Below, one piece after another: positions 1 to 64,000 of a DNA stretch of 64,000 nt; position 1 is the stretch's first letter, and the number at the start of each line of letters is the position of its first letter. The notes beneath the pieces were generated by a model. The model ran no database searches. It worked only from the letters and a program-made list of their open reading frames with translations, and was not told the DNA's origin. Source of the DNA: Opitutales bacterium (GTDB taxonomy: Bacteria; Verrucomicrobiota; Verrucomicrobiia; Opitutales; PNEW01); contig CBDANS010000007.1 of assembly GCA_965197745.1 (NCBI GenBank), positions 768,001 through 832,000 of the forward strand. Direction: 5' to 3'. The position numbers were made by a program, and so were the translations under genes.

Positions 1-512
1 CGTACCCCTCCGTATTTCTGCAGAAACCAGTAAACAGCAAAAGCCGTAGCATCCGGTGTTAATCCTGCAAGAATTAGTCTATCGCCATCTGTACGTATAA
101 AGAAAGAATCTTTATCTATTAAATTACTTAACAAATCTAAATTTTTTACCAATTGTGTATTACCAATAAAGATTCCAGCCGTATCTTGATAGAGATGTTC
201 TTGAATTATAGTATAAGTATGACCAGACATAGAATTGAGAACACGTGCAAAATCTTCAGCTATTTCTTGTTCAAGAGTATTCGAATTCTTTGGCAGTACT
301 ATCTGCAATCTAGGTCCAGATTCATTAAAAACTGTAATTGGTTTTGAATCGGATATATGGTGACCAATTAAAAAAGAAAAAAAACATAAGACAGTTCTAT
401 AATACATGCAATGTTTTGATATTACTCTACCTATTGCATAGATATCTCGGAACTGTATCATAATTGAAATTACATAAGAAGATACATGTAAGGTAATGAA
501 AAAAAACCTCAT
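1..512 (-). CDS. DUF4838-like / glycoside-hydrolase N-terminal domain protein (partial, runs off window start)
   Basis: Hand translation gives an open frame from ATG 512 (alternative ATG 407) to the window edge: ...IVLPKNSNTLEQEIAEDFARVLNSMSG...IFIG...DSFFIRTDGDRLILAGLTPDATAFAVYWFLQKYGGVR, typical of this N-terminal domain. Confidence 0.6.
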   Translation of the reverse strand, partial: MRFFFITLHVSSYVISIMIQFRDIYAIGRVISKHCMYYRTVLCFFSFLIGHHISDSKPITVFNESGPRLQIVLPKNSNTLEQEIAEDFARVLNSMSGHTYTIIQEHLYQDTAGIFIGNTQLVKNLDLLSNLIDKDSFFIRTDGDRLILAGLTPDATAFAVYWFLQKYGGV

Positions 513-514
513 TT

Positions 515-1141
515 TTACCTAATAACTGTCTTCCAAATATACCCCAAGTCTTTCCAAAATTTATAATTACTAACATACTCGCGATTGATGCGGACCTTTT
601 CAGGCCAGATCACTTCGTCATTGTATTTTTCAGGTTTAGTTTGCTCAGCCAGTAATTTTTCTTCATTGCGAAAATGTAAGGTGGCTGGACCGGTAATGCC
701 TGGACGCACACTTAAAATGATGCGGTCTTTTCCCACGAGTTTGTCTGCGTAACCCGGAATATCTGGACGAGGGCCAACAAAACTCATTTGTCCAATTATA
801 ATATTAAACAATTGGGGTAGTTCATCGAGCTTTGTCTTTCTTAAATATCGTCCGATGTTGGTAATTCGTGGATCGTTCTCAGAAGTGACATTGGTATGAG
901 GTCCCAAATCATTTCGCATAGTTCGAAATTTACATACCCGAAAAATTCGACCATTACAGCCAATACGATGCTGGAGGAATATTCCGCTTTGCTTAGTACT
1001 AAACGATGTAAGCACATAAAGAATCAACATTAACCACCCTGTCAGCAGTAAACCAATAAATGCCCCTAGTAAATCAAAGCTTCGCTTGGCGATTCTCTGT
1101 TGCAAAGTCAAATTCCCTTTGCGGTATTCATATATACCCAT
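515..1141 (-). CDS. bacterial sugar transferase (polyprenyl-phosphate phosphoglycosyl transferase, PglC/WcaJ C-terminal type)
   Basis: KRSFD...KFRTM...D.RIT.IG.YLRKTKLDELPQLFN...GQMSFVGPRP...RPGITG motifs. Confidence 0.92.
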   Translation of the reverse strand: MGIYEYRKGNLTLQQRIAKRSFDLLGAFIGLLLTGWLMLILYVLTSFSTKQSGIFLQHRIGCNGRIFRVCKFRTMRNDLGPHTNVTSENDPRITNIGRYLRKTKLDELPQLFNIIIGQMSFVGPRPDIPGYADKLVGKDRIILSVRPGITGPATLHFRNEEKLLAEQTKPEKYNDEVIWPEKVRINREYVSNYKFWKDLGYIWKTVIR

Positions 1142-1982
1142 ATCGATCCAAAGTATCTCCTATTAGTGGCAGCAAATCTTTCTGAATTTCACCATATGTG
1201 AATCTTTTTCGCCAATTTCCCACACTCTTGTCAGATACGCTAGCGGTAATTCGCTCTAAATCTATGCTCGTTGAGCTGATCTCAAGAAAATTCAGAATCC
1301 TTTTGAACTCTTTTGCTGGATCGCGAACGAACTTCTCATACTTTAGACGACATATTCGATCTTCAGATATTCTCTGTAACCCGCGTTCGGAATTCTCAAT
1401 GCAGCGTTGCCATTGAAGGGCAGCAACCTGCTCTAAACTCTGTGATTTCAGTGCATTCTCAAACCCTTTAAATCGTGGACCCCAAAAGGCCAGTTGTTTA
1501 TTACTTGAAAAGACTTTTATTAACCTATTCATAGCGTAGTGAATGGCATAGTAGGGCAAATCACATAATGGAACATAACAGGCTTTTTTCATCAGGTAGA
1601 CGGGATCTAAAGATGCCTTCCATCGCTTTAATGCAGAGGCCACAACATCTCTACCATCCCGAAAAATGAAAAGGTATCTTGCTTCAGGTAAAACTTTATT
1701 CACGAACTCAACTCGCAATGAATTAGCGCACGTCTTCTCGACTACATTATCAACGGACAGTTTCTTAGCTATAAATTCAAAACGGTTCCTGATGTAATCA
1801 CGTACCACGGGGTGCGCCATATCTTCTGATAGTTCATCTGTTATTTCCGACCTATTTCCGTGCCTCCAAATATAATTGATCTCATCACAAGGCCAAGTTC
1901 CAAATTTAGGTAACGTACAGAGTAGGTCACGCAAAATATTAGTACCACTACGCCCAGCTCCGATGATGATAACGGGTTTCAT
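1128..1982 (-). CDS. sulfotransferase family protein
   Basis: PAPS-binding GAGRSGT, EKT, RDGRDVVAS and YE motifs. Confidence 0.88.
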   Translation of the reverse strand: MKPVIIIGAGRSGTNILRDLLCTLPKFGTWPCDEINYIWRHGNRSEITDELSEDMAHPVVRDYIRNRFEFIAKKLSVDNVVEKTCANSLRVEFVNKVLPEARYLFIFRDGRDVVASALKRWKASLDPVYLMKKACYVPLCDLPYYAIHYAMNRLIKVFSSNKQLAFWGPRFKGFENALKSQSLEQVAALQWQRCIENSERGLQRISEDRICRLKYEKFVRDPAKEFKRILNFLEISSTSIDLERITASVSDKSVGNWRKRFTYGEIQKDLLPLIGDTLDRYGYI

Positions 1983-2830
1983 AGTTTAAATACCAACAGT
2001 TTTAAGCAATGGCTCTAACTGGTTGATAGGAATCTGTGTTCCACACGCACAGGTTTTTCGGCCGTTGTATGCATATATCCCAGTTCATGGTAGAAGATTA
2101 CGGGACGGAAAAAGGAATCAAGAATGAACAGGTTAATGACAAGGGTTGTATTCGATTGAAATGAAGGAGGTGATGCTATTAGAAGATCTGAGTAATACCT
2201 AATGAACGAACACTGCCTACTATCTTGCATAAGCTTATCTAATCATTGACGATGAGAAAAAGGATAGGCTATGATCTGTGTGATAAAATTCCTGATCAAC
2301 ATTCTTTTTTCTAATTACCCGAGAGGGTAAACCCATTTATCCTTACATGAATATACTACAAGACAGTCTTTCTTAATTTTCTCACAGTGGAACCGGGATA
2401 ACCTTTTCTCAGGTCGCTGCAATCTAGGTTTTTGCTAACGACTTCCTCGACCACCGGCTTTAGCTATACATTTTTTTAAAACTAATAGATAATATTTTAT
2501 AAAATTATAGAGAGGCACAAGCTAGCTGAGTTTCCTCGTTCTGCAAACGGTTCTATCTCATTTTCAATCCCAATCCTTTAGATTTTTGTGATGAAGTAAA
2601 TAATCATGTACTTGTAGATAAACTAGCGGTACTAAATTTATCATTGAAATTAACAAGCCAATAAAATCATCTAATAATTTATTAGATGCTGGAATAATTA
2701 AATTATAGATGTTCCTTTTACTACTTATGTATTAGCTCTATTAGATTTCCCAAAAAACTCATCAATTGTTTAATTCACACCAAAAATACTGTAAATAGCG
2801 TTGATCGGACCCCGTATTTCGTATCAAATT

Positions 2831-3827
2831 TTAAGTGAGAGAACTACCGGGTGTTAATGGTTTTAGGATTGATGTATATGAGAGATCTTGGCGCAGTGAG
2901 GGCGTAGCCCGAACGCGGCCAAGAGCGGAAAGGAATGTGACAAACTCTTGTGGGCTTTTAAAGCCTAATCGACTGTGGGGATGTTCATTGTTATAGGTCT
3001 GACGCCATTGTTCTATTAGCACTTGCGCTTCAGCCACGCTGAGCAACACTTCACGGTTCAAACACTCATCGCGTAAGCGGTTGTGAAACGACTCGATGAA
3101 ACCGTTTTGCCAGGGACTGCCCGGATCGATATATATCGCCTTGATCTTTTTGTCGGACAACCACTGCTGCACCTGATGAGCAATGAATGGCTTCGCATGT
3201 CGTCGCTTCGCTCCTCGGAACACTGCCGTTGTCACTGCGGATATAGCTAGGAACTCCCTCTTCATCGATGGTTTCGCTGAGTACCGAGAGAACATCGGTT
3301 GAGGTGAGCTGTCGAGCTACCCGGATGCGTAAACATTTACGCGTATATGTCTTCGCTTCGCTTGAGTGTCGTCGCTTTCAGCTCCTCGGTACATCGATCA
3401 AGGTCATCATCTTTAGCATACCGCCATTGTCTGTACGATCATGGACAAAGTCCCAGGACCAGACGTGATTGCGACCGGTTGCTTTAGTAGGGAGCCCAGT
3501 AGAGATCCCCTGACGGTGTCTACGCTTTTTCGGTGGCTTTACCTGTAAGCCCGAAGAACGTCGCACTGCCTGTACAAATTTCCTGCTTGCCGCCCAACCT
3601 TCTTTCACCAGCAAGGCACGAATGCGCCGGTAACCGTAACGGGGATGTTCCCAGGACAAGGTCAAAATCCGCTCGGCCAATTGCTGAGCCTTCTTACTGG
3701 CCTGCTTGGGTCGGTAGCTGTACGTTGACCAACTGAGGCTGAGATAAGCACAAGCCCTCTAAAACGAGCACAGCCCCTTCTCAGCCGCATCTTTTACTGC
3801 TCGCTTCTTCTGCTTTGGGCTCACCAT
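2831..3827 (-). pseudogene. IS3 transposase orfB (integrase core), disrupted
   Basis: HPRYGYRR, WSWDF, RSDNG and PGSPWQNGFIESF motifs split by an early TAG, a 45-nt insert containing TGA (3348-3392) and a 34-nt frameshifting insert (3188-3221). Confidence 0.88.
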
Positions 3828-4087
3828 TTTTTTGAGAGCGTTTCCTCCAACACCCGAAGCTTGAGCATTTGATCAGCGAGCATCTTCTTCAGCTCCGTAT
3901 TCTCCTTTTCCAGCTCTTTAAATCGCTTCGCATCAGCCAGCTCCAAGTTGCCATACTTTTTGCCCCAGCGATAGAAGGTCTGTTCACTTAGGTTGTTGCC
4001 GTGGCAGACTTCCTGCACGGTTTTGCCCGTATCGGGCTGCCGCAGTATTGCTATGATCTGTTCTGTTGTATATCTTTTTCTTTTCAT
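3821..4087 (-). CDS. IS3 transposase orfA (HTH)
   Basis: MKRKRYTTEQIIAILRQ...SEQTFYRW...KELEKEN.ELKKMLA; A7 run at the orfA/orfB junction. Confidence 0.9.
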   Translation of the reverse strand: MKRKRYTTEQIIAILRQPDTGKTVQEVCHGNNLSEQTFYRWGKKYGNLELADAKRFKELEKENTELKKMLADQMLKLRVLEETLSKKW

Positions 4088-4152
4088 TGAGGTTATCTGT
4101 TTATCCCGATAACCTCTCTCTGTTAATGATACCATTTTTGGGGGTCACTCCA

Positions 4153-5430
4153 CCTGCAATTACATTGCTGAAAAAGCTGTTTCTGCTCCTGCCCTGGATC
4201 CTCGCGGGAATCTTTATGCTTATCAGCATTCTTAACCCGGCTTACGAGAGATATTTTTTACCCAATACTCAAGACGCTTTTCGAAGAATAGATTACAATA
4301 ATTTATTACCCTCAACGGTAGATGTGGTGCGAACAACAGAGAAAGTTTCACTCTTAACCGGTGTGATGGCGCTCTCTGTTGCCTTGTTCTATCTCGTGCG
4401 TCGAAGACGGGATATACGTCTTATACTGAATATCATCTTCATCAACAGCCTTGTCTTAGGCATTGTCGGTACGGTGTTTAACCTGATGGGAACTGACCGT
4501 ATTCTTGGAATGTTTGATCCCGTCAATACCATGTTTTTTTCCAGTTTTCGCTACCACAACCACTGGGCTGGGTTTACTCTCCTTTGCCTTGGTGTGGGGC
4601 TGGCGCTTTACAGCTACTATCACAGTAAAGACGATGCCAGGAAAAGTCGGTCTCGTACATCCACTTTTTTTCTCGGGATGTTATTTTTTTTAGCGTTGAG
4701 TATCCCTTTATCGGGGGGGCGCACGGGCATGCTTCTGCTAATTGTCATGGGGGTATTATTTTTCTTCAGGCTTTGGTGGAGTGAAATTCAAAAGCGCCGA
4801 AGGGGATATCACAGAAGATACTTATTAACTAAGTTAGTCGCAGTCGTCACTGTCGTCATGGTCGTCACCTGGCTGATTTATCAACTCGGTGAGGAGATGA
4901 TCCAAGTTCGCTGGGAAAAATCGATTCATCAGTATGAAGATATATTAAGGGGTGAGGCAATGGAAATGCGGGTATATTCCACACGTGACACACAGGGTAT
5001 GGCGTTGGACAAACCCTGGTGGGGTTGGGGTTTAGGTTCTTTTACCTACGCTTTTAAACTTTATGCGGGACCTGAGTTCTACCGTGGAAAACACTATTTA
5101 CGCATGGAGTTCGCCCACCAGGACTGGCTGCAGTATTGGGCCGAATTGGGGACTGTGGGTTTTGCCGCCTTGTTAGCTCTCCCCGTATTCATTGTCATTA
5201 TTGTTTTGAGACGAGGAAAGTCCAACCCGGTTACGGGCTGGCTAGCGGTCGGTTGCGGCCTGATCCTCGTAATGGCTTGTTTTGAATTCCCCCTGAGCAA
5301 CCCGGCGATTATCGCCCTGTTTTTTATACTCGGAACTCTCGCCGCGAAGTATGCGTTATTAGAAAGTCAAATGTCAAAGGTCGAAGGTCGAAGGCGGGAT
5401 GGGGAAATGGGTGAAAGCGATAAAGGGTGA
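4153..5430 (+). pseudogene. O-antigen ligase family (Wzy_C) membrane protein, 5'-truncated by IS3
   Basis: Multi-TM; SFRYHNHWAG, SGGRTG, KPWWGWGLGSF and AHQDWLQYWAELG motifs. The ORF start at 4066 lies inside the IS, so the native start is missing. Confidence 0.75.
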
Positions 5431-5563
5431 ATGCGGATTGATGCAGGATACAGGATGCAAGATGCAGGGTAATATAACCGCTTATATACCTATTCGCTTC
5501 AACGCATGTACGCATGCTCTCGTTTACACATATACCTTAGACTTTAGACCTTCGACTTTCGAC
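5365..5563. repeat. nested inverted tandem-array element (7-mer GTCRAAR / 8-mer / 7-mer GATGCAG / 8-mer' / YTTYGAC)
   Basis: gtcaaat gtcaaag gtcgaag gtcgaag ... gatgcag gatacag gatgcaa gatgcag ... ctttagac cttcgac tttcgac. Confidence 0.85.
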
Positions 5564-5575
5564 AAAATCGAATAT

Positions 5576-5956
5576 TCAATTCGATTTTAATACCGCATCA
5601 TATTTCGCTTTATTGGCAAATAGGAGGTAGATATTCAAAGCGGTTACGATGAGGGCGACGGGGATGCCTTTGAGGTCGAGGGCGAGATGGTAGAGGATAA
5701 TATTGACACTGAAGGGTGCGAGCAGGAGGAGAGCGAGAGCGACATAGCGGTTTATAAGTAACATCACTCCGACCCCGATTTTTACGACCCCGATCATGGG
5801 GAAGATGTATCCGGACTCCGCGAAAGCTCCTAAGAGTTTACCGGCGTCTTCCGGCGGTTCAGGCATAGGCATGAAATGAAAAAAGGTGTTCAATCCAAAT
5901 AGAAGAAGGATCACACCGAGAAGAATACGAGCAACGAGATCAATTTTTGACTTCAT
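5576..5956 (-). CDS. DoxX family membrane protein
   Basis: ARILLG...FGLN.FF.F.P.P motif, 4 TM, 126 aa. Confidence 0.85.
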   Translation of the reverse strand: MKSKIDLVARILLGVILLLFGLNTFFHFMPMPEPPEDAGKLLGAFAESGYIFPMIGVVKIGVGVMLLINRYVALALLLLAPFSVNIILYHLALDLKGIPVALIVTALNIYLLFANKAKYDAVLKSN

Positions 5957-5964
5957 ACATTTTA

Positions 5965-6970
5965 ATTTACAGGAAGATCGGGGAGGACGGGAAGAAAATT
6001 ATAGCCACAAAAAGCACAAAATGAGAGAGGGAATTGGCTGACAGATGTCGTCACGTTAAAGCAAGATGTACAATATATTTAACCACGAATGACACGGATA
6101 TCTAATATATATAAAGGAGTTGAATAGGGGATTAATGAGGAGTCTAAAGTCGAATGTCTAATGTCGAAAGTCGGAAAACGAAGAATTTTTACAGGAAGAT
6201 CCAGCCGTCGCCAAGGCTATGGCCTGGCAGGCGGGAAGAACGGGAAGAAAATAATAGCCACATTTCAGGAAGAGAATAAACCACGAATGGACGCGAATTA
6301 GCGCGGATTACCACGGATATTTTATATAGAGAAGAGTTAATTAGCCACCAACCGTCGTCCCGCGGTGGCGGGACTATGGTCGGCAAAGCAAGATGCACTA
6401 CCAGAGCACAGCGAGATTTTCTAATGACACAAGATACCTTCAGGTGAAAGTTAGTGCTTAATCGCAAAAGCTCAGCAGTAGCTGAGCTTCGGCTGTTCCT
6501 TACCGTTTTTTTAATTTTGATTTAAAAAACCGCGTAAAGGATTATCCGTATCAGTTCCGCTCGCGTGCGCGTGCGGGATGACTTTGCGATGAAGCATCGT
6601 ATTTCACCTTTTCTTAACTTCATGTATTTAAATCCGCGACATCTGCGTAATCCGCGTCTCCGCGACATCCGCGTAATCTGCGGTCAGATATTTCCGTCTT
6701 TCCCGCTTGCCACGCCATAGCTCACTAGAGCGACGGTGGGATCTTCCTGTAAAATCCCTCTCTTTTTTTGTGTCTCTTGCCTGCCGGTCATAGTCACGGC
6801 GTCAGTTGTTCATATCCGCGAAAGTATAAAAAAGGAATAATGATGTGTTATAAAGTGGAATCTCGGACGCAATCGGCCGTCGTCCTTACAAATACAGGAC
6901 TATGGCCGACAGGCACCATGCGTCCCTCCAGAAAAAGGAATATCGACTTTTGACATTAGACCTTCGACTT
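5965..6970. repeat. composite intergenic repeat region (7-, 9- and 10-mer arrays, hairpin micro-inserts, cloverleaf element, REP)
   Basis: caggaagat/cgggaag, agccacaaaaagcacaaaa and ccacgaat/cacggat arrays on the left, with their reverse complements on the right. Confidence 0.8.
6439..6609. repeat. ~175-bp structured element (MITE- or ncRNA-like), copy A
   Basis: ~35-bp imperfect terminal inverted repeat TTCAGGTGAAA..TGCTTAATCGCAAAAG; near-identical to 7988-8162 and 10623-10797. Confidence 0.8.
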
Positions 6971-7000
6971 GATCCTCCATCATTCAAACGATGGAGGATC
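6971..7000 (-). terminator. stem-loop directly after the sulfotransferase stop codon
   Basis: GATCCTCCATC-attcaaac-GATGGAGGATC, perfect 11-bp stem; no strong U-tract. Confidence 0.45.
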
Positions 7001-7685
7001 AAAATTTATATCCATGTAGCTCGATTTCTTTTCGGAAATGGGTTTCGATGATTAATCGCTGTTTTTCGTTGAGGACTTCTTGATAGGGTCTTTTGTCTTT
7101 TCGGAATTCGGATTTTGCATGGACGTGGAGTGATCCGTCAAAGGGAATGCCGAGATGATTAAAGACTTCGCTGAGTTCCTGGTTTAAATTCTCATTCCGA
7201 ACAACTCGATCAACGATGATCTCACCTTTGTCATTCGTGTATTTTTGGAAGCTTACTGGAAATTCACCTCGGGAGAAATACTCATCTAAAGAGAGCCTAC
7301 CGCCACTGCGGTTTCTTTTCATATAATAATGGGACAATGTCTTGTCCCAGGAGTTTCTCTCTACACAAAATTTGTAGTAGCTATCCCAGATTTCTGCAGG
7401 CAGATATTTTTTAATTAATTTTGCAGGAATATGATTAAAGTATTTTATCCCGGAAAAAAAATGTTCAATGGTTCTTCTCTTCCTTTTCCATTTCATGGCC
7501 ACCATTTCCGTAAAAGGATTGAATAAACCTTTATAGTTTCGCGGTTCATGAAGTTCATCGGGTGGATTAAGGGGTGTGACAATATCATTTTCACCACAAT
7601 GTTGAGATAAATAAATTTCAATGCTGGAACCCGCTGTTTTTTCCATCTTTATAAAGATGAATTTATACTTATGGGAGAGGATCAT
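6999..7685 (-). CDS. sulfotransferase family 2 (carbohydrate sulfotransferase-like)
   Basis: ILSHKYKFIFIK..KTAGSS and YYKFCVERNSWDKTLSHY motifs. Confidence 0.82.
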   Translation of the reverse strand: MILSHKYKFIFIKMEKTAGSSIEIYLSQHCGENDIVTPLNPPDELHEPRNYKGLFNPFTEMVAMKWKRKRRTIEHFFSGIKYFNHIPAKLIKKYLPAEIWDSYYKFCVERNSWDKTLSHYYMKRNRSGGRLSLDEYFSRGEFPVSFQKYTNDKGEIIVDRVVRNENLNQELSEVFNHLGIPFDGSLHVHAKSEFRKDKRPYQEVLNEKQRLIIETHFRKEIELHGYKF

Positions 7686-7987
7686 TGTGACTAGGAGTCA
7701 AAGGTCGAAGGTCTAAAGTCGAAAGTCTGAAAAATGAAGATTTTTGCAAGACGGCCGGAAAGAAAAGAATAGCCACATTTCAGGAAGAGAATAAACCACG
7801 AATGGACACTAATTTACACGAATATTATTTAAAGGATGAGAAAGAAAGAGATAGCCACCAGCCGATGCCGAGGCTATGGCAGGCAGGCAAGAGGCACCTA
7901 CCGACTTCCCGCAGTGGCGGGACTATGGCCAGCAAAGCAAGATGCACTACTGGAGCACAGCGAGATTTTCCAATGACACAAGAAAAC

Positions 7988-8162
7988 TTCAGGTGAAATT
8001 TGGTGCTTAATCGCAAAAGCTCAGCAATAGCTGAGCTTCGGCTGTTCCTTATCGCTTTTTTTAAATTTTGATTTAAAAAACCGCGTACAGGAATATCCGT
8101 ATCAGTTCCGCTCGCGTAGCAGTGCGGATGACTTTGCGATGAAGCAACGTATTTCACCTGAA
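7988..8162. repeat. ~175-bp structured element, copy B
   Basis: TTCAGGTGAAA...TTTCACCTGAA with the same internal hairpins as copy A. Confidence 0.8.
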
Positions 8163-8238
8163 TTAAACCCAAAATTAGTATCCGCGATATTCGCGTCATC
8201 CGCGGTTAGATCTTTCTGCATTTTTCTTCTATGGTGCT

Positions 8239-8994
8239 TTACCTCATACACTCCACATACAATGACCCGGGTTTGTATTCCTTGTTGTCCTGAATATCGA
8301 GGTTTTCTGACAGATATTCTTTGTAGAGGCTATTATTATAAGTCATCTTTTCGATCTTACTAAAACCATTTTGACGTAACCAATAGGACAGACTCTGCCA
8401 ATCATAAGTCCAGAAGTGGCGTTCACCTGAAACCTCAAATCCGGACTTTCTAAAAAGATTTTTAATAAAACTTTTGATATTGATTTTTGAATGGGGTGTA
8501 ACATCGGGTTTATCAAGTAACTGGAGCAATTCGCTGCTCAGAATTGGGCGCAGCCATTTTTGATTTTCTACATTTCCTCTCGCAGCTTTTAAAAATGATG
8601 CTTTTTGGCCTCCAGATTCGGTTCGAGTCAATTGATCGAGGAGTTCTATCATGTACCAGTGATGTTTGACTGGATTATCCTGGTTAAGTTCGACGCTCTT
8701 AATATAATTACGTGTTAAGACTTCCAAATCGGGTAGGGAAATTCGAAAAACACCGCCGGGTTTTAGACAGCGACATACCTCTCTCATTAAAAACTGACCA
8801 GTCTCTATGGGGAAATGGTCGAGAACATGTGAGGTGTAGACAAACTCAAAGGAATTGTCCGGATAGGGAAGTCCTTCCCAGAGATTAACCTGCTTAACAA
8901 ATGGGGGGTGCGAGTGAACATCTACATTCTCACAGGCATCTCCCTTGTTGTAACGAAAACCACAGCCTATGTTTAATTTTATTTTAGAATCCAT
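8239..8994 (-). CDS. class I SAM-dependent methyltransferase (type 11)
   Basis: LNIGCG, LPYPDNSFEFVYTSHVLDH and LKPGG motifs. Confidence 0.88.
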   Translation of the reverse strand: MDSKIKLNIGCGFRYNKGDACENVDVHSHPPFVKQVNLWEGLPYPDNSFEFVYTSHVLDHFPIETGQFLMREVCRCLKPGGVFRISLPDLEVLTRNYIKSVELNQDNPVKHHWYMIELLDQLTRTESGGQKASFLKAARGNVENQKWLRPILSSELLQLLDKPDVTPHSKINIKSFIKNLFRKSGFEVSGERHFWTYDWQSLSYWLRQNGFSKIEKMTYNNSLYKEYLSENLDIQDNKEYKPGSLYVECMR

Positions 8995-9096
8995 ACTGGA
9001 TGTTAATTCGACCTCGGATACTGCTCATATATATGACCGTCCCTAATCAGGATCAAAGTTCTTAAAGATTTTAGATTAACGGGTTTCAGGTATTTC

Positions 9097-10107
9097 TCAA
9101 TAACGATTGGCCCATGACGTCACTAGAGTTTCATGTAAACGCGAATAAGGGTGTTTTTTTTCACCCTCTAGAGAAACCCTCTGTATTAATTGATATTGAG
9201 GTTTATGAAACCACCCAGTTGTTCCAAAGTGTAGATCTACGCTATTGTCTTCCAACATCATTTTATAATACTCATGGCTCACTCCCATATCAGAAAAAGG
9301 AAAAGCGAATATTCTGTGTTTTAACTGAAACTCTTCTTCTAAAAAGCGCATACTCTCACGGGTCTGTCTCAGTTGTTCATCGAGAGAAAGAATTGTATAA
9401 GGCGGATGATCTATGCTGTGCGCGCCAATGGCAAATCCATCATTTATTAATCCCGTTATCTGTTCTCTGTCCATGTACGGTTTAACTCGAGCCAGATATT
9501 CCGAGAAATTCAAGTCACATAAGTGAGCGATCTCATCCAGTAAATCTCTATGGTGATAATCAATACCCTTTAAGCTCTCTTTAAACTCGGTGTATAATAG
9601 ACCACGGGTTTTAAATTTATCCTTAACCGCATTTTGCAATATTTTACTTGAAGAGTTTAAATGTTGTTCAATGAGCAAGCTTACTTTGAAGCGATAGAAC
9701 AGATCTTTGTTTTCCCAAAAGCTGGAACTGATAAAAAAGGCTGCAGGTAAACCTTTCCTCTTAAGAATAGGGGCGACGATTTCTGACATTTCCCTAAGTC
9801 CATCATCAAAGGTAAGGAATACGCTACGGGATGGCGGAGGTTTTCCGCTCCTGCTATAATCCAGTATATCATCCAATGATATAGGACTGAATAATTTAAG
9901 AACACACTCGAGACTATCACAAAAATCTTTTACTCCCTTATACCTGTAAAGGTGCCGAATGTGGCCGAGGGGCTCATCACTTACAACGTGGTAATAAAGG
10001 ACTAATAGATTTCTACCGGTAACGCGTAAAAGTAGGCTTAGGGGCATGCAAGCACCCACACCCGTAATAGTTCGGTGCACCCCATTTTTCACTAACCGCT
10101 TTATCAT
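9097..10107 (-). CDS. polysaccharide deacetylase (NodB/CE4)
   Basis: LYYH, LTFDDG, IGAHSIDH and FAFPF motifs. Confidence 0.9.
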   Translation of the reverse strand: MIKRLVKNGVHRTITGVGACMPLSLLLRVTGRNLLVLYYHVVSDEPLGHIRHLYRYKGVKDFCDSLECVLKLFSPISLDDILDYSRSGKPPPSRSVFLTFDDGLREMSEIVAPILKRKGLPAAFFISSSFWENKDLFYRFKVSLLIEQHLNSSSKILQNAVKDKFKTRGLLYTEFKESLKGIDYHHRDLLDEIAHLCDLNFSEYLARVKPYMDREQITGLINDGFAIGAHSIDHPPYTILSLDEQLRQTRESMRFLEEEFQLKHRIFAFPFSDMGVSHEYYKMMLEDNSVDLHFGTTGWFHKPQYQLIQRVSLEGEKKHPYSRLHETLVTSWANRY

Positions 10108-10622
10108 CTATTACCGCTTCCTCTCTTACGCACAAAAAACAATAGTATTAACAGTTTATTGTGTAACCTTATGATCTCTATTAATATACCTACATATTGC
10201 AGTTTTTACCACTTCGAATTACGCCGGCCTCCGCCTCGACAGATATAGATCGTAACATTCTTTACCGAGCGATTGGGTCAGTTTTTGAGCTGAAGGACCG
10301 TCAGCCACGGGTAGGTGGAATATCATTTTTCGGGGGAGTGCATATGAGGAGTCAAAGGTCGAAATCTAGAATACAGGAATATTTTTTACAGGAAGAGCGG
10401 AAAGAATAGCCACATTTCAGGAAGAGAATTAACCACTAAAGGACACTAATTAATACAGATATCTAATTTTTTAACCACGAATGGACACGAATTTACACGG
10501 ATATTTTATATAGAGAAGAGTTAATTAGCCACCAACCGTCGTCCCGCGGTGGTGGGACTATGGTCGGCAAAGCAAGATGCACTACCAGAGCACAGCGAGA
10601 TTTTCTAATGACACAAGATAAC

Positions 10623-10797
10623 TTCAGGTGAAAGTTGGTGCTTAATCGCAAAAGCTCAGCAGTAGCTGAGCTTCGGCTGTTCCTTACCGTTTTTTTAAAT
10701 TTTGATTTAAAAAACCGCGTACAGGAATATCCGTATCAGTTCCGCTCGCGTGTGCGTGCGGGATGACTTTGCGATGAAGCAACGTATTTCATCTGAA
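10623..10797. repeat. ~175-bp structured element, copy C
   Basis: Same sequence as copies A and B; upstream flank 10496-10622 is also shared with 6312-6438. Confidence 0.8.
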
Positions 10798-11025
10798 TTA
10801 AACCCAAAATTAATATCCGCGATATTCGCGTCATCCGCGGTAAGATCTTGCTGTTTATTTTTGTGCCTCTTGCCTGCCGGTCATAGTCCCGCCACTGGGG
10901 GACGACGGTTGGTGCCTTTGAAAGATGTCGTCCCGGTGTCGCGGGACTCGGTAGTGGCTATCTTAAAAAAACCACAGCAGTGAATGTTACTGAAATAAAA
11001 GTTAAAGAATGGGCTATTTTAACTT

Positions 11026-11265
11026 TCAGCTTTCGACATTTGCCTCTTTAACTTCCTTCGGGGGATCTTTCCACTGAAATTCGGTGTTCCCGGGGATGCG
11101 GTCAGAGATATTCCAGGTTGCATGACCGCGTTTGACGGCTTCATTTTTAAAAAAGGCTAATTCCTTATGCGCCTCTTCCAAGGCGATGATTTTAAAATAA
11201 TAAGCGATAATGGACGCAATTAAACCAATTAAGCTAAGCACCATCGCTAGAAATACAAAGGCCAT
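11026..11265 (-). CDS. small membrane-anchored hypothetical protein
   Basis: ATG start, N-terminal hydrophobic helix, 79 aa. Confidence 0.55.
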   Translation of the reverse strand: MAFVFLAMVLSLIGLIASIIAYYFKIIALEEAHKELAFFKNEAVKRGHATWNISDRIPGNTEFQWKDPPKEVKEANVES

Positions 11266-11281
11266 GGGGGAAAAATCAGTA

Positions 11282-11445
11282 GATTTTTAGTGTTATGTTT
11301 TAGGTGTTAGGTATTAGGAAAGAGCAAATATTCAAAAAGTCAAAATGTAGCTTCGCAGTTTTAGCTGTAAGATTGAATCATAACAAAAATGTGAAATTCA
11401 AATTTTTCTTTAACTTAACACTTAAAACCTAACACTTAATACTGA
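11282..11445. repeat. gene-less inverted 7-mer array pair, family B (TAGGTGT/ACACCTA)
   Basis: tagtgttatgttttaggtgttaggtattagg ... acttaacacttaaaacctaacacttaatac; the first 23 bp are identical to 13773-13795. Confidence 0.85.
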
Positions 11446-11459
11446 AAATCGTTAGATTT

Positions 11460-12581
11460 TCATTCTTTTGACATAGAAATTTCTAATTTAGAAATTTCTA
11501 ATTCCTTCGTCATTCCTTCAAACCATTCTATGACCTCTGTATGTAAGGGTATTCCCTTAACGCGCCGCTCTTGCTCTTCTTCATGTTCCAGCATGCCGGG
11601 GTAAAGGACGCGTTCTTGGCCCGGTGCCGGTTTTGTTTCCCTGATCATCTTGAGCATGCGATCCATGTTATCTTTAAAGATATCGAGATCGGTGAATGCT
11701 TCGATGTCGTAGGCGACGAAATGATGTTTATGCGTCATACCCGGTTCACCCGGGGATGCGAGCATGCTGGGAATGGAACCTGCCAATATTGACCCGAGGA
11801 TTTCTGTTACCATCGCGAGCCCATAACCTTTATGGGAACCCTGCTCTCGCGTGCCGCCCAAGGGGAGTATATGTACAGGGATGCCATCCTTGAATTCAGG
11901 TACGCGAACGGCTTCCATTATGGGAACACCTTCGGCATCGGCAATCCAGCCTGGGTCCAGTTTTGACCCTATTCTGCGGGCGAGCTCAATTTTATTTCCG
12001 GCGACTGAGCAAGTCGCGGCGTCATATAGAAAAGGGGCTTCATTGCGTGTAGGTGCCGCGAGAGCAATGGGATTTGTGCCAAGCAGACCTTTTGAAGCAA
12101 AAGTTGGCACTACTTGTGTACCTGCAGCAGTCGTTACCAGACCTACCATATTGTTTTGAACCGCTTGCATGGCATGATGGCCGATGGCACCCGAATGGCC
12201 GCTGTTATAAACGGACACAGCACCGATGCCAACCTGCTTAGCTTTGTCGATCGCGATTTGCATCACATGACGACCAATAATGATGACTAAACCTCTATCC
12301 GCATCAATGGTCGCCGTTCCAGGCTTTTCACGCATAATCTTCCAATTGGCCTGCGCGTTGATATCTTTATTTTTATACTGCGTATGGTAAGCTCTCAGCA
12401 TATTAGATACACCGTGACTTTCCACTCCACGCAGGTCAGAAGTTACGAGCGTGTCTGCCGCGATTGCGGCATCTTCTGGAGTCTCACCCATCTTTTCAAA
12501 AAACTCCGTCACCGTTCGGCGTAATGATTCCTCCGGAACAATGACCTGTTCTTTTATCGGGACTTTGAAACGTTCTAGCAT
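11460..12581 (-). CDS. Ldh_2 family oxidoreductase (malate/L-lactate/ureidoglycolate dehydrogenase-like)
   Basis: SDLRGVESHG, SGHSGAIG, GTNPIA and GSHKGYGLA motifs. Confidence 0.92.
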   Translation of the reverse strand: MLERFKVPIKEQVIVPEESLRRTVTEFFEKMGETPEDAAIAADTLVTSDLRGVESHGVSNMLRAYHTQYKNKDINAQANWKIMREKPGTATIDADRGLVIIIGRHVMQIAIDKAKQVGIGAVSVYNSGHSGAIGHHAMQAVQNNMVGLVTTAAGTQVVPTFASKGLLGTNPIALAAPTRNEAPFLYDAATCSVAGNKIELARRIGSKLDPGWIADAEGVPIMEAVRVPEFKDGIPVHILPLGGTREQGSHKGYGLAMVTEILGSILAGSIPSMLASPGEPGMTHKHHFVAYDIEAFTDLDIFKDNMDRMLKMIRETKPAPGQERVLYPGMLEHEEEQERRVKGIPLHTEVIEWFEGMTKELEISKLEISMSKE

Positions 12582-12605
12582 AACTCAACAATGTTGAGTT
12601 ATGCG

Positions 12606-12749
12606 GTCGAAGGTCAAATGTCAAAGGTCAAAAGTGAAAAAATCTAAAGATTTTTTGTTTTAGGTGTAAGATGTTAAATTTTAAGTAAGATTTTTCATCA
12701 AAGCATAATTAGTAAATGTTCCGACCTTCGACTTTCGACTCTTTGACCT
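12606..12749. repeat. inverted 7-mer array pair, family A, enclosing a family-B array
   Basis: gtcgaag gtcaaat gtcaaag gtcaaaa ... taggtgtaagatgttaa ... ccgaccttcgactttcgactctttgacc. Confidence 0.8.
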
Positions 12750-12757
12750 TGTTATAC

Positions 12758-13717
12758 CTAGGTCAAAGATTTCAGTAATCGGTCCTCTTCCGTAAAATCC
12801 CAGGGTTCTTTGTCATAGCCCTGTTCCAGCCACCAATTGTAAGTCATTTCCAGACCCTCGCGAATGTTATAACGGGGTTCCCATTCCAGGTCGCGACGCG
12901 CTTTTTCGTTGCTGTAAACAGAGCTGACTCCCCATCCGAAAGGGAAGATTTCAACCTCCTGCTCTTCATAGTGAGCGGGATCGACGTGAATCACTTCCAC
13001 TTCCTTACTCATTATATCAGTCAGTGTTTGAATGTAAGCGTTAACCGTAATCATCTCATTTGAAGCGATGGTGTAGATCTGTCCCTCCGCCTGTTTTCGA
13101 TCGGGAACAGAGGCAAATGCAGCGGCCAGATCATCGACGTGGATAAAGTGAAGAAGTCGTTGACCGTCTCCCGGAATAATAATTTTACGACCGTGAGTGA
13201 GTCGGGCAAAAAACGTGTGCTCGCGTTGTTTCAGGTTATTGTGCGGCCCGTAAACATAGACCAACCTCAGAGAGGTTGTCGGCAGACCGCGCTCTTCGTA
13301 AACCTTTAAGAGATAATCTTCACAGGCAATCTTATCCCTGGCGTAGTCACTGGCTTCCGGTCTTCGGTCTAGAGTTGAATCTTCGAAGATCGGTCTGATT
13401 TCGGAGGGGGCATAGACGGAAGTTGAGCTGCAGAAAACATAAGTACCTATCTTCCCATCGAGAACATTGATGACAGTTTCAACCACGTCAGGTGTATAAC
13501 CCGAAATGTCATAGACGACATCAAAGGTCTTGCCATTCAATACCTCTGCGACCTGTTTCCTGTCATTGCGGTCGGCGATGAGACGATTGACCTTGCTGGG
13601 TATTTGCGCCTCGCTCTGGCCCCGATTCAAGATCGTTACCTCATGTCCCTGGTTAATTAAATAATCAACAAGGTGAAGCCCGACAAATTGTGTCCCCCCT
13701 AAGACTAGTGAATCCAT
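12758..13717 (-). CDS. NAD-dependent epimerase/dehydratase (atypical SDR)
   Basis: LVLGGTQFVG, NRG, SSTSVY and YARDK motifs; start set at MDSLV. Confidence 0.88.
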   Translation of the reverse strand: MDSLVLGGTQFVGLHLVDYLINQGHEVTILNRGQSEAQIPSKVNRLIADRNDRKQVAEVLNGKTFDVVYDISGYTPDVVETVINVLDGKIGTYVFCSSTSVYAPSEIRPIFEDSTLDRRPEASDYARDKIACEDYLLKVYEERGLPTTSLRLVYVYGPHNNLKQREHTFFARLTHGRKIIIPGDGQRLLHFIHVDDLAAAFASVPDRKQAEGQIYTIASNEMITVNAYIQTLTDIMSKEVEVIHVDPAHYEEQEVEIFPFGWGVSSVYSNEKARRDLEWEPRYNIREGLEMTYNWWLEQGYDKEPWDFTEEDRLLKSLT

Positions 13718-13790
13718 GGATTCACTAGTCAAAAAGTCAAAAGGTCAAAAAGTCAAAAAATAAAAATCCTTGGATTTTTAGTGTTATGTT

Positions 13791-14138
13791 TTAGGTTAGA
13801 GATTGAATTAATGCATGAAGTTTTCCTGATATCATTTTTGTTTCAGTAATTAATGCATTAGCTTCTTTAGATGGTATAAGGCCAATATTTTTAGCGATAA
13901 ATAATTGAGTTCGAACTTCAGCAGCTGAACCTTTAGCATAACCAAGAAATAATTTAAACTCATGTATCGAGTTTCTCTCAGCTCCCTCTGCAATATTTGA
14001 AGGTATCGAAACAGCTGCTCGCGATATTTGATCTCTAAATCCGTAATTACGTGAGTCTTTCAATTCGGAATATATACTTATAACTAAAGCACACGCTCTT
14101 TGCCAAACATCCAGTTCTTCGAATGATTGATAGGCCAT
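13791..14138 (-). CDS. four helix bundle protein (23S rRNA IVS protein family)
   Basis: SFEELDVWQRA...DQISRAAVSIPSNIAEGAER...FLGYAKGSAAEVRTQL. Confidence 0.93.
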   Translation of the reverse strand: MAYQSFEELDVWQRACALVISIYSELKDSRNYGFRDQISRAAVSIPSNIAEGAERNSIHEFKLFLGYAKGSAAEVRTQLFIAKNIGLIPSKEANALITETKMISGKLHALIQSLT

Positions 14139-14247
14139 GACTTAAGAGTTAAAGTGTATTTCTACGCGATTATCGGAAGAGATAACTAGATGATATAAAT
14201 CGACAGTTAATACCTGACGATTAATAGTGAAAAATAATATTATTTCT

Positions 14248-14280
14248 TCGACTTAACACCTAACACCTAAAACTTAACAC
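14248..14280. repeat. family-B 7-mer array flanking the four-helix-bundle gene
   Basis: acttaac acctaac acctaaa acttaac; inverted partner at 13773-13798. Confidence 0.8.
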
Positions 14281-14288
14281 AGCAATAT

Positions 14289-15872
14289 ATGTCTGAAATG
14301 TTAGACACATCTTCTCGAGGTCTTCACATTGTGGATTGGTTGTGCATTGCCCTCTACGCGGCTGTGGTTTTGGGAGTCGGGTGGATTTATTCGCGCAGGC
14401 ATTCGGACACGGGGAGTTATTTTGTTGGCAGCGGGAAGATGAATTCCTTTCTCATCGGTATTTCCATATTAGCAACGCTCTTAAGTTCCGCCTCTTTTTT
14501 AATGATTCCCGGTGAAATGATTAAAAATGGGCCGGTCATATTATGCTATCTCTTCGCGATACCTATCGCCTATGTCATCGTCGGTTACGTCTTGATCCCC
14601 GCCCTCATGCGTTACCGTGTGATCAGCGCTTACGAGATATTGGAAAAGAAGATGGGGGTAAAAATACGCCTGCTCGGTGCCAGCCTGTTTATCATGCTCA
14701 GGCTTACCTGGATGTCAGTCATTGTTTACTTCGCGGCAGAAGCGACAGTGGTAATCATCGGACTCGACCGATCAATGGTTCCCTGGGTTGTTCTGGTAAT
14801 TGGGATTGTCTCCGTAACTTATACCACCATGGGGGGATTACAGGCTGTAGTTATAACCGATCTTCTTCAATTCTGCATCCTATTTGGCGGTGCGATATTG
14901 ACCCTAACCATTATCAGTTTTCGTCTCGACGGTCTTCACTGGATTCCTACGGAGTGGTCACCTAATTGGGACGTACAACCATTCTTCAGCTTCGATCCAA
15001 CGGTGCGCGTGACGGTGGTTGGATCGATAATCTCATTTTTAATCTGGTTAATATGTATGGGAGGATCTGATCAGACGGTGATCCAAAGATATATGTGTAC
15101 CGAGGACGCCGCTACTGCTCGACGAGCCTACTTTCGAAATTCCCTCACAAATATGATAACCATTCCATTAATTGCTCTCGTGGGATTTGGGGTATTGGGA
15201 TTTTATATGCAGTACCAGGAGTATATTCCTGAAGGGGAGACCATTCAGTCCTATGCTGACAGACTCTTTCCACTATTTATATCAGAACATTTACCGATCG
15301 GTGTAGCCGGCCTCGTCGTTTCAGCATTATTCGCAGCCGGAATGTCGAGCATCGACTCAGGAATAAATTCAATAACAGCAGTCACGATGACAGACTTTTT
15401 AGATCGCTTTGGTCTTAAATCAAAAAGCGAGCGACAGCATTTGAGAATGGCCAGGTTCATAGCCATTGGCATCGGTGTCTTTGTCATGCTTGTGAGTATT
15501 CAAATGCATCGAGTGCCCGGCAACTTCGTAGAAATACCCCAGAAAACAATTAATCTTTTTACGGTGCCCATGTTCTGCCTGTTTTTCTTTGCTTTGTTTG
15601 TTCCGTTCGCCACTCCATTTGGCGTTGCCCTGGGTGCTCTCTATGGATGGGTGGCTGCGCTCCTCGTCGCCTACTGGGACATTTTCACTGGCCTCGACAG
15701 ACTAAGTTTCCAATTGATCATGTTTACGGCCCTCGTAGTAGACCTCTCTATCGGATGTCTATTCAGTCTCATTCCCATTAAGCATAACCCCCCCCCTGTG
15801 ATCGCCGTCTGGACGGTTATGGCACTTTCCCCGCTAATCGCGGGGATACTCACGCTCTTTTTCAGAGCGTGA
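14289..15872 (+). CDS. sodium:solute symporter (SSS)
   Basis: YFVGSG, YTTMGGLQAVVITD, DQTVIQRY and AAGMSSIDSGINS motifs; ~13 TM. Confidence 0.93.
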   Translation: MSEMLDTSSRGLHIVDWLCIALYAAVVLGVGWIYSRRHSDTGSYFVGSGKMNSFLIGISILATLLSSASFLMIPGEMIKNGPVILCYLFAIPIAYVIVGYVLIPALMRYRVISAYEILEKKMGVKIRLLGASLFIMLRLTWMSVIVYFAAEATVVIIGLDRSMVPWVVLVIGIVSVTYTTMGGLQAVVITDLLQFCILFGGAILTLTIISFRLDGLHWIPTEWSPNWDVQPFFSFDPTVRVTVVGSIISFLIWLICMGGSDQTVIQRYMCTEDAATARRAYFRNSLTNMITIPLIALVGFGVLGFYMQYQEYIPEGETIQSYADRLFPLFISEHLPIGVAGLVVSALFAAGMSSIDSGINSITAVTMTDFLDRFGLKSKSERQHLRMARFIAIGIGVFVMLVSIQMHRVPGNFVEIPQKTINLFTVPMFCLFFFALFVPFATPFGVALGALYGWVAALLVAYWDIFTGLDRLSFQLIMFTALVVDLSIGCLFSLIPIKHNPPPVIAVWTVMALSPLIAGILTLFFRA

Positions 15873-15877
15873 GTATT

Positions 15878-16079
15878 GTCAAAAAGTCAAGAAGATATGC
15901 GGTAAGGCGTAAATGCGATAAAGCGTGAATGCGGATTAATACCTGAGACATAATGCAGGATGCGAGGAGACCCTAGAGATTACCCCTTATTCGCATAAAC
16001 ACATATACGCGTATGAGGATGACGAGCTACGCTCTCGGTACGCACATACCCTTCGACATTTGACTTTCGACTTTCGACT
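15878..16079. repeat. nested inverted array element (family A, 8-mer, GATGCAG)
   Basis: gtcaaaaagtcaag...gcggtaaggcgtaaatgcgataaagcgtgaat...ccttcgacatttgactttcgactttcgac. Confidence 0.8.
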
Positions 16080-16093
16080 CCTTTAATAAATCC

Positions 16094-16972
16094 ATGATTA
16101 AAAGTAAAAACGGCTATCCAACTGCTGAAGAACTGATAGAAAAAGTGCGTGAGGTTGGCTATTGTCTGATTGAAGACATAATTCCTGAAGATAAGATTGA
16201 GCCGATCAAAAAAGAAATTTCTGACGCGGCTCACGCTAATTGCAGTGATTATGCGTCCGATAATATTACCCATATGTCAGGGACTATTAATCATACCCAG
16301 ATTTTCGCGGAATATGTCGCACACCCTCGTATCATGGCGTTGGTGGACACATTTTTTGGCCCCTATGCGCGTGTCTCCTCGACCACAACGACGATTAATG
16401 AACCGGGGAACAAGCGAGGTATGTGGCACTCCGATTGGCCGTTTAACCAGAGAAACGCGGGGCACATCCCGGTTCCCTATCCCGACATCATGCTTCACAT
16501 CACTTCTATCTGGATGCTGTCGGCATTCAGTAAAGAGAATGGAGGGACCTTAATTCGACCCGGTAGCCATAAACTCGATTATAACCCGAGCGTCGATTAT
16601 CCGGTAAATAAAGCGAAAACAGATGATAAGGAAGCGATGGCAAAAGGGTGGACGGAGGTTGCCTGTGATCCATTAGATGATGAAATAAATGCTACGGGAC
16701 CGGCGGGCAGTGTGCTCTTCTTTGACAGTCGCTTATGGCATGCCACCGCGCCCAACACTTCCAGTGATCCAAGGGTAGCGTTGATCGTGCGTTATGCTCC
16801 CTGGTGGATAAATCTTAAATCCTGGCGGCCCGGTTCGATTGATCGGAAAATAATTTCTGAAGAACCCGGCATATTTGAAAACGTGCTCGCGCCACTTCCC
16901 ATCGATGTCTATAATCGGCTACCCGAAGTCACCAAACCCCTTTTCCGGCATTGGGTAGAGGAAAACGCGTAG
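16094..16972 (+). CDS. phytanoyl-CoA dioxygenase family (Fe/2OG)
   Basis: WHSD, GGTLIRPGSH, GSVLFFDSRLWH and PR motifs. Confidence 0.9.
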   Translation: MIKSKNGYPTAEELIEKVREVGYCLIEDIIPEDKIEPIKKEISDAAHANCSDYASDNITHMSGTINHTQIFAEYVAHPRIMALVDTFFGPYARVSSTTTTINEPGNKRGMWHSDWPFNQRNAGHIPVPYPDIMLHITSIWMLSAFSKENGGTLIRPGSHKLDYNPSVDYPVNKAKTDDKEAMAKGWTEVACDPLDDEINATGPAGSVLFFDSRLWHATAPNTSSDPRVALIVRYAPWWINLKSWRPGSIDRKIISEEPGIFENVLAPLPIDVYNRLPEVTKPLFRHWVEENA

Positions 16973-16979
16973 CGTTTTC

Positions 16980-17191
16980 GTCGAAAGTCGAAGGTCAAAG
17001 GTCGAAAGCGAAAATCGTTATTCTGGAGGGACGCGCTCTGTCGCGTCCGCTTAAAAATCAGGTGTATTTATTTTTCGATATTATAAATGATGATTATAGC
17101 CACAACGGCGTGTGGCCCTCCAATTTATTTTCTTCGCTAAAAATTGTATCAGCATCATTCTACCTTTGACATTAGACCTTAGACTTTCGAC
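16980..17191. repeat. family-A inverted arrays enclosing an inverted REP pair
   Basis: gtcgaaagtcgaaggtcaaaggtcgaaag; REP ggagggacgcgctctgtcgcgtccg (17025) and inverted REP (~17098-17121); tttgacattagaccttagactttcgac. Confidence 0.8.
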
Positions 17192-17201
17192 AAAAGAACC
17201 C

Positions 17202-18194
17202 ATGGGTTCTTTTCAAGATAAGCCGATTGGACGCAGTGGATTGAAGATGAGCGCGATTGCGCTGGGGGCGGGAACTTACGGACGAGAGATCGACGAAGAA
17301 GCATCCTGGCGGTTACTCGACTATGCGACAGAAAAAGGAATTACATTTCACGATAACGCGGAAATGTATGGTGGGGGTAACACCTATGAAAAACGTAAAG
17401 CGGATTACGGTACCACCGATGTGAGGGAGGCATCGACTGAAATGTACTCGGGCGAGAAAATTCTCTCTCGATGGATGAAAAATCGGGGTTGCCGGGATGA
17501 AATTATCCTCTGCACAAAAGTCAGCACCGGGAACAGCGCGGAAAATATTAAAAAACAGATGGCGGCCAGCCTCGAGCGTCTGGAAGTCGACTGTGTGGAC
17601 GTTTACATGTTGCATTCCCCCGATGACAACGTGCCTATAGAAGAAACAATGGATGCCCTCAACGAGGAAGTTGAGGCCGGACATACCAGGGTTCTTGGGT
17701 GCAGTAATTTTTCGGGCGCGCAATTGCGTGATGCGCTCGCGGTCAGCGCGAAAAAGGGGTACGCCCGTTTTGAAATCTCTGAACCCCGCTATAATCTCGG
17801 CGATCGAGAAGCCGAAACAGATCATTTTCCCATTTGCCGAGAGGAAGAGATAACGGTTATGCCCTACAGCCCGCTGGGGGCGGGATTTCTCACCGGGAAG
17901 TACAGCCCCGACCGTTCAAAGTTTCCCAAGGGTGCGCGCTTTGACCTCTCACCCGGTCATGCCGACATTTACTTTAACGATCATAATTTTCGGGTGGTCG
18001 AACACCTGCGTAAAAAAGCCGAGGAGATGGGACTTACGATGGTGCGTCTCGCCATGGCCTGGGCCATGACGCATCCCGACGTCACCGCAACTCTCATAGG
18101 CGCCCGAACAACCGATCACATCGACAACGCCCTCCTCGCCGCCGAAATGGGACTGGATCCAGGATTACGTGAAGAAATGAACGAATTTTCATAA
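17202..18194 (+). CDS. aldo/keto reductase
   Basis: IGRSGLKMS, DNAEMYG, SLERLE.DCVDVYMLH and PYSPLGAGFLTGKY motifs; start moved to ATG 17202, past the repeat. Confidence 0.92.
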   Translation: MGSFQDKPIGRSGLKMSAIALGAGTYGREIDEEASWRLLDYATEKGITFHDNAEMYGGGNTYEKRKADYGTTDVREASTEMYSGEKILSRWMKNRGCRDEIILCTKVSTGNSAENIKKQMAASLERLEVDCVDVYMLHSPDDNVPIEETMDALNEEVEAGHTRVLGCSNFSGAQLRDALAVSAKKGYARFEISEPRYNLGDREAETDHFPICREEEITVMPYSPLGAGFLTGKYSPDRSKFPKGARFDLSPGHADIYFNDHNFRVVEHLRKKAEEMGLTMVRLAMAWAMTHPDVTATLIGARTTDHIDNALLAAEMGLDPGLREEMNEFS

Positions 18195-18202
18195 AAATTC
18201 GT

Positions 18203-18369
18203 TGTGTTAGGTTTTAGGTGTTAAGTGTTAGGTTGAAGGGTGTGTACATGGGCCTCCATTTATTTATTAATCAAACTATTCCCGCGTTCCCGCATTTACG
18301 CGTTTTCGCATCATCGCATATCCCCATCTCCCATTACTTTTGACTTTTTGACCTTTTGACCTTTTGACT
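18203..18369. repeat. mixed array element (family-B left arm, 8-mer and family-A right arm)
   Basis: gtgttaggttttaggtgttaagtgttagg ... ttcccgcgttcccgcatttacgcg ... ttttgactttttgaccttttgaccttttgac. Confidence 0.75.
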
Positions 18370-18376
18370 ATGACCC

Positions 18377-19501
18377 ATGGGGTCATATTCCGATAAGCTG
18401 ATATTGATTATCGATGGTCACTTGGATATGGGGTTTAATGCGCTTTTTAATCGGCGTGATCTTACCCAACCGGTTCAGGAATTACGTGCTCGCGAAGACT
18501 CGCTTGAGAACCCGTTAGGTCCCTATGAAAACGATCCTGGAACGGTTACGGTTTCACTCCCGGAAATGCGGAGGGGTCATATTGGTATTATGCTGTCAAC
18601 TATTATGGCGCGTGTCCAAGTGCCCTGGCCCGGAAGACCCAGGACCCACAACGCGGTGCGCACTCAAGCCACAGCCTATGCGCGCGGGCAATCCCATCTC
18701 GCTTATTACCAGGCTTTGGAAAGGGAAGGAGAGACAACCTGGATTAAAACACTCGAGGACTTGAATTCGTGTGTTGCGGCCTGGGAAAACCCCACACCGG
18801 AAACTCCTGTGGGTCTTATCCTCTCCATGGAAAGCGCCGATCCCATCCTTGGTCCCGACCAGGTAGGGGAGTGGTGGGATGCCGGATTGCGTTCTGTCGG
18901 CATTACTCATTTCGGGGCCAATTCTTATGGACACGGAACCGGTACGCCGGGGGGACTATACCCCACAGCATACCCGCTGATGGATGCATTTGCAGATACA
19001 AAAATGATTATTGATCTCACCCATGCCGCTGATATCACATTCTGGCAGATCCTAGATTATTGGGATGGACCGATACATGCCAGCCATTGCAACTGTCGCG
19101 CACTCGTACCCGGTCAACGCCATCTCAGTGACGAAATGATAAAGGCGGTCTGCGAACGCGATGGCGTAATTGGCGCTGTATTTGCCGAGCCCATGCTCAA
19201 TCCTCAGTGGGATTGGGATGATCCGAGAACACATTATACTAATGCGTCGCGATCGATGAAGGCGGTAATTGAACATGTCGATCACATCTGTCAGCTCGTC
19301 GGTAACACGGATCACGTAGCTATTGGCACTGATCTCGATGGCGGATTTGGACGTGAACTGGCCCCAACCGACATGAATACTATCTACGACCTGCAAATAT
19401 TTTTAAATCTGCTGCGTGAAAGGGGATACAGCGAAGAGGACGTTACAAAAATTGCTCATGGTAATTTGCTACGCCTCTTCCGCCATGCATGGAGTAAATA
19501 A
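18377..19501 (+). CDS. membrane dipeptidase family (peptidase M19)
   Basis: DGHLD, SMESAD, IDLTH, ASHCN and HVAIGTDLDG motifs. Confidence 0.9.
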   Translation: MGSYSDKLILIIDGHLDMGFNALFNRRDLTQPVQELRAREDSLENPLGPYENDPGTVTVSLPEMRRGHIGIMLSTIMARVQVPWPGRPRTHNAVRTQATAYARGQSHLAYYQALEREGETTWIKTLEDLNSCVAAWENPTPETPVGLILSMESADPILGPDQVGEWWDAGLRSVGITHFGANSYGHGTGTPGGLYPTAYPLMDAFADTKMIIDLTHAADITFWQILDYWDGPIHASHCNCRALVPGQRHLSDEMIKAVCERDGVIGAVFAEPMLNPQWDWDDPRTHYTNASRSMKAVIEHVDHICQLVGNTDHVAIGTDLDGGFGRELAPTDMNTIYDLQIFLNLLRERGYSEEDVTKIAHGNLLRLFRHAWSK

Positions 19502-19503
19502 TC

Positions 19504-20589
19504 ATGGCTGATAAACCCATACTCATTGTAGACAGCCATCTCGACCTGGCTTTTAACGCTATTCAGATTAATCGGGATATTACACAACCGGCAGCTGTTG
19601 TTCGCACCCATGATCATCAATCCCATCTTTACCGATGGGGAAGCGCTACCGTTACTTTTCCTGAACTGAGAAAAGGAAAAGTAGGGATCGTGTTCGGAAC
19701 GGTTATGTCTCGAATCGATCCTACCGATTGGCTGGGGCGCACCGGGGGGATGTATTCGCAAGCGCAATGTTACGGAGTAGGTCACGGGCATTACTCTTTT
19801 TACAAGGCGATGGAAAGGGAAGGTATACTTAAATTTATCCATAATGCCGAAGATCTAGATGCGATGGTCACGGCCTGGCAAAATCCCGCTGCCGATACCC
19901 CTTTTGGTTTAGTTCTCGCGATGGAAAGCGCGGATCCTATCTTGAACCCGGACCATGTCTCCGAATGGTACGACCGTGGTTTGCGCATCGTCAGTATTTC
20001 TCATTACGGCACCAGTACCTATGCCCACGGCACCGACACGGAAGGCGGTCTGTTACCCAAGGGTAAGCCTCTTCTCGATGCCTTGAAAGCGAGCGGTATT
20101 ATTGTCGATCTGACACATACAACAGACCAGGGGTTTTGGGAAATACTCGATTATTATGATGGGCCGGTTGCCGCTTCTCATCACAATTGCAGGGCCCTCG
20201 TTCCGGGCCAGCGACAGTTAACCGATGATATGATCAAAGCCATTGTCGAACGCAATGGCGTGATTGGAGCCGCATTTGATGTATGGATGCTCGATCCCGA
20301 TTGGATAAGGGGTGTTCGTGGGTGTGATCAAACGACGAAAGCCACGCTTGAAACGGTTGTCGATCACATAGAGCACATTGTCCAACTTGTGGGCAGTACC
20401 AATCACTGTGGGATTGGCACCGACCTCGATGGGGGTTATGGACAGGAGCAATCTCCCCGCGATCTCAACACTATTGCTGACCTCCAAAATCTTCCCGCAA
20501 TTTTTAAACAGCGTGGTTACAAAGAAGATGACATTGAAAAGTTCATGTCAGGGAATTGGATTCGTTTTTTAAAAGAAGTCTGGGGTTGA
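19504..20589 (+). CDS. membrane dipeptidase family (peptidase M19), tandem paralog
   Basis: DSHLD, AMESAD, VDLTH, ASHHN and GIGTDLDG motifs. Confidence 0.9.
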   Translation: MADKPILIVDSHLDLAFNAIQINRDITQPAAVVRTHDHQSHLYRWGSATVTFPELRKGKVGIVFGTVMSRIDPTDWLGRTGGMYSQAQCYGVGHGHYSFYKAMEREGILKFIHNAEDLDAMVTAWQNPAADTPFGLVLAMESADPILNPDHVSEWYDRGLRIVSISHYGTSTYAHGTDTEGGLLPKGKPLLDALKASGIIVDLTHTTDQGFWEILDYYDGPVAASHHNCRALVPGQRQLTDDMIKAIVERNGVIGAAFDVWMLDPDWIRGVRGCDQTTKATLETVVDHIEHIVQLVGSTNHCGIGTDLDGGYGQEQSPRDLNTIADLQNLPAIFKQRGYKEDDIEKFMSGNWIRFLKEVWG

Positions 20590-20716
20590 AAAGTTGGTTG
20601 ATGCATGATGCAGGATGCGGGATACAAAGTAATATAACCGCTTATACGCATATTCGCATTTTCCCATACACGCATGTCCCCATATACCTTTGACTTTTGA
20701 CCTTCGACATTAGACT
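20590..20716. repeat. array element (GATGCAG, 8-mer, family-A right arm)
   Basis: gatgcatgatgcaggatgcgggatac ... taaccgcttatacgcatattcgcat ... tttgacttttgaccttcgacattagac. Confidence 0.75.
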
Positions 20717-20726
20717 TTAATTATTC

Positions 20727-21506
20727 ATGCGCTTGAAAAATAAAGTTGCGTTAATAACTGGGGCTTCCCGGGGGTTAGGGAAGGCTATGGCCCTTTGCTT
20801 TGCCAAAGAGGGAGCGGCTGTTGCCGTTAACTATGTCAAAAGCCGTGAACAGGCTGAACTGATCTGCGAGGGCATTGTCGAATCGGGGGGCAAAGCCATG
20901 CCCGTGCAGGCCGATGTGTCCAATGTTGAGGAAGTAAAGCAGATGGTGCAAATCGTAGAGGAGGCATATCATAACATTGATGTCCTAGTAAACAACGCCG
21001 GGCTCTTTATCCCCATCAATATAATGGAAGACCCGCCGTCTGTTATAGATCGTTTATACGAAGTAAATATTAAGGGGATTATTCACACCGTACAGGCCGT
21101 AGTCGGTAAGATGAAAGAGAGGAAATACGGAAGAATTCTTAATCTCAGTTCTATCGCAGGACTGGGTACTGATTTTGCCGGGACCAGTGGGTACGCCGCG
21201 ACTAAAGCGGCGGTAATATCACTTACTAAACGAATGGCACTGGATTTAGGGGAGTATGGTATAACCGTTAACTCAATTGCACCGGGATTTATTAAAACAG
21301 ATATGGCACTACGTGACGGCGTGACGGAAGTAAGTGCTGAAAATTTAAAAGCCGTCGCAAAGAAAGCGATGTTGAATCGAGTGGGGGAACCCGAAGATAT
21401 CGCCTATCCCGCGTTATTTCTCGTATCCGACGAGGCCAGTTTTATAACCGGTCAAATTCTCACCGTCGATGGTGGGAGAAAAGATTTTCTCACTTTTTCA
21501 GCTTAA
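20727..21506 (+). CDS. short-chain dehydrogenase/reductase (FabG-like)
   Basis: TGASRGLG, NNAG, YAATK, APGFIKT and VDGG motifs. Confidence 0.92.
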   Translation: MRLKNKVALITGASRGLGKAMALCFAKEGAAVAVNYVKSREQAELICEGIVESGGKAMPVQADVSNVEEVKQMVQIVEEAYHNIDVLVNNAGLFIPINIMEDPPSVIDRLYEVNIKGIIHTVQAVVGKMKERKYGRILNLSSIAGLGTDFAGTSGYAATKAAVISLTKRMALDLGEYGITVNSIAPGFIKTDMALRDGVTEVSAENLKAVAKKAMLNRVGEPEDIAYPALFLVSDEASFITGQILTVDGGRKDFLTFSA

Positions 21507-21513
21507 ATCCGAA

Positions 21514-21696
21514 AAGTCGAAAGTCTAAGGTCAAAGGTCGAAAGCGGAAGGAGGGTTGAGGAAATGTGTATACGCGGTAAAGCGTGAATGTGAATTGATA
21601 CAGTATAATCTAACCGCTTATCCCCATTATCGCTTTTACGCGTCTACGCATTATCGCATATACCTTTTGACTTTTTGACCTTTTGACTTTTTGACT
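21514..21696. repeat. nested inverted array element (family A, 8-mer)
   Basis: agtcgaaagtctaaggtcaaaggtcgaaag ... ttttgactttttgaccttttgactttttgac; right half closely matches 36299-36359. Confidence 0.85.
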
Positions 21697-21706
21697 TAAA
21701 TCCTCA

Positions 21707-23116
21707 ATGGAAAGTAAGGGGATTAAAGGTACGGAAATTCTGATTGTTGAAGACGAACCGCTCTTGCGAAAGCGGCTGGTCGCCTTTCTCGAAAGCGAGG
21801 GGGCCGAAGTCACAGCGACGGAAAATCTGGAGGGGGCCAGCAACTGCTTGAGCAGTTTACATTTTGATTTCGCTTTAATTGATATCCATCTTCCCGATGG
21901 TCTTGGGATCGACCTTTTGCGTGAGAAAAAATTTTCCGCGAATACCAATATTGTCATCATGACAGCTGAAGGTGGTGTAGAAAGTGCGGTTGAAGCGATG
22001 CGCCTTGGGGCCTCTGATTATTTGAGAAAGCCATTTGATCTTGAAGAGCTCCCGATTATTTTTAAACGCTGTGCACTTGCTCATCATACCGCTCGTCTTC
22101 AGGAACATCGCCGTAAAGAAGATTCAAAAGCTGAAGATCGGTTCTTTTTCGGTGAAGCGCTTACGGGGATCAAAAATCAACTGGAAAAGATCTTAGAAGC
22201 GGATCGGCGATTAGGTGAAGGATTGCCACCCGTCCTTATTGAGGGCGATACAGGGACGGGGAAAACGGCTATTGCCCGATGGCTGCATAACCTCGGGTCT
22301 CGAGCAAATCAACCGCTCGTTGAAGTTAACGGTTCAACGCTTCCAGACAACCTCGCTGAATCGGAACTTTTCGGTCACGAACGTGGAGCCTTTACGGATG
22401 CCCGGAGTGCCCGTATCGGACTCTTTGAAGCTGCTGACGGAGGCACTCTGTTTCTCGACGAATTGCCCAGCCTTAGCTCCGCTGTTCAGGTCAAGATATT
22501 GACGGCGATTGAAGACCGTAAAATCCGCCGAGTGGGAGGTAATAAAGAAGTCCCGGTTGATGTTCGCCTGATTACGGCTACCAATCAAAATTTACAGCAA
22601 CTTGTCACTGACGGTGTTTTCCGCGAAGATCTCTACCACCGGCTTGACCTCATGCGCATAAATATTCCCCCTTTACGTGATCGTGGGCCTGACATCTTAA
22701 ATTTGGCGGAGCACTTGCTTGAAGATCTTTGCCGTCGCTACCGGGTAAAAAAAGTCAGTATTTCTGAATCGGGAAGGCGAAAACTTATAGCTTATCCCTG
22801 GCCAGGAAACGTGCGCGAACTGGCACACGAGTTGGAACGTTCCATTGTCATGTTGGAGGGGGACACTTTGGATTTCGATAAATTGGATATTACACATGGG
22901 AGGAGTGTGACTATTGATGAGTCACCGCATTCGTCCAATGACTGGTTTAATAATAATTTCGTGTTTCCTGATGGTGAATTCAAGCTTGAGGAAGCCATCA
23001 CGAGAATTATTCATCAAGCCCTCAAGCAAACCGATAACAATGTCTCGGCGGCGGCTCGCCTTCTTGGTGTTCCCCGGGATTATGTCCGTTATCGCTTGTC
23101 AGGCCAAAAGAAATAA
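21707..23116 (+). CDS. sigma54-dependent response regulator (NtrC/AtoC family)
   Basis: Receiver domain (VEDE, DIHLPD, KP), AAA+ domain (GDTGTGK, ESELFGHERGAFTDA, LFLDE, WPGNVREL) and Fis-type HTH. Confidence 0.95.
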   Translation: MESKGIKGTEILIVEDEPLLRKRLVAFLESEGAEVTATENLEGASNCLSSLHFDFALIDIHLPDGLGIDLLREKKFSANTNIVIMTAEGGVESAVEAMRLGASDYLRKPFDLEELPIIFKRCALAHHTARLQEHRRKEDSKAEDRFFFGEALTGIKNQLEKILEADRRLGEGLPPVLIEGDTGTGKTAIARWLHNLGSRANQPLVEVNGSTLPDNLAESELFGHERGAFTDARSARIGLFEAADGGTLFLDELPSLSSAVQVKILTAIEDRKIRRVGGNKEVPVDVRLITATNQNLQQLVTDGVFREDLYHRLDLMRINIPPLRDRGPDILNLAEHLLEDLCRRYRVKKVSISESGRRKLIAYPWPGNVRELAHELERSIVMLEGDTLDFDKLDITHGRSVTIDESPHSSNDWFNNNFVFPDGEFKLEEAITRIIHQALKQTDNNVSAAARLLGVPRDYVRYRLSGQKK

Positions 23117-23125
23117 AACATAATG

Positions 23126-23183
23126 TGGGGTTTATTTACCAATACTGACAGGTGTCAGGTGCTTTAATGGGGATTATACACCA
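23126..23183. promoter_or_regulatory. putative tandem enhancer (UAS) sites
   Basis: TGGGGTTTATTTACCA and TGGGGATTATACACCA, 42 bp apart, ~90-140 bp upstream of the sigma54 box. Confidence 0.5.
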
Positions 23184-23268
23184 CTCAGCTCGTTTTAAGT
23201 GCTCCTTAGAATCTGCTATAATGTCACATATCATTTATATACAAGGGGTTAAATAAATTACTTAATCG

Positions 23269-23284
23269 TGGCACAAGCCCTGCT
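23269..23284 (+). promoter_or_regulatory. sigma54 (-24/-12) promoter
   Basis: TGGCAC-AAGCC-CTGCT matches TGGCAC-N5-TTGCW, 41 bp upstream of ATG 23326, next to a sigma54 activator gene. Confidence 0.75.
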
Positions 23285-23325
23285 CCTATATATGCGTATA
23301 AACCATTGAAACCATTATAATTATT

Positions 23326-23982
23326 ATGAAACCATTAATAAAAATACTATTCATTCCCATCTTGATTTTACTGGCTTTTGGGCTCCAGGTTCACGGACAG
23401 AACGACAATACGGATGCTACCGATACCAGGGATAATACCGATACCACTGATGGATCTACAATTGATAACCCGATAATTCGACCGGTTGAATTGAATGATG
23501 CCATCATTGATCGTCTGGGGGAATACCGCGATGAGCAGAATACCTTGCGCGACGAATTGCGTTCACGATTGGACGCTCTCGAAGAACCCACCCCGGATTC
23601 CAGGCGTGCCTTAATTGAAAATTTTCGTCATGAACACGCCGATCGAATCGCGGCGCAAAGAAGGCTGGCTGAAGAAATTCGTCAGGCTCAGCTCCAGTAT
23701 CGCAGAGATAATTTAACCGGCGATCGCCCTCAACGTGACGATTTATCTATAGCCGTTGCTGAGCGAAAGGAACTCTTTAATCAGAGACGGGCCGCGCTAT
23801 TGGAAAAGCGGCGTATCTTGCGCGATGCATTACAAGACGCATCGGATGAAGAGCGTACTAAAATTATTGAAAATTTCCGTGAGGAAAATCTGCAGCAGTT
23901 GAGGGATCATAAACAATTGCGCAGGCAACTGAGAGATGAATTGAATGAAGATCTCAGTGGCGATCGTCGACCGACCGAGTAA
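23326..23982 (+). CDS. secreted alpha-helical/coiled-coil protein with internal duplication
   Basis: Signal peptide (VHG|Q), D/T-rich linker, two IENFR.E...L[TS]GDR repeats, R/E-rich. Confidence 0.75.
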   Translation: MKPLIKILFIPILILLAFGLQVHGQNDNTDATDTRDNTDTTDGSTIDNPIIRPVELNDAIIDRLGEYRDEQNTLRDELRSRLDALEEPTPDSRRALIENFRHEHADRIAAQRRLAEEIRQAQLQYRRDNLTGDRPQRDDLSIAVAERKELFNQRRAALLEKRRILRDALQDASDEERTKIIENFREENLQQLRDHKQLRRQLRDELNEDLSGDRRPTE

Positions 23983-24022
23983 TTAATCTCGCATTTTGAC
24001 GATCACGGTTATTCGCCACGGG

Positions 24023-24052
24023 GGACAGACGGCTGCTTGAAGCCGTCTGTCC
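24023..24052 (+). terminator. strong intergenic stem-loop (terminator or mRNA stabiliser)
   Basis: GGACAGACGGCT-gcttga-AGCCGTCTGTCC, perfect 12-bp stem; no U-tract. Confidence 0.55.
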
Positions 24053-24152
24053 AATCCCACTTGAATCAAAATCTTGCTGGATCTGCAGCATTTATGGCAT
24101 CTTGTGTATAAATTAATTGGCCAGAAATTTTAATTAAAGAAAGAAGAGAACT

Positions 24153-25295
24153 TTGTCCTCAAAATGGAATATATCGTTTACCGCGCTAGTGCTGATACCT
24201 TGTATTCTTTGGTCTCAGGACGACGCCACGATCGATTCCTGGTTATACGATGACACTATCGAATTAGAAGTGCGCGATTGGGAGAGGGACATCAATCTAC
24301 GCGTTAGTACCGGCTACAGTGACAACGTGCTTCTCGCCTCGATTTTTGAACAGGGCAGTGCGTTTATCGGCGCGGAAGTTGAATTATTTACCTGGAGAAA
24401 GCCAAAAAAAGATAAAGCGAATATGCATTTCTACCTGGATGCTCAACAAATTCATTATTTTGACGTGGAAGGTATAGATAACGAATACTTGATTGTCTCA
24501 CAGGGACAGCTGAGCAAACGGTTGAATGATCGAATGACGGTGGGTGGGTCGCTCCAAGCCAATTATATTGATCAAGTTTATGATATATCAGCCAGTTCAT
24601 TTGAACTTGATACTACTACTCTGAAAGTTGGTGAAATTAAATTTACCCCGTTTTTTAAAATAAAAAATCCAAATGGCTATTTTTCAGGGGTGGACTTTGA
24701 TCTGCGACGGGATTTTTTTGAGGACACAACATTTGATTTTACTGAACCCTCGATAGAATTTCACGCGGGTAAACGCTTTAAACACGGATCCATCATCCGC
24801 TTTAATTATGCTTTCGCCCATCGATTTTTCGATACCCGAGTCAAGCGTGACACAAATGGGTTCCCCTTACCGGGAACTATTCTGGAATGGAATGGACACA
24901 CTGTTGATGTTCGTTGGTTACAATTTCTAAATAAAGATAAAACTTTTCATATCCAATCGAAATGGGGTGTTAAATGGAATTCAGATAATGGCACTGGGTA
25001 CTATGACTATTCCCTTTATAAAATAAGCGAATCCTTTATGTTTGAAAAAAATAAATGGGAAATTGCAGGTGAAATTGCCTACAAGTATTATGATTATGAT
25101 ATCCAAACCGTTAGCTTTGATAATTTGGAGGGGCGTTATCTGAGCCAGACTAACATATTGATGAAAGTAGAAAGAAAGATTAATGATAAATGGGAAATGT
25201 TTCTTGAGTACAACCGCGAAAGAAGCCGTTCCAATCGTTTAGAAGATGAGTATAGCGCAAACCGTGTGATTTTGGGATTTGATTATCTTTTTTAA
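24153..25295 (+). CDS. outer-membrane beta-barrel protein
   Basis: Signal peptide, GYSDNV motif, alternating amphipathic strands, C-terminal aromatic F (GFDYLF). Confidence 0.72.
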   Translation: MSSKWNISFTALVLIPCILWSQDDATIDSWLYDDTIELEVRDWERDINLRVSTGYSDNVLLASIFEQGSAFIGAEVELFTWRKPKKDKANMHFYLDAQQIHYFDVEGIDNEYLIVSQGQLSKRLNDRMTVGGSLQANYIDQVYDISASSFELDTTTLKVGEIKFTPFFKIKNPNGYFSGVDFDLRRDFFEDTTFDFTEPSIEFHAGKRFKHGSIIRFNYAFAHRFFDTRVKRDTNGFPLPGTILEWNGHTVDVRWLQFLNKDKTFHIQSKWGVKWNSDNGTGYYDYSLYKISESFMFEKNKWEIAGEIAYKYYDYDIQTVSFDNLEGRYLSQTNILMKVERKINDKWEMFLEYNRERSRSNRLEDEYSANRVILGFDYLF

Positions 25296-25407
25296 ACTGA
25301 AAGATGAAAATATCACAGGCATTAGCTATACCCCATTCTAAGTTTTGGTTATTTATAACAACTTAGTTTTTATTAACTAATAATTAATGGAATACGAATT
25401 AAGCTAA

Positions 25408-26841
25408 GTGTCAGTTAAAACCAACAGTCGTCCATTTCCGGGAATTCCGATCTTAGTGGTTATACTTATAACTGTTATTTTCGGGTCCTTAATAAGCATA
25501 CTGGGCCTGAAATCCCGGAAGGCAATACGCAGCCAGATCATTAATCGTGATGCTGAGGTGCTGTATTCGCTGGCGTTGATGGAATTTGCCCGTGCCAATG
25601 AAGAATCTCTGGCTAATTCCTGGTTAGAAGAAATGGGGACCGACCTCTTAACGGTGGTTTTAAGAACATCGGAAATGAGGAGTGTTATAGCGGTCAGGCT
25701 CTTTGACAGTGAAGGGCGATTTACTGATGCGTTACCTGTAGAGTTTTTAAAGGGTGAACTTGGTCCTCAGGATTTAGAGCGCGTTCGACGCTTACAACCG
25801 GTAAGCGTCTACCATCCTGAAGCACGTCTCAGTTATTATTTCGTAGACGTTCTGGGGATAAATGATGATTCAGGTTTTCCTATGCTTGAAGTGCTTTTAC
25901 CGCTTCATGAGGCTGATTCAGATTTATTATTGGGTATTGCCCAGTATCTAATTGACGGTGCCAGTATTAAAAATGATTTTTCCGCTCTTGACAGCAATTT
26001 GATTAATCAAGCGGGAATTGTCTTTGGATGCGGGACACTGACCATCGCAATTATTCTGATATTATCATTTCGCCGACTCCAACGATATAGCTATTTACTT
26101 GAAGACAGAAGCCAACGTCTCCTCAATGCAAATCATGAACTGGCGATGGCAGCTAAATCATCAGCCATTGGTGCCGTGACATCGCACCTTATTCACGGTC
26201 TCAAAAATCCTTTGTCGGGACTGCAGGAGTTCGTTAAAAGTAGAGATTCAAATGAATTAAAAGAATCATCAGAGGAATGGCAAACTGCAGCGGAATCCGC
26301 TCGACGCATGCAGATAATGATCCAGGAAATAACAGCCGTTCTTCGGGACCAGGAGACCGCCCAGAATTACGATTTTACCCTTGAGGAAATACGCGAGATC
26401 ATAATTAGCAAAGCGGAACCACTAACACAAAAATCAGGTATTACTTTCAATGCCGGAGAGACTTCTCATAGTAATCTTGATAGTCGTCGTGGTAACCTGC
26501 TTCTCCTTATTTTGATGAACCTGATTCAAAATGCGGTGGAAGCTACACCCGTCGGCAAAGAGGTGGCGCTCGAATTTCACAACCATGAGAATCGCGTGGA
26601 TATTCATGTCACCGATGAGGGGGAGGGTTTACCCTCTCACATTCAGGAAAACCTTTTTTCACCTTGTCAGAGCAGTAAAGAGAATGGCAGCGGCATTGGA
26701 CTCGCCATCAGTTATCAACTGGCAAAGCACATCGATGCCGATATTACACTTCATGCAACCGGAGCCAATGGGACTTGCTTTATTGTCAGTATTGCAATTT
26801 CAACTAACGTAGTTGAGCGTAAAGAGAATAAATCAGAATGA
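25408..26841 (+). CDS. sensor histidine kinase
   Basis: 2 TM plus periplasmic domain; H-box HGLKNPL, N-box NLIQNAVEA, DEGEG and GSGIGL. Confidence 0.93.
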   Translation: MSVKTNSRPFPGIPILVVILITVIFGSLISILGLKSRKAIRSQIINRDAEVLYSLALMEFARANEESLANSWLEEMGTDLLTVVLRTSEMRSVIAVRLFDSEGRFTDALPVEFLKGELGPQDLERVRRLQPVSVYHPEARLSYYFVDVLGINDDSGFPMLEVLLPLHEADSDLLLGIAQYLIDGASIKNDFSALDSNLINQAGIVFGCGTLTIAIILILSFRRLQRYSYLLEDRSQRLLNANHELAMAAKSSAIGAVTSHLIHGLKNPLSGLQEFVKSRDSNELKESSEEWQTAAESARRMQIMIQEITAVLRDQETAQNYDFTLEEIREIIISKAEPLTQKSGITFNAGETSHSNLDSRRGNLLLLILMNLIQNAVEATPVGKEVALEFHNHENRVDIHVTDEGEGLPSHIQENLFSPCQSSKENGSGIGLAISYQLAKHIDADITLHATGANGTCFIVSIAISTNVVERKENKSE

Positions 26842-26866
26842 ACCAGCGAATAAAATTAATTATACT

Positions 26867-28836
26867 ATGCGGAAGTTTATTTATTTTCTCACTATCCTGC
26901 TGTTTTCATTTTCATTGAGAGGACAGTCTCCCGGTGATTTGATTTGGACCTATAATACGGGGGGGTAGTATATTCCTCTCCCGCAGTAGGAGATGATGGG
27001 ACAATCTATGTTGGGTCACATAACAACAGGTTTAATGCTATTAATCCGGATGGTTCATTAAAATGGCAATTCAGCGCAGGTGATTTTATAGATTCTTCGC
27101 CGGCCATCGGTCCTGATGACACGCTTTATGTGGGATCATGGGACAATAGGCTCTATGCTCTTAACCCGGACAATGGTGCTAAAATATGGGAATATGAGAC
27201 CGGAAGCCTGGTTATATCATCTCCCGCCATTAGCGAAGATAGCACTATTTATTTTGGCTCTTCCGACGGTTTTTTCTACGCTTTAAATTCTGATGGATCA
27301 TTAAAATGGGAATTTTCCACCACGGACGAACTCGATTCTTCACCGGCCATCGGCTTTGATGGCACTATCTATTTTGGCAGTTATGAAGGTATCCTCTATG
27401 CGCTTAATCCCGATGGCACGCTGAAGTGGTCTTATCAGGTTGATGTTGTTCCGGGCGAAAATAGTCGCATTGCTTCGTCTCCCGCTATCGATATTGAAGA
27501 CAATATTTATTTCGGTTCAGGGAATAATATTTTCTATTCCCTGGATTCAAATGGGAACCTGAATTGGTCATTTATAGCGGATGGTAAAATCGACACCTCG
27601 CCCGCTTTGGGGTTTGATGGTAATATATATTTTGCAACCCGAGAGGGATCTTTATATTGCCTTGATGATAGCGGTATCGAGCAGTGGTCGGTGATAGTAG
27701 GTGATGTTTTTTTTAGTTCTCCTGTTGTAGACACCGAGGGAAATATATATATCGCTTCATTTGTTGGCAGTAATGAAAGCCGCCTTTTCGTATTAGACCC
27801 GAATGGCGATCTCCTTTGGTCTTTCAGTTTCGTTGGTCTTATAGATTCATCTCCGACAATTTCAAATGACGGAAGCGTCTATATCGGCAGTTATGATCAA
27901 AAATTATATGCTATTTTTTCCGGAAAGTCACTGACTGATAGTTACTGGCCGAAATTTAGAAGTACTTTGGGCAATACCGGAAATATATTTTTCGAATTAC
28001 AAAGCGGAATCGTAATTGAAGGATCAGGAGACGTCGTGGGTGAAAACATTGTGCATCCGAGTGGAAACATTTTCGATCAGGTCTTGCTCACCGGCCAGAG
28101 CGTGAAACTGCGCGCCAAGGAAAACCAGATCACCCGCGTTTCATTCATGGACGAAAATGAAGACATAGTGCAGGTAGAGTTCTCGGGCGAAGGTACCTTT
28201 ACCGTAACTCTGGACCCGGTAACCTTCCTGCCACCAGCCCTCCCCCCGCGCTACAACCAGGCAGTAGAGTACGTGACCGGCAAACCCAGCGTGGTCATCG
28301 ATGGAGCCGACTCCACTACTTTCTTCAGTATATTTACCGTAGGTACCATTAATGCCGTGAACCAGGCACTGTTCCCCGAGGGTCAGATCTATGATGCTCA
28401 AGCGGATGTGACCCTGGTGGAAGTTGTAAATTCCACGGGAATGGGGGGAATGCAGTTATCGAACTCCGTATTTTCTGCGAGCACCGGAAGAACAGGCGTG
28501 GTTGCCGAGGGAGTTCCGATTGCGGTACGGTTGACCGTGGGTGACATCGATGCCAGTGGAGACGCAGTGCCGCAGCTGCTCTTTGGAACCGGCTCGTTCA
28601 CGGTGCCGGCGGGTAACCCGGGATTGAGAATAACTGGCGGTGATCTCCTCCAGAGTAATGGAGCATCCATCGTCGTCGCGCCGAGCGGATCGACTACCCC
28701 CGGATTCGAAACCCTGATCTCACAGAACAACTTTAAGTCAGACGAAACGCCTCAGCCCACACAGAGTATTAATGCAACATTCGTTAGCGCCGATGGGACG
28801 GTAATAAATGTTACTATAGAAGAAGTAACGTTTTAA
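26867..28836 (+). pseudogene. secreted PQQ-like beta-propeller repeat protein with C-terminal domain; frameshift in G7 tract
   Basis: Signal peptide MRKFIYFLTILLFSFSLRGQ from ATG 26867 stops at TAG after G7 (26959-26965); one extra G joins it to the SSPAI..DGTIY.GS repeat frame (ORF 27130-28836). Confidence 0.8.
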
Positions 28837-28866
28837 AAGGGATGAGTCAAAAGTCGAAAGTCAATT

Positions 28867-29310
28867 GGACGCAACGGAGTGCGTCCCTCCAGAAAATAAA
28901 TGGAGAGATGAAGACACGGGCGATGACGAAGATTGTCGATTTACATTATAGAATATAGCTTCTTCTTCGTCCTTCCAGTTATTTCACCCCGGAGGGGTGA
29001 CACAATCACAGCTCGCAGCGTAAGCTTTGGGAATAATTTACGAATAATTTAAGCCCCAGCGGGGCGACACAAACCGGCTTATCTGTCAATTTGTATCGCC
29101 CCTCCGGGGCTCTGAAAATGGGTTGCACATCTCAAACCCATTGCTTACGCAATGGGCTAATTATGTTACGCCCCTCCGGGGCTTCGACGCTAAGATAAAC
29201 GAACTTAAAAGCGGACGCGACGACGCGCGTCCCTCCAGAAAATGAATGACATTGCGTGCTCTCCTATTCTGTTCTTTTCCGGAGGGCCACGCGTTGTCGT
29301 GGCCGTAACC
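28867..29310. repeat. REP cluster with IS200/RAYT-type palindromic repeats
   Basis: GGAG-REPs at ~28867, 29211 and 29281; agccccagcggggcgac / cgcccctccggggct inverted units at 28985-29185. Confidence 0.7.
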
Positions 29311-29479
29311 ATCAATTAAAATACTAAAAATAATTGATTCGCATGTTAAATCGGACGCAATCAGCCGTCGTCCCGCGATTGCAGGATGAAGGGTGATGGT
29401 GGCTGTCTAAATCGTAGACGAGGACGAAGATTGGTTCATATCATCATACCCATTTCCGGTGTCATTTGGGAATATATAA

Positions 29480-29640
29480 TAGCCCCGTAGGGGTACAGGC
29501 TATTAGCCGGGGGTTTTAAACCCCTGGGAAAAATAGCAAAAAAAAGCGCCCTTAAAGGGCGCTGATAAACAGGTAAACTTGAAGGTTAAATCGTTTCGGG
29601 TATCGATTATAATTGCCACCACCCCTTCAGGGCGGGTGGT
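29480..29640. repeat. palindromic repeat cluster (IS200/RAYT-associated type)
   Basis: agccccgtaggggt, ccgggggttttaaacccctgg, gcgcccttaaagggcgc, ccccttcagggc. Confidence 0.55.
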
Positions 29641-29655
29641 ACTATTTATTCTGTT

Positions 29656-29955
29656 TTACCCGGCGTTAGGGTCTACACATTTAGGACCTAGAAGCGGGTC
29701 TTTGGAAGCAAAGATCTGTGGGTGTTTTTCAGCTTCTTCATTTTTCGCTATCCATTCTTCATATTCATCGGGGACATCGGCATCACGATATATAGCTTCA
29801 ACCGGGCATTCAGCAACACAAGCATCACAGTCTATACAGGTGTCCGGATTGATGTATAAAATATCAGGGCCTTCATGAAATGCTTCTACGGGGCATACGT
29901 CGACGCAGTTCGTATATTTGCAATCAACACATTTTTCTGTAACTATGTATGTCAT
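29656..29955 (-). CDS. fdxA: ferredoxin (7Fe/dicluster, FdxA-like)
   Basis: MTYIVTEKCVDCKYTNCVDVCPV...CIDCDACVAECPVEAI. Confidence 0.9.
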   Translation of the reverse strand: MTYIVTEKCVDCKYTNCVDVCPVEAFHEGPDILYINPDTCIDCDACVAECPVEAIYRDADVPDEYEEWIAKNEEAEKHPQIFASKDPLLGPKCVDPNAG

Positions 29956-30442
29956 ATTGAGTCTTAATTTAAACGATACGCTACTTTAGATAAAATTTTA
30001 TTAAAAATAATAATAAAATAAGATGTGAGTTTTCTATCAGAATATTCCTATCCTTTTTGTCAAGCCTCTAACGAACAGGTTGGGATTATTAGTCAAAAGG
30101 TTTATGCGTATTCGCGTAAGTGCGACAAAGCAAATATGAGTATAAGCGATAGGATCACCTTGCACCCTCGCTTGTTTTTATGAAGTCCGACTTCCTCTAC
30201 ATCATATACGCATTATGACACTCACACTATAACGCTTTTCCCCGTTCCACTTTTACCCTTGATTTTTAAAACCCACTCTTCTGTTTAAATCGCTTGTTCA
30301 GGAAGTATCTTAAACTGTCAAATTGCTCTTTACTTAGTCGACCGGCAAGATTCGCTTCGTCAATTTTCGTGATTACCGGTTTTGGTAAATCCTTTTTTAA
30401 TAAATCCAGATTTTAAACGTAACATGGAAAATCCATGGATTT

Positions 30443-30739
30443 TCAATTATCTGGATTTTGACGCTTATCAGTGTGGCCTAAGTCTTTTCCCGGGGCAACT
30501 TGATCTCTAACCAACTGCTTTAATTCTGTGATTTCCGGAAAACGGCCCTTCTCTTTGCGTGACCAGATGACTTTACCATTAACGCGTACCTCAAAAACGC
30601 CTCCTGATCCCGGGACTAAAGCCACCTCACCAATTTCTTCATCAAATGTGGTCAATAATTCCTGGGCGTACCAAGACCCGCGTAATAACCAACGACACTG
30701 TCTACAGTATTGAATTTCTACTCGTGGTTGTTGAGGCAT
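30443..30739 (-). CDS. SelT/SelW/SelH (Rdx) family protein
   Basis: IQYCRQCRWLLR.SWYAQELL.TF...GGVFEV...FPE..ELKQ.VRD. Confidence 0.92.
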   Translation of the reverse strand: MPQQPRVEIQYCRQCRWLLRGSWYAQELLTTFDEEIGEVALVPGSGGVFEVRVNGKVIWSRKEKGRFPEITELKQLVRDQVAPGKDLGHTDKRQNPDN

Positions 30740-31876
30740 TTTCAATCTTCAATTGTACCCGTAGAGCATTCGTTCCTGAATATGATTGAATACTGAATTC
30801 GGATTGCGGATATACACAGTCGAAAAGTATAATTATAATCTAAGAGAGGATCTTTAAAGAGGTGATTCTATTATTGCATTTTTGCAATAATATGGCATTG
30901 AAATACATGCAATTAATATCATGTAATGATATTCCTATTATTTTAATTCGAGTTCTTTCTTAAAATGAAGTCATAACGTCATTTTAAAGTAAAGAAATAT
31001 GGCTCTAATATACACCGATTCAAAACATGATGTTCTCGATGGTGAAAAAAATGCATCATGTGATCAGCAAAACCCCAGTACCCCACATCAATTGAATAAG
31101 GGTAGCCGACGTAAAAGGTTTTCTTTAAAGAAGAAACTCCTTTTTTCTGTCATTGTCGCTGGGTTATTTTTCGGAAGTCTTGAGTTTGTCTGTTTTCTTA
31201 CCAAGTCTCTCTATATTAATTTTCGCAAACTTGGTTTACCCGCATATGCGGTTAATTACATGCCAAGTACGATTAAATACACGCTTCGCGAAAACGTGCT
31301 TTCTAAACCGGACAAAGAACTTTTATTTCGAGTAGAGCAAAACCCATCAGGTTTATCTATGCAGGGTTATTCTGGAATTAATGCACATGGCTTTCGCGGT
31401 AATATTTATGATCCGAGTCTTATAAATAAAGATGAGACAAAAATTATGATTCTTGGTGACTCCTGTGCCTTCGGGTGGGGTATACGGGATTATGGACTTA
31501 CATTTCAGTCGATATTGGAAAAACGGTTAAATCAACGGCAATGTGACTATAAAGTTTATAACTTTTCACAACCCGGATACAGTTCCAGTCAGGGAAGAAT
31601 AATATTTGAAAAATGGTTCTCTAGAGTCAGTCCCGATCTTCTTATAATTTATTTAGGGTGGAATGATATCTGGGAAACACCGCTATTAACGGATAGCCAG
31701 AATCTTAATCTATTTAAATACACAAAAAAAACCCCCTTTAAGTGGATTCAAAAATCTCACACTTACCTGGCATTTGAATCTCTCTATCAATCGTTAATAA
31801 AACCAAGTGGTGAGTATGCAGATATCAAAAATAAAAAATTAAGAGTCTGATTGGACCCCGTTTTTCGTACCAATTA

Positions 31877-32873
31877 TTAAGTGAGAGAGTTCCCGGGTAT
31901 TAATGGTTTTAGGATTGATGTATATGAGAGATCTTGGCGAAGTGAGGGCGTAGCCCGAACGCGGCCAAGATCTGAAAGGAATGTGACAAACTCTTGTGGG
32001 CTTTTAAAGCCTAAACGACTGTGGGGATGATCATGGTTATAGGTCTGGCGCCATTGTTCGATTACAACTTGTGCTTCAGCCACGCTGAGCAACACTTCAC
32101 GGTTCAAACACTCATCGCGTAAGCGGTTGTGAAACGACTCGATGAAACCGTTTTGCCAGGGACTGCCCGGATCGATATATATCGCCTTGATCTTTTTGTC
32201 GGACAACGACTGCTGCACTTGATGAGCAATGAATGGCTTCGCATGTCGTCGCTTCGCTCCTCGGAACACTGCCGTTGTCACTACGGATATAGCTGGGAGC
32301 TCCCTCCTTTTCAATGGCCTCGCTAAGCACAGAGAGGACATCCGATGAGGGGAGTTCACGAGCGACCCGGATATCCAGACATTCACGCGTATATGGCTTC
32401 GCTTCGCTTGAGTGTCGTCGCTTTCAGCTCCTCGGTACATCGATCAGAGTCATCATCTTTAATGGACCGCCATGGTCTGTGCGATCATGGACAAAGTCCC
32501 AGGACCAAAGGTGATTGCGACCGGTTGCTTTAGTAGGCGACCCCGTAGAGACCCCTTGACGGTGTCTACGCTTTTTAGGTGGCTTTACCTGCAACCCTTC
32601 TGAACGTCGTACCGCCTGAACAAACTTCCTGTTTGTTGTCCAGCCTTCCTTTACGAGCAAGGCACGGATGCGCCGGTAACCGTAGCAGGGATGTTCCCAG
32701 GACAGGGTTATAATCCGCTCGGCCAACCGCTGAGCTTTCTTACTGGCCTGCTTGGGCTGGTAGCTGAAAGTTGACCAACTGAGGCTGAGGTAGGAACAAG
32801 CCCTTCGCAACGAGCACAGCCCTCTCTCAGCCGCATCTTTTACTACTCGCTTCTTCTGCTTGGGGCTCACCAC
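31877..32873 (-). pseudogene. IS3 transposase orfB, disrupted by two micro-inserts
   Basis: DDE motifs present; 45-nt insert 32394-32438 (contains TGA) and 34-nt insert 32234-32267. Confidence 0.88.
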
Positions 32874-33133
32874 TTTTTTGACAGCGTTTCCTCCATTACC
32901 TGATTCTTAAGCATTTGATCAGCGAGCATCTTCTTCAACTCGGTGTTTTCTTTTTCCAGCTCTTTAAATCGCTTCGCATCGGCTAGTTCCAAATTGCCAT
33001 ACTTTTTACCCCAGCGATAGAAGGTCTGTTCACTCACGTTGTTGCCTCGGCAGATTTCCTCTACCGTTTTTCCGGTATCGGCTTGCCGCAGTATTGCGAT
33101 GATCTGTTCTGTTGTGTATCTTTTTCTTTTCAT
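32867..33133 (-). CDS. IS3 transposase orfA (HTH)
   Basis: Paralog of 3821-4087 (8 of 88 aa differ). Confidence 0.9.
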   Translation of the reverse strand: MKRKRYTTEQIIAILRQADTGKTVEEICRGNNVSEQTFYRWGKKYGNLELADAKRFKELEKENTELKKMLADQMLKNQVMEETLSKKW

Positions 33134-33808
33134 GAGGTTATCTGTTTATCCCGATAACCTCTCTCTGTTAATGATACCATTTTTGGGGGTCACTCCAAGT
33201 CCCTATGGAGGAGGCGATTGCCAACTTCAAAGCCTTTATTGAATCAGCTGAAAATTATCAAACTGAAATTATTCTAATACTGCCTCCCGTATCCAATCGT
33301 GCGCCGCGATTGAGTGGTATACTGGAATATAATGAAAGTATCCGCTATGCTTTTCATGATAATGCAATGATCCTTAAATTAGATGACATGGATTATGACG
33401 CTCCATCTTCATACGGTTACTTTTTTCCCGATGGGTTGCATCCCAATACGGAAGGGGCAAAATATATTGCTTTTCAAATTGCACCCCTATGTCATCGCAT
33501 TGCAGCGATGAGAGCAGAAAGCAATAAAAGCAATGGTTCATTAACGCTTCGCGATGACGATAACCGCATTTTGCAGCGCACTCCGTAGATTGATTCTCTG
33601 AAGAGCACTTACTCTCAGCAAATTTTATATGTCTGGATATCAGGTATAAAGGCTTTTACTTGCTATCAAAGTTATGTCTCAATAAGATATTATTTTATCA
33701 TATGATTGAAATATCTTTTAATTTTTATTAACACAATTCGGGGTAAATCATTTTAGTATCGAACCACGAGAAGGAGCTGACTCTTTACTGATAAAATATA
33801 AATTTCCA

Positions 33809-34276
33809 ATGATTTTTCGTGAAGCTACAGTTGAGGATATCCCGGAAATTTTTGAAGTGCGTGTAAAAGTGAGGGAAAATCTGCTAACCCTCGTTGAATT
33901 GAGGAATATGGGTATTACTCAAGAGAGTGTAGCAAAATCATTCCAATTTGATTGTAAGGGGTGGGTAGCAGAATGCGATAATCGTATCATTGGATTTTCT
34001 ATTGCTAATAAACGCACGCGTTCGGTATGGGCGTTGTTCGTTCTGCCTGATTATGAAGGCAGGGGCTATGGTCGGGGACTTTTAGAACTGACTATGAATT
34101 GGTTGTGGGAACAGGGACTTGATAAAATATGGTTGGAGACTGGACCAGACCCTCATTATCGCGCTAATGGATTTTATAAGTATTTGGGCTGGGAAAAGAA
34201 GGAAACGACGTTGCACGGGCAATTTCGTTATACCTTCACGCGTCCGCTGAAATTAATTGAACCGCTCAACTCTTAA
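33809..34276 (+). CDS. GNAT family N-acetyltransferase
   Basis: ALFVLPDYEGRGYGRGLL and A.GFY..LGW motifs. Confidence 0.92.
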   Translation: MIFREATVEDIPEIFEVRVKVRENLLTLVELRNMGITQESVAKSFQFDCKGWVAECDNRIIGFSIANKRTRSVWALFVLPDYEGRGYGRGLLELTMNWLWEQGLDKIWLETGPDPHYRANGFYKYLGWEKKETTLHGQFRYTFTRPLKLIEPLNS

Positions 34277-34407
34277 ATTTCATTATCGAATTTGTTCTAG
34301 AGTTATCAGCTGTTTTTAGTACCGCGCTTTTACCCTTAATCCTCTTTTGTGGAATAGGCGCCCTTGCTGACCGATTACTTCACTTCGATTTAAAGTCAGT
34401 TAACCGC

Positions 34408-35202
34408 TTGTCACTTTATATCTTTATGCCGGCGCTGCTTTTTACGACATTAATGAAAGTGCAGGTTAATGTCGGTGATGTGGGACGCGTCGCTTTATTT
34501 CTGGCCATTATCCTGTTGGGTATGGCGAGTATCGGATGGCTATATTCCCGAATCTTTCATTTAGATAAAGCTACCACCAGTAGTGCGGTTATCTCTACGA
34601 CATTATTCAATGCGGTTCATCTTGGATTTCCCTTAACCTTATTCTTTTTTGGCCATGAAGGTCTTGAGTACGCGGTTATTCTTGTTGCTCTCAATACTAT
34701 CCCTCATCACGGTTTTGGTTTATTCGTAGCTGCTCAGGGAGCACTTTCCAATCGAGATGCCTTACTAACCCTTCTCCGTATGCCGACATTTATTGTTATC
34801 GGCATTGCCGTTATTTTAAGAGTATCAGATGTTTCTGTCCCCGGGGTAATATTTGAGCCCCTGGCGATTTTAGGAAAAGCGGGTATCCCACTTGTTCTCG
34901 TATTTGTGGGGATGGAGCTTGGTCGTCTTCGGCTGGGGAAGGTGGGAAAAATAACTTGGGGGGTAATAGGAATACGACTACTCTTCGCTCCTGTTTTAGC
35001 ATGGGGTGCCGCAGAACTGGTAGGCTTATCGGGTCTTCTTCGCTCCGTTGTCATTATTATTGCCAGCATGCCGACGGCGATCATGCCGATTTCATTTGCT
35101 CGAGAATTTGGTAGTAATGTCGCTTTTGTATCACGAGCAGTCTTTTATTCGACTATTCTCAGTATCATAACGATTCCTGTTCTCTGTATTCTCATTCGTT
35201 AG
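34408..35202 (+). CDS. AEC (auxin efflux carrier) family transporter; true start probably upstream (~34285)
   Basis: YIFMPALLF, N...LGFP, RLLFAP and SMPTA motifs; multi-TM. Confidence 0.85.
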   Translation: MSLYIFMPALLFTTLMKVQVNVGDVGRVALFLAIILLGMASIGWLYSRIFHLDKATTSSAVISTTLFNAVHLGFPLTLFFFGHEGLEYAVILVALNTIPHHGFGLFVAAQGALSNRDALLTLLRMPTFIVIGIAVILRVSDVSVPGVIFEPLAILGKAGIPLVLVFVGMELGRLRLGKVGKITWGVIGIRLLFAPVLAWGAAELVGLSGLLRSVVIIIASMPTAIMPISFAREFGSNVAFVSRAVFYSTILSIITIPVLCILIR

Positions 35203-35325
35203 ACGAAGATTATGGCTAATTAATACACTATGAATCTTCGTCTGCCTCCTCGTCTTCGTCCTCTTATACCCTAATTACTTAATAATAAGAGTTATTAAAT
35301 CTAAAACTGTTTATCAAACTTCCCA

Positions 35326-35356
35326 GCGGACGCGACGACGCGCGTCCCTCCGGAAA
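35326..35356 (-). repeat. GGAG-type REP
   Basis: gcggacgcgacgacgcgcgtccctcc, same as 29211. Confidence 0.75.
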
Positions 35357-35476
35357 ATCAATAAAGGGTGGGAGGCAGACGAAGACGAAGATTTGTACCC
35401 CATTGCAATAACTTTCAGTTATATCCCGTCATAACCCCAATTTTTCTATTGTGTTAAGAGGATACCTTTTAGATAT

Positions 35477-36217
35477 ATGGCTACCATGAGTGAATTAGAA
35501 AATAAAATTGCTATCGTTACGGGAGCCGGAACCGGTATTGGTAAAGGGATTGCCAGAGCATTTGCCCGTGAAGGCGCCAATCTCGTGTTGGCTTCACGGA
35601 ATGAAAAAAATCTGCAAACCACCGCAGAGGAACTCAAAGAATATAATAGGGAAGTTATAATTGTTCCTACTGATATTACTAAAGAAGATGAAGTCCTGGC
35701 CTTATTTAAGCAGACCATGGATACCTTTAGTCGCCTCGATATCATGATTAATAATTCGGGTATATCCGTAGGTAAATCGATTGATGAATTATCACTTCAG
35801 GAATGGAACGAGGTTATCGATGTTAACCTCACAGGAACTTTTCTATGCAGCCGGGAAGCGATGAAAATCATGAAAAGACAGGGCGGGGGGAGAATTGTCA
35901 ATATCGGCAGTATTTCCGGGCAAATGCCTCGCTTGAACTCGGCCCCCTATGTTGCCACAAAATTCGGAATAGCGGGTTTAACCAAAGCAACCGCCCTTGA
36001 AGGGCGTGATTTTGGGGTGGCAGCCAGTTGTGTTCACCCCGGCAATGTAGCGATAGAACGGCGTGTGGCTAGTGAATCCTCGCAGGACCAGGAACCCATG
36101 ATGTCCGTAGACGATATCTCTAAAGTCGTGCTGACCTCGGTTACGCTACCCCCCAACGTTAATATGTTTGAGTGTATCACGCTTCCCGTCGGTCAGTTAT
36201 ATTTAGGAAGGGGATGA
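35477..36217 (+). CDS. short-chain dehydrogenase/reductase
   Basis: TGAGTGIG, NNSG, YVATK and HPGN motifs. Confidence 0.92.
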   Translation: MATMSELENKIAIVTGAGTGIGKGIARAFAREGANLVLASRNEKNLQTTAEELKEYNREVIIVPTDITKEDEVLALFKQTMDTFSRLDIMINNSGISVGKSIDELSLQEWNEVIDVNLTGTFLCSREAMKIMKRQGGGRIVNIGSISGQMPRLNSAPYVATKFGIAGLTKATALEGRDFGVAASCVHPGNVAIERRVASESSQDQEPMMSVDDISKVVLTSVTLPPNVNMFECITLPVGQLYLGRG

Positions 36218-36223
36218 GCCATG

Positions 36224-36360
36224 AGTCAAAAAGTCAAAAGGTCAAAATGTCAAAAAGTTGGTTGATGCAAGATGCATGATCCAGGATTCAGGATAATCTA
36301 ACCGCTTATCTCATTTATCGCTTTTACGCGTCTACGCATGATCTCATATACCTTTTGACC
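36224..36360. repeat. nested inverted array element (family A, GATGCAG, 8-mer)
   Basis: agtcaaaaagtcaaaaggtcaaaatgtcaaaaag ... gatgcaagatgcatgatccagg ... taaccgcttatc...ccttttgacc. Confidence 0.8.
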
Positions 36361-36367
36361 TATTAAT

Positions 36368-37102
36368 TTAATTATTAGTCCTGATAAGCCTGACGTTTTG
36401 CATTAGAAACCAGTTATAGAATTGATGAGGATGTATAAATGCCGGGGGCACGGCACTGCGCTGTATATAGCCATCCTTTACGGATAATCCTCCCCATTTT
36501 TCAATTATATCCTCGCGCACACGATAAGATCGATCGCGCCATTCACCTATGGGAATACAGCGTTCAAGACGTCCTGATTCAGTCTTTTTTGCTCTGACCA
36601 CAATCTCCGTTTCCAGTGGTTTAACCCTACGGGTATGAGCATTTTGCTTCCATAGCTTCTTCTCTACTTTTCCCACGGAAACTACTTCTTTAACTACATA
36701 TAGACCAATTATAGCGTATATCAACCTGTGCGCACACGCTTCAATTGGTCGCAAGCCCGCATAAAAAACAATAATATCATCTGATTTCATTCGGGTGATA
36801 ACAGCGCCGCGCCGAGCTCCATTGTCGCCATAGGTCAGTTCATTGAAATCCGGATCCAAATGCATTTTTTTATTCAGGAGACCGGTGGAGAATTTAAGAT
36901 TCCTCCTTAATCCCGTTTTATATTTATGACAGAACCCGTTCAAAGCTGGCAATGTCTCGGAATAATAGCGCTGTAGATGCTTATGGCTGTGTTTATCTTC
37001 TGGAATCGGAATATAAACAAATTCTCTCGAGTGCAGATCGAGTGGAGCATTCCACTTACCATATGAGCTATCAATACCAACTCTTATGAGAAGCGCTATC
37101 AT
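36368..37102 (-). CDS. Nmad3-like (nucleotide modification associated domain 3) protein
   Basis: RVGIDS..G..NAP...FVYIPIPE...HLDPDF..LTYGD...D.IVFYAGL pattern, recognised by eye. Confidence 0.65.
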   Translation of the reverse strand: MIALLIRVGIDSSYGKWNAPLDLHSREFVYIPIPEDKHSHKHLQRYYSETLPALNGFCHKYKTGLRRNLKFSTGLLNKKMHLDPDFNELTYGDNGARRGAVITRMKSDDIIVFYAGLRPIEACAHRLIYAIIGLYVVKEVVSVGKVEKKLWKQNAHTRRVKPLETEIVVRAKKTESGRLERCIPIGEWRDRSYRVREDIIEKWGGLSVKDGYIQRSAVPPAFIHPHQFYNWFLMQNVRLIRTNN

Positions 37103-37161
37103 TATTTGTCAAAAGTCTAATGTCGAAAGTCTAATGTCGACTCTAATAGAACTGACGAGCA

Positions 37162-37560
37162 TTAGGAATCTACATCGGCTCTTGAATTCGACATATCTTG
37201 TTTAATATGGCGCATAAGCGCGGCAATACCTTTTGAGATATTTCTACTAGCTTCTCTTAAGTCTACTGCGTCCTTTTCTAATAAATATTTAAGGTCTTCC
37301 GCAATATAGAGCATATTCCTCAATTCCCCGCAGGACCCCTTTGCGATACTAAGATAATGATAGAACTCAGCGTCTCCTTTTCTTTCATAACCTTCCGAAA
37401 TATTATTCATTACAGACACACTAGATCTTTGAATCTGATTTTTAAAGCCAAAGTCTTTTGCTGCTGGCGTTGTATCACCAAACACAGTATAAATGGTCGC
37501 GACTAAGGTTCTTGCGTCTTGCCAGATTCTCAGATCTTCAAAAGATTTTACTGAGTTCAT
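37162..37560 (-). CDS. four helix bundle protein (23S rRNA IVS protein family)
   Basis: SFEDLRIWQDAR...NQIQRSSVSVMNNISEGYER...YLSIAKGSCGELRNML. Confidence 0.93.
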   Translation of the reverse strand: MNSVKSFEDLRIWQDARTLVATIYTVFGDTTPAAKDFGFKNQIQRSSVSVMNNISEGYERKGDAEFYHYLSIAKGSCGELRNMLYIAEDLKYLLEKDAVDLREASRNISKGIAALMRHIKQDMSNSRADVDS

Positions 37561-37648
37561 ATTTATCTTAAAGGTTGATGTTGGAAGAATGAGATCTTTA
37601 TAAAATTTAATTCGGTATTAAACACATGACACTTAATATTAATTATTT

Positions 37649-37718
37649 TACCTTCGACTTTCGACCTTTGACTAATCACCTTTGACTTTTCGACCTTCGA
37701 CTTTCGGCTCTCACCTTT
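37649..37718. repeat. family-A 7-mer array flanking the four-helix-bundle gene
   Basis: cttcgac tttcgac ctttgac ... ttttgac ttttcgac cttcgac tttcggc; inverted partner gtcaaaa gtctaat gtcgaaa gtctaat gtcgac at 37107-37143. Confidence 0.85.
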
Positions 37719-37723
37719 CACAG

Positions 37724-38749
37724 ATGCATGCGGCAAAATCAGCCCCAACGCTCTCTAGAAAGAGGACTTATTTTCTCATTCGATTGTCAACATTTGCCAT
37801 TCTTCTCTTTGCTCTAATAATTTATATCGTTATGATGCCCAAAAGCTCTTATTCAGGTCCTTTTCTGCCACTCTCTGAAGATGAGAAAATTACACAGCGT
37901 CAGCTCAATAAACACATTGGCGTTCTGGCGAAAGAAATCGGAGAGAGAAACTTCTGGCATTACCTGGAGTTGACAGCGTCAGCGAATTATATCGACGAAG
38001 CATTTAAGGATTCAGGCTACGAAGTAGATCGGCAGGAATTTAAGATTGATGGTGTAACCGTTGCTAATCTTGTAGCAGAATTAAGAGGAACTTCCTTACC
38101 CGATGAAATAATTGTTGTCGGCGCTCACTACGACTCAGTTACAGGTTGTCCCGGTGCTAACGATAACGCTTCAGGTGTTGCCGGTCTGATCGAAACGTCG
38201 CGTCTGCTGGTAAATAATGAACTGTCCCGGACAATCCGCTTCGTCGCTTTCGTTAATGAAGAACCCCCATTTTTTCAGACTGCCAATATGGGGAGTCGCG
38301 TCTACGCAGCTCGCGCCCAACAACGCGGAGAAAATATAATCGCCATGCTTTCACTTGAGACCATCGGCTATTATTCAGAGGAGGAAGGCAGTCAGCGTTA
38401 TCCCTTTCCATTCAGTTTCTTTTACCCGGATGTTGCCAATTTCATCGGCTTTGTTGGAAATTTATCATCGCGCCGTCTGGTTCATCAGGCCATCGCTTCA
38501 TTTCGTGAACATACAAAGTTTCCCTCCGAAGGGACAGCTGCTCCGGGATGGATGACGGGGGTGGGGTGGTCAGACCATTGGTCTTTTTGGAAAGAAGGGT
38601 ACCCGGCGATAATGATCACTGATTCCGCGCTCTTCCGTTACAATTTTTACCACACCCCGGAGGATACACCGGACAAGATTGACACGGCGCGGATGGCGCG
38701 CGTGGTGAATGGGGTATCGCGTATAATCTCCGACCTTGCCACAAACTGA
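37724..38749 (+). CDS. M28 family peptidase
   Basis: VGAHYDS, GANDNASG, FVNEEP, LETIG, SDH and YH motifs; N-terminal TM. Confidence 0.92.
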   Translation: MHAAKSAPTLSRKRTYFLIRLSTFAILLFALIIYIVMMPKSSYSGPFLPLSEDEKITQRQLNKHIGVLAKEIGERNFWHYLELTASANYIDEAFKDSGYEVDRQEFKIDGVTVANLVAELRGTSLPDEIIVVGAHYDSVTGCPGANDNASGVAGLIETSRLLVNNELSRTIRFVAFVNEEPPFFQTANMGSRVYAARAQQRGENIIAMLSLETIGYYSEEEGSQRYPFPFSFFYPDVANFIGFVGNLSSRRLVHQAIASFREHTKFPSEGTAAPGWMTGVGWSDHWSFWKEGYPAIMITDSALFRYNFYHTPEDTPDKIDTARMARVVNGVSRIISDLATN

Positions 38750-38769
38750 TATTTTAAAGCTTTTAATGC

Positions 38770-41049
38770 ATGAAAATCAATGTTGTCGCCCTCTGCCTCA
38801 CTTTGATTTTTGCATTCACTCTCTTTGCCGAAGAACCAATTGAGATTGATATTCCTATATTTGAGGGTGGGTATGGCGTTAAATTTTATCAGGATGTTGC
38901 GCGCACATTTGAGAAAGGACATCCCGGTGTTAAGATCAATCTATACGGCGATCCACGCATGCCGGATCAGGTGCGTATTCGTGTCATAGAAGGTAATTAT
39001 CCTAACGCGACAGCATCAGACCTGTCCTACTATAACTTAATTAAAGCCGGGAAAATTCTTGACCTGGCACCTTACCTGGAAGGACCCAATTGGGAGAATG
39101 ATGCCCGGTGGCGTGATACTTTTCTTCCTGGGGCAATTGAACATTGGCAGGACGGCGAACATGTCTGGGCATTGCCTTTTGCTTATGCCACCAAGCTGAT
39201 TTTGTATAACAAAACTCTGTTCAGAGATAATGATTGGGAAATTCCTCAAACCTGGGATGAGCTTTTCAGCCTTTGCGATCAAGTCCAAGCAGTCAATATT
39301 GCGCCATTCGCATTCCCCGGTGTTTACATGGGCTATGGCGATATGATCTTAAGAGCGGCCTATTACAACTTGGCTGGGCCGGATTTGTATCGACGTTATA
39401 ATCTTCTCGAGATAGGGACACGTTCCGATCCTCAATTCAAAAAAGCCGCGGGGATTCTTCAGAGGCTTTCCACCCAGTATTTCCAGGACGGGTGGGAAGG
39501 GATGAGTCATACCGGTTCCCAGTTACAGTTTTTTCAAGGCAATACCGCGATGATCGCCAACGGCTCATGGATAGTGAGCGAAATGGCAGGAAAAATTCCC
39601 GAGGATTTTGAGCTCGGAGCTTTTAGAATGCCAGTTTTCCCGGAGGGAAAAGGATCTAAGAATGCAGTCGATGCCGGAAGTGATTATTTCTTCCTTTTTA
39701 AAGAGGTGGAAAATAGTGATGTGACCGTTGATTTTTTTCGTTTTCTGACCTCCCGTCGATGGGCGAAAGCCTTCACCGAGAGACAGGATTCCCCCACCGC
39801 GATCATAGGAACACCTCTGGAAAGCTACTCACCTTTGATGCATGATATGGCAAGGATCATTGAGAACTCAACCGATGCCTACGGCTCACCATTGGGCTCA
39901 TCACCCCCATATCCAGGGATGGCTCAAGCAGAAGAAGATGCGCGGGCGATGCTCATGTATAATGAAATTTCTCCAGAAGCATTCGGTGATTTTCTCGAAG
40001 CGGCAGCAGAGAAAGAAAGAATAATCAGAATTAATCCCAAGAAAGTTGTCTATCGTCATACCACGGCTGGATCCCTTCTTATTTTCATTATTGTAGCCGC
40101 TTTAACCTACACAGTTTACAGCCAGCTTAAAGCAAGAAGAAAAATAAAGACGGTCAGTCATTCTCCGGGCAAGTTGAAAGCGCACTATGTGCTTTTATTC
40201 ATAGGACCGGCGATGGTAATGTATCTGGTTTTTTCCATTAAACCATCATTGGAATCTTTTGTCTGGGCCTTTACCCGGTGGGATGGAATTACCGATCGTG
40301 AGTATTTGGGGCTGCTTCATTTCAAACGGCTTTTGTTTGAGAGTGATATATTTTGGAAGGCACTGAAAAATAATTTATTCGTGATGTTTGTTCCGACTCT
40401 CTTCGTCATTCCCATCGCCCTTTTTATTTCTTTTCTTATCAGCCGTAGGGTCTGGGGCAGCAATTTGTTTCGCATCTGTTTTTTCTTTCCGAACATCATG
40501 GGGGGCATCGCCATTACCCTTTTGTGGATGAACGCTTATGATCCCCAGGGGGGACTGGTCAATGGTGCGTTTGTCGGCCTGGGTTTCACGCAGTTTGAGA
40601 ATTATCCCTGGCTCTCACAGGATCATTTATACTGGTCGTTAATACCTATGGCCATCTGGGGCGCCTGTGGGTTCAACATGATTCTTTACCTCGCCGCGAT
40701 GGAAAACGTGGACACCGTTTTATACGATGCAGCGTCGATTGATGGTGCCAGCACCTGGCAGCAGTTTATTTTCATTACCATACCGCAGATCTGGGAAGCG
40801 CTTACTATCTCTGCAGTCTTCATGGTCATCGGCGGCTTAAAAGCGTTTGAAAATATCTGGTTGCTGACGAGCCAACGGCCGACTTCGAACACACATGTCA
40901 TTGGCACCTACATGGTAACCACAATGTTTAAGGAATTTAAGGTAGGTCAGGCGACGGCGATCGCGGTCCTATTATTTGTCTTAGTTTTCTTTGGCGCGAT
41001 GGTTACGATACGATTGATGAAACGGGAAACGGTGGAGGTCTATCAATGA
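38770..41049 (+). CDS. fused carbohydrate ABC transporter solute-binding protein and permease
   Basis: Signal peptide plus SBP family 1 (LYNK.LF...PQTWDEL, F.QG.TAM..NGSW), followed by a permease with EAA loop LYDAASIDGA. Confidence 0.9.
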   Translation: MKINVVALCLTLIFAFTLFAEEPIEIDIPIFEGGYGVKFYQDVARTFEKGHPGVKINLYGDPRMPDQVRIRVIEGNYPNATASDLSYYNLIKAGKILDLAPYLEGPNWENDARWRDTFLPGAIEHWQDGEHVWALPFAYATKLILYNKTLFRDNDWEIPQTWDELFSLCDQVQAVNIAPFAFPGVYMGYGDMILRAAYYNLAGPDLYRRYNLLEIGTRSDPQFKKAAGILQRLSTQYFQDGWEGMSHTGSQLQFFQGNTAMIANGSWIVSEMAGKIPEDFELGAFRMPVFPEGKGSKNAVDAGSDYFFLFKEVENSDVTVDFFRFLTSRRWAKAFTERQDSPTAIIGTPLESYSPLMHDMARIIENSTDAYGSPLGSSPPYPGMAQAEEDARAMLMYNEISPEAFGDFLEAAAEKERIIRINPKKVVYRHTTAGSLLIFIIVAALTYTVYSQLKARRKIKTVSHSPGKLKAHYVLLFIGPAMVMYLVFSIKPSLESFVWAFTRWDGITDREYLGLLHFKRLLFESDIFWKALKNNLFVMFVPTLFVIPIALFISFLISRRVWGSNLFRICFFFPNIMGGIAITLLWMNAYDPQGGLVNGAFVGLGFTQFENYPWLSQDHLYWSLIPMAIWGACGFNMILYLAAMENVDTVLYDAASIDGASTWQQFIFITIPQIWEALTISAVFMVIGGLKAFENIWLLTSQRPTSNTHVIGTYMVTTMFKEFKVGQATAIAVLLFVLVFFGAMVTIRLMKRETVEVYQ

Positions 41050-41918
41050 AAAACAAACCCGGCCGAAAGCAAATCATTGAACCTATCGTGAAGATGCTGA
41101 TTTTTAGTGTACTCCTGAGCTATCTTATAGTTGTTGTTTACCCTTTAATTTGGATGAACTATACCGCTTTGAAAACGGACCAGGAAATATTCCTGGAACC
41201 TTTTGCTCTTCCTGATTTTGAAAATCTGCAATGGGAAAATTTTGAGCGTGCCTGGGTAGGGGCACACTTCTCGAAGTATTTTCTCAATAGTGCGCTCGTA
41301 ACGGCGTGCGCGCTTACTCTCTGCCTCATCCTGGCATCGATGGCAGCCTATGCCCTGAGCCGATTTCGATTTCCGGGGGGCACATTACTGTTTTATCTCT
41401 TTCTCTCCGGTCTCATGATTCCCGTGCAGTTGTCGATCATCCCGCTCTTTTTTCAAATGCGCGACTGGGGATTGCTTAATTCGCGTGTGGGCCTGACCCT
41501 TGTCTATATTGCCGGTGGACTGCCCTTTGCCATCTTTATCCTCGCCGGGTTTTTTAAAACGTTACCCCGATCGCTCCACGAAGCCGCGCAAATTGATGGT
41601 TGTAGTGAATGGCGAATTTTCTGGAGCATTATGTTGCCACTCGCCCGCCCGGGGCTTGTAACCGTGGCTATTTTTACCTTTCTCTCGTTCTGGAATGAGT
41701 ACTTCACTGCTTACATGTTCTTATCGGGTGAAGGCAGTGAAAATATTCGAACGCTGCCCCTTGGTCTGGCGAATATTGCGATTACTTCACAATATCGCAG
41801 CGATTGGGGCGTCTGTTTCGCGGGACTTGTCTTAGTGCTCATCCCCACGCTGATCTTTTATATATTACTCCAACGCCAGATCGTTAAAGGTGTTGCCGCC
41901 GGCGCCCTTAAAGGGTGA
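41046..41918 (+). CDS. carbohydrate ABC transporter permease
   Basis: YFLNS, AAYALSR, LHEAAQIDG and WNEY motifs. Confidence 0.94.
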   Translation: MKNKPGRKQIIEPIVKMLIFSVLLSYLIVVVYPLIWMNYTALKTDQEIFLEPFALPDFENLQWENFERAWVGAHFSKYFLNSALVTACALTLCLILASMAAYALSRFRFPGGTLLFYLFLSGLMIPVQLSIIPLFFQMRDWGLLNSRVGLTLVYIAGGLPFAIFILAGFFKTLPRSLHEAAQIDGCSEWRIFWSIMLPLARPGLVTVAIFTFLSFWNEYFTAYMFLSGEGSENIRTLPLGLANIAITSQYRSDWGVCFAGLVLVLIPTLIFYILLQRQIVKGVAAGALKG

Positions 41919-41987
41919 TTATTTAATAATCAGATGATGAAATATACCCGGGATAATAAAACACGTTCATGTCATTTAAGATAAAAA

Positions 41988-43262
41988 ATGTGGAATAAAA
42001 TGAAAATAAAACATGCAACACGAGTAGCTTTAAATATTCCGTTTTACACTGCTCGTGTTACAAGGGCGATGAACCGGGCTCAATCCCACAGTCAACGGTA
42101 TTATGTTTACCAGATTGAGCTTGATAATGGAGTCGTTGGGTACGGCGATTGTATAGAAGTATACGACGTCGATCAATTGAAAGGCCATAACCCATTTACC
42201 CTTATGTATGATGACCGTATCGGTTTTGGTCCCCAAGTGGCAATTATGGATGCAATCGGTAAATCCGTTGGCGCACCGGTATATGCCCTGCTCGGGAGAA
42301 AAGTTCGCAATCGATGCCCGATATCCTGGTGGGACATTGACATGCCGCCGGAAGACTGGGCGGCGGAAGCAAAAGAATCCGTTAAACGGGGCTATACTTC
42401 TTTCAAGATGAAAACCAGGCCCTGGCGCGATATATTTCAACAGGTGGATGCAGTGGGAAAAGTCGTTCCCGCAGATTATAAATTCGATGTGGACTTTAAT
42501 GGATTTCTCTTGAATCAGGCCAAAGCTGAGGTTGTTCTTCAGCAGCTTGAGGAGCACCCCAATGTGGGGATTTTCGAAAGCCCCTTTTATTTACAACTTG
42601 ATATACCCGGAGCAAGGAAGTTATGCGAACGTATTCGAAAACCAATAGTCGAGCATTACAATGACGCCTGCCTTCGCGCCAATGCCTGCGATGGGTTTGT
42701 TATTGGCGCAGGCATAAAAGAGACACTTCGCCACGCGACCTTAGCCGGAACCTTCAACAAACCATTCTGGTTGCAAATGGTTGGAACCGGAATTACAACT
42801 GCCTTCGCCATGCATCTGGGTTCAGTCCTTTCTCATGCCCGTTTACCTTATATTACTTGCCATGAACTTTGGGAGCACGACCTCCTCTCTGAGCGATTTA
42901 AAGTAGTTGATGGATATATTGAAGTACCGAATGCACCGGGGCTTGGAATAGAAGTGGATGAGAAAGCCCTCGCAAAGTATACCGTCAAGCTGAATGATCC
43001 CACCCCTAAGGAACTTTATCGCAGAAAGAAAAGAATACTTCGTATTAACTGGCCCGGGGAAGGAAAGAAAAAACGCGTGTGGGAATTTACCGACGAATTC
43101 GTCTACCAGAGGGAGTATTACCAGGGGAATATACCGGGTTTTGAGCGCGGTGTCTCCCTGAAAGTTATTGAAAATGACGGCAGTTCTGCTTTCAAAAAAC
43201 GGCATAAACAGTTATTAGAAAATGAGCGTCTCATTGATTTGCAATTTCTTGATCACACTTAA
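41988..43262 (+). CDS. mandelate racemase/muconate lactonizing enzyme family (enolase superfamily)
   Basis: DAIGK..GAPVYALLG, FKMK, DVDFN, FESP and PGLGIEVDE motifs. Confidence 0.85.
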   Translation: MWNKMKIKHATRVALNIPFYTARVTRAMNRAQSHSQRYYVYQIELDNGVVGYGDCIEVYDVDQLKGHNPFTLMYDDRIGFGPQVAIMDAIGKSVGAPVYALLGRKVRNRCPISWWDIDMPPEDWAAEAKESVKRGYTSFKMKTRPWRDIFQQVDAVGKVVPADYKFDVDFNGFLLNQAKAEVVLQQLEEHPNVGIFESPFYLQLDIPGARKLCERIRKPIVEHYNDACLRANACDGFVIGAGIKETLRHATLAGTFNKPFWLQMVGTGITTAFAMHLGSVLSHARLPYITCHELWEHDLLSERFKVVDGYIEVPNAPGLGIEVDEKALAKYTVKLNDPTPKELYRRKKRILRINWPGEGKKKRVWEFTDEFVYQREYYQGNIPGFERGVSLKVIENDGSSAFKKRHKQLLENERLIDLQFLDHT

Positions 43263-43294
43263 TCCAATAACCCTCATAATCCTGAAAGGAAACG

Positions 43295-44017
43295 ATGTCA
43301 GCAGCAGAAAATAACCAAGTCCTTTTGACTAAACACACACGAAGAGAGTTCCGGGAGCGGATGCAGGGAGGGGAACTGAAAGCGTGTATCATCCCCGTTG
43401 CCGCTACCGAGCAACATCTGGAACATTTATCAATGGAGCATGATTGGCGGAGCGTTATGCATATTTCTGTCGAAGTCGCCAAGCGTCTCCATCCGCAAGT
43501 ATTGGTTGCCCCCTCAATGAGTATTGGGATCAGCGAACATCACATGCGGCATATCGGAACCTTGACCGCTTTACCGGGTAGTTGGCTGGGGGTGTTATTC
43601 GATACCATACGCAGCATGCACGATGCCGGTTTTACCAATATCCTCGTGCTTAATGGCCATGGTGGCAATGTCGCGCCTTGCCTTGGTATGTGGGGGCAGT
43701 TCCAACAACGTCTAGAAATTAACTTACACTTTTTCCCTTATTGGGACTTCCTCTCAAAGGACGTCGCCGAAGCGAATCTTAAGACTAAGCGCTACCCGGG
43801 ACATGCCCAGGAATTCGAGACCGCTTTTGCCTTGGCCGTATTTCCCGAAAATGTTCGCCAAGACGCGATGAAGGATCAGGAGGATAAAGAGCCGCTGGAA
43901 GCAACCGCAGAAGCAGGTGTTGCTATGATAGATTCGATAGTGGATAATACTGCAAAATTTGTCGCCGGTATGATTGATGGCACTAACGTGGCCGAGATCC
44001 CCGAGTTTCATCCTTAA
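43295..44017 (+). CDS. creatininase family amidohydrolase
   Basis: ATEQH..HL...D, SEHH, NGHGGN and HA.EFET motifs. Confidence 0.9.
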   Translation: MSAAENNQVLLTKHTRREFRERMQGGELKACIIPVAATEQHLEHLSMEHDWRSVMHISVEVAKRLHPQVLVAPSMSIGISEHHMRHIGTLTALPGSWLGVLFDTIRSMHDAGFTNILVLNGHGGNVAPCLGMWGQFQQRLEINLHFFPYWDFLSKDVAEANLKTKRYPGHAQEFETAFALAVFPENVRQDAMKDQEDKEPLEATAEAGVAMIDSIVDNTAKFVAGMIDGTNVAEIPEFHP

Positions 44018-44037
44018 TTCAGTCAGGAGATATCACA

Positions 44038-45303
44038 ATGAACGCAAATCTAAAAATTACTGATGTTGAACGCATCGTTGTCGCTGTTCCATTTACCCCG
44101 CGTTGTGATAAATGGAATTCCCGTGAAGTCTATCAGTGGCGTGTCAGTGAAATCATTCGTTTAACTACAGACACCCCTGATATTGTCGGTTTCGGTGAAA
44201 CCATTATACATTATACTTGGGGCCGTGTTCCCGATGAGGCCATAGAGCGGGTGAAAGGTGGCAATCCCGCTGATTTTCTTGGTGATGATTCCCTCGGAGC
44301 AGGTTTGCAAATGGCAATGTATGATGTCGTGGGTAAAGCGCTGGGTGTTCCCGCCTACCGGCTTTTCAACTTACCCCGCGTCCGCGAATGGTGCCCGATA
44401 TCATGGTGGAATATCGATTTTCCCCCAGAAGAATTTGCGGCCGAAGCAAAAGAAGCCATTGAAAACGGCTATACTTCATACAAGATTAAGGCTCGCCCCT
44501 GGTGGGATATTTTTGAGCAGGTGAAGGCGATCAGTAAAGTAACGCCAGCGTATTTTGAACTCGATCTCGATTGGAACCAGATGCTGCTGAATGCCGGCAA
44601 CGCCACACCTGTTTTGACTGAACTGGACGAATATGAACGCATTTCCATATATGAGTCTCCCATCATGCAGCGTGATATCGAAGGGCATCATCAACTGCGT
44701 CAGAAAATAAATCACCCGATCGCGCTTCACTTTTATAATCCGCCATTCCCCAGCGTGGTTCGAGATGAGGTGTGCGATGGGTTCGTCATTGGTGGTGGGG
44801 TAGAAAGTGTGCTGCGACAAGGTCAGCTGAGCGCGGCATTTGACAAGCCATTCTGGCTTCAGATGGTGGGGACAGGATTGACAACGACTTTGTCATTGCA
44901 TCTCGGAGCTGTTCTGTCCTTTGCTCAATGGCCGGCCGTGAATTGTCTGAATAATTACGCCGACGACCTTCTTGTTGAACCATTGACGATACAAGGAGGT
45001 TACGCGCTTGTGCCGGATGGTCCGGGATTGGGAATCGAAGTAGATGAAGAAGCGCTTACCCGATATAAGATGGAGCCACCTTTTGTCCTTCAAGTGCCGC
45101 GACAAATCCTATCGGTAATCTGGCGCAATGGTCATGTTCGCCATTATACGGACATGCAGCAATGCAGGAATGACGCCCTTAGTGGCAATGTTCCTGCCCA
45201 GGAGCGCGGGGTGACAATGGACGTAAAACCCGATGATGGTTCAAAAGAATGGGCGGACCTCTACGCGAGGACTGAACTCGGCCCCGTTATTGACCAACTG
45301 TAA
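44038..45303 (+). CDS. mandelate racemase/muconate lactonizing enzyme family, paralog
   Basis: YKIK, DLDWN, YESP and PGLGIEVDE motifs; colinear with 41988-43262. Confidence 0.85.
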   Translation: MNANLKITDVERIVVAVPFTPRCDKWNSREVYQWRVSEIIRLTTDTPDIVGFGETIIHYTWGRVPDEAIERVKGGNPADFLGDDSLGAGLQMAMYDVVGKALGVPAYRLFNLPRVREWCPISWWNIDFPPEEFAAEAKEAIENGYTSYKIKARPWWDIFEQVKAISKVTPAYFELDLDWNQMLLNAGNATPVLTELDEYERISIYESPIMQRDIEGHHQLRQKINHPIALHFYNPPFPSVVRDEVCDGFVIGGGVESVLRQGQLSAAFDKPFWLQMVGTGLTTTLSLHLGAVLSFAQWPAVNCLNNYADDLLVEPLTIQGGYALVPDGPGLGIEVDEEALTRYKMEPPFVLQVPRQILSVIWRNGHVRHYTDMQQCRNDALSGNVPAQERGVTMDVKPDDGSKEWADLYARTELGPVIDQL

Positions 45304-45317
45304 TAAGGAGTTAAGCC

Positions 45318-45971
45318 ATGATTGATCTATCAAAGTACCGCATTATTGATTTATCGCACGAATTGTATCCCAGTGAACAGAAGACAGATGGGCATCATCG
45401 ACACGGCAAACCTATCAATGGGCGACCGGTTGAGCTCTCCGAGTTTTTTCATTCAGATGACAATGCACGTATGCATTTTATCCGGAGTCAGACCCACAAT
45501 GGGACCCATGTAGAAGCCAGCTATAAATTTTCGGAGACCGGTGCGGATCTGGCTTCTATGCCGATTGAGACTTACATGGGAGAAGCTGTGGCCTGTAACT
45601 TTATGCAAAAGGCGGGCCAACCCATTACCCCGGACGATTTTCAAAATGCTGGGGTAAAGCAAAATGACATTGTCCTCGCCTGGAGTAGCCCAGACGGGGC
45701 CTATCTGACATTTGAATCTGTTGACTGGCTGGTGGTAACAGGTATTAAAGCATTGGGATTAGAGAACATTTCTCTGGCTCCACCGGGGACCCCATTAGAC
45801 CAGGCTCCGACCCCGGATGCCAAGTTGCTGCTCGCCGGAATTGGGTTTATCGACAATGGAAGAGGATTTGATCAGATTAGCAAAGCTCGGGTTTTCTTTA
45901 TTGGTCTGCCTGTCAGGATGCGACGCGCAACCGCATTCTGGACAAGAGCTATAGTGCTCGAAGAGATATGA
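45318..45971 (+). CDS. cyclase family protein (kynurenine formamidase-like)
   Basis: IIDLSH, HNGTHVEA and RAI motifs. Confidence 0.82.
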   Translation: MIDLSKYRIIDLSHELYPSEQKTDGHHRHGKPINGRPVELSEFFHSDDNARMHFIRSQTHNGTHVEASYKFSETGADLASMPIETYMGEAVACNFMQKAGQPITPDDFQNAGVKQNDIVLAWSSPDGAYLTFESVDWLVVTGIKALGLENISLAPPGTPLDQAPTPDAKLLLAGIGFIDNGRGFDQISKARVFFIGLPVRMRRATAFWTRAIVLEEI

Positions 45972-45972
45972 A

Positions 45973-46103
45973 TGATGCGGGATACAGGATGCAGGATACA
46001 GGATGCAAAGAAAGATAACAGTTCCTATATTACCACTTAAACACATTTTCACTTTATCTCATTCATGCATTTCCTTTTGACCTTCGACCTTTGACTTTCG
46101 ACT
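45973..46103. repeat. array element (GATRCAG, 8-mer, family-A right arm)
   Basis: gatgcgg gatacag gatgcag gatacag gatgcaa ... ttttgaccttcgacctttgactttcgac. Confidence 0.75.
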
Positions 46104-46113
46104 CTGCACATCC

Positions 46114-46578
46114 ATGCATCTTTACCTGGTCCAACACGGCGAAGCAAAATCGAAAGACGTAGATCCTGATCGTGGACTTACCGATGAGGGCTTTCTCAAT
46201 GTTGAAAAAGCAGCTGCCACCGTAAAATTGATGGGCCTCAGTATCGACAGTATTTGGCATAGTGGTAAGACTCGAGCGAGGGAGACAGCTGAAATTTTTC
46301 ATTCATCGATAGTTGCACCGTGCGAACTGTTTCAGCGAGACGGGTTATCCCCTAATGATCCTGTAGAAGCAATAACACAGGTGATCGCAGCAGGGGGTAT
46401 TGACGTTATGATCGTAGGTCATTTGCCCTTTCTCAATAAAACTGTCTCATTACTCGTAGCCGGTAATGAAAATGCAGATATTATTACCTTTCAAAACGGC
46501 GGAGTACTCTGTCTGGAATGCGATGAAACTGATCACTGGTCAGTTTCCTGGATGATTGTCCCGGAGATTTTGAAATAG
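46114..46578 (+). CDS. sixA: phosphohistidine phosphatase SixA
   Basis: LYLVQHGEA, R.LT..G, HS.K.RA.ETA and VMIVGHLP motifs. Confidence 0.88.
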   Translation: MHLYLVQHGEAKSKDVDPDRGLTDEGFLNVEKAAATVKLMGLSIDSIWHSGKTRARETAEIFHSSIVAPCELFQRDGLSPNDPVEAITQVIAAGGIDVMIVGHLPFLNKTVSLLVAGNENADIITFQNGGVLCLECDETDHWSVSWMIVPEILK

Positions 46579-46635
46579 AAAAAGTCGAATCTCGAATTTC
46601 CATATCTTCATCTTGACTTTTGACTTTCGACTTAT

Positions 46636-47457
46636 ATGCAATACGGAATAAGCACCCTGGTTATACAAGATGAAGGACTGGAATCAGGCCTTGAAAGAAT
46701 AAAAAGAACAGGCTTTAACGAAATAGAGTTGTTATTGGACCCTCCGCATTTCGGGCCTGATGACAAATCGACTGAGGCGGTTCATGCGCTTATGAATCGC
46801 ATAGGTCTTTTAATGCGAGTCGGTCATAGCCCGATTACTGATATCGATCTGGCATCTTTCGATAAGGAAAAAAGAAAATTATCAATCAAAAGAATTGCTG
46901 GATCGTTTACTATTTTTAAGGAGCTGGGAGCTGAATCGGTCGTCGTTCATGTCAATGGTCCCGCCTCTGATTACACTCAAGAGAATCTGAGTAGGAGTGT
47001 AGGCAATTCAAAACAATCAATCCTTGAGTTGGCTGATTGCGCTGCTGAGGTGGGTATAAAAATGGCTTTGGAGAATCTGCCACATCGTGGCACTTTGCGG
47101 CCCTTTCATTCGATGGAAGAACTGCAATCATTGATATTGGATATGCCGCGGGAACATGTGGGCTTATGTCTCGACACCACGCATGCCAGGTTCGCCGGAC
47201 ACGATCCACTTCAGCAATTAAATGTGGCGGCGGATAGATTGTTCACATTACATTTGCATGATACTGATGGAGAAGGCGATCGACACTGGGTGCCGGGGAG
47301 GGGTATCATTGACTGGGACACCTTTATTGCAAGATTGTCAGAATTGAATTTTAACGGTTCAAGGACCATTGAAGTGCAATTCTTTCCAGAGACAAACGTA
47401 TGTGAAATTGAGGAGAGTTTTAATATCGCCAGTCAGTGGGAGTCACGCTACAAATGA
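46636..47457 (+). CDS. sugar phosphate isomerase/epimerase (xylose-isomerase-like TIM barrel)
   Basis: ALENL, LCLDTTH, LHLHD, H.VPG.G.IDW and IE motifs. Confidence 0.88.
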   Translation: MQYGISTLVIQDEGLESGLERIKRTGFNEIELLLDPPHFGPDDKSTEAVHALMNRIGLLMRVGHSPITDIDLASFDKEKRKLSIKRIAGSFTIFKELGAESVVVHVNGPASDYTQENLSRSVGNSKQSILELADCAAEVGIKMALENLPHRGTLRPFHSMEELQSLILDMPREHVGLCLDTTHARFAGHDPLQQLNVAADRLFTLHLHDTDGEGDRHWVPGRGIIDWDTFIARLSELNFNGSRTIEVQFFPETNVCEIEESFNIASQWESRYK

Positions 47458-47467
47458 GATTATATAA

Positions 47468-47890
47468 ATGGAAAATGAAAAAAAATATTTAAAAGTATTC
47501 ATTGCGGGATTAGCGTTTCCCGCAACGATTCTTCCCTTTATTTATTCACTATTATTTTTATCGGGGCATAGCGCAGTAATAAATATACCAGTACAGTTCA
47601 TCCCCCATTATTTACCCATTATTTTTGGTCTGTGGAATATGCTTTATTTTGCGATTGGAGAAAAGTACCCGATAAAAAATAAAAGTATGCGTTTATGGGT
47701 GTGGGGGGCTCTGCTCGGTCTCATCGCCGCATTGATCGGGGTATTTATTATTAGCCTGCCCGAATTACTCTATGGTTTAAAAGGTCCATTACAATACCTG
47801 CCTCTCATTGTCGTTCCCATTTTTTATGGTTTGATCTGGAGATATGTTGTTGGCTCATTAAATGATCTGCTCGGTTTAGAGGAATGGTAA
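47468..47890 (+). CDS. hypothetical membrane protein (4 TM)
   Basis: Hydrophobic 140-aa ORF in operon position. Confidence 0.7.
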   Translation: MENEKKYLKVFIAGLAFPATILPFIYSLLFLSGHSAVINIPVQFIPHYLPIIFGLWNMLYFAIGEKYPIKNKSMRLWVWGALLGLIAALIGVFIISLPELLYGLKGPLQYLPLIVVPIFYGLIWRYVVGSLNDLLGLEEW

Positions 47891-48014
47891 TAAGTTGGAT
47901 TATTATTCTCTTCGGTTTCTTTGACAGCGTAAGTATCTAAAAAGAGCGAAAGTGAAAACTTACACTTATTATTTGCCAGGGAGATAAATCTGAGACTATA
48001 GCTCAATCTTCCTA

Positions 48015-48345
48015 ACGGCCACGACGACGCGTAGCCCTCCAGAATGAGAACAAATGGGAGGGCCTCGCGTTGTCGTGGCCGTGGTTTAAATATTTAAAAC
48101 AAGAGAATGAATAATTAATTATTACAGAAAGAGGATAGTTTGGAGGGATGCGTATAGCCTGTCGCCCATAGTCCCGCGGATGCGGGACGACGGCTGGTCG
48201 TGTCCGCTTAGGTGCATGAATTTACTGCAGGTAGCTAATTACTGGATAAAAATTATACTCATTGTCCTTTCATTTTGTGCTTCTTGTGCCTCTTGTGGCT
48301 ATCTTAATCGAGGATGAAGACGAAGAGGCAGACGAAGACGAAGAT
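48015..48345. repeat. REP-containing composite repeat
   Basis: Inverted REP pair (48015, 48056), REP with micro-insert (48142-48208), ttttgtgcttcttgtgcctcttgtggct 10-mers and gacgaa hexamers; related to 55742-55960 and 58868-59250. Confidence 0.8.
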
Positions 48346-48355
48346 AAATAGAATA

Positions 48356-49978
48356 TTAAACTTCCAGGGCCATGCCACCACTACCGGTGTCCGCGCCGCC
48401 AGCCAGCTTGCCACTTTTAGGGTCGATAGTTATGGCATGGACCAAACCTAATCCACCGTGACTTTCCGGCATTCTTTTAACGGGATGCTTTTTTCGAATT
48501 TCTTCACAAACAAAATCAGGAATACGGGCCTGGCATTTAATTTCATCACCCTCGCAGTCAAATCGGGGTAGATGAACCGCGTCACTAATGCTCATATTAA
48601 AATCAAGCACATTGAGAATCACTTGAAGGATTGAAGTAATAATGCGGGTCGCGCCGGGTGCGCCGATAATAAGGAGTGGTTTGCCGTCCTTATAAATGAT
48701 GGTTGGCGCCATTCCGGTCGTGCGACTTTTACCCGGAGCCATTGAGTTAGGATGACCGGGTAGAGGATGGTAATTGATCATTGAATTATTATACATAAAC
48801 CCCATGCCCGGAGTAATGACTCCCGATGACATACCAAGCGAGTGGGTGAGTGCCACGCAGTTTCCTATGTTATCGACAACACTGACATGCGTGGTGTCTG
48901 GTGATTCAGACGCGGTGGAAGATACATCAATGGGCAGACCGGCGTCGATGTGCTGACGCCACTCATGGGCGCGCTCTTTTGATACCATCCAATCCAGTGG
49001 CACCTCGACGAATGTAGTATCAGCTAAATGTTTATTGCGATCAGCAAAAGCTGCTTTCATTGCCATCGAAACAAGATAAATATAATCGGCGGAGTTATGA
49101 TCAATTGATCCCAGATCATATTCTTCCAGTATGTTAAGAATAGCCAATAAGGTGGGACCGCCATGTGGGGGTAGAACAGTGCTGAGTGTAAAACCGCGAT
49201 ACGTGCCGGTGAGTGCCTCGTCTTCACGGAGCCGGTAGTCTTTTAAATCCTCGTCAGTAACAAAACTGTCATTGGCTTCCAGGTCCTTAATAATACGTTT
49301 TGCTAACGCGCCATCATAAAAGTCATCCGGACCTTCTCTCGCGAGATGTTGCAAGGTGCGAGCGTAGTCTGGATTGCGCAATAGTTCGCCGGCATCGTAA
49401 GGGCTGCCGTCATTTTTCAGGTAAATCCGACTGGCTTCCTTATTTTCCACTATATAGTCAAGCATTGTGGAAGCTTCCGGGAACTTGGCTTTAACTTTCC
49501 ATGAATTTGCCAGGGTAGAATTAACCATAAATCCTTCTTCGGCAATCCGAGCTGCCGGGCCGATTGCCTGCTCCCAGGAAAGGGTGCCCCATCGTTCCAA
49601 CATGGTTGACAAACCTCTAACCGTTCCCGGCGTGCAAATAGCCTGGTATCCGGATTCGTTAACTTTTCCTTCTAAAAAGTAACCCCACCCATCGGGGTTT
49701 GGCCGGATAACCTTATCTTCCCACATTGCGGGATCAACTTTTGACCCGGCTAAAGCAGGGGCGTCCAGGACTATGGTTTCTATAGTTCCATCTGTAGAAA
49801 CGGGTGTCGAATGCAGGGTTAAAAGAATATAACCTCCTACACCGCAACAGTGAGGATCAATGACCGTTTGAACAAAAGCGCAGGTCACGGCCGCATCAAT
49901 AGCATTACCACCGTTCATTAAAACTTTAGCTCCTTCCTCCACTGCTTGTGGTTGCGGCGCGACAATCATATTGTTCAT
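48356..49978 (-). CDS. ggt: gamma-glutamyltransferase
   Basis: GGNAIDAAV, PGTVRGL, catalytic TTHVSVVD, NNSM and GAPGATRI motifs. Confidence 0.92.
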   Translation of the reverse strand: MNNMIVAPQPQAVEEGAKVLMNGGNAIDAAVTCAFVQTVIDPHCCGVGGYILLTLHSTPVSTDGTIETIVLDAPALAGSKVDPAMWEDKVIRPNPDGWGYFLEGKVNESGYQAICTPGTVRGLSTMLERWGTLSWEQAIGPAARIAEEGFMVNSTLANSWKVKAKFPEASTMLDYIVENKEASRIYLKNDGSPYDAGELLRNPDYARTLQHLAREGPDDFYDGALAKRIIKDLEANDSFVTDEDLKDYRLREDEALTGTYRGFTLSTVLPPHGGPTLLAILNILEEYDLGSIDHNSADYIYLVSMAMKAAFADRNKHLADTTFVEVPLDWMVSKERAHEWRQHIDAGLPIDVSSTASESPDTTHVSVVDNIGNCVALTHSLGMSSGVITPGMGFMYNNSMINYHPLPGHPNSMAPGKSRTTGMAPTIIYKDGKPLLIIGAPGATRIITSILQVILNVLDFNMSISDAVHLPRFDCEGDEIKCQARIPDFVCEEIRKKHPVKRMPESHGGLGLVHAITIDPKSGKLAGGADTGSGGMALEV

Positions 49979-50298
49979 TTGGTGTTTCCTTGTTCGATTA
50001 GCGGTCCTTTTTCTAAATATGTTAATATAACATAACGATAGGCATACATTTAAAGGTAAATCGTAAATTTACGTGTAAGGCTACGATCTGCCTTCGTCTC
50101 CCCTCGCAGTCGCCGGAGGACTACGGCATGACAGGCAACGCGTGGCTGCTCCAAAAATGAATCTTACGGCCACAACAACGCGTGGCCCTCCAGAAAAAAT
50201 ATACACCCGGAGAGCCATGCGTCCTGGTGGCTGCTATATCTTTCTCTAAATCTTTTTCTTGTGTTTTATGTGCATTTTGTGCCTTTTGTGGCTATCCT

Positions 50299-52869
50299 AT
50301 GCGATACAGTATATTAGTATTTCTCTTTTTATTAATTACTGTCTGCTTATCTCCCTGGGCAGTTTCCGGTGAAATAAATCCGCCTGATGAATTGTTTAGC
50401 TGGGAAGAATTACCGGACTTGCCATACAAATCTGGTATTGCCGGGGCATTTGTCGGAACAAGCAACGGCGCATTGATAGTTGCGGGTGGGATGAGCACGC
50501 TTCAATCCACAAGTAAAGACGAACAATCCGTCTATCACGATTCAATTTACGTTTTAGAAAAAACAGGGGAAGGAGAATACCGTTGGTTTTCCGAATTTAA
50601 ACTACCGCATCCCGTCTCTCTGGGTGCTTCAGTCGTCACTGATGAAGGCCTTATCTGCCTGGGAGGTCGTGATGAAAACCTTATTTACGATGATGTCTTT
50701 CTTTTGATTTGGAATGCTGAGAACAAAGAGATTGGAATAAAGAATTTACCTTCCCTGCCTTATCGAAGTCATGGTTCAGCAGCAGCCCTTATAGACAATT
50801 CGATCTATATAGCCGGGGGGATGAATGAAAGTGGAATGCTTAAAAACTTCTGGGTCTTAGATCTAACCCCCTCTGAGGAAAATGGCGCTTTACAGTGGCA
50901 GGAACTTCAACCCTGGCCTGGTTTAGAAAGATACGGGGCGGCTCTCATCGCTCAGAATAATGGCTACCACCCTTGTCTCTACCTGTTTAGCGGTAAACAT
51001 GGAGATGATTATCTTAGTGACGCTTATTTTTATGATCCGCGTGAAGATGATTTAAGTAAACGATGGAAGCAAAAAGCGGATATGCCTCGCGCGGCATTTG
51101 GAGCGCCGGCAGCCGCGGTCGGTCAATCGCATATTATGATTTTCAGTGGATCCGATGGTCAAGATATTGACCGGATTGATGAGTCGGGGGACCCATATCA
51201 AATCGAAAATAATATTTTATCCTATCATACGATAACCGATACCTGGGTTACGGTCGGGCACATACCCCAGGGTGCAGTTAAGACAAGTATTGTTCCCCAT
51301 GAAGATGGTTACGTATTGGTGAGCGGAGAAATTTCACCAGGGTTAGAGTCCGCCCGGGTTCTTCTCTTACGCACCAGGAGTATCATCAAGCGGTATTTCC
51401 ATCCTCTCGATTACGCCTCACTTATATTATATCTGGCTGTTTTAATGGGGATGGGATTTTATTTTTCCAGAAGAGAAAAATCGACTAAAGAATATCTGTT
51501 GGCTGGGCAGCGTATTCCATTCTGGGCGGCGGGGTTGAGCATGCTGGCCACGGGTGTTAGTTCCATCGGGTTTATGGCTATTCCCGCGAAAGCATTTGCT
51601 ACTAACTGGGTCTATTTTACCGCAATTGTCGTTTGGTTTATCGCCGTTCCTGTTATTAATAGCTCGATCGTTCCATTTTATCACAAATTGAAAATTACTT
51701 CCGTTTACGAATTTCTTGAAGCAAGATTTAATATTTTTGTTCGTCTCATGGTTGCCGGGATATTCTGTCTTTTTCAAATCCTCGGGCGTATGAGCGTCGT
51801 TCTTTTTCTGCCGGCGCTCGCTCTATCCGCGGTAACCGGCATCGATAAATACACCTGCATTCTTCTCATGGGTGTTTTCGCCACTCTCTATACGGTGATG
51901 GGGGGCATGGAAGCCGTCATCTGGACGGATGTTCTTCAGCTCATTGTTCTTATGGGGGGCGCTATTCTTTGTATCGTCCTCGTCGTTTCAGATATCGATG
52001 GCGGGGTGGGGACTTTCTTTGATGTTGCTTTGACCGACCGCAAGATGACGATGGCCATTTTCAAATGGGATTATACAGAAGCGGTATTATGGGTTGTACT
52101 CCTGAATGCTTTGATCTATCGCCTTTTAAATTTCAGCACTGATCAAACGATCGTTCAGCGAATTATGACGACGACGGATGCAAAAGGAGCGAAAAAAGCG
52201 ATTTGGTGTGATTGCCTGTTTGCCATCCCCTGGTCTTTTATCGCATTTGGTCTGGGGACTGTTCTTTATGTCTATTATAAAACGCATCCCGAACAATTAA
52301 ATCCAACATTAGCGACCGATGCGGTCGTGCCTTTGTTTATTGTTCAAAATGTCCCCATCGGACTCAGTGGTATCATCATTGCCGGAGTATTTGCCGCGGC
52401 GATGTCGAGCCTGGACAGTTCCATGCATAGTACCGCGACAGTCATAGTGACCGATTTCTACAAGCGTTTCAGACCAGCGTCTGCCGATCATCATCTACTT
52501 GTCATCTCACGCTGGCTGACCGGATTGCTCGGAATGTTTGGAACGGGAGCAGCCCTCTGGATGGCAAAGCTGGACAGCTCGTCGATGTGGGATGTATTTA
52601 TAACCGCTTTAAGCCTGTTTGGCGGAGCGATAGGGGGAGTATTTGCGCTCGGCATCTTTACCAATCGCACGAACAGCTTCGGCGTTATTACCAGCACGGT
52701 GCTTAGTGTCATACTATTGTGTTTTGTGAAACTATTTACCGAGATTCATTTTTTCCTTTATTCCTTTGTCGGCATGTCAGTAGGAATTATTTTAGGGTAC
52801 GGCTTGAGTTTCATCACCCCCGGTAAACCGAAATTCGAAGGATTGACGATTCATAGCCTGAAGGGCTGA
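50299..52869 (+). CDS. Kelch-repeat (NanM/mutarotase-like) domain fused to a sodium:solute symporter
   Basis: Signal peptide, Kelch GG repeats (LIVAGG, ICLGG, IYIAGG), then SSS motifs GGMEAVIWTD, DQTIVQR and AAAMSSLDS; start set at ATG 50299, past the repeats. Confidence 0.88.
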   Translation: MRYSILVFLFLLITVCLSPWAVSGEINPPDELFSWEELPDLPYKSGIAGAFVGTSNGALIVAGGMSTLQSTSKDEQSVYHDSIYVLEKTGEGEYRWFSEFKLPHPVSLGASVVTDEGLICLGGRDENLIYDDVFLLIWNAENKEIGIKNLPSLPYRSHGSAAALIDNSIYIAGGMNESGMLKNFWVLDLTPSEENGALQWQELQPWPGLERYGAALIAQNNGYHPCLYLFSGKHGDDYLSDAYFYDPREDDLSKRWKQKADMPRAAFGAPAAAVGQSHIMIFSGSDGQDIDRIDESGDPYQIENNILSYHTITDTWVTVGHIPQGAVKTSIVPHEDGYVLVSGEISPGLESARVLLLRTRSIIKRYFHPLDYASLILYLAVLMGMGFYFSRREKSTKEYLLAGQRIPFWAAGLSMLATGVSSIGFMAIPAKAFATNWVYFTAIVVWFIAVPVINSSIVPFYHKLKITSVYEFLEARFNIFVRLMVAGIFCLFQILGRMSVVLFLPALALSAVTGIDKYTCILLMGVFATLYTVMGGMEAVIWTDVLQLIVLMGGAILCIVLVVSDIDGGVGTFFDVALTDRKMTMAIFKWDYTEAVLWVVLLNALIYRLLNFSTDQTIVQRIMTTTDAKGAKKAIWCDCLFAIPWSFIAFGLGTVLYVYYKTHPEQLNPTLATDAVVPLFIVQNVPIGLSGIIIAGVFAAAMSSLDSSMHSTATVIVTDFYKRFRPASADHHLLVISRWLTGLLGMFGTGAALWMAKLDSSSMWDVFITALSLFGGAIGGVFALGIFTNRTNSFGVITSTVLSVILLCFVKLFTEIHFFLYSFVGMSVGIILGYGLSFITPGKPKFEGLTIHSLKG

Positions 52870-52946
52870 TAAAAAATCGATAGATTTTTTGTGTTAAGTT
52901 TTAAGTAAGAAGGATTAGATTTCTCTATGACTAAACTCAGAGCAGT

Positions 52947-52970
52947 CCCTTCGACTGCGCTCAGGGCAGG
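52947..52970. repeat. short palindromic repeat CCCTTCGACTGCGCTCAGGGCAGG
   Basis: CCCT...AGGG hairpin of a dispersed-repeat type; single copy in this window. Confidence 0.5.
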
Positions 52971-53037
52971 TTGGGTTCGGAGATTGATCGAAATCGATTG
53001 ACCCCTCTCGCTCTACATTAGAGCGTATGAAGATTCG

Positions 53038-53892
53038 ATGAAAACTTTTGACATCGACCACCATACAAACGAACTTGAACACGAGGGATATACTATTCTC
53101 CACGATGTTATGTCGAAGTCGGAGCTCGATGCGACGAAACAGGCGATTGAAGAGACGTTGAATGCTGAAGAAACCCTTGGTCGCAAGTATGGATTACAGA
53201 ATGAAAACCTGCGGATGTCATTCAATGTCCAAAGCAAGCACCCTCATTTCTGTGGTATGCCCCTGCGTAGTCCGGAACCGGTTGAGGTCGCTCGAAGTGT
53301 GTTAGGTAAAGACATGTTCGCGCACGATGTCACAATCCGGACGCCATTACCGACCGGCAAAAAGAACTGGAGCAAGTATGGGGGAAATCTGCACACGGAC
53401 TGGCCCGATTTCACCGTAAAACCTTTCATCGGTGGCAAGCATTACCCAATGGCTATACAGTCCGTATGGGCGGTGTCTGAATTCACCGAAGAGACCGGGG
53501 GCCCGATGATCTGGCCGAGATCCCATATGTCACTTAAAGTCCCCCCCGAAGAACCTGATAATTTACCGCCGGGTTGGATTATTGCTGAAGCACCGGCAGG
53601 TTCTGTTGTCATGTGGGATTCAGGTCTTTGGCATACCGGTGGGGTCAACTGCAGTGACAGACCGAGGTATTCGCTTATCTTTTACTTTCAGCGATGGTGG
53701 ATCAAGGGTTTCAACGATTCTTACCGCTTTGTCTCACCTGAGGTGCGCACTGCGATGACTGAAGAAGAATGCAGGATGTGGGGCCTTGAGGCAGGGATTC
53801 CGCCTAATACCCATCTTCGAGGGATGAGCACTGAGCAGATAGCTGCATTGACACCTGAAGAAAAGGCAGTGTTAAATATCGCTCCTTACTAA
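53038..53892 (+). CDS. phytanoyl-CoA dioxygenase family (Fe/2OG)
   Basis: LHTD, WPRSH, GSVVMWDSGLWH and R motifs. Confidence 0.88.
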   Translation: MKTFDIDHHTNELEHEGYTILHDVMSKSELDATKQAIEETLNAEETLGRKYGLQNENLRMSFNVQSKHPHFCGMPLRSPEPVEVARSVLGKDMFAHDVTIRTPLPTGKKNWSKYGGNLHTDWPDFTVKPFIGGKHYPMAIQSVWAVSEFTEETGGPMIWPRSHMSLKVPPEEPDNLPPGWIIAEAPAGSVVMWDSGLWHTGGVNCSDRPRYSLIFYFQRWWIKGFNDSYRFVSPEVRTAMTEEECRMWGLEAGIPPNTHLRGMSTEQIAALTPEEKAVLNIAPY

Positions 53893-53910
53893 GCAAACTG
53901 CGAATTTATT

Positions 53911-54606
53911 ATGGACAAAAATTCTATACCCAAAGTAGTCGAGGATCTACGCGGATACGACAGCGCAACCATTTCTAATGCTATCGAACATTTCGAGGTA
54001 CGGGATCCCACGATGGGCTTTGCCAATAATGAATTGATCTGTCAGTTTCCTGAAATCGGTACACCGATGGTCGGCTACGCGCTTACCGCGACAGCCGATT
54101 CCACTACACCCGGCGACAAAAGAACGTCACGAGTAGACGATCTTGCTGGCCATATCGATGCGGCACCCAATCCTGTCATCCTCGTAGTACAGCATGTCGG
54201 ACATGATCGCAAACGCTGCTGTTTATTTGGGGACATGTTTTGCACCTTTGCTGAAAGGCTTGGCATGGTTGGGGTCGTTACCGATGCCAATTGCCGAGAC
54301 CGAACAGCGATCCGCAAGCGCACACCTGATTTCCATGTATTTTCTGCTGGATGGGTTGTATCACACGGATACGGCGCCTTCCTCGACTTCAACGTTAATA
54401 TTGAAGTCGGAGGACTGACCGTTGCCCCAGGTGACCTGTTGCACGGTGATGAGAGTGGGCTGGTCTCTGTCCCAAAAGACATCGCCGATGATGTTGCAAA
54501 ACGTGCAAAGGACGTCCTTCAGGAAGAAGCCGATTTCTTTAAATTTTTGAAAAGCGATGAATTTACCCTGGAAAAACTCCAGCGTCGAGTTATCCCGCAT
54601 GATTGA
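53911..54606 (+). CDS. RraA family / HMG aldolase-like protein
   Basis: DSATISNAIE, FGD, GVVTD..CRD and PGDLLHGDESG motifs. Confidence 0.88.
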   Translation: MDKNSIPKVVEDLRGYDSATISNAIEHFEVRDPTMGFANNELICQFPEIGTPMVGYALTATADSTTPGDKRTSRVDDLAGHIDAAPNPVILVVQHVGHDRKRCCLFGDMFCTFAERLGMVGVVTDANCRDRTAIRKRTPDFHVFSAGWVVSHGYGAFLDFNVNIEVGGLTVAPGDLLHGDESGLVSVPKDIADDVAKRAKDVLQEEADFFKFLKSDEFTLEKLQRRVIPHD

Positions 54607-54610
54607 ATGG

Positions 54611-54688
54611 AGTCAAAGGTCGAAGGTCAAAAGTCAAAAGCAAATTGTGAAATTCCGACCTTCTACTTTAGACCTTGGACATTAGACT
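54611..54688. repeat. minimal family-A inverted array pair between convergent genes
   Basis: gtcaaaggtcgaaggtcaaaagtcaaaag ... ccgaccttctactttagaccttggacattagac. Confidence 0.8.
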
Positions 54689-54694
54689 CTTTCC

Positions 54695-55570
54695 TTAATG
54701 CCGTATCTTCTCCTGCAAGGCAGCGGTTTCTTCCATTTGCTTCATAAACGGAAGCGTCTGACGCACGAGTGTTTTCCAGTCGGGTAATGCGGGAATACTG
54801 TCCAACGCCAGATAACCACTGAACCCAATCTCGTTCAGAGTGCGGATCACGTCGAGGAAATCGATGTGCCCGGTCCCGGGTGCCTGCCGGTTGCTGTCGG
54901 CCAGGTGGATATGGTATAGACGGTCGCCCGCCCGCCGCAACGCTTCAGTGATCGGACCCTCCTCCATGTTGACGTGAAAAAAGTCGGCCAGGATATAGAG
55001 GTTGTCCATCGCTAATTGTTCCACTAGTCCCATCACTTCCGGAATAGTATTCATAAATCCGGAATATGATTCGAATCGGTTTATCGGCTCGATCGCAATA
55101 TTCACGTTACGCTCCGCGGCGTACTTTGTGATATCTTCTGTCGTACGTAAGAAATTCTCGCGTAGGTCGTTATATGGTATGCTCGTGCGCGGGTATCCTG
55201 ATTCGACTGGGCAGGGCACAATCTCATAGCAGGGTGGCTCCTCGAACGTGGCCGCCAGATCGACACACTTCTTTGCGTATTGGACGGCATTAGCGCGGAT
55301 CGCCGCATCGGGAGAGGCTAAATTCCGCTCTTCCCCTGCGTGCCAGTAACCCCAGGCGCCAACGAGAAACGGGATCTTCAGCCCGAGGGAAGTGGCCATA
55401 TCTCGAACCTCGTTGAATTGCTCTTCAGGAATTCGATCCGGTTCCGCATCGAGGTCGACACCATTGTATCCCGCTTCCGCAACTGTCTCCAACACTTCGC
55501 GGGGGTTCTTCCAGACATCCCCACCATCGGCGGCAAGGGTGCAAAGGATGACTGAATATTTATGGCTCAT
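54695..55570 (-). CDS. sugar phosphate isomerase/epimerase (ketose 3-epimerase-like)
   Basis: IEPINRFE, DFFHVNMEE and HIHLADSNR.APGTGHIDF motifs. Confidence 0.88.
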   Translation of the reverse strand: MSHKYSVILCTLAADGGDVWKNPREVLETVAEAGYNGVDLDAEPDRIPEEQFNEVRDMATSLGLKIPFLVGAWGYWHAGEERNLASPDAAIRANAVQYAKKCVDLAATFEEPPCYEIVPCPVESGYPRTSIPYNDLRENFLRTTEDITKYAAERNVNIAIEPINRFESYSGFMNTIPEVMGLVEQLAMDNLYILADFFHVNMEEGPITEALRRAGDRLYHIHLADSNRQAPGTGHIDFLDVIRTLNEIGFSGYLALDSIPALPDWKTLVRQTLPFMKQMEETAALQEKIRH

Positions 55571-55741
55571 GATCTTGTTCCCTGGGATCGACAAGTGTGG
55601 CTTGCCTTATAACTCATGTCAAGGGGTTGGGTGTTTGGTCTAATTGAAGTGAGTTCAGAGAAATCATCGTCTTCGCCCATACCTGTCTAAATACTTAAAT
55701 TTATAGGTAGTATAATTAAGACTATTTTTCAAACTACCCAA

Positions 55742-55960
55742 CAGACGCGACGACGCGCGTCCCTCCAGAAAAGAACAAATGGGAGGGCCACGCGTCGTCG
55801 TGGCCGCTTAGGAGAATGATCATACAATTGAGATAAATTTAAATAGGATAAAGATTATACTCAAGACACTTTCATTTTTGTGTATCTTGTGCTTTTGGAA
55901 GATGTCGCCCTGCTATTGCAGGACTCGGAAGTGGCTATCAAATCGTGGACGAAATCGAAG
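55742..55960. repeat. REP-containing composite repeat with micro-insert
   Basis: Inverted REP pair (55742, 55781); 10-mer array carrying a 34-nt insert at 55898-55931. Confidence 0.8.
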
Positions 55961-55969
55961 CTTGACTGC

Positions 55970-56746
55970 TCAAACAAGCTTATCGTCAGCTGAATCCTGT
56001 GGCTCGAATCCGACAGTCTCGCGGGCGTGGGTGATGTCGCGGTAACTCCATTTGTTATTCGATACGCCGTAAAAAATATCGTATTTCAAACTTTCTGGTG
56101 CTTCGATGCATTTTTCTACTAATTGTGCAATGTCACGCTGGCTGCACCAGATTGCATTCTGTCTTGTTTGAAGGGGCCGATCTTCACGGTTAACTCCACC
56201 TATGCGCAGGCAGATGATGGAGAGGTCGGTGGTGTCAGTGAAATGACGTGCCAGAGCCTCACCCCAAACTTTGCTCGCTCCATAAAGACCAATAGGACGC
56301 GTAACTGATTCATGCGTCATCATCTCCCAGGAGTCAGGAGCTTCATCATAATTTCCTTCAGCAATCGCCTTATAGGGATTCTCTTTTTCCCAACCGGCAA
56401 TGGTCGCACCACTACTGGCTGATATAATACGTTTAACCCCGACCTGTCTTGACGCCTCAAAGACATTGTAGGTGCCAATTACATTAGCATTGTGAATTTT
56501 ATCCCAGGTTGCGCCTAATTTCGCGAATGCTGCCATATGAACTACGACATCTTGGCCTTCAAATGCCGGTCGTATCGCATCAAGGTCGGCAATATCAGCC
56601 TGGTGACATTTAACTCCAGGCACATCACTGCGGTTGAGCGCGCTGAGTTCATACTTGCCCTCTAATTGTTTACGCACAGCGCCACCGATGAGCCCGCTCA
56701 TTCCCGTTATCAATACACTTTTATTATTCATTTTCTTCTCCTTCAA
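55970..56746 (-). CDS. NAD-dependent epimerase/dehydratase (uronate dehydrogenase-like)
   Basis: ITGMSGLIG, YGASKVWGEAL, CLRIG, W.S.RD and YGVSNN motifs. Confidence 0.85.
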   Translation of the reverse strand: MKEKKMNNKSVLITGMSGLIGGAVRKQLEGKYELSALNRSDVPGVKCHQADIADLDAIRPAFEGQDVVVHMAAFAKLGATWDKIHNANVIGTYNVFEASRQVGVKRIISASSGATIAGWEKENPYKAIAEGNYDEAPDSWEMMTHESVTRPIGLYGASKVWGEALARHFTDTTDLSIICLRIGGVNREDRPLQTRQNAIWCSQRDIAQLVEKCIEAPESLKYDIFYGVSNNKWSYRDITHARETVGFEPQDSADDKLV

Positions 56747-56778
56747 TCCCTTGATTTAAACCCCTTTGACCCTGTAAA

Positions 56779-57465
56779 CTACATAATCCCGTAGGTATCG
56801 AAAGCTTCCTGGGAGGGCATTCCCTCTTCAATAGATTTTCGGACCAGGTTCTCTCCTCTAACTTTTTCCAGCGCACTATTCACTACATCCTCTTCATGCT
56901 CGTGAGGAATAATGACAACGCCATCCAAATCACCGAAAACAATGTCTCCAGGGCTCACCTCAACTCTGTTTGAAAACATAATTTTACAACGAAAGTCGAC
57001 GACCCGACCACGAATGCCCTGGTCCTGCGCAAAACGCCCGGTGGAAAAAGCAGGAAAATTTAAGGCCAGGATTCCTTTGCTGTCGCGACTCACGCCGCCA
57101 ACTACCGCTCCCGCGGCTTTCTGTTTCAGCGCGCGAACACTCATGAGTTCTCCCCAGAGGGCGTAGGTCGGTGAAGCCCCGGTGGCGATATAAACTTCAC
57201 AGGTATTTAAATCGTCCAGGGCTTTAAACATTAAACCATAGGGCTTATCACGGCCCTTCTCGAAAGGTACCTGTTCACTGTAATCCGCTTCCTGTACGGG
57301 CATCGCTCTGCCAGCGACAATCATATCATCGCGCAGAGGCTGAATCTCCTTAGGTAAAAATTGACGGGTTAAATCCATATCATCCATGACATCTCCAACT
57401 ACAGCCGGAAATAACTCCCGCTTGAGAAGATCCATAAGTTCGGTATCGTTATTCCAGTCTGCCAT
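56779..57465 (-). CDS. RraA family / HMG aldolase-like protein
   Basis: AVVGDVMD, ALWGELM, GAVV.G..RD and PGDIVFGDLDGVV motifs. Confidence 0.9.
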   Translation of the reverse strand: MADWNNDTELMDLLKRELFPAVVGDVMDDMDLTRQFLPKEIQPLRDDMIVAGRAMPVQEADYSEQVPFEKGRDKPYGLMFKALDDLNTCEVYIATGASPTYALWGELMSVRALKQKAAGAVVGGVSRDSKGILALNFPAFSTGRFAQDQGIRGRVVDFRCKIMFSNRVEVSPGDIVFGDLDGVVIIPHEHEEDVVNSALEKVRGENLVRKSIEEGMPSQEAFDTYGIM

Positions 57466-57492
57466 ATCCTGTGGGTGATTTTTGATTATAAT

Positions 57493-58734
57493 TCAATGAG
57501 AGGTCAAGCGATCTGCGCTTGCCATTCCGGTGAGTGTCGATGTCAATTCTTTTACATCTATTGATTGCTTTTGTAATGGACGGCAATTCATCGTCGCTGA
57601 GGTCTCTCTAAATCCTGAACCGCTGACCATGGCTACGACACTATCCTGGGATTGGACTTTTCCTGAATTTAATAATTTACTCACTCCTGCAAGGCAAGCG
57701 CCGCTCGATGGTTCTATATACAGTCCCTCCTTATGGCCAATTTCCTGTTGTGCGTTCAGTGCTTCTTCATCGGTGACAGAGATAAAATAGCCCTGCGATG
57801 CTTTCACCGCACGCGGTGCTTCAAGCTGATCGGGAGGGTAAGGATGCGCCAATTTTACGAGTACTGATGGTGGTGAATCTTTAAAGGGCATGGCCATTAC
57901 CTCTTCCCAATTCGATATTCCCTTATCCAATGCGACTTCCAAGGCATTGTAATCCCGGGGGACTACACCGATCATTTTCGGACAGAATGGTATAACTTTT
58001 AATTTTTTTAGATCATCAAAACCCCGCCAGATTCCCGAGATACTCCCACCGCCACCAACCGGGACTACCATCCACTCCGGTGCGCGACCCAATTGTTCGA
58101 CAATTTCAAAGGCGATCGTTTTATTACCCTCACTTTGGTAGGGATTTGAATTTCTACTCGTGGAGGTAATATAGAGTCCTTGCTCGCGGCAGATATCAGC
58201 GACTTGATTTACAACCATGTCAATTTCACCGTTGACTTCCAGGAGGGTAGCGCCCAGCGCGAACAGAGGGTACAATCTTTCGGCCGGTGTCCCCTCACAC
58301 ATCACAATTACACTGCGCATTCCGGCGCGAGCCGACAATGCCGCGTTGGAAATGCCTGCGCTACCGGTCGAGACAATAAAGGAGACCTGAGCGTCGATAC
58401 TTTTCCCATGATTAATGGCTACGGACAGCGAGCGATCCTTATGTGACCCGGTGGGATTGCGCGTTTCGTCTTTTACATAAAAATTATGGTTGGCAAAGGC
58501 AGGACACGAAAGCAAAGGGGTCCCCCCCTCATCAAGGGTTACTATATTTTCGGGATTTTGAATCGGTAAAAGAGGCCAATAGCGCCACATGTTTTCGCTG
58601 TAGCGATCATCCCATTTAACAGCGTCATAATTATAGCGGAAGCTGAGAAGACCATTGCAGCCAGTGCAAACCATCGACGCGGGATCGGTTTCTTCCCGTT
58701 CACATTCAATACATATTTTTTGAAAGTGGCTCAT
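57493..58734 (-). CDS. threonine synthase-like PLP-dependent enzyme
   Basis: N-terminal CxxC...CxxC, EGGTPL, NPTGSHKDR, EGNKT, PVGGGG and EPSS motifs. Confidence 0.85.
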   Translation of the reverse strand: MSHFQKICIECEREETDPASMVCTGCNGLLSFRYNYDAVKWDDRYSENMWRYWPLLPIQNPENIVTLDEGGTPLLSCPAFANHNFYVKDETRNPTGSHKDRSLSVAINHGKSIDAQVSFIVSTGSAGISNAALSARAGMRSVIVMCEGTPAERLYPLFALGATLLEVNGEIDMVVNQVADICREQGLYITSTSRNSNPYQSEGNKTIAFEIVEQLGRAPEWMVVPVGGGGSISGIWRGFDDLKKLKVIPFCPKMIGVVPRDYNALEVALDKGISNWEEVMAMPFKDSPPSVLVKLAHPYPPDQLEAPRAVKASQGYFISVTDEEALNAQQEIGHKEGLYIEPSSGACLAGVSKLLNSGKVQSQDSVVAMVSGSGFRETSATMNCRPLQKQSIDVKELTSTLTGMASADRLTSH

Positions 58735-58867
58735 CGGTAATAATTATTTCAAACAGTCTCCCGGTGGCGGAGACTGTGCCGGGTTACACAAAAGCTAGAA
58801 GTGAACTAAGACACAGAAAAAGCAAGAGAGATTTTAGAGGAAGAGCCCGTGTCATCTCGCGGAAAGT

Positions 58868-59250
58868 GGAGGGCCACGCGTCGTCGTGGCCGTGGTTGTA
58901 ATATTTAAAAAGATTAATAAAATGGAGGGACGCGCAATGCCTGTCGGCCATAGCCCCGCAGTTGTGGGGTGACGGCTGATCGCGTCCGCTTAGGAGCATG
59001 ATTATAGGATAGGAGATATGGAAGATGTCACCCTGCTGTTGCAGGGTTCGGAAGTGGCTATCAAATCGTGGATGAAGACGAAGAAACAGACGAAGACGAA
59101 GATTATTATTGATATCATTCCCATCCAATCATCCAGGCATCCATCCTTCCACTTTTGTGAATTTTGTGCCTTTGAAAGATCTCGCTACACTCGGTAGTGG
59201 CTATTCTAATCGAAGACGAAGACGAAGACGAGGAGGCAGACGAAGATACT
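58868..59250. repeat. REP-containing composite repeat with three micro-inserts
   Basis: REP at 58868, REP with insert at 58924-58989, inserts at 59021-59054 and 59175-59197, gacgaa hexamer runs. Confidence 0.8.
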
Positions 59251-59376
59251 AATTATTGCATAGCCCAAGAGGAATGGTGCGACCATCTGAAATTGTCAGA
59301 GTAGAGGAAAATTTCAAATCCGGGATATGTATCCTGAATCCGACTCGTGAATACAGCTGGTCCCTATCTTAACCCT

Positions 59377-59718
59377 TCAATTTCTCTGAAGCAGATCGAG
59401 CTGCTTTTTCAGTTCAGTTTCGCGACGCATAAGATTTATTCGTTCTCGAGTCGCTTTTAATTCTGCATGAAGTTGCCATTCAGTTTCGGAGGGCGTATCA
59501 AACATCAGATCAGGGAATTGAAGCCAGAACGCTAATAACTTTCGCGGTGAAATTTGGTGATAATATTTTTTTCCTGCATTAGTATTTTGGAATAAACCTG
59601 TCTGAACAATCGAAGAATCTGAGGTTTTCAACGCTTCAGATTTCGATTTATAATTTCCCCAGACCGGGGTTAGGGATAAAGTGGTGACGAGAATTATAAG
59701 GCGAAGGCTTCGTTTCAT
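59377..59718 (-). CDS. hypothetical secreted protein
   Basis: MKRSLRLIILVTTLSLTPVWG signal peptide; C-terminal coiled coil. Confidence 0.55.
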   Translation of the reverse strand: MKRSLRLIILVTTLSLTPVWGNYKSKSEALKTSDSSIVQTGLFQNTNAGKKYYHQISPRKLLAFWLQFPDLMFDTPSETEWQLHAELKATRERINLMRRETELKKQLDLLQRN

Positions 59719-59804
59719 AAAAATCAATTAGAAAAAATGCAAAAATTTTGAATCACAATAAAGATTAATAAAGTTAGGTTTAAACTGAAAGGTGAATTAC
59801 TATC

Positions 59805-60692
59805 CTATATATTTCTCTCCAGTGTGTCTTTCAAAATTTCTATCATCTCTTCCAGGGTTCGGTTTTTATCACGCGATTCGAATGTTTCATCAGCAAGAGG
59901 AGACTTGCCCATAAATTCATATAGGTCTGCAGCTCCCTGGTATATCCTTGGAGTCAGCCCTATATCATTGAATGTTTTTGCAATCTCTTCCATTTCACCA
60001 ACCCAGCGTCGCGCTTTAGTCGGCACTCCTGGAAGGTTTCGTTCCAGAGCGGCAAAAGGTTGTGGCTGGCTTAACTGAAATTCATTAACCAAAGAATCGA
60101 AGAGCCCCATTTTTGCAGCGGCGACCAGCAACTCGGTTGATAAGGCAGATGTCCCTTTCGTTAATGCCGCATAGCACATTTTCAATCCGGAAGCCTGGCC
60201 AATCACCGATCCAACGACCCGGACATCGAGACCAAATGCATTCAGTGAGGCAAATATCTCTGCGTCTTTTCCAGAAGCATAAAAACGTGTTTTTTCCTTC
60301 ACTTTTGGTGGGGGTCCAATGATACCCGCATCCACAAATCGACTGTTTGCTTCCGTGATTATTTTATCTATCATCTTTGTCGTATTGGGGGCGATGGCAT
60401 TACAATCCACATAGACAACTTCTTTACCTGTAGCATTAATTGATGCTGCGGTTTTTTCAGCTACTTTCACTGCTTCAGCGGGAACAAGGATTGAAAGGAT
60501 TAAATCTGATTCACTGACGAGCGTATCATAAGATTCTACTTCATTTATTTTTGCTTTTCTTGCCAGTGATTGAGTCAATTCACTCCGTCCCTCCAGGCAG
60601 GTATTCACCTGCAACCCGTGCTTGATGAGCACTTCTGCTACGATGTGTCCCATTTCTCCGGGACTTAACAAGCCCACTGTCTTCAGCTGCAT
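59805..60692 (-). CDS. NAD(P)-dependent oxidoreductase (3-hydroxyisobutyrate/6PGD-like, DUF1932)
   Basis: GLLSPGEMG, VDCNAIAP, ASGLKMCYAALTKG and KARRWVGEMEEIA motifs. Confidence 0.88.
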   Translation of the reverse strand: MQLKTVGLLSPGEMGHIVAEVLIKHGLQVNTCLEGRSELTQSLARKAKINEVESYDTLVSESDLILSILVPAEAVKVAEKTAASINATGKEVVYVDCNAIAPNTTKMIDKIITEANSRFVDAGIIGPPPKVKEKTRFYASGKDAEIFASLNAFGLDVRVVGSVIGQASGLKMCYAALTKGTSALSTELLVAAAKMGLFDSLVNEFQLSQPQPFAALERNLPGVPTKARRWVGEMEEIAKTFNDIGLTPRIYQGAADLYEFMGKSPLADETFESRDKNRTLEEMIEILKDTLERNI

Positions 60693-61026
60693 TTTTTAAT
60701 TCCTTTCATCTTGAGAATAGTGAGTTGATCTCTTTTAAATTTCAAATCGACTGTAATTTTAGATAACGACAATATTATGGTTAAATGCCAATGCTAAATT
60801 ACGTGTGTCGATGAAGTAACTGGATGAAGCGCAGACGATTCAACTTATTGATGAACGTGGAATTTATGCGCAGTCTGTGATTGGGGAAAGGTAGCCCCAG
60901 CAACCAGATTTTATAACGCGGTTGGAGATGCCATCCCCTCTGAACTTCATCTACCACCGGCCGGCCAACCCTTAAACTGAGCGGTGGCGGGGGGGGACTG
61001 AGAATACTTGAAGGGACAAGCTATGA

Positions 61027-61725
61027 TCAGGAGGTGCTCGGGATATTATAAAACCAGAATACAACGAGAGCTCCGGTGATAAGTAAAATAGCCAGTATTG
61101 GTATACAGGCGGCTAATCTGAGAGCACCAAAAATGAGGTATCGCAAGCCATTCAATAATTCTAAAACACCTGCTATTATTAAACCATAAAAGACGACGCC
61201 AAAACCAACCATTCCCAAAACACTGGATAACCCGAAGGTCAATGCAAGCCCTGCGATTATACTGCCGATGCCAAGGAATATATGCATTAAACCGGTACTG
61301 CGATATTCCGAATGCCGCATTTTATTGACTTGATTTATTAACTGAAATCCCACCTTTTCCGGAACATTATTTTCCGAAAGTTCGCGCAATATTTTATGCT
61401 TGGATTTTCCTTCCGCCAGCCGAACGCTTATATGGTAAGTAATCTCTTCAACTTTATAACCTCCCGTCGGTATTTCTTCATCCATTGATTCATCTTCCCA
61501 TTCATCCCCTGTCTGCATTTCCTCTTCGGGAGGAGTTAAACTTTGTCCCGGATGATTCGCAATACAGAGCTCTGATACTTCAGCAATGCAGACCCAGTCG
61601 TCACCCAGGTTTTCATTCCAGACGTAGTCTTCAGCGCTGAGCGTCTCCTTTTCGATTAGAGACTTTAACATTTCAATGCTAACAGGACCCACTTGCTTTT
61701 CATTCAGTGCGTAATACCAATCCAT
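61027..61725 (-). CDS. GYF_2 (DUF4339) domain membrane protein
   Basis: WYY....QVGP.S...L........L...DYVW......W..I.EV.EL N-terminus; three C-terminal TM. Confidence 0.8.
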   Translation of the reverse strand: MDWYYALNEKQVGPVSIEMLKSLIEKETLSAEDYVWNENLGDDWVCIAEVSELCIANHPGQSLTPPEEEMQTGDEWEDESMDEEIPTGGYKVEEITYHISVRLAEGKSKHKILRELSENNVPEKVGFQLINQVNKMRHSEYRSTGLMHIFLGIGSIIAGLALTFGLSSVLGMVGFGVVFYGLIIAGVLELLNGLRYLIFGALRLAACIPILAILLITGALVVFWFYNIPSTS

Positions 61726-61987
61726 AATATTTTTTTCCTTTTTTAGCTCCCTGATCTTACTGACTCATACCCAATTCTGATTATTTAAAAGTATATGAAT
61801 TTATTGAGTTCCAATGCTTAGTCAGAAAGTGCAATTTTAAGCTGCTATCGAAAATATACTGCTATTATTTATTTTCTATGAATAAAATAAGGTATACGCT
61901 TTAAAGTGTCTAGGTTTAATACCCTATAACCCTTAATTGCAGGTATTTTGACTAAATTTTATCAATTGCCCGAACGTGGTACAAGGA

Positions 61988-63445
61988 TCACTTAGGGGCA
62001 GTAGGCCAAATGGGAGCCATTCGCCAAATATCCAAGGAATGCACAATTGCATTCCCTCCCTCGGAGTAGAGAGCCAAGCCGAGGCTGTCTGCACGGGTGG
62101 GGTATATCCGTTTCGTCAGGCACTGCCGATTATTGGCAAAAACTTCAATTACTGAACGGTCTAAATAAATACGTAATTGTAATCTTTCTCCACTGTGGAG
62201 TTTAAAGGGGCCACGTTGAACACTTAGGTTTGCAACATCTTTGCTCAAGCTGGACCACTCAGGATCGAGTTCCAGACATTCATTGTTATGATTGTAGGCA
62301 ATACGGGTAAACTCATTTCCGTTGGGAGAACACCGCACTTTTATCCCGAACTCTATTGCATCACACACATCAATTTCAGCCGCTATTTCCAGGCAATCTC
62401 CGTTAATTCCATTGATCCTATCTGTAGCATTAGCTGTTATTTTCAGGTTTGTTAATGAATGATGATCACGCCGAAGCTGTTCCAATTCGGGGACCGGCTC
62501 AATGCCAAGATTATTTTCATTGTCCAGCGAGAGTATTCTTGGAATGGATGCGATACCCGCCCAACCAGCCTCACTTTGAATTCTGTATTTGCGCCCTTCT
62601 GAGATCCAACCAAATAAAATACGACGTCCCTGATCATCTTTCAAAGTTATCGGTGCGGATAAATTACCACTTTCGAGGTTAAAGTCGCCGTAGTTCATTC
62701 TGCCATGCTTTTCAATGTAAAATCGATGATCGCGATAGGTACCGATATAATACTGTGGGCCTCGAGCATGACTTGAGAAAAGCAATATGTGTTTATTTCC
62801 TAGGGGGAAGAAGTCAGGTACCGCACAGTCGGATTCGGGAGGTTTACCTTCAATTCCTTCATATAAAGGATGCATGTAATCCCAATGAATTAAATCATCT
62901 GATTTGAATAAGAATGCGGTGTCACCGTTTCCTTCGAAGCTGCCTCCAGAAAGCGAATACCAGGTATTCCCTTCCTTCCAGGCACAGGGATCGAATGGCT
63001 CCCACTCTTCCTGCCCTTTCGGTGGATGGGGAATCACGGGATTAGCAGGATGTTTCTTCCAGTTGATTAATTCGTCATCACCTGTCGCGATACAAGTACC
63101 CGCATCTTTACCGTAATAAATGAGCGTGGGGACCCCATCGTTATTAACAGCACCTCCGCTGTAGCAGCCGCCCTCATCGGGTTCACCCGGGTTTAATGAG
63201 AGGGCGACAGGCAAATCTTTCCAGTTTACAAGATCTTCGCTTACCGTATGCCCCCAATGCATGGTGCCGTGGAAAGAGCCATTGGGGTTGTATTGGTAGA
63301 ATAAATGGTATTTCCCTTTCCAATAGATCGCACCGTTGGGGTCATTCATCCAGTTGGCAGGAGGCAGAAAATGAAATAAAGGACGATAGGGATCCTCAGC
63401 CAGGTCAATGCGACGTGGATCGAAATCCTTATTCTTATCTGCCAT
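61988..63445 (-). CDS. glycoside hydrolase family 32 protein (atypical catalytic motifs)
   Basis: WMNDPNG, YHLFYQYNP, WGH, YSG, FDP and C-terminal LDRSVIEVF. Confidence 0.9.
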   Translation of the reverse strand: MADKNKDFDPRRIDLAEDPYRPLFHFLPPANWMNDPNGAIYWKGKYHLFYQYNPNGSFHGTMHWGHTVSEDLVNWKDLPVALSLNPGEPDEGGCYSGGAVNNDGVPTLIYYGKDAGTCIATGDDELINWKKHPANPVIPHPPKGQEEWEPFDPCAWKEGNTWYSLSGGSFEGNGDTAFLFKSDDLIHWDYMHPLYEGIEGKPPESDCAVPDFFPLGNKHILLFSSHARGPQYYIGTYRDHRFYIEKHGRMNYGDFNLESGNLSAPITLKDDQGRRILFGWISEGRKYRIQSEAGWAGIASIPRILSLDNENNLGIEPVPELEQLRRDHHSLTNLKITANATDRINGINGDCLEIAAEIDVCDAIEFGIKVRCSPNGNEFTRIAYNHNNECLELDPEWSSLSKDVANLSVQRGPFKLHSGERLQLRIYLDRSVIEVFANNRQCLTKRIYPTRADSLGLALYSEGGNAIVHSLDIWRMAPIWPTAPK

Positions 63446-63492
63446 TAAATATTCCTTTGTAGAATCTGAAGGAAAGCTTCGAGTAATTTTAT

Positions 63493-64000
63493 CTATTGAG
63501 AAGATGGGGGTCCCGCAAAACCCTCCATTGCATGCGCACTCATGTATTCACGGTCAAGATTGATTCCAAGACCAGGTCTATCTGAAAGATAGAGATCTCC
63601 ACTTCTGATGTCCAATGGGTAGTCAATAAAAGGATTGTAGTCACTTAAATCGTACTTAGTCGTCTCCAGTTTATAGAAGTTCGGTACCGTCATCATTACT
63701 TGCGCTCCAGCCATTACGTTAATAGGCCCGCTGGCGTCATGAGGTGATACCGGGATATAGTAACTCTCAGCCAGGGTTGAGATCTTTTTAAGCTCACTGA
63801 TTCCCCCCGTCCATGTAACATCCGGCATAATATAATCAGCGAGATTATTTTCGAAAACAGGTATAAATTCATATCGTGTGTATAACCTTTCGCCCACAGA
63901 AATTTTCAGATTTATTTTCTCCCGCACTTGTTTAAGCGCGTGATAACTCTCCGGCGGGCAAGGTTCTTCAAACCAGAATATATCGTAAGGTTCAAGCCTT
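63493..64000 (-). CDS. mandelate racemase/galactonate dehydratase-like enolase-superfamily enzyme (partial, starts beyond window)
   Basis: WFEEP, GERL, PD....GGISE.KKI, PH, E and PGLG motifs. Confidence 0.85.
   Translation of the reverse strand, partial: RLEPYDIFWFEEPCPPESYHALKQVREKINLKISVGERLYTRYEFIPVFENNLADYIMPDVTWTGGISELKKISTLAESYYIPVSPHDASGPINVMAGAQVMMTVPNFYKLETTKYDLSDYNPFIDYPLDIRSGDLYLSDRPGLGINLDREYMSAHAMEGFAGPPSSQ

Follow-up and report, generated by a model that had tools for sequence, protein, structure and literature searches.

How did two short, related segments come to lie in conserved motifs of an insertion sequence (IS) transposase gene, and what has become of that gene? The question is posed by an IS3-family element in the 64,000-nucleotide stretch of an Opitutales bacterium genome that was analyzed here as a whole (the window). 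This element, copy 1, occupies positions 2802 to 4152 on the minus strand (1,351 nt, with ends reading TGGAGTGACCCC... and ...GGGGTCCGATCA), and its assignment to the IS3 family, proposed in an earlier sequence-only reading of the same DNA, was borne out by matches to the NF033516 and Pfam profiles. The features on which membership was judged, namely, an orfA with a helix-turn-helix (HTH), an orfB with a DDE (rve) domain, and a -1 frameshift at an A-rich slippery run, were all present, and TG...CA terminal inverted repeats and a 3- to 4-bp target duplication were found as well. orfA (3821 to 4087, minus strand; HTH_Tnp_1, PF01527, 70.7 bits) ends in a TGA stop codon shortly after the slippery run of seven adenines (A7; 3827 to 3833, minus strand). 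The flanks of copy 1 (CAGG versus ACGC) show no 4-bp duplication; such a duplication accompanies 6 of the 25 insert-bearing copies with both ends in the IS clade of the window (clade 1), as well as two insert-bearing copies of a second IS3 clade (clade 2). A further element in the window, copy 2 (31848 to 33197, minus strand), represents a subfamily 89% identical to copy 1, is flanked by the 4-bp duplication GACT, and carries the same two inserts (32394 to 32437 and 32234 to 32266, minus strand), as established by a search with their shared core and by alignment. In its own genome, the IS of the window has 47 matching places, 13 of which are 99 to 100% identical.

The IS3 equivalog NF033516 and the Pfam profiles HTH_21, rve, and rve_3 match orfB of copy 1 solely in three separate pieces, all on the minus strand. 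Segment 1 (3393 to 3758), comprising HTH_21 (a Pfam match) and the start of the DDE core, covers positions 106 to 240 of the IS3 profile and ends in ...LID. Segment 2 (3222 to 3347; YTR...SDNGS) holds the second catalytic Asp motif and matches rve positions 33 to 76, weakly, as befits so short a piece, and segment 3 (2831 to 3187; FIAHQ...PWQNGFIESF... up to the stop codon), which lies in a shifted frame, matches positions 287 to 368 of the IS3 profile and rve_3 (91.9 bits). Between segments 1 and 2 lies insert 1 (44 nt; 3348 to 3391, minus strand), composed of TACCGAGGAGC-TGAAA-GCGACGACA...GCGAAGCGAAGACA; it replaces the AA of a GAA codon, of which the G at position 3392 is kept, for a net gain of 42 nt. 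Read from 3392 to 3348, this site is TTG ATC GAT (G TACCGAGG...GAAGACA) TAT ACG CGT, the bracketed part measuring 45 nt with the leading G. Insert 1 is in frame and brings a TGA between ID and YTR, the three-frame translation being LID-VPRS(stop)KRRHSSEAKT-YTR. Insert 2 (33 nt; 3188 to 3220, minus strand), TTCCGAGGAGC-GAA-GCGACGACA-TGCGAAGCCA, likewise replaces the last two bases (AG or AA) of a Glu codon while the G at 3221 is kept, for a net gain of 31 nt. Here, the site reads GAC AAC GGC AGT (G TTCCGAGG...GCGAAGCCA) TTC ATT from 3221 to 3188 (34 nt with the leading G), and the frame is shifted between SDNGS and FIAHQ, translation continuing as SDNGS-VPRSEATTCEA before the change of frame to FIAHQ. 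A third defect of the window copy, an in-frame TAG at 3759 to 3761 (minus strand; CSF(stop)RAC in three-frame translation), is an ordinary nonsense codon, its position being occupied by TGG or CGN in aligned copies of other subfamilies. With a TGA, a frameshift, and two destroyed Glu codons, the window copy is unable to make transposase.

Common to both inserts is the core CCGAGGAGC-N(0-8)-GCGACGACA, which the window contains at four places, two per IS copy, and which is absent from all of 100 dinucleotide-preserving shuffles of the window; the two orfB inserts are confirmed as a real, non-chance feature. For the heptamer GCGAAGC, the window yields 14 occurrences where 7.0 would be expected. 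What did not hold up is the description of the inserts as exceptionally stable mini-hairpins. In DNA nearest-neighbor folding, they were no stabler than shuffled sequences (minimum free energies of -1.6 and -1.1 kcal/mol; z scores of +1.35 and +1.76), and since this model shows no extra stability, the claim rests on literature, namely, two papers that, in their accessible parts, claim special stability for GCGNAGC mini-hairpins (PMC13037366 and PMC3201870).

On the basis of an alignment of 34 near-full clade 1 copies, filled and empty states could be compared at four positions of orfB (in what follows, slashes enclose the bases that are exchanged). Site 1, GAT G/AA/T AT when empty, was filled in 28 copies and empty in 6 (net gain, 42 nt); site 2, AGT G/(AG or AA)/T TC when empty, was filled in 31 and empty in 3 (net gain, 31 nt); site 3, GAT G/AG/T GT, was filled in 8 and empty in 26 (net gain, 35 nt); and site 4, TGG C/AA/A AC, was filled in 11, empty in 22, and deleted in 1 (net gain, 42 nt). 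Written in the order of sites 1, 2, 4, and 3, with F for filled and e for empty, the patterns among these copies were FFee (23 copies), FFFF (5), eFFe (3), and eeFF (3), and all 34 contain a frameshifting insert. Clade 2, with 37 usable copies, had 32 filled and 5 empty at site 2; it includes four identical, fully open copies in which every site is empty, and nine further copies that depart from the intact ones solely in having insert 2 and a single T-to-C change 3 nt downstream. Intact relatives of the IS thus exist without the inserts, so that the inserted segments are not normal sequence there.

A single junction rule describes all four orfB sites: S/AR/W becomes S/TWCC..CA/W, without duplication. 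Filling leaves the first base of the codon in place and exchanges the following two for an element that starts with T(A/T)CCGAG and ends in CA. The translations and the alignment of 34 copies agree with the sequence-only reading in placing the inserts at the IDEYTR and DNGSEF sites, with the frame broken; the absence of target duplication, which that reading had also noted, is corroborated by the empty paralogous sites. Its statement that each insert replaces a Glu codon needs amendment: two Glu codons are indeed lost, but the empty paralogues show that their first base, G, is kept and that just the last two bases are replaced. The same rule applies to an element inserted in the opposite orientation into the A8 frameshift site of clade 2 and at CCAC/AA/AAAG, and, judged from the repeat period, it appears to apply at CCCTGAA tandem repeats. 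It also applies to three copies beside tRNA genes, where a T-loop-like GGTTCG/AA/TCC is followed by a duplicated tRNA 3' end; beside these copies, Rfam yielded only tRNAs and a subthreshold RtT match (23.7 bits, against a threshold of 45). Comparison by eye of the variable insert tails with the target flanks revealed no complementarity. Our literature searches turned up neither inserts of this kind in transposase genes nor a junction rule like theirs.

A search of the genome for the motif had been suggested, and the motif does recur: the IS-type core has 103 matches, of which 100 lie in IS3 orfB copies and 3 beside tRNA genes. Relaxing the pattern uncovered a generic element consisting of TACCGAG, a variable short hairpin, and CGACATC(TTC)CA, of which a strict parser recognized 210 in the genome, compared with 7 in a reversed-genome control. 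The stems of these 210 elements measure 2 bp (137 elements), 3 bp (61 elements), or 4 to 6 bp (12 elements), and their loops are mostly 3 nt long, with GAA (108), CAG (17), GTA (15), and AAA (14) prevailing. To the left of the element stands a G or C in 196 of the 210 cases, which, as copies, are not mutually independent. In the site 3 variant, AC-GTA-GT takes the place of the GC-GAA-GC found elsewhere, a compensatory change in hairpin 1. At least one empty paralogue was found by an automated pipeline for 78 of the 1,077 T[AT]CCGAG loci examined. The inserts, then, are variants of a lineage-specific, genome-wide family of about 200 copies, with IS-adapted variants. Earlier, they had been interpreted as a microelement that parasitizes or silences IS elements. 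The IS-adapted variants and the inactivation, observed as an effect, speak for part of this interpretation; most members of the family reside in noncoding repeats, however, so that it is not confined to IS elements, and silencing would be a function read into that effect. A core-motif scan of 185,579 species produced at least 111 stretches, a figure that does not translate into a count of taxa; most of the stretches listed come from GC-rich genomes, where they match by chance or as coding sequence, and three fit the full layout. Other element-like matches, picked out by eye among the scan matches listed, came from Opitutales, Puniceicoccaceae, Coraliomargarita, and Woeseiaceae records.

As for their age, the inserts differ at 0/44 and 0/33 positions when the window subfamily is compared with its 89%-identical counterpart, while their flanks differ at 17/149 and 26/127 positions (the 127 nt being the stretch between the inserts) and the coding pieces have a pN/pS of 0.15 at a pS of 0.35. 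In another genus (two genomes, G001 and G002), the same inserts are 100% identical at a whole-IS BLAST identity of 85 to 89%; there, filled/filled, filled/empty, empty/filled, and doubly empty combinations all occur, and one doubly empty copy (L056) has a 27-nt insert in orfA instead. Insert 2 is the same, bar one G/A variant, across IS3 clades that share about 52% C-terminal protein identity. Because identical inserts are found in lineages whose flanks differ by 11 to 20%, the inserts must be younger than their IS lineages and have spread late. Moreover, the insert variants are codon specific, an observation that favors copying from IS to IS over insertion from a generic pool. The clade 2 case gives an indication of the scale: as judged by reading the sequence context, the T-to-C change at +3 came with the insert, and the markers next in line, at a distance of about 13 nt on either side, did not. 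Extrapolating from this case, spread between IS copies probably takes place as very short copied patches, perhaps single-stranded fragments. Near-fixation of the filled state could be explained equally by biased copying or by longer survival of harmless dead copies. Within subfamilies, changes numbered 16 synonymous to 17 nonsynonymous and 4 to 5, respectively, the 16:17 set containing fewer nonsynonymous changes than neutrality predicts; in such counts, selection would be inseparable from recombination between subfamilies. The 4-bp duplications mentioned above are compatible with movement of broken copies in trans and also with conversion after landing. No helper for the clade of the window was visible in this genome, none of its 34 copies being free of a frameshifting insert, and its ends partly resemble, in a hand alignment, those of the intact clade.

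The small elements share sequence with a larger repeat. The genome (G000) contains four copies (two intact and two broken) of a gene encoding a 97-residue single-domain GIY-YIG protein (Pfam GIY-YIG, 50.2 bits; nearest solved structure, 1zg2), and all four of these ssn-like loci are bracketed by inverted TGTCATTGC...GCAATCCAG repeats, the extended form of which is TGTCATTGCGAGG...GACGNNGCAATCCAG. One of the genes lies at G000:C7:1541992-1542282. At these loci, small elements were found only inside the larger repeat, in three of the four upstream copies. The inner part of the repeat (its inner 18 bases) can read CGAGGAGCGAAGCGACGA, which is the exact core of insert 2. Among 134 5' arms of the repeat, 62 are accompanied by an empty 3' arm, GC/AA/TCCAG, and at least 35 contain a small element at this point, degenerate elements being present in most of the other 37; overall, about half of the repeats harbor one of the small elements. 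Elements inside this NTS-like repeat have one extra base (..CCA/(T, C, or A)/TCCAG), which makes the junction rule inexact there. The small-element family is related to the NTS-like repeat flanking the Ssn-like genes. The larger repeat and a close homologue of the gene occur together in 4/4 cases (G000, G001, G002, and G015), and neither was found in the other 37 relatives searched (a weak protein match, with an E value of 9e-9, was obtained in G004), counts that come from related genomes and do not represent independent samples. An ssn-like gene is present in four of the five element-rich genomes. In the exception, G040, 131 generic elements and 57 IS-type motifs were counted, and a search of it revealed no small GIY-YIG gene and no NTS-like repeat; because of this element-rich relative, the link of the elements to the Ssn-like nuclease is circumstantial. 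Additionally, the published degenerate SRM motif had 16 matches in the genome, against 19 in the reversed-genome control, and neither insert fits it on either strand. According to the accessible part of the original report, NTS ends in Neisseria read CGTCATT...AATCYRG, and the Ssn enzyme cleaves single-stranded DNA at a point a few bases upstream of its own hairpin and is not known to insert anything or to promote copying (PMC11893778).

Taking these results together, we consider it likely that the inserts are DNA-level insertions of lineage-specific, ultra-small hairpin repeats that replace AA or AG without duplication, break the transposase, and are related to the Ssn-associated repeat. Such an element consists of 5'-T(A/T)CCGAG, a short hairpin (usually with a 3-nt loop), (C)GAC(G)ACA, and a tail ending in CA-3', and its insertion swaps a dinucleotide, AA or AG, situated between G/C and T/A. 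The first insertions may have been rare events on single-stranded DNA, performed by a candidate enzyme for which an Ssn-like nuclease would be the leading contender and a RAYT-like Y1 enzyme the second. From one IS copy, an insert would then pass to the same codon of others, even distant ones, within a patch including some 13 nt or less of flank per side, and broken copies would persist and might multiply with transposase supplied by intact copies. We note, as points against this explanation, that no enzyme is tied to the elements and that G040 is rich in elements without the gene or the NTS-like repeat. The misfit to the SRM motif, the lack of strand bias and of extra folding stability, the additional base in elements within the NTS-like repeat, and the absence of a visible helper for the window clade weigh against it as well.

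An alternative that would leave the transposase functional is recoding, in which the inserts would be excised at the RNA level or bypassed during translation (compare the gap in phage T4 gene 60) and be kept for their skipping signal. Several observations invite this idea: the inserts are perfectly conserved (0/77 differences) next to flanks that differ by 11 to 20%, both flanks are under purifying selection in their own frames (pN/pS, 0.15 to 0.25), changes within subfamilies are not clearly neutral, and a frameshifting insert is present in every near-full copy of the window clade, which nevertheless includes the 13 places of 99 to 100% identity. Yet insert-free intact copies exist that are otherwise identical to filled ones, empty sites occur at all four positions, and the same elements are found in hundreds of noncoding places. 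Read directly, the sequences offer no mechanism either, since the codon ahead of insert 2 varies (AGT, TCC, or TCG) without a matching landing codon and no simple single excision recreates the Glu codon. For RNA, four runs (two of them metatranscriptomes) were compared, as contigs only and at a likeness threshold of 88%, parts without coverage being uninformative. Contigs of one metatranscriptome (run X17), which stem from relatives and may contain DNA, bridge both inserts and also carry the site 3 and site 4 inserts, and in another run (X1; kind not stated), empty-site and filled forms were both present; no RNA joint skipping an insert was seen in these contigs, a weak kind of evidence. An Rfam search over the IS returned no family at an E value of 10 or less. 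None of the 44 tRNAs of the genome has a CTA, TTA, or TCA anticodon, which leaves TAG, TAA, and TGA without a suppressor and led us to reject stop codon reassignment as well. RNA removal or ribosomal bypass of the inserts has no support in these data, and we regard recoding as very unlikely.

A second alternative is that the elements constitute a drive or a host defense, in which an Ssn-like GIY-YIG or other nuclease biases copying, such that insert alleles replace empty ones and IS3 families are silenced progressively. Near-fixation at site 2 (31/34 in one clade and 32/37 in the other), insert variants that are site specific and (nearly) identical across clades of about 52% identity and across genera, the very short copied patch, and the link to the Ssn-associated repeat all fit this proposal. 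Dead copies may simply outlive active ones, however, G040 has inserts without the nuclease gene, and the activity published for the enzyme, at least in the accessible part of the report, is cleavage beside the hairpin on single strands rather than promotion of copying (PMC11893778). We therefore judge drive or defense improbable, and we give similarly little credence to its most specific form, according to which a 33- to 44-nt element descended from an Ssn-type recognition repeat would act as a within-genome drive, copying a patch of about 40 to 60 nt into each IS3 transposase gene that it encounters, always at the same codon and even with only about 10 nt of shared flank. A different mover is envisaged if the elements are classical REP-type repeats, transferred as single-stranded DNA by a RAYT or IS200-like Y1 (HUH) transposase. 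Small tagged hairpins and the lack of duplication would suit such an origin, as would the presence of Y1_Tnp matches in 5/5 element-rich genomes (46 of them in G040) and of one 198-residue RAYT-like open reading frame (ORF) in G000. Y1_Tnp was found in 17/36 element-poor genomes too, though, and its presence (22/41 genomes overall) being unrelated to that of the elements, the Y1 transposase was rejected as a specific partner. Furthermore, the only G000 copy seems truncated when set against the frames of about 330 residues that most relatives' matches have, no element adjoins it, and there is no conserved 4- to 5-nt target to the left of the element. The orientation of the elements relative to GC skew showed no bias in this assembly (seven contigs, rearranged), unlike the replication-strand bias of IS200/IS605-type single-strand elements. 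The junction also involves the loss of a dinucleotide, which a peel-and-paste mechanism does not produce. On balance, we find this origin quite unlikely.

If insertion of ultra-small repeats related to the Ssn-associated repeat is indeed what happened, the locus bears on a question that is decades old. How REP-, NTS-, and SDR-type microrepeats move has long remained open, as sites known cleanly in both states, before and after insertion, are seldom available. In this genome, filled and empty sites can be paired exactly among dozens of near-identical IS copies, and these pairs reveal a precise junction rule, insert variants tied to particular codons, and the passage of inserts from one IS lineage to another within patches measuring a few tens of bases. 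The question thereby becomes testable on one 97-residue nuclease and a few oligonucleotides. The findings also show one way in which transposases can be disabled, be it by genomes or by the repeats themselves. Should the drive reading, improbable as we consider it, turn out to be true, the inserts would rank as the smallest homing element known and would naturally silence insertion sequences, with whole IS families being inactivated progressively.

Among known systems, the CGTC/TGTC-tagged REPs and the Rickettsia RPEs resemble the present elements in being short tagged stem-loops, sometimes located inside genes, with no known dedicated transposase, as far as the accessible part of their description goes (Di Nocera et al. 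2013, PMC3733652). The tag itself can be recognized here, in that the complementary strand reads ..TGTCG- or CGTCG-hairpin. In the same source, as far as accessible, the CGTC REPs have stems of 8 to 9 bp beginning with A/T pairs and 4- to 5-nt loops, properties that the present elements lack, and those REP copies that lie within genes mostly preserve the reading frame and are tolerated, unlike the two window inserts, which break the gene; CGTC repeats in Verrucomicrobia are not reported in that part of the study (PMC3733652). The GTAG REP/RAYT arrangement is not matched either: a tag-like (C)TAC precedes the hairpin here, which, as read by eye, is the mirror of the GTAG layout, and the sole Y1_Tnp locus in G000 lacks an adjoining element. 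The SDR4 to SDR6 repeats of Nostoc and Anabaena, reportedly described by Elhai et al. in 2008, are said to be 21 to 27 nt long, their mobility having been inferred from copies nested in otherwise identical larger repeats, e.g., IS elements; they belong to a different phylum and differ in sequence from the elements found here. Programmed bypass, as in the coding gap of T4 gene 60 and the mitochondrial "byps," involves short inserts that do not conform to the triplet frame in conserved coding sequence of a seemingly successful element. The inserts studied here share such length and placement, but matching takeoff and landing codons are missing, the intact copies are insert free, and the elements are mostly noncoding.

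Also among the closest known systems are NTS and Ssn (Chenal et al. 2025, PMC11893778). As in the accessible part of that report, a single-domain GIY-YIG gene (97 residues here) is flanked by inverted hairpin repeats, and the ends of the larger repeat in this genome mirror the NTS ends CGTCATT...AATCYRG (PMC11893778). The IS inserts share an 18-nt inner core with this NTS-like repeat, and on their complementary strand, the small elements have the sequence TGTCG-hairpin-CTCGG. The differences are that neither repeat fits the published degenerate motif, as given in the accessible part of the report (PMC11893778), that the small elements have stems of 2 to 6 bp and 3-nt loops, and that one element-rich relative (G040) has no such gene. 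Finally, where the report, in its accessible part, describes no such sites or junction and only speculates on mobility (PMC11893778), the present genome offers clean filled and empty sites and a junction at which a dinucleotide is replaced.

Three IS-type elements, the tiny hairpin repeats that break orfB in IS3 copies, lie about 100 nucleotides downstream of tRNA-Asn and tRNA-Gln genes in the source organism's own genome (G000), at G000:C6:355530-355700 (approximately 1030-1200 of extracted locus L013) and at G000:C5:236530-236610 (approximately 1030-1110 of L014). Each of the three lies within a T-loop-like sequence, between GGTTCG and TCC, after which comes a second copy of the tRNA 3' end, CCA included; the outer stem covaries with the adjoining tRNA. 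The match to the Rfam family RtT at these positions was weak and fell below the threshold. Among the matches listed, tRNA fragments, either T-loop-like or D-loop-like, were also seen to enclose element-like sequences in named MAG records (L092, L086, L176, L173, and L159), two of which, again among the matches listed, belong to Puniceicoccaceae (L086) and Woeseiaceae (L092). Insertion into tRNA-like DNA may therefore extend beyond Opitutales.

Elements of the generic form (TACCGAG-hairpin-CGACATC), none of them within an IS, were found on the minus strand of the window at 10926-10953, at 55896-55930, near 16040, and near 59196. Several of these share the left flank ATAGCCAC, with AAAGCAC-type repeats on the other side. 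In a related genus, the main IS subfamily carries a distinct insert of 27 nucleotides, ATTCACGAGCGCAAGCGAGAAGGCCTG, within orfA, at eight loci of genome G002 (L043, L046, L049, L052, L055, L057, L059, and L061) and one of G001 (L056).

In four copies of the second IS3 clade (G000:C6:553716, C7:1061679, C1:9388, and C4:58904 being the examples given), a reversed 25-nucleotide element occupies exactly the A8 frameshift site that separates orfA from orfB. The IESF codons of orfB in this clade could form a T-loop-like sequence, ATCGAATCC. Directly upstream of two of the four intact copies, at G000:C7:1352654-1353940 and G000:C4:136857-138145, are tyrosine-integrase genes of approximately 420 to 430 amino acids (neighboring regions C7:1352039-1352509 and C4:136043-136489).

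At the empty insert position within SDNGSEF, one clade-2 copy (G000:C7:1466425-1466437, minus strand) carries TAG in place of GAG (GGTTCC TAG TTC), which could be either a point mutation or a footprint. Another in-frame TAG in orfB (window 3759-3761, minus strand) is common to IS copies of roughly 80 to 87% identity to the window copy, both in the source genome and in another genus; despite sharing it, these lineages have diverged under purifying selection, and the codon may have been spread by recombination or may have arisen repeatedly from TGG. Matching 4-bp flanks are absent from most IS copies in the source genome (19 of 25 and 14 of 17, genome-wide) and some copies have one flank in common with another, which suggests that these copies recombine frequently.

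Finally, a single-domain GIY-YIG gene of 97 amino acids, resembling Ssn, occurs in four copies in the same genome, two of them broken: G000:C7:1541992-1542282 (plus strand) and, on the minus strand, C7:1545599-1545886, C7:483586-483870, and C6:787861-788152. The intact pair are oriented toward one another with approximately 3.3 kb between them, and every one of the four is bordered on both sides by inverted NTS-like repeats.

Follow-up and report, generated by a model that had tools for sequence, protein, structure and literature searches.

A four-helix-bundle gene and its inverted heptamer arms form a relocating, nesting cassette in an Opitutales genome and its relatives

Introduction

Among the closest described counterparts of the locus reported here is Coxiella burnetii's ORF-bearing 23S rRNA intervening sequence (IVS). 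This element encodes S23p, a protein of the same family, its terminal inverted repeats form a stem (28 bp), up to four heptamers that begin with G precede the ORF, and it has been called selfish (PMC4990558). In the accessible part of that paper, the protein is not linked to the repeats. Another member of the family, Xcc0516, is a homopentamer (PMC4990558). A likeness between PF05635 and Avd, the accessory protein of diversity-generating retroelements (DGRs), has been noted (PMC10053308), and PF05635-type genes have been listed as strain-specific (PMC8700078). Avd is a pentamer that protects ~30 nt of RNA in a sequence-dependent manner (PMC6182149), with flipped bases held in crevices between all five subunits (10.1101/2023.10.23.563531).

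Heptamer repeats between genes have been described elsewhere. The GGGAATC repeats of Xanthomonas, mostly of four units, occur ~185 times per genome, intergenically and with 70–75 convergent inverted pairs; they lie 28 nt from one neighbouring gene and 160 nt from the other, and were interpreted as G-quadruplex formers (PMC4692102). The consulted text of that paper makes no mention of Xcc0516, S23 or a helix bundle. In Beggiatoaceae, intergenic runs of TAACTGA lie near start codons in ~170 sets; they are regarded as direct repeats with a possible translational role, and the accessible part of the source leaves the PF05635 family unmentioned (PMC4679880). Our search of the literature, largely open-access, found no paper that describes gene-plus-arm cassettes outside rRNA. 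In REP/REPIN elements with RAYT, and in MITEs, one master gene is accompanied by many gene-less palindromic copies between genes. As far as the parts of these sources that we could consult go, three topics stand in print without a link: what S23p/PF05635 does, heptamer arrays of four units at the junctions of genes, and where Avd comes from.

Here, we analyse a four-helix-bundle gene in an Opitutales genome, within a stretch of 64,000 nt that we call the window. An earlier note on this DNA had proposed that the gene and its flanking arrays form a small mobile or repeat-propagating unit, an interpretation that our results partly support.

Materials and Methods

The genome of the window (G000, 4.45 Mb) was compared with three relatives (G001, G002 and G003, the last an assembly that is 82% complete), and in some searches with a further genome, G100. 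A family array, or arm, contains at least three repeat units, and the block-shuffled genome served as the null model for arrays. The tree comprised 60 rows, namely 40 proteins from three genomes and 20 of the best homologous loci, and 117 columns. Contig joints in four runs, which rest on sides shorter than 32 letters inside repeats, were excluded.

Results

Organisation of the cassette

The features of the window to which we refer are the following.

11271..11472, no strand: gene-less twin, with cap 11271-11288, arm 11290-11318, a 97-nt loop, arm 11415-11442 and cap 11443-11462
12606..12750, no strand: third bracket, made of GTC[A/G/T]AA arms and a cap, which encloses a single worn arm of B type (12638-12686)
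13703..13730, no strand: perfect palindrome of 28 bp whose centre is the epimerase start codon; it abuts the outer arm
13728..13759, plus strand: outer arm of another family, four 8-mer GTCAAAA[A/G] units, with the group-B cassette nested inside
13762..13779, no strand: cap hairpin with a 7-bp stem and a 4-nt loop, directly outside the downstream arm
13781..13795, plus strand: downstream arm, worn, two units and a G, overlapping the stop codon of the gene
13791..14138, minus strand: four-helix-bundle gene (PF05635/TIGR02436) of group B, 115 aa, from ORF, profiles and model
14252..14280, minus strand: upstream arm, four GT[G/T]TTA[A/G] units followed by one more G, which makes five in-phase Gs; the symporter start codon is 8 nt away
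14289..15872, plus strand: sodium:solute symporter gene
15878..16079, no strand: remainder of the outer bracket, with worn arms behind the symporter and an inverted GTC[A/G/T]AA arm (16052-16079) before phyH
37108..37721, minus strand: second four-helix-bundle cassette, of group A, with GTC[A/G/T]AA arms; profile match 37225-37539

The gene had been said to lie between inverted arrays of its own. This holds for the inverted GT[G/T]TTA[A/G] arms, of which the upstream one is complete, but the downstream one is worn to two units and a G; it has four units in the G001 and G002 orthologues. The array at 13728-13759, taken earlier as part of the same bracket, belongs to a different family. Its partner is likely the arm at 16052-16079, beyond the symporter gene, and the cognate gene of these outer arms is the group-A gene at 37108-37721. 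The window contains two proteins with different arms, a ready-made pair of cognate and non-cognate partners. The 28-bp palindrome next to the outer arm is identical in G001, while G002 and G003 have a different hairpin in its place. As a contig from another run covers 13730-15168 with zero differences, the symporter-gene junction is unlikely to be an assembly artefact. The symporter has its closest match at a different site in G003 and just a 64% paralogue in G001 and G002, so that it may be cargo in the bracket.

The gene-less twin was confirmed. The 23-mer at 11282-11304 is identical to 13773-13795, at the downstream end of the gene, as had been noticed; the shared run extends to 24 bp and occurs just twice in the 4.45-Mb genome. 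The twin has its left end in common with the 13791-14138 cassette, its right end is nearly identical to the end of a full cassette in G002, and it finishes with a remnant of an outer arm (11463-11472). Both units are predicted to fold: the group-B gene cassette pairs its two arms (z -2.8 over 20 shuffles), and the twin reaches z -3.5. The twin is not the sole empty copy, however. The genome contains 71 family-B arms and 18 inward pairs for one gene, and in the window the one-armed copy at 12638-12686 is a third; the bracket around it (12606-12750) occurs, in one contig from a different run, as a variant with two units (14 nt) inserted. The proposal that empty brackets are derivatives of the gene-bearing unit suits the twin, which shares its ends with full cassettes, but among the 18 family-B pairs are 7 whose loops are very short, 10-11 nt in six and 17 nt in one, and these may propagate as compact hairpins.

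Further repeats lie nearby. Arms of an 8-mer ATGCG type (family K), at ~15895-15935, 18290-18345, 20625-20685 and 21560-21660, often form the inner layer of GTC-type brackets, and their cognate gene is likely G000:C6:20093. Runs of a ~10-mer of the CCACGAATGGAC type and GC-rich REP-like palindromes occupy 10429-10509, 10527-10569, 10623-10652, 10768-10797 and 10875-10948, and recur near 6190-6470 and 7800-8200. The genome also contains GxxExxY genes, which may be linked to such runs.

The protein

In profile searches, the product of 13791-14138 matches PF05635 with an E-value of 7e-32. It scores 110 bits against a curated cut-off of 33.8 for PF05635 and 108 against 24 for TIGR02436, and also exceeds the cut-off of NF008912. 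Its predicted structure is a four-helix bundle (pLDDT 95.8) with an Xcc0516-like fold (E 2e-18). The nearest folds to the model are 2GSC, 2RLD and Avd, and the proteins that it matches are Xcc0516, BT_0352 and Avd; the TM-score is 0.91 (rmsd 1.6) to Xcc0516 (2GSC) and 0.77 to Avd (4DWL), and the likeness to Avd pointed out earlier is supported by the modelled structure. By analogy with 2GSC, which has five chains (PMC4990558), the product is probably a homopentamer. With dN/dS values against orthologues of 0.08 and 0.15 (a third pair is saturated), the gene is under purifying selection. No sigma-70 promoter match was found on its strand.

The earlier note had also stated that the unit lacks a transposase. 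The only ORF inside the group-B cassette is indeed the 115-aa bundle, and none of its content is a transposase, but Y1 genes in four of the five genomes could act in trans. Reverse transcriptase (PF00078) was found in 0/5 genomes (82-96% complete), which speaks against a retro-element. The same absence would suit a protein that is itself the enzyme, with conserved acidic and amide residues making up a metal-binding site, of nuclease or strand-transfer type, with which it would cut at the arms: Gln37 and Glu74 are the sole residues invariant across all 40 proteins (40/40), and Glu51 is conserved in 36/40. We consider such an enzyme very improbable, as the closest folds (2GSC, 2RLD and Avd) come without a reported activity in the sources consulted, Avd is an accessory RNA-binding subunit and the junctions show no constant target duplication.

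Five Gs per arm

Four units are the mode of arm length in families A (27/40), B (44/71) and C (12/18). The base that follows the four units is G in 42/44 arms of B, 27/27 of A and 9/12 of C, whereas the base one unit before them is G in 4/44, 8/27 and 4/12. What would be a fifth unit of the B arms ceases to match, with T at the fourth place in 1/44. Outside the phylum, the four-unit length was found in 65 of 102 arms, and in these G follows the units in 64/65 and precedes them in 21/65; the sharp cap after the fifth G was not seen in other taxa. As arms consist mostly of four units and one G, an arm amounts to five in-phase Gs at 7-nt spacing, in 29 nt.

By analogy with 2GSC and Avd, the five Gs would match the five subunits of a homopentamer, and the length of the arm would match the ~30-nt RNA footprint of Avd. 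Gln37 and Glu74 may be the residues that read the G. A code from amino acid to base within group B was considered and rejected: its best candidate, residue 66 (His in 26/36 with A; Arg in 3 and Asn in 2 of 5 with C), is weak and confounded by kinship.

Arms across the genome

Period 7 is conspicuous in the genome of the window, which contains 170 such arrays at a score of at least 11, of which 165 lie outside ORF calls. The eight arm families, patterns that we defined ourselves from this list after viewing the data, comprise 201 arms, as opposed to none in the block-shuffled genome, and 198 of the 201 are intergenic. Pairs of arms face inward in 26 cases and outward in 2, and 18 of 39 brackets combine arms of different families. 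PF05635 has 14 matches at 12 loci, two of which are split. An automatic rule found 7/12 of these loci bracketed, and 0/3670 other ORFs, so that arms accompany these genes far more than random genes, as the earlier note had supposed; by eye, three more are bracketed, and two loci with 6-mers are not clearly so.

These counts refute the idea that the arrays are slippage microsatellites of AT-rich gaps that lie beside the gene by chance, to which we give next to no credence. Variants in unit number do exist, some arrays extend to 13-18 units, and the long runs of family E qualify as microsatellites by a slippage criterion by which family B does not. Against this stand the empty shuffled genome, the inward excess of pairs, the lack of bracketed ORFs of other kinds and the occurrence of the same family beside homologues in many phyla, and neighbouring units differ more than chance predicts. 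In family B, adjacent units are identical in 7/195 cases, where 35.9 are expected, and 37 of 44 four-unit arms are distinct strings. This diversity together with the avoidance of identical neighbours indicates that the B arms are not slippage runs, and not copies of a single master either. Families E, F and G lack the avoidance, which was not seen in other taxa either (120/331 identical neighbours).

Hairpins of at least 6 bp abut 20/71 B arms and 16/2413 control gene ends; with paralogous flanks removed, the count is 10/35. Some of these hairpins are a constant cap and others an inverted copy of the end of the host gene, and at one stop codon they track each genome's own gene-end sequence. 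These hairpins fit template switching at the ends of arms, but families C-G and other taxa lack them. As a general signature, junction hairpins were accordingly dropped (2/77 arms in other taxa, 0/71 in families C-G).

Several observations stand apart from these. The region G000:C7:600000-1000000, around both four-helix genes of the window, is enriched in arms (55/198). Forty paralogous ORFs on C4-C7, mostly of ~740 aa with an apparent signal peptide and a C-terminal TPQPT...EEITIE, are often followed by a hairpin at the stop codon and then a family-B arm. Arms cluster near their cognate gene in families A and E, whereas B, C, D, F and G show no such clustering; local spreading from the cognate gene was discarded as a rule. 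Nor are paired arms more or less complementary than chance (6/62 identical units, 10.0 after permutation, P 0.10).

Repeat family and protein group

Period-7 arrays also accompany homologues in many phyla. Of the best 79 of the 464 homologous loci found, 59 have arrays upstream (one of these is a run of N), 57 have them downstream and 50 have them on both sides, as opposed to 4/74 and 6/70 control windows. Two-sided cases are inverted in 45/58. Judged by their units, most of the loci have the same arm family. That repeat family follows protein group, which the earlier note had proposed to test, is supported by the tree, in which 12 repeat labels require 11 changes, the minimum, over 41 labelled rows of 60; the other 19 are unlabelled, the labels were drawn up once the data had been viewed, long branches meet, group B has A and K nested within it, and related sequences are not independent. 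On the same tree, the host label requires 22 changes over 40 rows. Each labelled arm family maps to one protein group.

In a survey of 300 genomes of the phylum, the four-unit motif was found in 7/16 genomes with a close protein (at least 145 bits, our own threshold) and in 15/284 without one, with the reservation that related genomes are not independent. The strict motif is absent from 9/16 close-protein genomes, and 2/7 arm-rich genomes have no close protein. When the scan started from the pattern, gene-less arms dominated: the metagenome part covered 80 of at least 122 stretches, some matches being long perfect runs of other origin, and a gene lay just inside the arm at 4/66 metagenome and 0/65 viral loci, a gene outside it at 0/66 and 0/72, and an inverted partner inside at 17/66 and 6/65.

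Movement among related genomes

The gene and its inverted arms behave as one unit that changes place, nests in other such cassettes and leaves gene-less hairpins behind. Mobility, which had been proposed from the window alone, is borne out by the group-B orthologues, found at three junctions in three related genomes. The epimerase-phyH junction, which the cassette and the symporter occupy in G000, has just a ~200-bp bracket in G001 and G002, with neither the group-B gene nor the symporter. The G001 orthologue (82% aa identity) lies at the twin's junction, reversed, where it replaces the middle of a group-A gene, so that it is nested and its host gene is broken; the G002 orthologue (83%) is ~200 kb away. 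The dS of the group-B gene (0.8 and 1.8) is of the same order as that of four neighbours (0.5-1.2), which fits relocation better than recent import. At orthologous junctions of G000, G001 and G002, brackets are kept and families are exchanged, and arms persist at the same junctions across two genera. In G003, no four-helix genes were found, and 2 motif matches compare with 69, 99 and 122 elsewhere; only decayed traces are left.

Other cassettes give comparable pictures. The four-helix cassette at G000:C7:619795-620360 (outside the window) has GATTGTC-type arms. On either side of it the 3' end of tRNA-Ser(CGA) is found as a 25-bp direct repeat, and a similar tRNA fragment follows a relative's copy (L053). 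At G000:C6:1083800-1084330, a four-helix cassette with GAATTA arms lies between genes that we presume to be atpG and atpD; its site is also filled in G002 and holds a broken copy in G001. The G001 and G002 junctions after akr and near window position 54606 (L021/L022) contain extra inserts of 1.3-1.9 kb inside brackets, one with a group-A four-helix gene and one that we take for a transposase fragment. A target-site duplication was not evident at the group-B locus and its orthologues, and the 25-bp tRNA-end repeat occurs at 1/12 loci.

This repeat is among the features that recall a MITE- or REP-like element mobilised in trans by a separate enzyme, such as a HUH protein of the Y1/RAYT type, with the bundle either lending specificity as an adaptor or being a passenger. 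The cap hairpins at the ends of arms, which have 4-nt loops, and the recurrence of compact hairpins point the same way, and Y1 matches were found in G000, G001, G002 and G100 but not in G003, which also nearly lacks arms. Yet Y1 is present in 6/14 control genomes as well, and G003 is incomplete. The four-unit B arms are mostly distinct, as copies of a master would not be, other taxa do not generally show caps, and arm sequence follows the four-helix protein group. We regard mobilisation by a separate enzyme as rather unlikely.

A second alternative starts from the position of the arms relative to genes. The median distance to a gene end is 24 nt for the outer end of an arm and 180 nt for the inner end; the outer end lies within 40 nt in 121/197 arms, 80 at stops and 41 at starts, and the inner end in 12. 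TRAP offers an analogy for a ring that binds mRNA. In a domesticated RNA regulon, rings of the bundle protein would bind arms in mRNA and, by toggling the stem, adjust translation, termination or cleavage by RNase III at ~200 junctions; autoregulation would be the role of the arms beside the gene itself, and relocation would be a by-product of recombination between repeats. The closeness to gene ends, the fixed arm length, the purifying selection and the predicted stems of cassette and twin all agree with this, and the stem of the Coxiella IVS is cleaved by RNase III (PMC4990558). Both the persistence of arms at junctions and the purifying selection are likewise predicted by a host function. 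However, the same junction has different families in G000, G001 and G002, brackets are often mixed, and convergent and divergent junctions have arms as well. One cassette was destroyed when another became nested in it, the 3' end of a tRNA is duplicated at one copy, and the system is nearly lost in G003. Overall, a regulon seems doubtful, though it is the more plausible of these two alternatives.

Discussion

A proposed protein-recognised hairpin cassette

We somewhat favour a hairpin cassette that is recognised by its own protein and moved by template switching of the host, with no transposase. The absence of reverse transcriptase, the diversity of the B arms and the hairpin evidence together favour a ring that reads without catalysis over the alternatives. 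Judging from its homologues, each crevice between subunits would take one G of the single-stranded G-rich strand, so that one pentamer ring would cover one 29-nt arm. The invariant Gln37 and Glu74 are candidates for a shared G pocket, and variable residues may read the rest of the unit. In the least certain step, the bound ring would act as a sequence-specific annealing chaperone with no catalysis of its own. By holding arms open or joining two of them, it could cause host replication or repair to switch template there, which would copy, swap or delete the DNA between arms. In trans, dozens of empty arms could then be served by a single gene per family. Insertions would survive only at junctions between genes, where the transcript would fold the unit out into a stem in the manner of 23S intervening sequences.

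A wider claim, which we put forward more tentatively, is that such units represent a widespread class of mobile DNA. Its only gene would encode a programmable five-pocket ring that reads a five-G arm and drives copying or exchange through template switching by the host, without any transposase, integrase or reverse transcriptase. This class could be the source of the excess of 7-base repeats in many bacteria and of ORF-bearing rRNA intervening sequences, and likely the origin of Avd. If the ring moves arms, DNA would spread here in a way that is new; if binding is all that it does, it would be a modular sequence-reading protein with many natural specificities. In either case, the group-B locus ties together the three topics named in the Introduction, through a number that can be tested: five Gs at 7-nt spacing and five subunits.

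Comparison with known systems

The group-B cassette is built like an ORF-bearing 23S intervening sequence, yet it is not one, nor is it a DGR. Unlike the Coxiella element, it lies between epimerase and symporter genes and not in rRNA, and here there are many families per genome, gene-less copies, nesting and relocation. With Avd it shares the fold and presumably the pentamer. Identity to Avd is however 13%, and the site here is a periodic repeat that flanks the gene itself. A template and variable repeat pair of a DGR was sought, and no long near-identical pair was seen among the 20 largest direct-repeat families in 9000-17000. The Xanthomonas repeats resemble the arms in their usual four units, intergenic position, inverted pairing and distances to the two neighbouring genes, and a species with GGGAATC repeats also encodes Xcc0516; unlike them, the arms in G000 have no G tracts. 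As in REP/REPIN elements with RAYT and in MITEs, there is one master gene and many gene-less copies, but this master gene is not a transposase, its arms are degenerate tandem units and no constant target duplication accompanies them. The contribution of this locus is that the twin's site is filled in a relative, that one cassette nests in another and that the arms mostly count five Gs.

What the first reader, a model, noticed from the sequence alone, without database searches (positions are those of the whole stretch)
32234..32438. The second, diverged IS3 copy has the same two inserts at the same two codons
Seen: the IS copies differ at many third positions and at 8 of 88 orfA residues, yet the 34-nt insert is identical and the 45-nt insert differs by one base. 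Copy 2 has a clean AGTC target duplication, so it arrived by real transposition. Inference, three options: (a) independent recent targeting of the same sites; (b) mobilisation in trans or gene conversion after inactivation; (c) the inserts are removed or bypassed during expression, like micro-introns. Options (a) and (c) would be new biology.
Basis: partly seen in the sequence, partly recalled or inferred. Interest (0 to 1): 0.8.

Follow-up and report, generated by a model that had tools for sequence, protein, structure and literature searches.

The report
Tiny mobile inserts breaking IS3 transposase genes
Two diverged copies of a jumping gene carry the same two tiny inserts because these belong to a family of 25-45-base mobile modules that repeatedly land in the same codons of transposase genes and break them; they are not mini-introns.

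Summary
Copy 2 (window 31848-33197, minus strand) and copy 1 (2802-4152) are IS3-family elements 10.9% apart outside the inserts, yet their two inserts differ at 1 of 79 bases. Insert-free relatives show each insert replaces the last two bases of a Glu codon (net +42 with an in-frame TGA; net +31, a frameshift). dN/dS between the copies is 0.08-0.23 in every segment, also downstream of the breaks, so "one old inactivation plus neutral decay" is rejected. The inserts are younger than the split. They are two of at least five site-locked lineages of a module family (TACCGAG...GACGACA...CCA) found in 20 of 151 Opitutales genomes sampled. Twelve of 16 presence/absence combinations occur among 52 copies. 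Copies identical except for one insert exist. The same codon is hit in IS3 elements only about 40% identical in protein, and related modules sit in tRNA T-loop sequences. RNA-library contigs keep the inserts, TGA is a normal stop here, and no special fold or splicing enzyme was found, so the micro-intron reading gets no support. The broken copies probably spread with transposase supplied in trans or were homogenised. The enzyme that moves the modules is unknown. This scan noted the family before in related genomes.

The parts
31848..33197 (-). IS3-family insertion sequence, copy 2 (1350 nt), subfamily A; TG...CA ends
   Evidence: Pfam HTH_Tnp_1, HTH_21 and rve_3. G000 holds 10 copies at 98.9% identity or more.
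31844..31847 (.). Left copy of the 4-bp target duplication AGTC (right copy at 33198-33201)
   Evidence: Read directly.
32867..33133 (-). orfA (88 aa, helix-turn-helix)
32873..32879 (-). A AAA AAG slippery heptamer for the -1 frameshift into orfB
   Evidence: Read. The orfB frame opens at 32873.
32439..32873 (-). orfB segment B1 (145 codons up to the Asp before insert e1)
   Evidence: dN/dS 0.15 against copy 1.
32394..32437 (-). Insert e1: 44 nt replacing AA of a GAA (Glu) codon in L-I-D-E-Y; net +42; in-frame TGA at 32424-32426
   Evidence: Filled and empty copies. Distant intact relatives read IDEY.
32268..32393 (-). orfB segment B2 (42 codons, open) between the two inserts
   Evidence: dN/dS 0.13 with dS 0.90.
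32234..32266 (-). Insert e2: 33 nt replacing the last two bases of the Glu codon in S-D-N-G-S-E-F, 3 residues after the second catalytic Asp; net +31 (frameshift)
   Evidence: Intact relatives read NGSEF or NGPEF.
31877..32233 (-). orfB segments B3-B5 (open, in the frame displaced by e2), holding the catalytic Glu region; sites 3 and 4 are empty here
   Evidence: (187-aa ORF), rve_3, dN/dS 0.19-0.23.
2802..4152 (-). IS copy 1 (subfamily B, 15 copies in G000): same e2 at 3188-3220 and e1 at 3348-3391, plus an in-frame TAG in B1

Best explanation
The two inserts are secondary insertions of an Opitutales-wide family of ultra-small modules (25-45 nt). Each module starts T[A/T]CCGAG, then has a 2-6-bp mini-hairpin, then (G)ACGACA, a variable tail, and ends CCA or CA. 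A module lands after a G or C and replaces the next two bases (A plus A or G), with no target duplication and no inverted ends. At least five lineages are locked to single codons of IS3-type transposase genes. e0 sits in orfA. e1 to e4 sit in the catalytic core of orfB, all after the first base of a Glu or Gln codon. e1 and e2 entered the A and B lineages of this IS after those lineages had diverged as working transposase genes. They arrived by a site-specific, homology-poor, copy-to-copy process, with a short patch of at most about 40-66 nt. (Inferred: the enzyme is unknown.) The inserts stay in the transcript and destroy orfB, through a stop in e1 and a frameshift in e2. The many near-identical broken copies arose through transposase supplied in trans, or through homogenisation among copies (inferred).
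For: - Empty is the ancestral state. 7 distant relatives with open orfB read IDEY, NG(S/P)EF, PW(Q/E)NG and RDEC at the four sites.
- Selection acted before the breakage. dN/dS for copy 2 against copy 1 is orfA 0.08, B1 0.15, B2 0.13 (dS 0.90), B3 0.23, B5 0.19.
- The inserts are young. 1 of 79 insert bases differ against 10.9% elsewhere.
- The states are mobile. 12 of 16 state combinations occur among 52 copies from three genomes, and all six site pairs show four gametes. At least 6, 5, 9 and 6 state changes are needed on the tree.
- Clean events exist. In G002, L106 and L107 differ from L104 only by e1 over 1303 nt. In G000 the second IS ('ISy') has 4 empty and 9 e2-filled copies. These differ only by the insert and 3 substitutions in the next 5 nt, with the 5' flank untouched.
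- The same codon is hit across lineages. e2 occurs 73 times in G000 in three or more IS3 lineages whose flanks share only about 8-nt identical runs. A variant module sits at the DNGP-E-F codon of an IS3 only 36-42% identical, in family f12.
- The family is wide. The core motif is in 20 of 151 genomes across 10 families, with the reversed control at 0. More than 100 generic copies lie in G000. A non-IS filled/empty pair follows the same rule.
- Related modules sit in T-loop sequences (GGTTCG^AA) of partial tRNA repeats in G000, G001, G035 and G071.
- The copies are dead yet amplified. 0 of 37 G000 copies are insert-free. All subfamily B rows carry an extra TAG.
- The inserts are not removed. 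RNA-library contigs X18 records 21 and 22 and X19 record 27 span the inserts without gaps.
- TGA ends 345 of 946 long ORFs.
Against: - No mobilising enzyme was found. The single Y1 (HUH) transposase gene of G000 is not flanked by the modules.
- Each site always carries its own insert lineage. This is also what transfer between IS copies by recombination would give.
- The 3 substitutions next to e2 in ISy show that a few donor-flank bases travel along, so a template is copied rather than a fixed-end element being pasted.
- No fully insert-free copy of this IS was found in G000 (0 of 37). The two G002 copies with open orfB carry e0 in orfA, so the source of transposase for the recent bursts is not identified.
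- The RNA evidence is contigs only. These can contain DNA and drop rare spliced forms.
- Only 15 copies from G001 and G002 were put in the state table.
Confidence: 0.6

Rival explanations
1. Each insert arose once. It was then passed among the more than 100 IS3 copies of the genome only by ordinary homologous recombination or gene conversion (concerted evolution). This also keeps the subfamilies homogeneous, and no dedicated insertion machinery is involved.
For: One insert lineage per site. Mosaic divergence between copy 1 and copy 2, with dS 0.90 in B2 against 0.07 in B3. Three donor-like substitutions travel with e2 in ISy. Homoplasy on the tree.
Against: The flanks differ within 9-11 nt of e1 between copies 1 and 2, and within 7-17 nt in G002 lineages. 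e2 crosses between IS lineages that share only about 8-nt identical runs beside the site, and the 5' flank is never co-converted. A different module variant occupies the same codon in a 36-42%-identical IS3 of another family. Modules of the same build sit in tRNA T-loop sequences and other repeats, which are not homologous to IS3.
Confidence: 0.25
2. The inserts are old and are kept by selection, because they are removed or bypassed during expression (micro-introns, translational hopping, stop read-through). The insert-bearing copies would then still encode working transposase.
For: dN/dS is far below 1 downstream of both breaks. The inserts are much more conserved than the flanks. The most amplified variants in G000 and G002 all carry inserts, and e0, e1 and e3 keep the frame.
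Against: - Copies that differ only by an insert exist, so the inserts are recent.
- RNA-library contigs keep e1, e2 and e4.
- No excision of a contiguous block restores the Glu codon, because two bases were replaced.
- e2 (+31) and e4 (+35) shift the frame in different ways, and e1 is in frame but holds a TGA, so no single recoding rule fits.
- TGA is a common stop here.
- No EndA, no Rfam match in 9518 bases searched, and the folds are weaker than shuffles, z +1.07 and +1.25.
- Subfamily B also carries an ordinary TAG.
Confidence: 0.05
3. A single ancestral inactivation by both inserts was followed by neutral decay of all descendants.
For: Both copies share both inserts at identical positions.
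Against: dN/dS is 0.08-0.23, not about 1. The inserts are about 9-fold less diverged than the rest. Empty sites exist in close relatives of both lineages.
Confidence: 0.02

Closest known systems
REP / REPIN and CGTC-tagged REP repeats (Di Nocera et al. 2013, PMC3733652, passages read; Bertels & Rainey 2011, PMC3116915, passages read)
   Same: Both are very short (20-45 nt), hairpin-bearing, non-coding and highly repeated. They have a CCA-like tail, are sometimes found inside genes, and no dedicated transposase is known for the CGTC type.
   Different: The stems here are 2-6 bp, not 8-9 bp. The GACGACA/CGACA motif lies between the hairpin and the CCA tail, not at the terminus. The Y1 gene is not flanked by them. 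Individual lineages are locked to single codons. Two target bases are replaced.
Rickettsia palindromic elements (RPE; named in PMC3733652; details recalled)
   Same: Small selfish repeats inserted inside protein-coding genes of a host-associated bacterium.
   Different: RPEs are longer, keep the frame and are translated as part of a working protein. e1 carries a stop and e2 shifts the frame.
Small dispersed repeats (SDR) of Nostoc/Anabaena (Elhai et al. 2008, Genome Res 18:1484; only its reference-list entry seen in PMC3116915; content recalled)
   Same: Mobile repeats under 50 nt that nest inside other mobile elements, moved by an unknown mechanism.
   Different: A different phylum and different sequence. 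Codon-level site locking in transposase genes and T-loop targets are not recalled for SDRs. The paper could not be read here.
Homing of group I / group II introns
   Same: A sequence spreads from filled to empty homologous sites, is site-specific, and gives a patchy filled/empty pattern among copies.
   Different: The modules are 25-45 nt with no ribozyme fold and no ORF. They are not spliced from RNA as far as the contigs show, and they inactivate the host gene.
Non-autonomous IS derivatives and MITEs mobilised in trans
   Same: Explains many near-identical copies of an IS whose own transposase gene is broken.
   Different: The host IS keeps full length. The breaking agent is itself a second, smaller mobile module without inverted ends or target duplication.

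Membership tests
IS3 family (host element) | orfA with helix-turn-helix; orfB with DDE (rve) domain | tested here: met
   HTH_Tnp_1 E=1.3e-21; HTH_21 E=1.8e-11; rve_3 E=1.2e-25.
IS3 family (host element) | -1 frameshift motif A AAA AAG, TG...CA ends, 3-4-bp target duplication | tested here: met
   Heptamer at 32873-32879. Ends TGG.../...TCA as read on the minus strand. AGTC duplication.
REP / CGTC-tagged REP | Terminal GTAG or CGTC tag next to an 8-9-bp stem with a 4-5-nt loop | tested here: not met
   Stems are 2-6 bp. The CGTC/TGTC-like motif is internal, on the side of the CCA tail. Criteria taken from PMC3733652.
REP / REPIN | Cognate RAYT (Y1 transposase) gene flanked by the repeats | tested here: not met
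   The one Y1_Tnp gene in G000 (C6:163380-163706) has no module within 1.5 kb on either side.
MITE | Terminal inverted repeats and target-site duplication | tested here: not met
   The ends T[AT]CCGAG and CCA are not inverted repeats. Two target bases are replaced rather than duplicated.
IS200/IS605-type palindrome-associated elements | Insertion 3' of a fixed 4-5-nt target word | tested here: not met
   The upstream tetramers differ: GATG, AGTG, TCCG, TCGG, CCTG, TGGC, TTCG, CTTG. Only the last base, G or C, is shared.
Introns (group I/II, archaeal bulge-helix-bulge) | Absent from mature RNA; conserved fold; splicing enzyme | tested here: not met
   RNA-library contigs retain the inserts. No Rfam match apart from tRNAs and 2 sub-threshold hits on a tRNA. 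Fold z-scores +1.07 and +1.25. PF01974 is absent from G000, which is 92% complete.
Translational bypass elements (T4 gene 60, mitochondrial byps; recalled) | Matching take-off and landing codons around a skipped block that restores the frame | tested here: inconclusive
   From the sequence, no matching codon pair brackets e1 or e2 in a way that restores the Glu-containing frame. No protein data are available.
Rickettsia palindromic elements | In-frame, stop-free insert translated within a functional protein | tested here: not met
   e1 has a TGA and e2 is +31. Only e3, which is absent from these two copies, is in frame and stop-free.

The most novel reading that the evidence does not exclude
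A dedicated and still unknown machinery moves 25-45-nt modules by sequence-specific homing into G^AA-type sites. Its natural targets would be tRNA T-loop-like sequences and look-alike codons in the catalytic core of IS3 transposases (GGTTCG^AATCC resembles GGTTCCG^AATTC). The modules would then be the smallest known site-specific mobile DNA and would act as parasites, or host-favoured silencers, of insertion sequences. The exact 5' junction, the CCA 3' end and the few co-copied 3' flank bases would fit a target-primed, template-copying step, for example reverse transcription of a small CCA-ended RNA.
Probability: 0.35. Interest if true: 0.8.

Novelty: new variant of a known kind. Interest (0 to 1): 0.6.

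Why it matters
Short dispersed repeats are common in bacteria, but how they move is mostly unknown. This system offers dozens of clean filled/empty pairs, including elements identical apart from the insert. It gives a precise insertion rule: after G or C, two bases are replaced. It has codon-level site fidelity and a second natural target class in tRNA T-loop sequences. That makes the mechanism experimentally approachable. The modules knock out transposase genes at catalytic-core codons, so they may shape the expansion and decline of insertion sequences in IS-rich, apparently sponge-associated Opitutales genomes (one of the laid runs is recorded as a sponge metagenome). For annotation, conserved in-frame TGA or frameshift 'features' in such IS copies should not be read as recoding signals.

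Tried and rejected
- **Cyanobacterial origin.** This was my first guess from the heptamer repeats. It is rejected: the nearest relatives are Opitutales MAGs.
- **Splicing.**
  - No archaeal-type splicing endonuclease was found. One RtcB gene is present, which says nothing on its own.
  - Rfam at E<=1 on 3 loci gave only tRNAs and two sub-threshold plastid-UTR hits on a tRNA.
  - The RNA folds of the inserts are no better than shuffles.
- **RNA-library contigs.** No joint specific to RNA was seen.
  - The one joint at site 2 in X18 has 8 other letters between its sides. It looks like an empty-site copy of a related IS.
  - X1, a run of unknown kind, has a similar joint.
  - Contigs cannot show that rare spliced forms are absent.
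- **TGA as a sense codon.** Rejected.
- **Y1 transposase as the mobiliser.** Its flanks hold no modules. The co-occurrence across 151 genomes is uninformative because of genome size.
- **Fuzzy-regex search for empty sites.** It timed out and was replaced by a blastn search.
- **Tree drawing.** It failed on a naming error after the change counts had been printed.
- **Literature.**
  - Searches found no description of these modules.
  - Elhai et al. 2008 is not held.
- **Guide hypothesis.** I looked by eye for complementarity between module tails and target flanks and saw nothing convincing. No formal test was run.

Full report
**What is there**

The finding lies inside an IS3-family insertion sequence on the minus strand, copy 2 at window 31848-33197 (1350 nt).
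- It has TG...CA ends and an AGTC target duplication at 31844-31847 and 33198-33201.
- orfA is 88 aa at 32867-33133, followed by an A AAA AAG slippery site at 32873-32879.
- orfB is fragmented but its pieces match HTH_21 and rve_3.
- Copy 1 is at 2802-4152.
- The window is G000:C7:768001-832000 of a 4.45-Mb, 7-contig genome. Its nearest named relatives are Opitutales MAGs.

**Checking the observation**

- The two copies differ at 140 of 1350 aligned positions.
That is 1 of 79 against 139 of 1271 elsewhere, Poisson P(<=1)=0.0017.
- OrfA differs at 8 of 88 residues.
- Seven distant relatives with uninterrupted orfB (L039, L041, L042, L048, L051, L059, L060) read IDEY, NG(S/P)EF, PW(Q/E)NG and RDEC. 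So the blocks are true insertions.
- Filled/empty comparisons fix the geometry. After the first base of a GAA or GAG codon, the next two bases are replaced by 44 nt (e1) or 33 nt (e2).
  - e1 is at window 32394-32437, net +42, with an in-frame TGA at 32424-32426.
  - e2 is at 32234-32266, net +31.

**A larger pattern in the same IS**

- G000 holds 37 near-full-length copies of this IS: 10 of subfamily A, 15 of subfamily B and 12 more diverged.
- Alignment shows four insert sites in orfB, all after the first base of a Glu or Gln codon in the catalytic core. e3 is +42 with no stop, and e4 is +35.
- Adding 15 copies from two related genomes, G001 and G002, gives 12 of the 16 possible state combinations among 52 copies. 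All six site pairs show all four gametes, including sites 3 and 4, which are only 39 nt apart.
- A quick maximum-likelihood tree with the insert columns masked needs at least 6, 5, 9 and 6 state changes for the four sites. Recombination makes that tree only an average.
- None of the 37 G000 copies is insert-free.

Nei-Gojobori dN/dS between copy 2 and copy 1:

| Segment | dN/dS | dS |
|---|---|---|
| orfA | 0.08 | 0.62 |
| B1 | 0.15 | 0.48 |
| B2, between the inserts | 0.13 | 0.90 |
| B3 | 0.23 | 0.07 |
| B5, behind the frameshift | 0.19 | 0.18 |

The divergence therefore built up while the gene was working. The inserts are much younger than the split. 'Single old inactivation plus neutral decay' is rejected.

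**The inserts are recent and clean**

- In G002, two 1303-nt copies (L104, L105) have an open 346-aa orfB frame and are empty at sites 1-4.
- About 40 identical 1345-nt copies, of which two were read (L106 and L107, identical to each other), differ from L104 only by e1 and the junction base.
- In G000 a second IS3 element, called ISy here, is 1287 nt with a fused 415-aa ORF.
  - It has 4 empty copies and 9 copies that carry e2.
  - The only fixed differences between the two groups are the insert and 3 substitutions in the next 5 nt.
  - The 5' flank is unchanged, and an unrelated haplotype 650 nt away occurs in both groups.

**Site fidelity across unrelated hosts**

- e2 occurs 73 times in G000, allowing up to 5 substitutions. 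By eye it is always at the homologous D-N-G-x-E-F codon.
- It sits in at least three IS3 lineages whose flanks share only about 8-nt identical runs.
- In G114, a different Opitutales family, an IS3 OrfB only 36-42% identical to L041 carries a different module variant at the same codon.
- This supports repeated targeting of the same site rather than only inheritance or classical gene conversion.

**The family**

- The inserts share a common build: T[A/T]CCGAG, a mini-hairpin (often GC-GAA-GC), (G)ACGACA, a tail, then CCA or CA.
- G000 has more than 100 further short copies outside these sites (135 regex hits, which include chance matches), often embedded in heptamer arrays or in larger repeats.
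- A filled/empty pair in a non-IS repeat obeys the same rule: after GGC, AA is replaced (pair h40).
- A 25-nt member sits at the A8 frameshift site of ISy in 8 of 43 copies.
- The core CCGAGGAGC-N2-8-GCGACGACA occurs in 20 of 151 sampled Opitutales genomes across 10 families. The reversed control pattern gave 0 in every genome.
- Outside IS3 genes the long module type is found in T-loop sequences, where GGTTCG^AA becomes GGTTCG[module].
  - These T-loops belong to partial tRNA 3' repeats that follow intact tRNA genes: tRNA-Asn and tRNA-Gln in G000, Asn in G001, Arg in G035, Ser in G071.
  - The module is antisense in tRNA-Leu-like sequence in G063 and G040.
- The ISy target GGTTCCG^AATTC resembles a T-loop. 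This resemblance is my reading, not a test.

**Are the inserts removed or bypassed?**

- Contigs of two metatranscriptomic runs span the inserts without gaps. X18 record 22 covers 32310-33034, X18 record 21 covers 32155-32339, and X19 record 27 covers 32284-32517.
- One X18 contig even carries e4 at site 4.
- The only joint at site 2 has other letters between its sides, as an empty copy of a related IS would. A similar joint is in X1, a run of unknown kind.
- These are contigs, so they may include DNA and cannot exclude rare spliced forms.
- TGA ends 345 of 946 ORFs of 400 aa or more.
- No tRNA-splicing endonuclease was found in G000, which is 92% complete.
- Rfam gave nothing for the IS.
- The inserts with their flanks fold less well than shuffles, z +1.07 and +1.25.
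- Two bases were replaced, so cutting out any contiguous block does not restore the Glu codon.
- e1 (in frame, with a stop), e2 (+31) and e4 (+35) would each need a different recoding trick.
- I therefore reject option (c), at about 5%.

**How the broken copies multiplied**

- All subfamily B copies share an ordinary in-frame TAG in B1, besides e1 and e2 (the '1 TGA, 1 TAG' rows). Yet there are 15 of them.
- G002 has about 40 identical copies carrying e1 and also a fifth insert, e0, in orfA. e0 is net +27 with an in-frame TGA.
- This fits non-autonomous amplification with transposase supplied in trans, or homogenisation among copies. Neither is shown.
- The supplier is not identified.
  - ISy is intact in 4 copies, but its ends match this IS only loosely.
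  - The two G002 copies with open orfB still carry e0.

**Mechanism (inferred)**

- The 5' junction is always exact.
- The 3' end is CCA or CA, with loss of two target bases. In ISy a few donor-flank bases are copied along.
- There are no inverted ends, no duplication and no fixed upstream word.
- This does not fit MITEs, IS200/IS605-type elements or classical REPs.
  - Di Nocera et al. 2013, of which I read passages, define CGTC REPs by 8-9-bp stems and a terminal tag. They also note that Opitutus terrae has the most intragenic GTAG REPs among the species they surveyed.
- A template-copying step primed at the target would fit, with resolution by microhomology downstream, but no enzyme is implicated.
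- The one Y1 transposase gene is not flanked by modules.

**Prior notes and literature**

- This scan had already noted the same insert family on related genomes (e1-2715631, e1-2714719, e1-2715148, e1-2715535). Those notes led me to the Di Nocera paper.
- I re-derived their main claims independently here.
- New here are the dN/dS test, the ISy and G002 clean pairs, the two-base replacement rule, the order-wide distribution and the tRNA T-loop contexts.
- Four literature searches found no description of these modules. Elhai et al. 2008 could not be read.

**Verdict**

The intron or bypass reading is not supported. The best account is a family of ultra-small, site-locked mobile modules that break IS3 transposase genes and spread among copies after their divergence.

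Noticed in passing
L087:593-905 (G000:C6:355392-355704) and L088:388-610 (G000:C5:236387-236609): An intact tRNA-Asn gene is followed by two units of about 100-135 nt, and an intact tRNA-Gln gene by one. Each unit ends in an 18-nt repeat of the tRNA 3' end and carries an e2-like module inside the T-loop sequence. A stem covaries with the tRNA (GGCAGGAT/ATCCTGCC against GGCTAGGAT/ATCCTAGCC). The same layout occurs in G001, G035 and G071.
   Followed up: partly
G000:C7:1901266-1902552 (also C4:136859-138145, C7:406740-408025, C7:1352654-1353939): A second IS3 element ('ISy', 1287 nt) has orfA and orfB fused in one 415-aa open frame and is empty at all insert sites. 39 further copies of 900 nt or more exist. 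8 of the 43 carry a 25-nt module, in the opposite orientation, exactly at the A8 frameshift site.
   Followed up: partly
window 31920-31975: A GC-rich inverted repeat sits near the 3' end of the IS, inside the orfB tail. One diverged copy (G000:C7:160049-161454) lacks 22 nt of it, so it may be a further small insert of a related kind.
   Followed up: no
window 3700-3720 (copy 1, minus strand): Subfamily B has an in-frame TAG in orfB segment B1, where copy 2 reads Leu-Arg. By the search table, all subfamily B copies share it.
   Followed up: partly
window 2798-2801 and 4153-4156: Copy 1 has no matching 4-bp target duplication (GCGT against CCTG), unlike copy 2.
   Followed up: no
window 30999-31850 and 33205-33588: Two ORFs abut copy 2 on either side and may be the two halves of one interrupted gene. 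I did not check this against an uninterrupted homologue.
   Followed up: no
whole window, e.g. 5366-5399, 13719-13767, 36211-36264; 29202-29247, 35317-35362, 55732-55777: Dense arrays of 7-8-nt tandem repeats (GTCAAAAG-like, GATGCAG-like) and several families of 43-100-nt GC-rich hairpin repeats are scattered through the window.
   Followed up: no
L104:500-1802 (G002), orfA region: A fifth insert, e0, lies in orfA. It replaces one Asn codon with 10 codons (net +27) and holds an in-frame TGA. It is present in all four G002 copies read, including the two with open orfB.
   Followed up: partly
G040 (whole genome): 70 matches to the module core, nearly all with one loop variant (GGAT). This suggests the module rides on, or has colonised, another high-copy element there.
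   Followed up: no

Follow-up and report, generated by a model that had tools for sequence, protein, structure and literature searches.

A probable IVS-like hairpin cassette with a PF05635 gene between inverted heptamer arms in an Opitutales genome

To our knowledge, PF05635 is a large protein family with solved structures but without a known function outside diversity-generating retroelements (DGRs), and we also know of no explanation for the tandem heptamers found in bacteria. Avd is a pentameric barrel of four-helix bundles that works with nucleic acid. MITEs with their parent transposons, and REP elements with RAYT, are short multicopy elements with inverted, family-specific ends, and their gene-less forms derive from gene-bearing ones by internal deletion. 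The closest described systems are the ORF-bearing IVS of the 23S rRNA in Leptospira, Coxiella burnetii, and Brucella, as given in the available part of PMC4990558. According to the same part, RNase III cleaves the Coxiella IVS within the stem formed by its terminal inverted repeats, a varying number of tandem GACAGAT heptamers precedes the S23p ORF on its upstream side, and the Xanthomonas S23p is cited as a homopentameric toroid. Heptamers have been described, in the available parts of two papers, as convergent GGGAATC pairs in Xanthomonas and as repeats of Nostoc and Calothrix (PMC4692102), and as TAACTGA repeats of Beggiatoaceae, Cyanobacteria, and Bacteroidetes (PMC4679880).

The window, the whole stretch of 64,000 nucleotides that was analyzed, comes from a 4.45-Mb genome (G000) that is 92% complete. 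It contains a cassette of arm, gene, and arm at 37107..37706 (minus strand), delimited by the sequence and by the limits of homology to a copy in the sister genome G002. This window cassette occupies the spacer between an Nmad3 gene (36368-37102, minus strand) and a plus-strand M28 peptidase gene, the ATG of which is at 37726. The left arm (37107..37141, plus strand), 3′ and thus downstream of the gene, consists of the five GTC-anchored units GTCAAAA GTCTAAT GTCGAAA GTCTAAT GTCGAC, scored by TRF as period 14 with 2.4 copies and 95% matches. The gene (37162..37560, minus strand) encodes a four-helix-bundle protein of 132 aa. Between its start codon and the upstream arm is an AT-rich untranslated stretch (37561..37649, minus strand) with 79% identity to the G002 cassette, in which the promoter or promoters are probably located; a scan of positions 36900-37900 yielded four promoter-like sites versus 3.1 expected, which is not above chance, and one terminator-like site versus 0.6 expected. 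The right arm (37650..37706, minus strand), upstream of the gene, has two blocks of minus-strand GTCRAAR units with TAATCAC between them and reads CTTCGAC TTTCGAC CTTTGAC ... CTTTGAC TTTTCGAC CTTCGAC TTTCGG. Since the right array is the reverse complement of the left-array family, the two arrays are inverted, with a z of 5.5 for the inverted alignment of 300-base flanks and of 3.6 for 320-base flanks, and the inverted GTC-heptamer flanks that the first-pass annotation had noticed around this gene are indeed present at 37107-37141 and 37650-37706. In the RNA fold, both as minimum-energy and as centroid structure, the right arm pairs with the left arm, so that the computed cassette has terminal inverted repeats able to pair into a stem around the ORF. 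No target-site duplication or flanking direct repeat was seen at the window cassette. At one other locus, the end of a tRNA-Ser is directly repeated over 25 nt.

The 132-aa protein matched the profiles PF05635 (E 1.4e-32, 112.5 bits, cut-off 33.8) and TIGR02436 (E 1.9e-30, 105.3 bits, cut-off 24). Its solved relative is XCC0516 of Xanthomonas (PDB 2gsc, E 8.6e-13) with five chains in the entry, and by this likeness the window protein may form a homopentameric ring of four-helix bundles. Comparison of the window gene with the G002 copy gave a dN/dS of 0.18 at a dS of 0.59; judged by this ratio, the protein is under purifying selection. The motif RxxxSxxxNxxE was present, with Q35, R38, S42, and E72 invariant and N46 and E49 at 90% or more in 22 aligned members. 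It appears in the available part of PMC3936711 as GxxRxxxSxxxNxxE, with a G at the first position instead of the Q of the window protein. The profile searches revealed no domain or motif of a known nuclease, recombinase, or polymerase and no transposase domain in the protein of approximately 120 aa. The charge of the G000 proteins is near neutral and non-basic (pI 5.1-7.9, 10 proteins).

Compared to the 23S IVS as described in the available literature, the cassette shows the same construction, an S23p/23S_rRNA_IVP protein encoded in the loop of a terminal-inverted-repeat stem, a similar element size of about 430 to 600 nt, and the same suspicion of a selfish or mobile nature with no known mobility enzyme. 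With the Coxiella IVS it shares tandem heptamers of variable number beside the ORF, as far as PMC4990558 is available. In contrast to the IVS, which reside in helix 25 or 45 of the 23S rRNA, the window cassette is located between the Nmad3 and M28 peptidase genes, and an Rfam search of the window gave no rRNA. Each arm of the cassette is a long tandem array, usually of five units, and the genome contains many copies, many dialects of the repeat unit, and a swarm of gene-less derivatives. An IVS-like hairpin cassette, in which inverted arms of about five tandem heptamer units each enclose a PF05635 gene, is in our view a fairly probable reading of the locus. The arms in the transcript would pair into a long stem cleavable by RNase III, as in the ORF-bearing 23S rRNA IVS, and the chances that this stem is cut by RNase III are about even; cleavage would explain the tolerance of such cassettes inside operons. 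The sequencing runs listed for this organism include none of RNA. When whole flanks of 42 cassettes were folded as a duplex, the antisense strand was favored in 32, with pairing extended far beyond the arms. Hairpins of the arms only were more stable in sense orientation in 17 and in antisense orientation in 24 of the 42 (Wilcoxon p 0.07), and these arms had 195 G-U wobble positions in sense versus 233 in antisense orientation, a non-significant leaning toward the antisense strand.

Movement and decay of the cassette can be followed in the sister genomes. The G002 copy, with 82% identity over window positions 37108-37673, is at another site, 19 kb from the syntenic spacer and beside the ortholog of the window ORF 17112-18194. 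Homology starts at 37108, in the first arm unit, and stops within the right arm, and the flanks outside the cassette are unrelated (left 33% identity, right unalignable). The arms have an identity of 60 to 71% between G000 and G002, no higher than that of third codon positions (71%). As read from this alignment, gene and arms are shown to have been inherited and relocated as one unit. The syntenic spacer of G001 contains a degenerate left arm, approximately 45 nt of the 3′ end of the gene, and a tail before the right arm. This gene-deleted remnant indicates that at least some of the gene-less arrays are decayed cassettes, and comparison of the spacers shows that an arm remnant is left when the gene is lost by internal deletion. 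Polymorphism of array length and of gene presence had been suggested as a check, and in the contigs of four DNA runs the former was found and the latter was not. One contig of run X4 skips positions 37667-37702 (36 nt) of the right arm while the other three runs agree with the window. Arm length differs between samples. No variant in presence or absence of the gene occurred among these contigs, which drop rare variants. For reasoning, this genome offers a copy that has relocated, a remnant left by deletion, and a polymorphism in length.

A first paralog of the gene is present in the window with a cassette at 13727..14281 (minus strand), the gene being located at 13791-14138 (minus strand) between layered arms. 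On the left side, an outer GTCAAAAR arm (13727-13759) is followed by a small hairpin and an inner GTGTTAG-type arm (approximately 13781-13801); the right arms (14245-14281) read CTTCGAC TTAACAC CTAACAC CTAAAAC TTAACAC. The layered design recurs at G002:C1:1354276. Two-sided arms were recognized by eye at 10 of the 12 PF05635 loci of G000, the other two being without, and at least 10 dialects exist in this one genome, the paralogs of which can serve as built-in specificity controls. Each well-supported protein clade had one arm family when 42 PF05635 genes from three related genomes were compared, and on a tree of 139 rows the named dialect labels needed 11 changes compared to 24 to 30 in 200 label shuffles, so that paralogs and repeat families are not paired at random. 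Five GTGAACA-armed genes in the three genomes are recent paralogs at different loci with the same arms. From these comparisons, each protein clade is shown to keep its own unit sequence. Pairing of clade and repeat is strongly non-random, with shared descent accounting for much or most of it, and related genomes are non-independent samples.

The protein-repeat specificity code proposed in the first-pass annotation has partial support: the non-random pairing stood, whereas shared descent and further observations limit it. A PF05635 protein of the other deep subfamily (genome G379) is also GTCGAAA-armed, and TCTTCG hexamer arrays exist without a cognate gene, with 79 pattern matches in G000 and 31 in G001 but no TCTTCG-armed gene found in either. 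These counts allow three mismatches, the strict hexamer pattern TCTTCGNCTTCGNCTTCG being too strict. A G002 protein with TCTTCG-type arms has its nearest G000 protein at 46% identity. Genome G389 contains 73 GTCNAAN matches, and three of its five PF05635 genes were read, two with GTTCTTG-type and one with GGTCATT-type arms.

GTCRAAR occurs 105 times in the window, versus a mean of 39.8 (sd 6.4, largest 60) in 100 dinucleotide-preserving shuffles of it. The genome contains 62 arrays of at least three GTCNAA units spaced by 7 or 8 bases, versus 0 in each of three shuffled genomes, and 28 of the 62 are clustered within C7:737,744-822,687, which is 1.9% of the genome. In total, 746 arrays of period 6, 7, or 8 and 45 inverted pairs were counted genome-wide, compared to 12 PF05635 genes. 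Cassettes sit in gene spacers and often fill them, and many nearby spacers hold gene-less hairpins with the same units and layer order. At all 13 gene-less spacers for which the first-pass annotation had claimed GTCRAAR, at least two units were present, those at 15878 and 46581 being weak and the place at 36224 being built of 8-mers (GTCAAAAR).

Of nine gene-less elements evaluated for folding, six had a fold z of -3 or below; the elements described next have no strand assigned. The composite hairpin at 5365..5563 has a GTCRAAR arm, an 8-mer (RTGCGNNN-like) arm, a GATGCAG array, a core, and then the reverse arms (RNA fold z -3.5, DNA fold z -3.2); nhmmer with 21513..21697 as the query gave 21 hits, and the family to which this hairpin belongs has about 15 copies. 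The hairpin at 12605..12747 (RNA fold z -4.5), with GTCRAAR, a small hairpin, and GTGTTAG-type units, has its layers in the same order as the cassette of the first paralog, with the gene absent. Further hairpins are those at 16980..17191 with GTCRAAR arms (RNA fold z -4.9), the composite one at 21513..21697, which occupies the spacer between 20727-21506 and 21707-23116 (RNA fold z -6.5), and a short one of GTCRAAR units with a 12-nt loop at 54611..54687 (RNA fold z -3.0). The composite element at 15878..16078, which fills the spacer of the same-strand genes 14289-15872 and 16094-16972, folded no better than shuffles (z -0.3). The element at 18204..18368 has unlike arms, GTGTTAG on the left and CTTTTGAC on the right, with no hairpin signal (z -1.1), and the orthologous spacer of G002 contains the GTCGAAA-armed gene cassette. 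Finally, the element at 36224..36359, between an SDR gene and Nmad3, combines a GTCAAAAR 8-mer arm with a GATGCAG array. There are many matches to its 8-mer array in both G001 and G002: a 4-kb query including it gave at least 55 and at least 54 matches, respectively, when 40 of 187 and of 182 candidates were scored.

How these arrays and the genes came together may be explained in other ways. The heptamer hairpins may be independent, host-driven intergenic repeats, either slippage-prone simple-sequence arrays or REP- or MITE-like hairpins moved by an enzyme of the host, with the genes as passengers that landed or were retained in the hairpin loops and have no relation to the repeats. The excess of gene-less arrays over genes would agree with this, as would spacers that are hot spots, the orthologous spacers of G000, G001, and G002 containing different elements, and arms with layers of several families, an expected outcome of nested insertion. 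The TCTTCG arrays of G000 and G001, the same GTCGAAA arms in a distant subfamily, and one Y1 HUH transposase gene in the genome (Y1_Tnp match at C6:163380-163706, on another contig than the window cassette) fit as well. In the available text of PMC4692102, no gene is involved in the convergent GGGAATC pairs, and among the long simple repeats of bacteria, heptamers are reported to be the most common, as cited in the available part of PMC4679880. Homology of relocated copies, however, spans the arms and ends at the outer arm ends, recent paralogs at separate loci retain their arms, as in the five GTGAACA-armed genes, and the dialect tracks the protein clade and not the host, the same pair of dialect and clade occurring in different phyla. 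Random landing would moreover favor the most abundant family, TCTTCG, which is gene-less here, so that we regard passenger genes as unlikely. Alternatively, each protein may recognize its own dialect and copy or spread arrays in trans, the gene-less arrays being MITE-like non-autonomous dependants. The MITE-like traits, inverted ends, multiple copies, and descent from a gene-bearing parent, are there (45 inverted pairs, the family of about 15 copies, the G001 remnant), and like MITE and REP elements these elements have family-specific ends. The linkage of dialect to clade, the regional clustering of one dialect, and the ten most frequent heptamer families of G000, all of which match the arms of some PF05635 locus by eye, point in the same direction, as do the cognate-clade genes in most array-rich genomes and the five units of the commonest arm next to the five chains of the solved relative's entry. 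In contrast to MITE and RAYT systems, the cassette is without a transposase-like protein, its ends are tandem arrays instead of unique terminal repeats, and no regular target duplication was seen. A small protein of near-neutral charge and without a known nuclease, recombinase, or polymerase domain, the persistence of TCTTCG arrays without a cognate gene, and a deletion, not copying, as the sole directly observed origin of a gene-less element make spreading in trans quite improbable. Genomes G042 and G043, which have a cognate-clade gene but 0 strict pattern matches, also argue against it, although their own arms, a mixture of 7- and 8-mers, would fail the pattern too.

The first-pass annotation had also advised a search for a reverse transcriptase, primase-polymerase, or HUH nuclease. 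It gave 0 RVT_1 matches in the 92%-complete genome, and the one Y1 and two Prim-Pol genes are far from the arrays examined. A stranded gene of the DGR accessory protein Avd, with the repeats as remnants of template or variable repeats, is accordingly very improbable, and this reading was rejected since the genome showed no reverse transcriptase. The window protein and Avd share a Pfam family, and the DGR review PMC10053308 reportedly cites PF05635, but the 12 loci have short tandem inverted arrays and not a 100- to 150-bp pair of template and variable repeat, the proteins are non-basic, and the window gene had no match among 50,697 phage records.

Returning to the IVS-like cassette, the unit core (GTC..AA) would be kept by selection since something encoded by the cassette reads it, and the sole candidate is the protein, the relative of which is a ring of five subunits; a cassette-encoded reader is offered tentatively. 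In 160 seven-base units, A5 was present in 93% and A6 in 96%, position 4 was free, and position 7 was A or G. These units came from 37 GTC-class cassettes of several orders and phyla, with positions 1-3 fixed by construction. A unit weight matrix built from TRF arrays within two mismatches of GTCGAAA was dropped because the set mixed several families. Exactly five units, the commonest arm length, occurred in 42 of 82 arm runs. It is conceivable, if doubtful, that a five-subunit ring reads the five tandem heptamers of its own arm, one unit per subunit, and that the dialects are an evolvable recognition code. The TRAP ring, which reads spaced triplets, offers a likeness. If true, such a code would determine the hairpin arrays that a given protein protects, processes, or helps multiply, and a function would be gained for thousands of PF05635 genes and for the heptamer repeats over-represented in bacterial genomes.

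The arrays resemble the published heptamers, as described in the available parts of PMC4692102 and PMC4679880, in being intergenic, with few units per array, lengths that differ among close relatives, and a patchy distribution across phyla, and, like those of Xanthomonas (PMC4692102), they are often convergent pairs able to form stem-loops. Unlike the repeats of both papers, which in the available text are without a named gene, they are tied to a gene family clade by clade. In that text, PMC4692102 has no instance of "S23" or of "intervening", and PMC4679880 has none of "23S". Full-text searches, with subscription journals mostly outside their scope, found no literature that connects heptamer arrays with the PF05635 genes they flank elsewhere than in rRNA. 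An orphan protein family and orphan bacterial repeats are presented here as one object, with the dialects side by side, and the 30-year-old question of what IVS elements are and what their ORF does becomes testable by binding and RNA mapping. It is relevant for annotation that operons can contain such cassettes and that assemblies break at them.

Arrays and relatives of the gene also occur together in other genomes. Three consecutive GTCNAAN units matched 70 times in G000, 81 times in G001, 160 times in G002, and once in G003; among the 37 remaining genomes of the order, 35 had 0 matches and two had 1 and 5. Array-rich genomes lacking four-helix-bundle genes would have spoken against a connection. 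Among 400 genomes of the phylum that were sampled blindly, the 13 with the most GTCNAAN arrays include 10 with a relative of the window protein (E ≤ 1e-10), versus 163 of all 400, and the remaining three have PF05635 matches or fragments, so that the refuting pattern did not appear. Arms reached a z of at least 5 at 19 of 29 loci from the order and at 57 of 77 loci from named genomes, 42 of the 77 also passing the tandem-period filter; the named genomes came from a single-protein query and thus cover only the window protein's own wide clade. GTC-N-AA-R arms were found beside relatives in named MAGs of Verrucomicrobiota, Planctomycetota, and Neomarinimicrobiota, among them a Phycisphaeraceae MAG with 622 matches of three GTCNAAN units, the 55%-identical relative of which has GTCGAAG arms. 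Arms were also present in three of four inspected named plasmid records, those of Nostoc sp. ATCC 53789 (NZ_CP046706.1), Nostoc punctiforme (NC_010631.1), and Riemerella (NZ_CP081938.1).

The object is an IVS-like (intervening-sequence-like) gene cassette with heptamer arms, accompanied by a swarm of gene-less derivatives. Its gene at 37162-37560 (- strand, 132 amino acids) belongs clearly to the PF05635 family of 23S rRNA intervening-sequence proteins (E = 1.4e-32) and also matches TIGR02436, "four helix bundle protein"; the closest solved structure is that of Xanthomonas XCC0516 (2gsc, five chains in the entry, E = 8.6e-13). A dN/dS of 0.18 at a dS of 0.59 indicates purifying selection. The flanking GTCRAAR-type heptamers reported in the first-pass annotation could be read in the sequence. 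The left arm at 37107-37141 is composed of GTCAAAA, GTCTAAT, GTCGAAA, GTCTAAT and GTCGAC, and the right arm at 37650-37706 contains the reverse complement of these units in two blocks, so that the two arrays are inverted; when the cassette is folded as RNA, the arms are predicted to pair with each other. The cassette at 37107-37706 fills the gap that separates an M28 peptidase gene (+ strand) from a gene with an Nmad3 domain (nucleotide modification associated domain 3, 36368-37102, - strand, E = 1.6e-23). The Nmad3 gene lies downstream of the cassette, in the orientation of the cassette gene. It is syntenic in two related genomes of the same family, G001 and G002, whether the cassette is there or not, and is therefore probably unrelated to it.

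In public assemblies of four sequencing runs, one contig of run X4 was without 36 bases of the right arm (37667-37702), and the right arm in the three other runs was identical to that of the window. No contig lacking the gene was obtained from any of the four runs, and in two of them one contig runs through it. In runs X1 and X4, contigs are interrupted inside the gene at 37359-37392, a 34-base stretch also present as a separate short contig, with a word depth of 25 and 20 compared to 9 to 19 in the adjacent long contigs. This suggests that the stretch is common to another copy or a strain variant.

The arm-gene-arm cassette is one unit. The Nmad3 and M28 genes are adjacent in both G001 and G002, and the G002 copy of the cassette (82% identity over 37108-37673) resides 19 kb away from this spacer, after the ortholog of the window gene at 17112-18194. 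The alignment begins at the first arm unit and stops in the right arm, and the outer flanks are unrelated. In the window, the spacer after 17112-18194 contains a gene-less element with different arms (18204-18368), and the Nmad3/M28 spacer of G002 harbors yet another gene-less composite. [quoted passage not shown] Conversion of a cassette into a gene-less remnant by gene loss was thus directly observed at this site.

The nearest known systems are ORF-bearing 23S rRNA intervening sequences. That of Coxiella is described as 428 nt long with a terminal stem of 28 bp; RNase III excises it, its ORF encodes S23p, and two or three GACAGAT heptamers in tandem precede this ORF. The same source cites the Xanthomonas S23p homolog as a homopentameric toroid (PMC4990558). 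Convergent pairs of GGGAATC heptamers (70 in X. campestris) and the heptamers of Nostoc were put forward as sequences that might form quadruplexes, and the respective passages connect no gene with them (PMC4692102). TAACTGA repeats are recorded for Beggiatoaceae, Cyanobacteria and Bacteroidetes (PMC4679880), and PF05635 genes inside cas loci (PMC3936711). A full-text literature search returned no paper linking the PF05635 family outside rRNA with flanking heptamer arrays.

Heptamer-flanked gene and gene-less arrays are real and far above chance. The window contains 105 GTCRAAR sites compared to 39.8 in shuffled sequences (standard deviation, 6.4), a 2.6-fold enrichment, and units of this family were present at all 13 places listed in support of a gene-less recurrence at more than a dozen spacers. 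Most gene-less elements are convergent pairs (GTCRAAR ... YTTYGAC) around 12 to 270 bases and not single arrays. Several are layered, with an outer GTCRAAR arm, a middle 8-mer arm, a GATGCAG array and a shared core, and one such composite is present in about 15 genomic copies (21 nhmmer hits). Six of nine folded elements were predicted to form better hairpins than their shuffles (z of -3.0 to -6.5). Between 14 and 23 kb, the spacers of same-strand genes are filled nearly to their limits, the elements starting at the stop codon and ending some 10 bases short of the following start codon; the flanking genes encode ordinary enzymes and transporters. Unlike most nearby spacers, that between two adjoining M19 membrane dipeptidase paralogs (18377-20589, + strand) is without a hairpin element. 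Tandem families outside the GTC family, with periods of 8 to 9 and TCCGCG or CGCG cores such as ATCCGCGTC, are positioned at 6632-6682, 10813-10839 and 18279-18304. The sole Rfam family matched in the window was the Acido-Lenti-1 sRNA (29137-29183, + strand, 43.8 bits, gathering score of 37).

Genome-wide, 14 PF05635 matches were assigned to 12 loci. At 10 of them, as judged by eye, the gene lies between inverted tandem arrays with a unit particular to the locus; the other two have a hexamer run on one side only. The arm units were ATGCGTAA-like 8-mers, GTCGAAA, GTCAAAAR plus GTGTTAG, GTGAACA plus CAGGGTT, GATGCAG, GAATTAK and GATTKYC. TRF identified 329 period-7 and 202 period-8 arrays, and each of the ten commonest heptamer families could be matched by eye to the arms of some PF05635 locus. 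Among 45 inverted array pairs not more than 1,200 bases apart, 7 of the 10 with gaps of 427 to 577 bases enclose a PF05635 gene (gaps of 427 to 536), and none of the 31 with gaps of 6 to 266 bases does. Of the 62 strict GTCNAA arrays, 28 are concentrated within 85 kb around the window. A matching array pair with a 560-base gap occurs at the end of contig C4 (212155-212780) and the start of C7 (1928-2553), encoding an identical 131-residue ORF in opposing orientations. The two contigs probably overlap in the assembly, in which case some arrays were counted twice. Beyond the window, a cassette with GATTKYC-type arms (C7, 619723-620356) directly follows tRNA-Ser(cga), and the last 25 bases around the tRNA 3' end recur beyond it (619795 and 620332), a pattern suggestive of either a scar left by integration or a long duplication of the target.

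That array-rich genomes often lack the four-helix-bundle gene was not borne out. The GTCNAAN x3 pattern matched 70 times in the genome of the window, 81 in G001, 160 in G002 and once in G003; in the other 37 genomes of the order it was absent from 35, with 1 and 5 matches in the remaining two, at 0 or 1 match per genome for the reversed-pattern control. Five genomes of other groups with a GTC-armed relative contained 622, 16, 1, 0 and 0 matches, and five with otherwise-armed relatives 0, 3 (8 control matches), 0, 0 and 0. A blind sample of 400 Verrucomicrobiota genomes yielded 13 array-rich ones (13 to 77 matches, at most 5 control matches), a small sample of related members. In 10 of these the window protein has a relative (E <= 1e-10), compared to 163 of all 400. 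In none of the three exceptions is the gene cleanly absent: G379 contains a PF05635 gene with GTCGAAA arms on both flanks, G096 an N-terminal fragment only, and G439 a fragment at a contig end.

The proposed protein-repeat specificity code was partly supported, as a linkage between protein clade and unit family, or dialect, but not as a strict rule. In a 42-gene tree of the three related genomes, each well-supported clade is associated with a single arm family, and the units of sister clades resemble each other, such as GTCGAAA beside GTCAAAAG. Relatives of the window protein in named genomes (80 loci, 47 to 74% identity) included 77 with usable flanks, of which 57 had inverted arms at z >= 5 and 42 also passing the tandem-period filter. 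The wide clade uses GTC-N-AA-R or GTC-T-N-AA-R units in Akkermansiaceae, Luteolibacter, Haloferula, Kiritimatiellales and Pontiellaceae as well as in Neomarinimicrobiota and a Phycisphaeraceae MAG; nested sub-clades use GTAAAAG/GTGGGAAG, GACAACR (Bacteroidales) and AAGTT-type units. The cassette pattern is also present on plasmids of Nostoc and Riemerella (three named records). A 139-row tree, with 67 rows of named classes, required 11 class changes (minimum possible, 9) compared to 24 to 30 in 200 label shuffles; since relatives share labels by descent, this demonstrates linkage and not recognition.

More telling is the conservation of the unit core. In 160 seven-base units from 37 GTC-class cassettes, with positions 1 to 3 fixed by the search pattern, A5 was found in 93% and A6 in 96%, position 4 was free and position 7 was A or G. 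The arms of the window copy and the G002 copy differ almost exclusively at positions 4 and 7, as read by eye from the alignment, and such an invariant core is not required by pairing alone. Five units were the commonest run length (42 of 82 runs), followed by four (16), three (12), nine or more (7) and six (5). Among the collected loci L001 to L136, 87 of 99 cassettes have a 5' arm that is rich in purines and C-poor (12% C), a bias true on either strand because the arms are inverted. Dialects that follow clades, an invariant core and arms of five units are best explained at present by the inference that the protein would read its own repeats, with at least one clear exception. Several results count against a strict code. 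The GTCGAAA-armed gene of G379 belongs to the other deep subfamily, is 36 to 48% identical to the GAATTAK/GATTKYC clades and gave no blastp match to the window protein. In G389, with 73 pattern matches, the three PF05635 genes that were read, of five in all, carry other arms, two of the GTTCTTG type and one of the GGTCATT type. The PF05635 proteins of the window genome are near neutral in charge, and a strand test based on G-U pairs did not favor an RNA stem on the sense strand. Concerning enzymes that might accompany the arrays, no reverse transcriptase was found in the genome of the window; one Y1 HUH gene and two Prim-Pol genes exist, but none near the cassettes examined.

The TCTTCG/CGAAGA hexamer family, with 72 TRF arrays in the genome of the window, also forms many hairpins with a pyrimidine-rich 5' arm, a polarity opposite to that of most heptamer arms. 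Its arrays gave 79 matches in this genome, 31 in G001 and 109 in G002. Among the three genomes, a TCTTCG-armed PF05635 gene is present solely in G002 (C2, 1132087), without an ortholog in the genome of the window, which also speaks against a strict code. Within the window, the hexamer arrays are located at 35238-35263, 48316-48344, 59074-59102 and 59211-59246.
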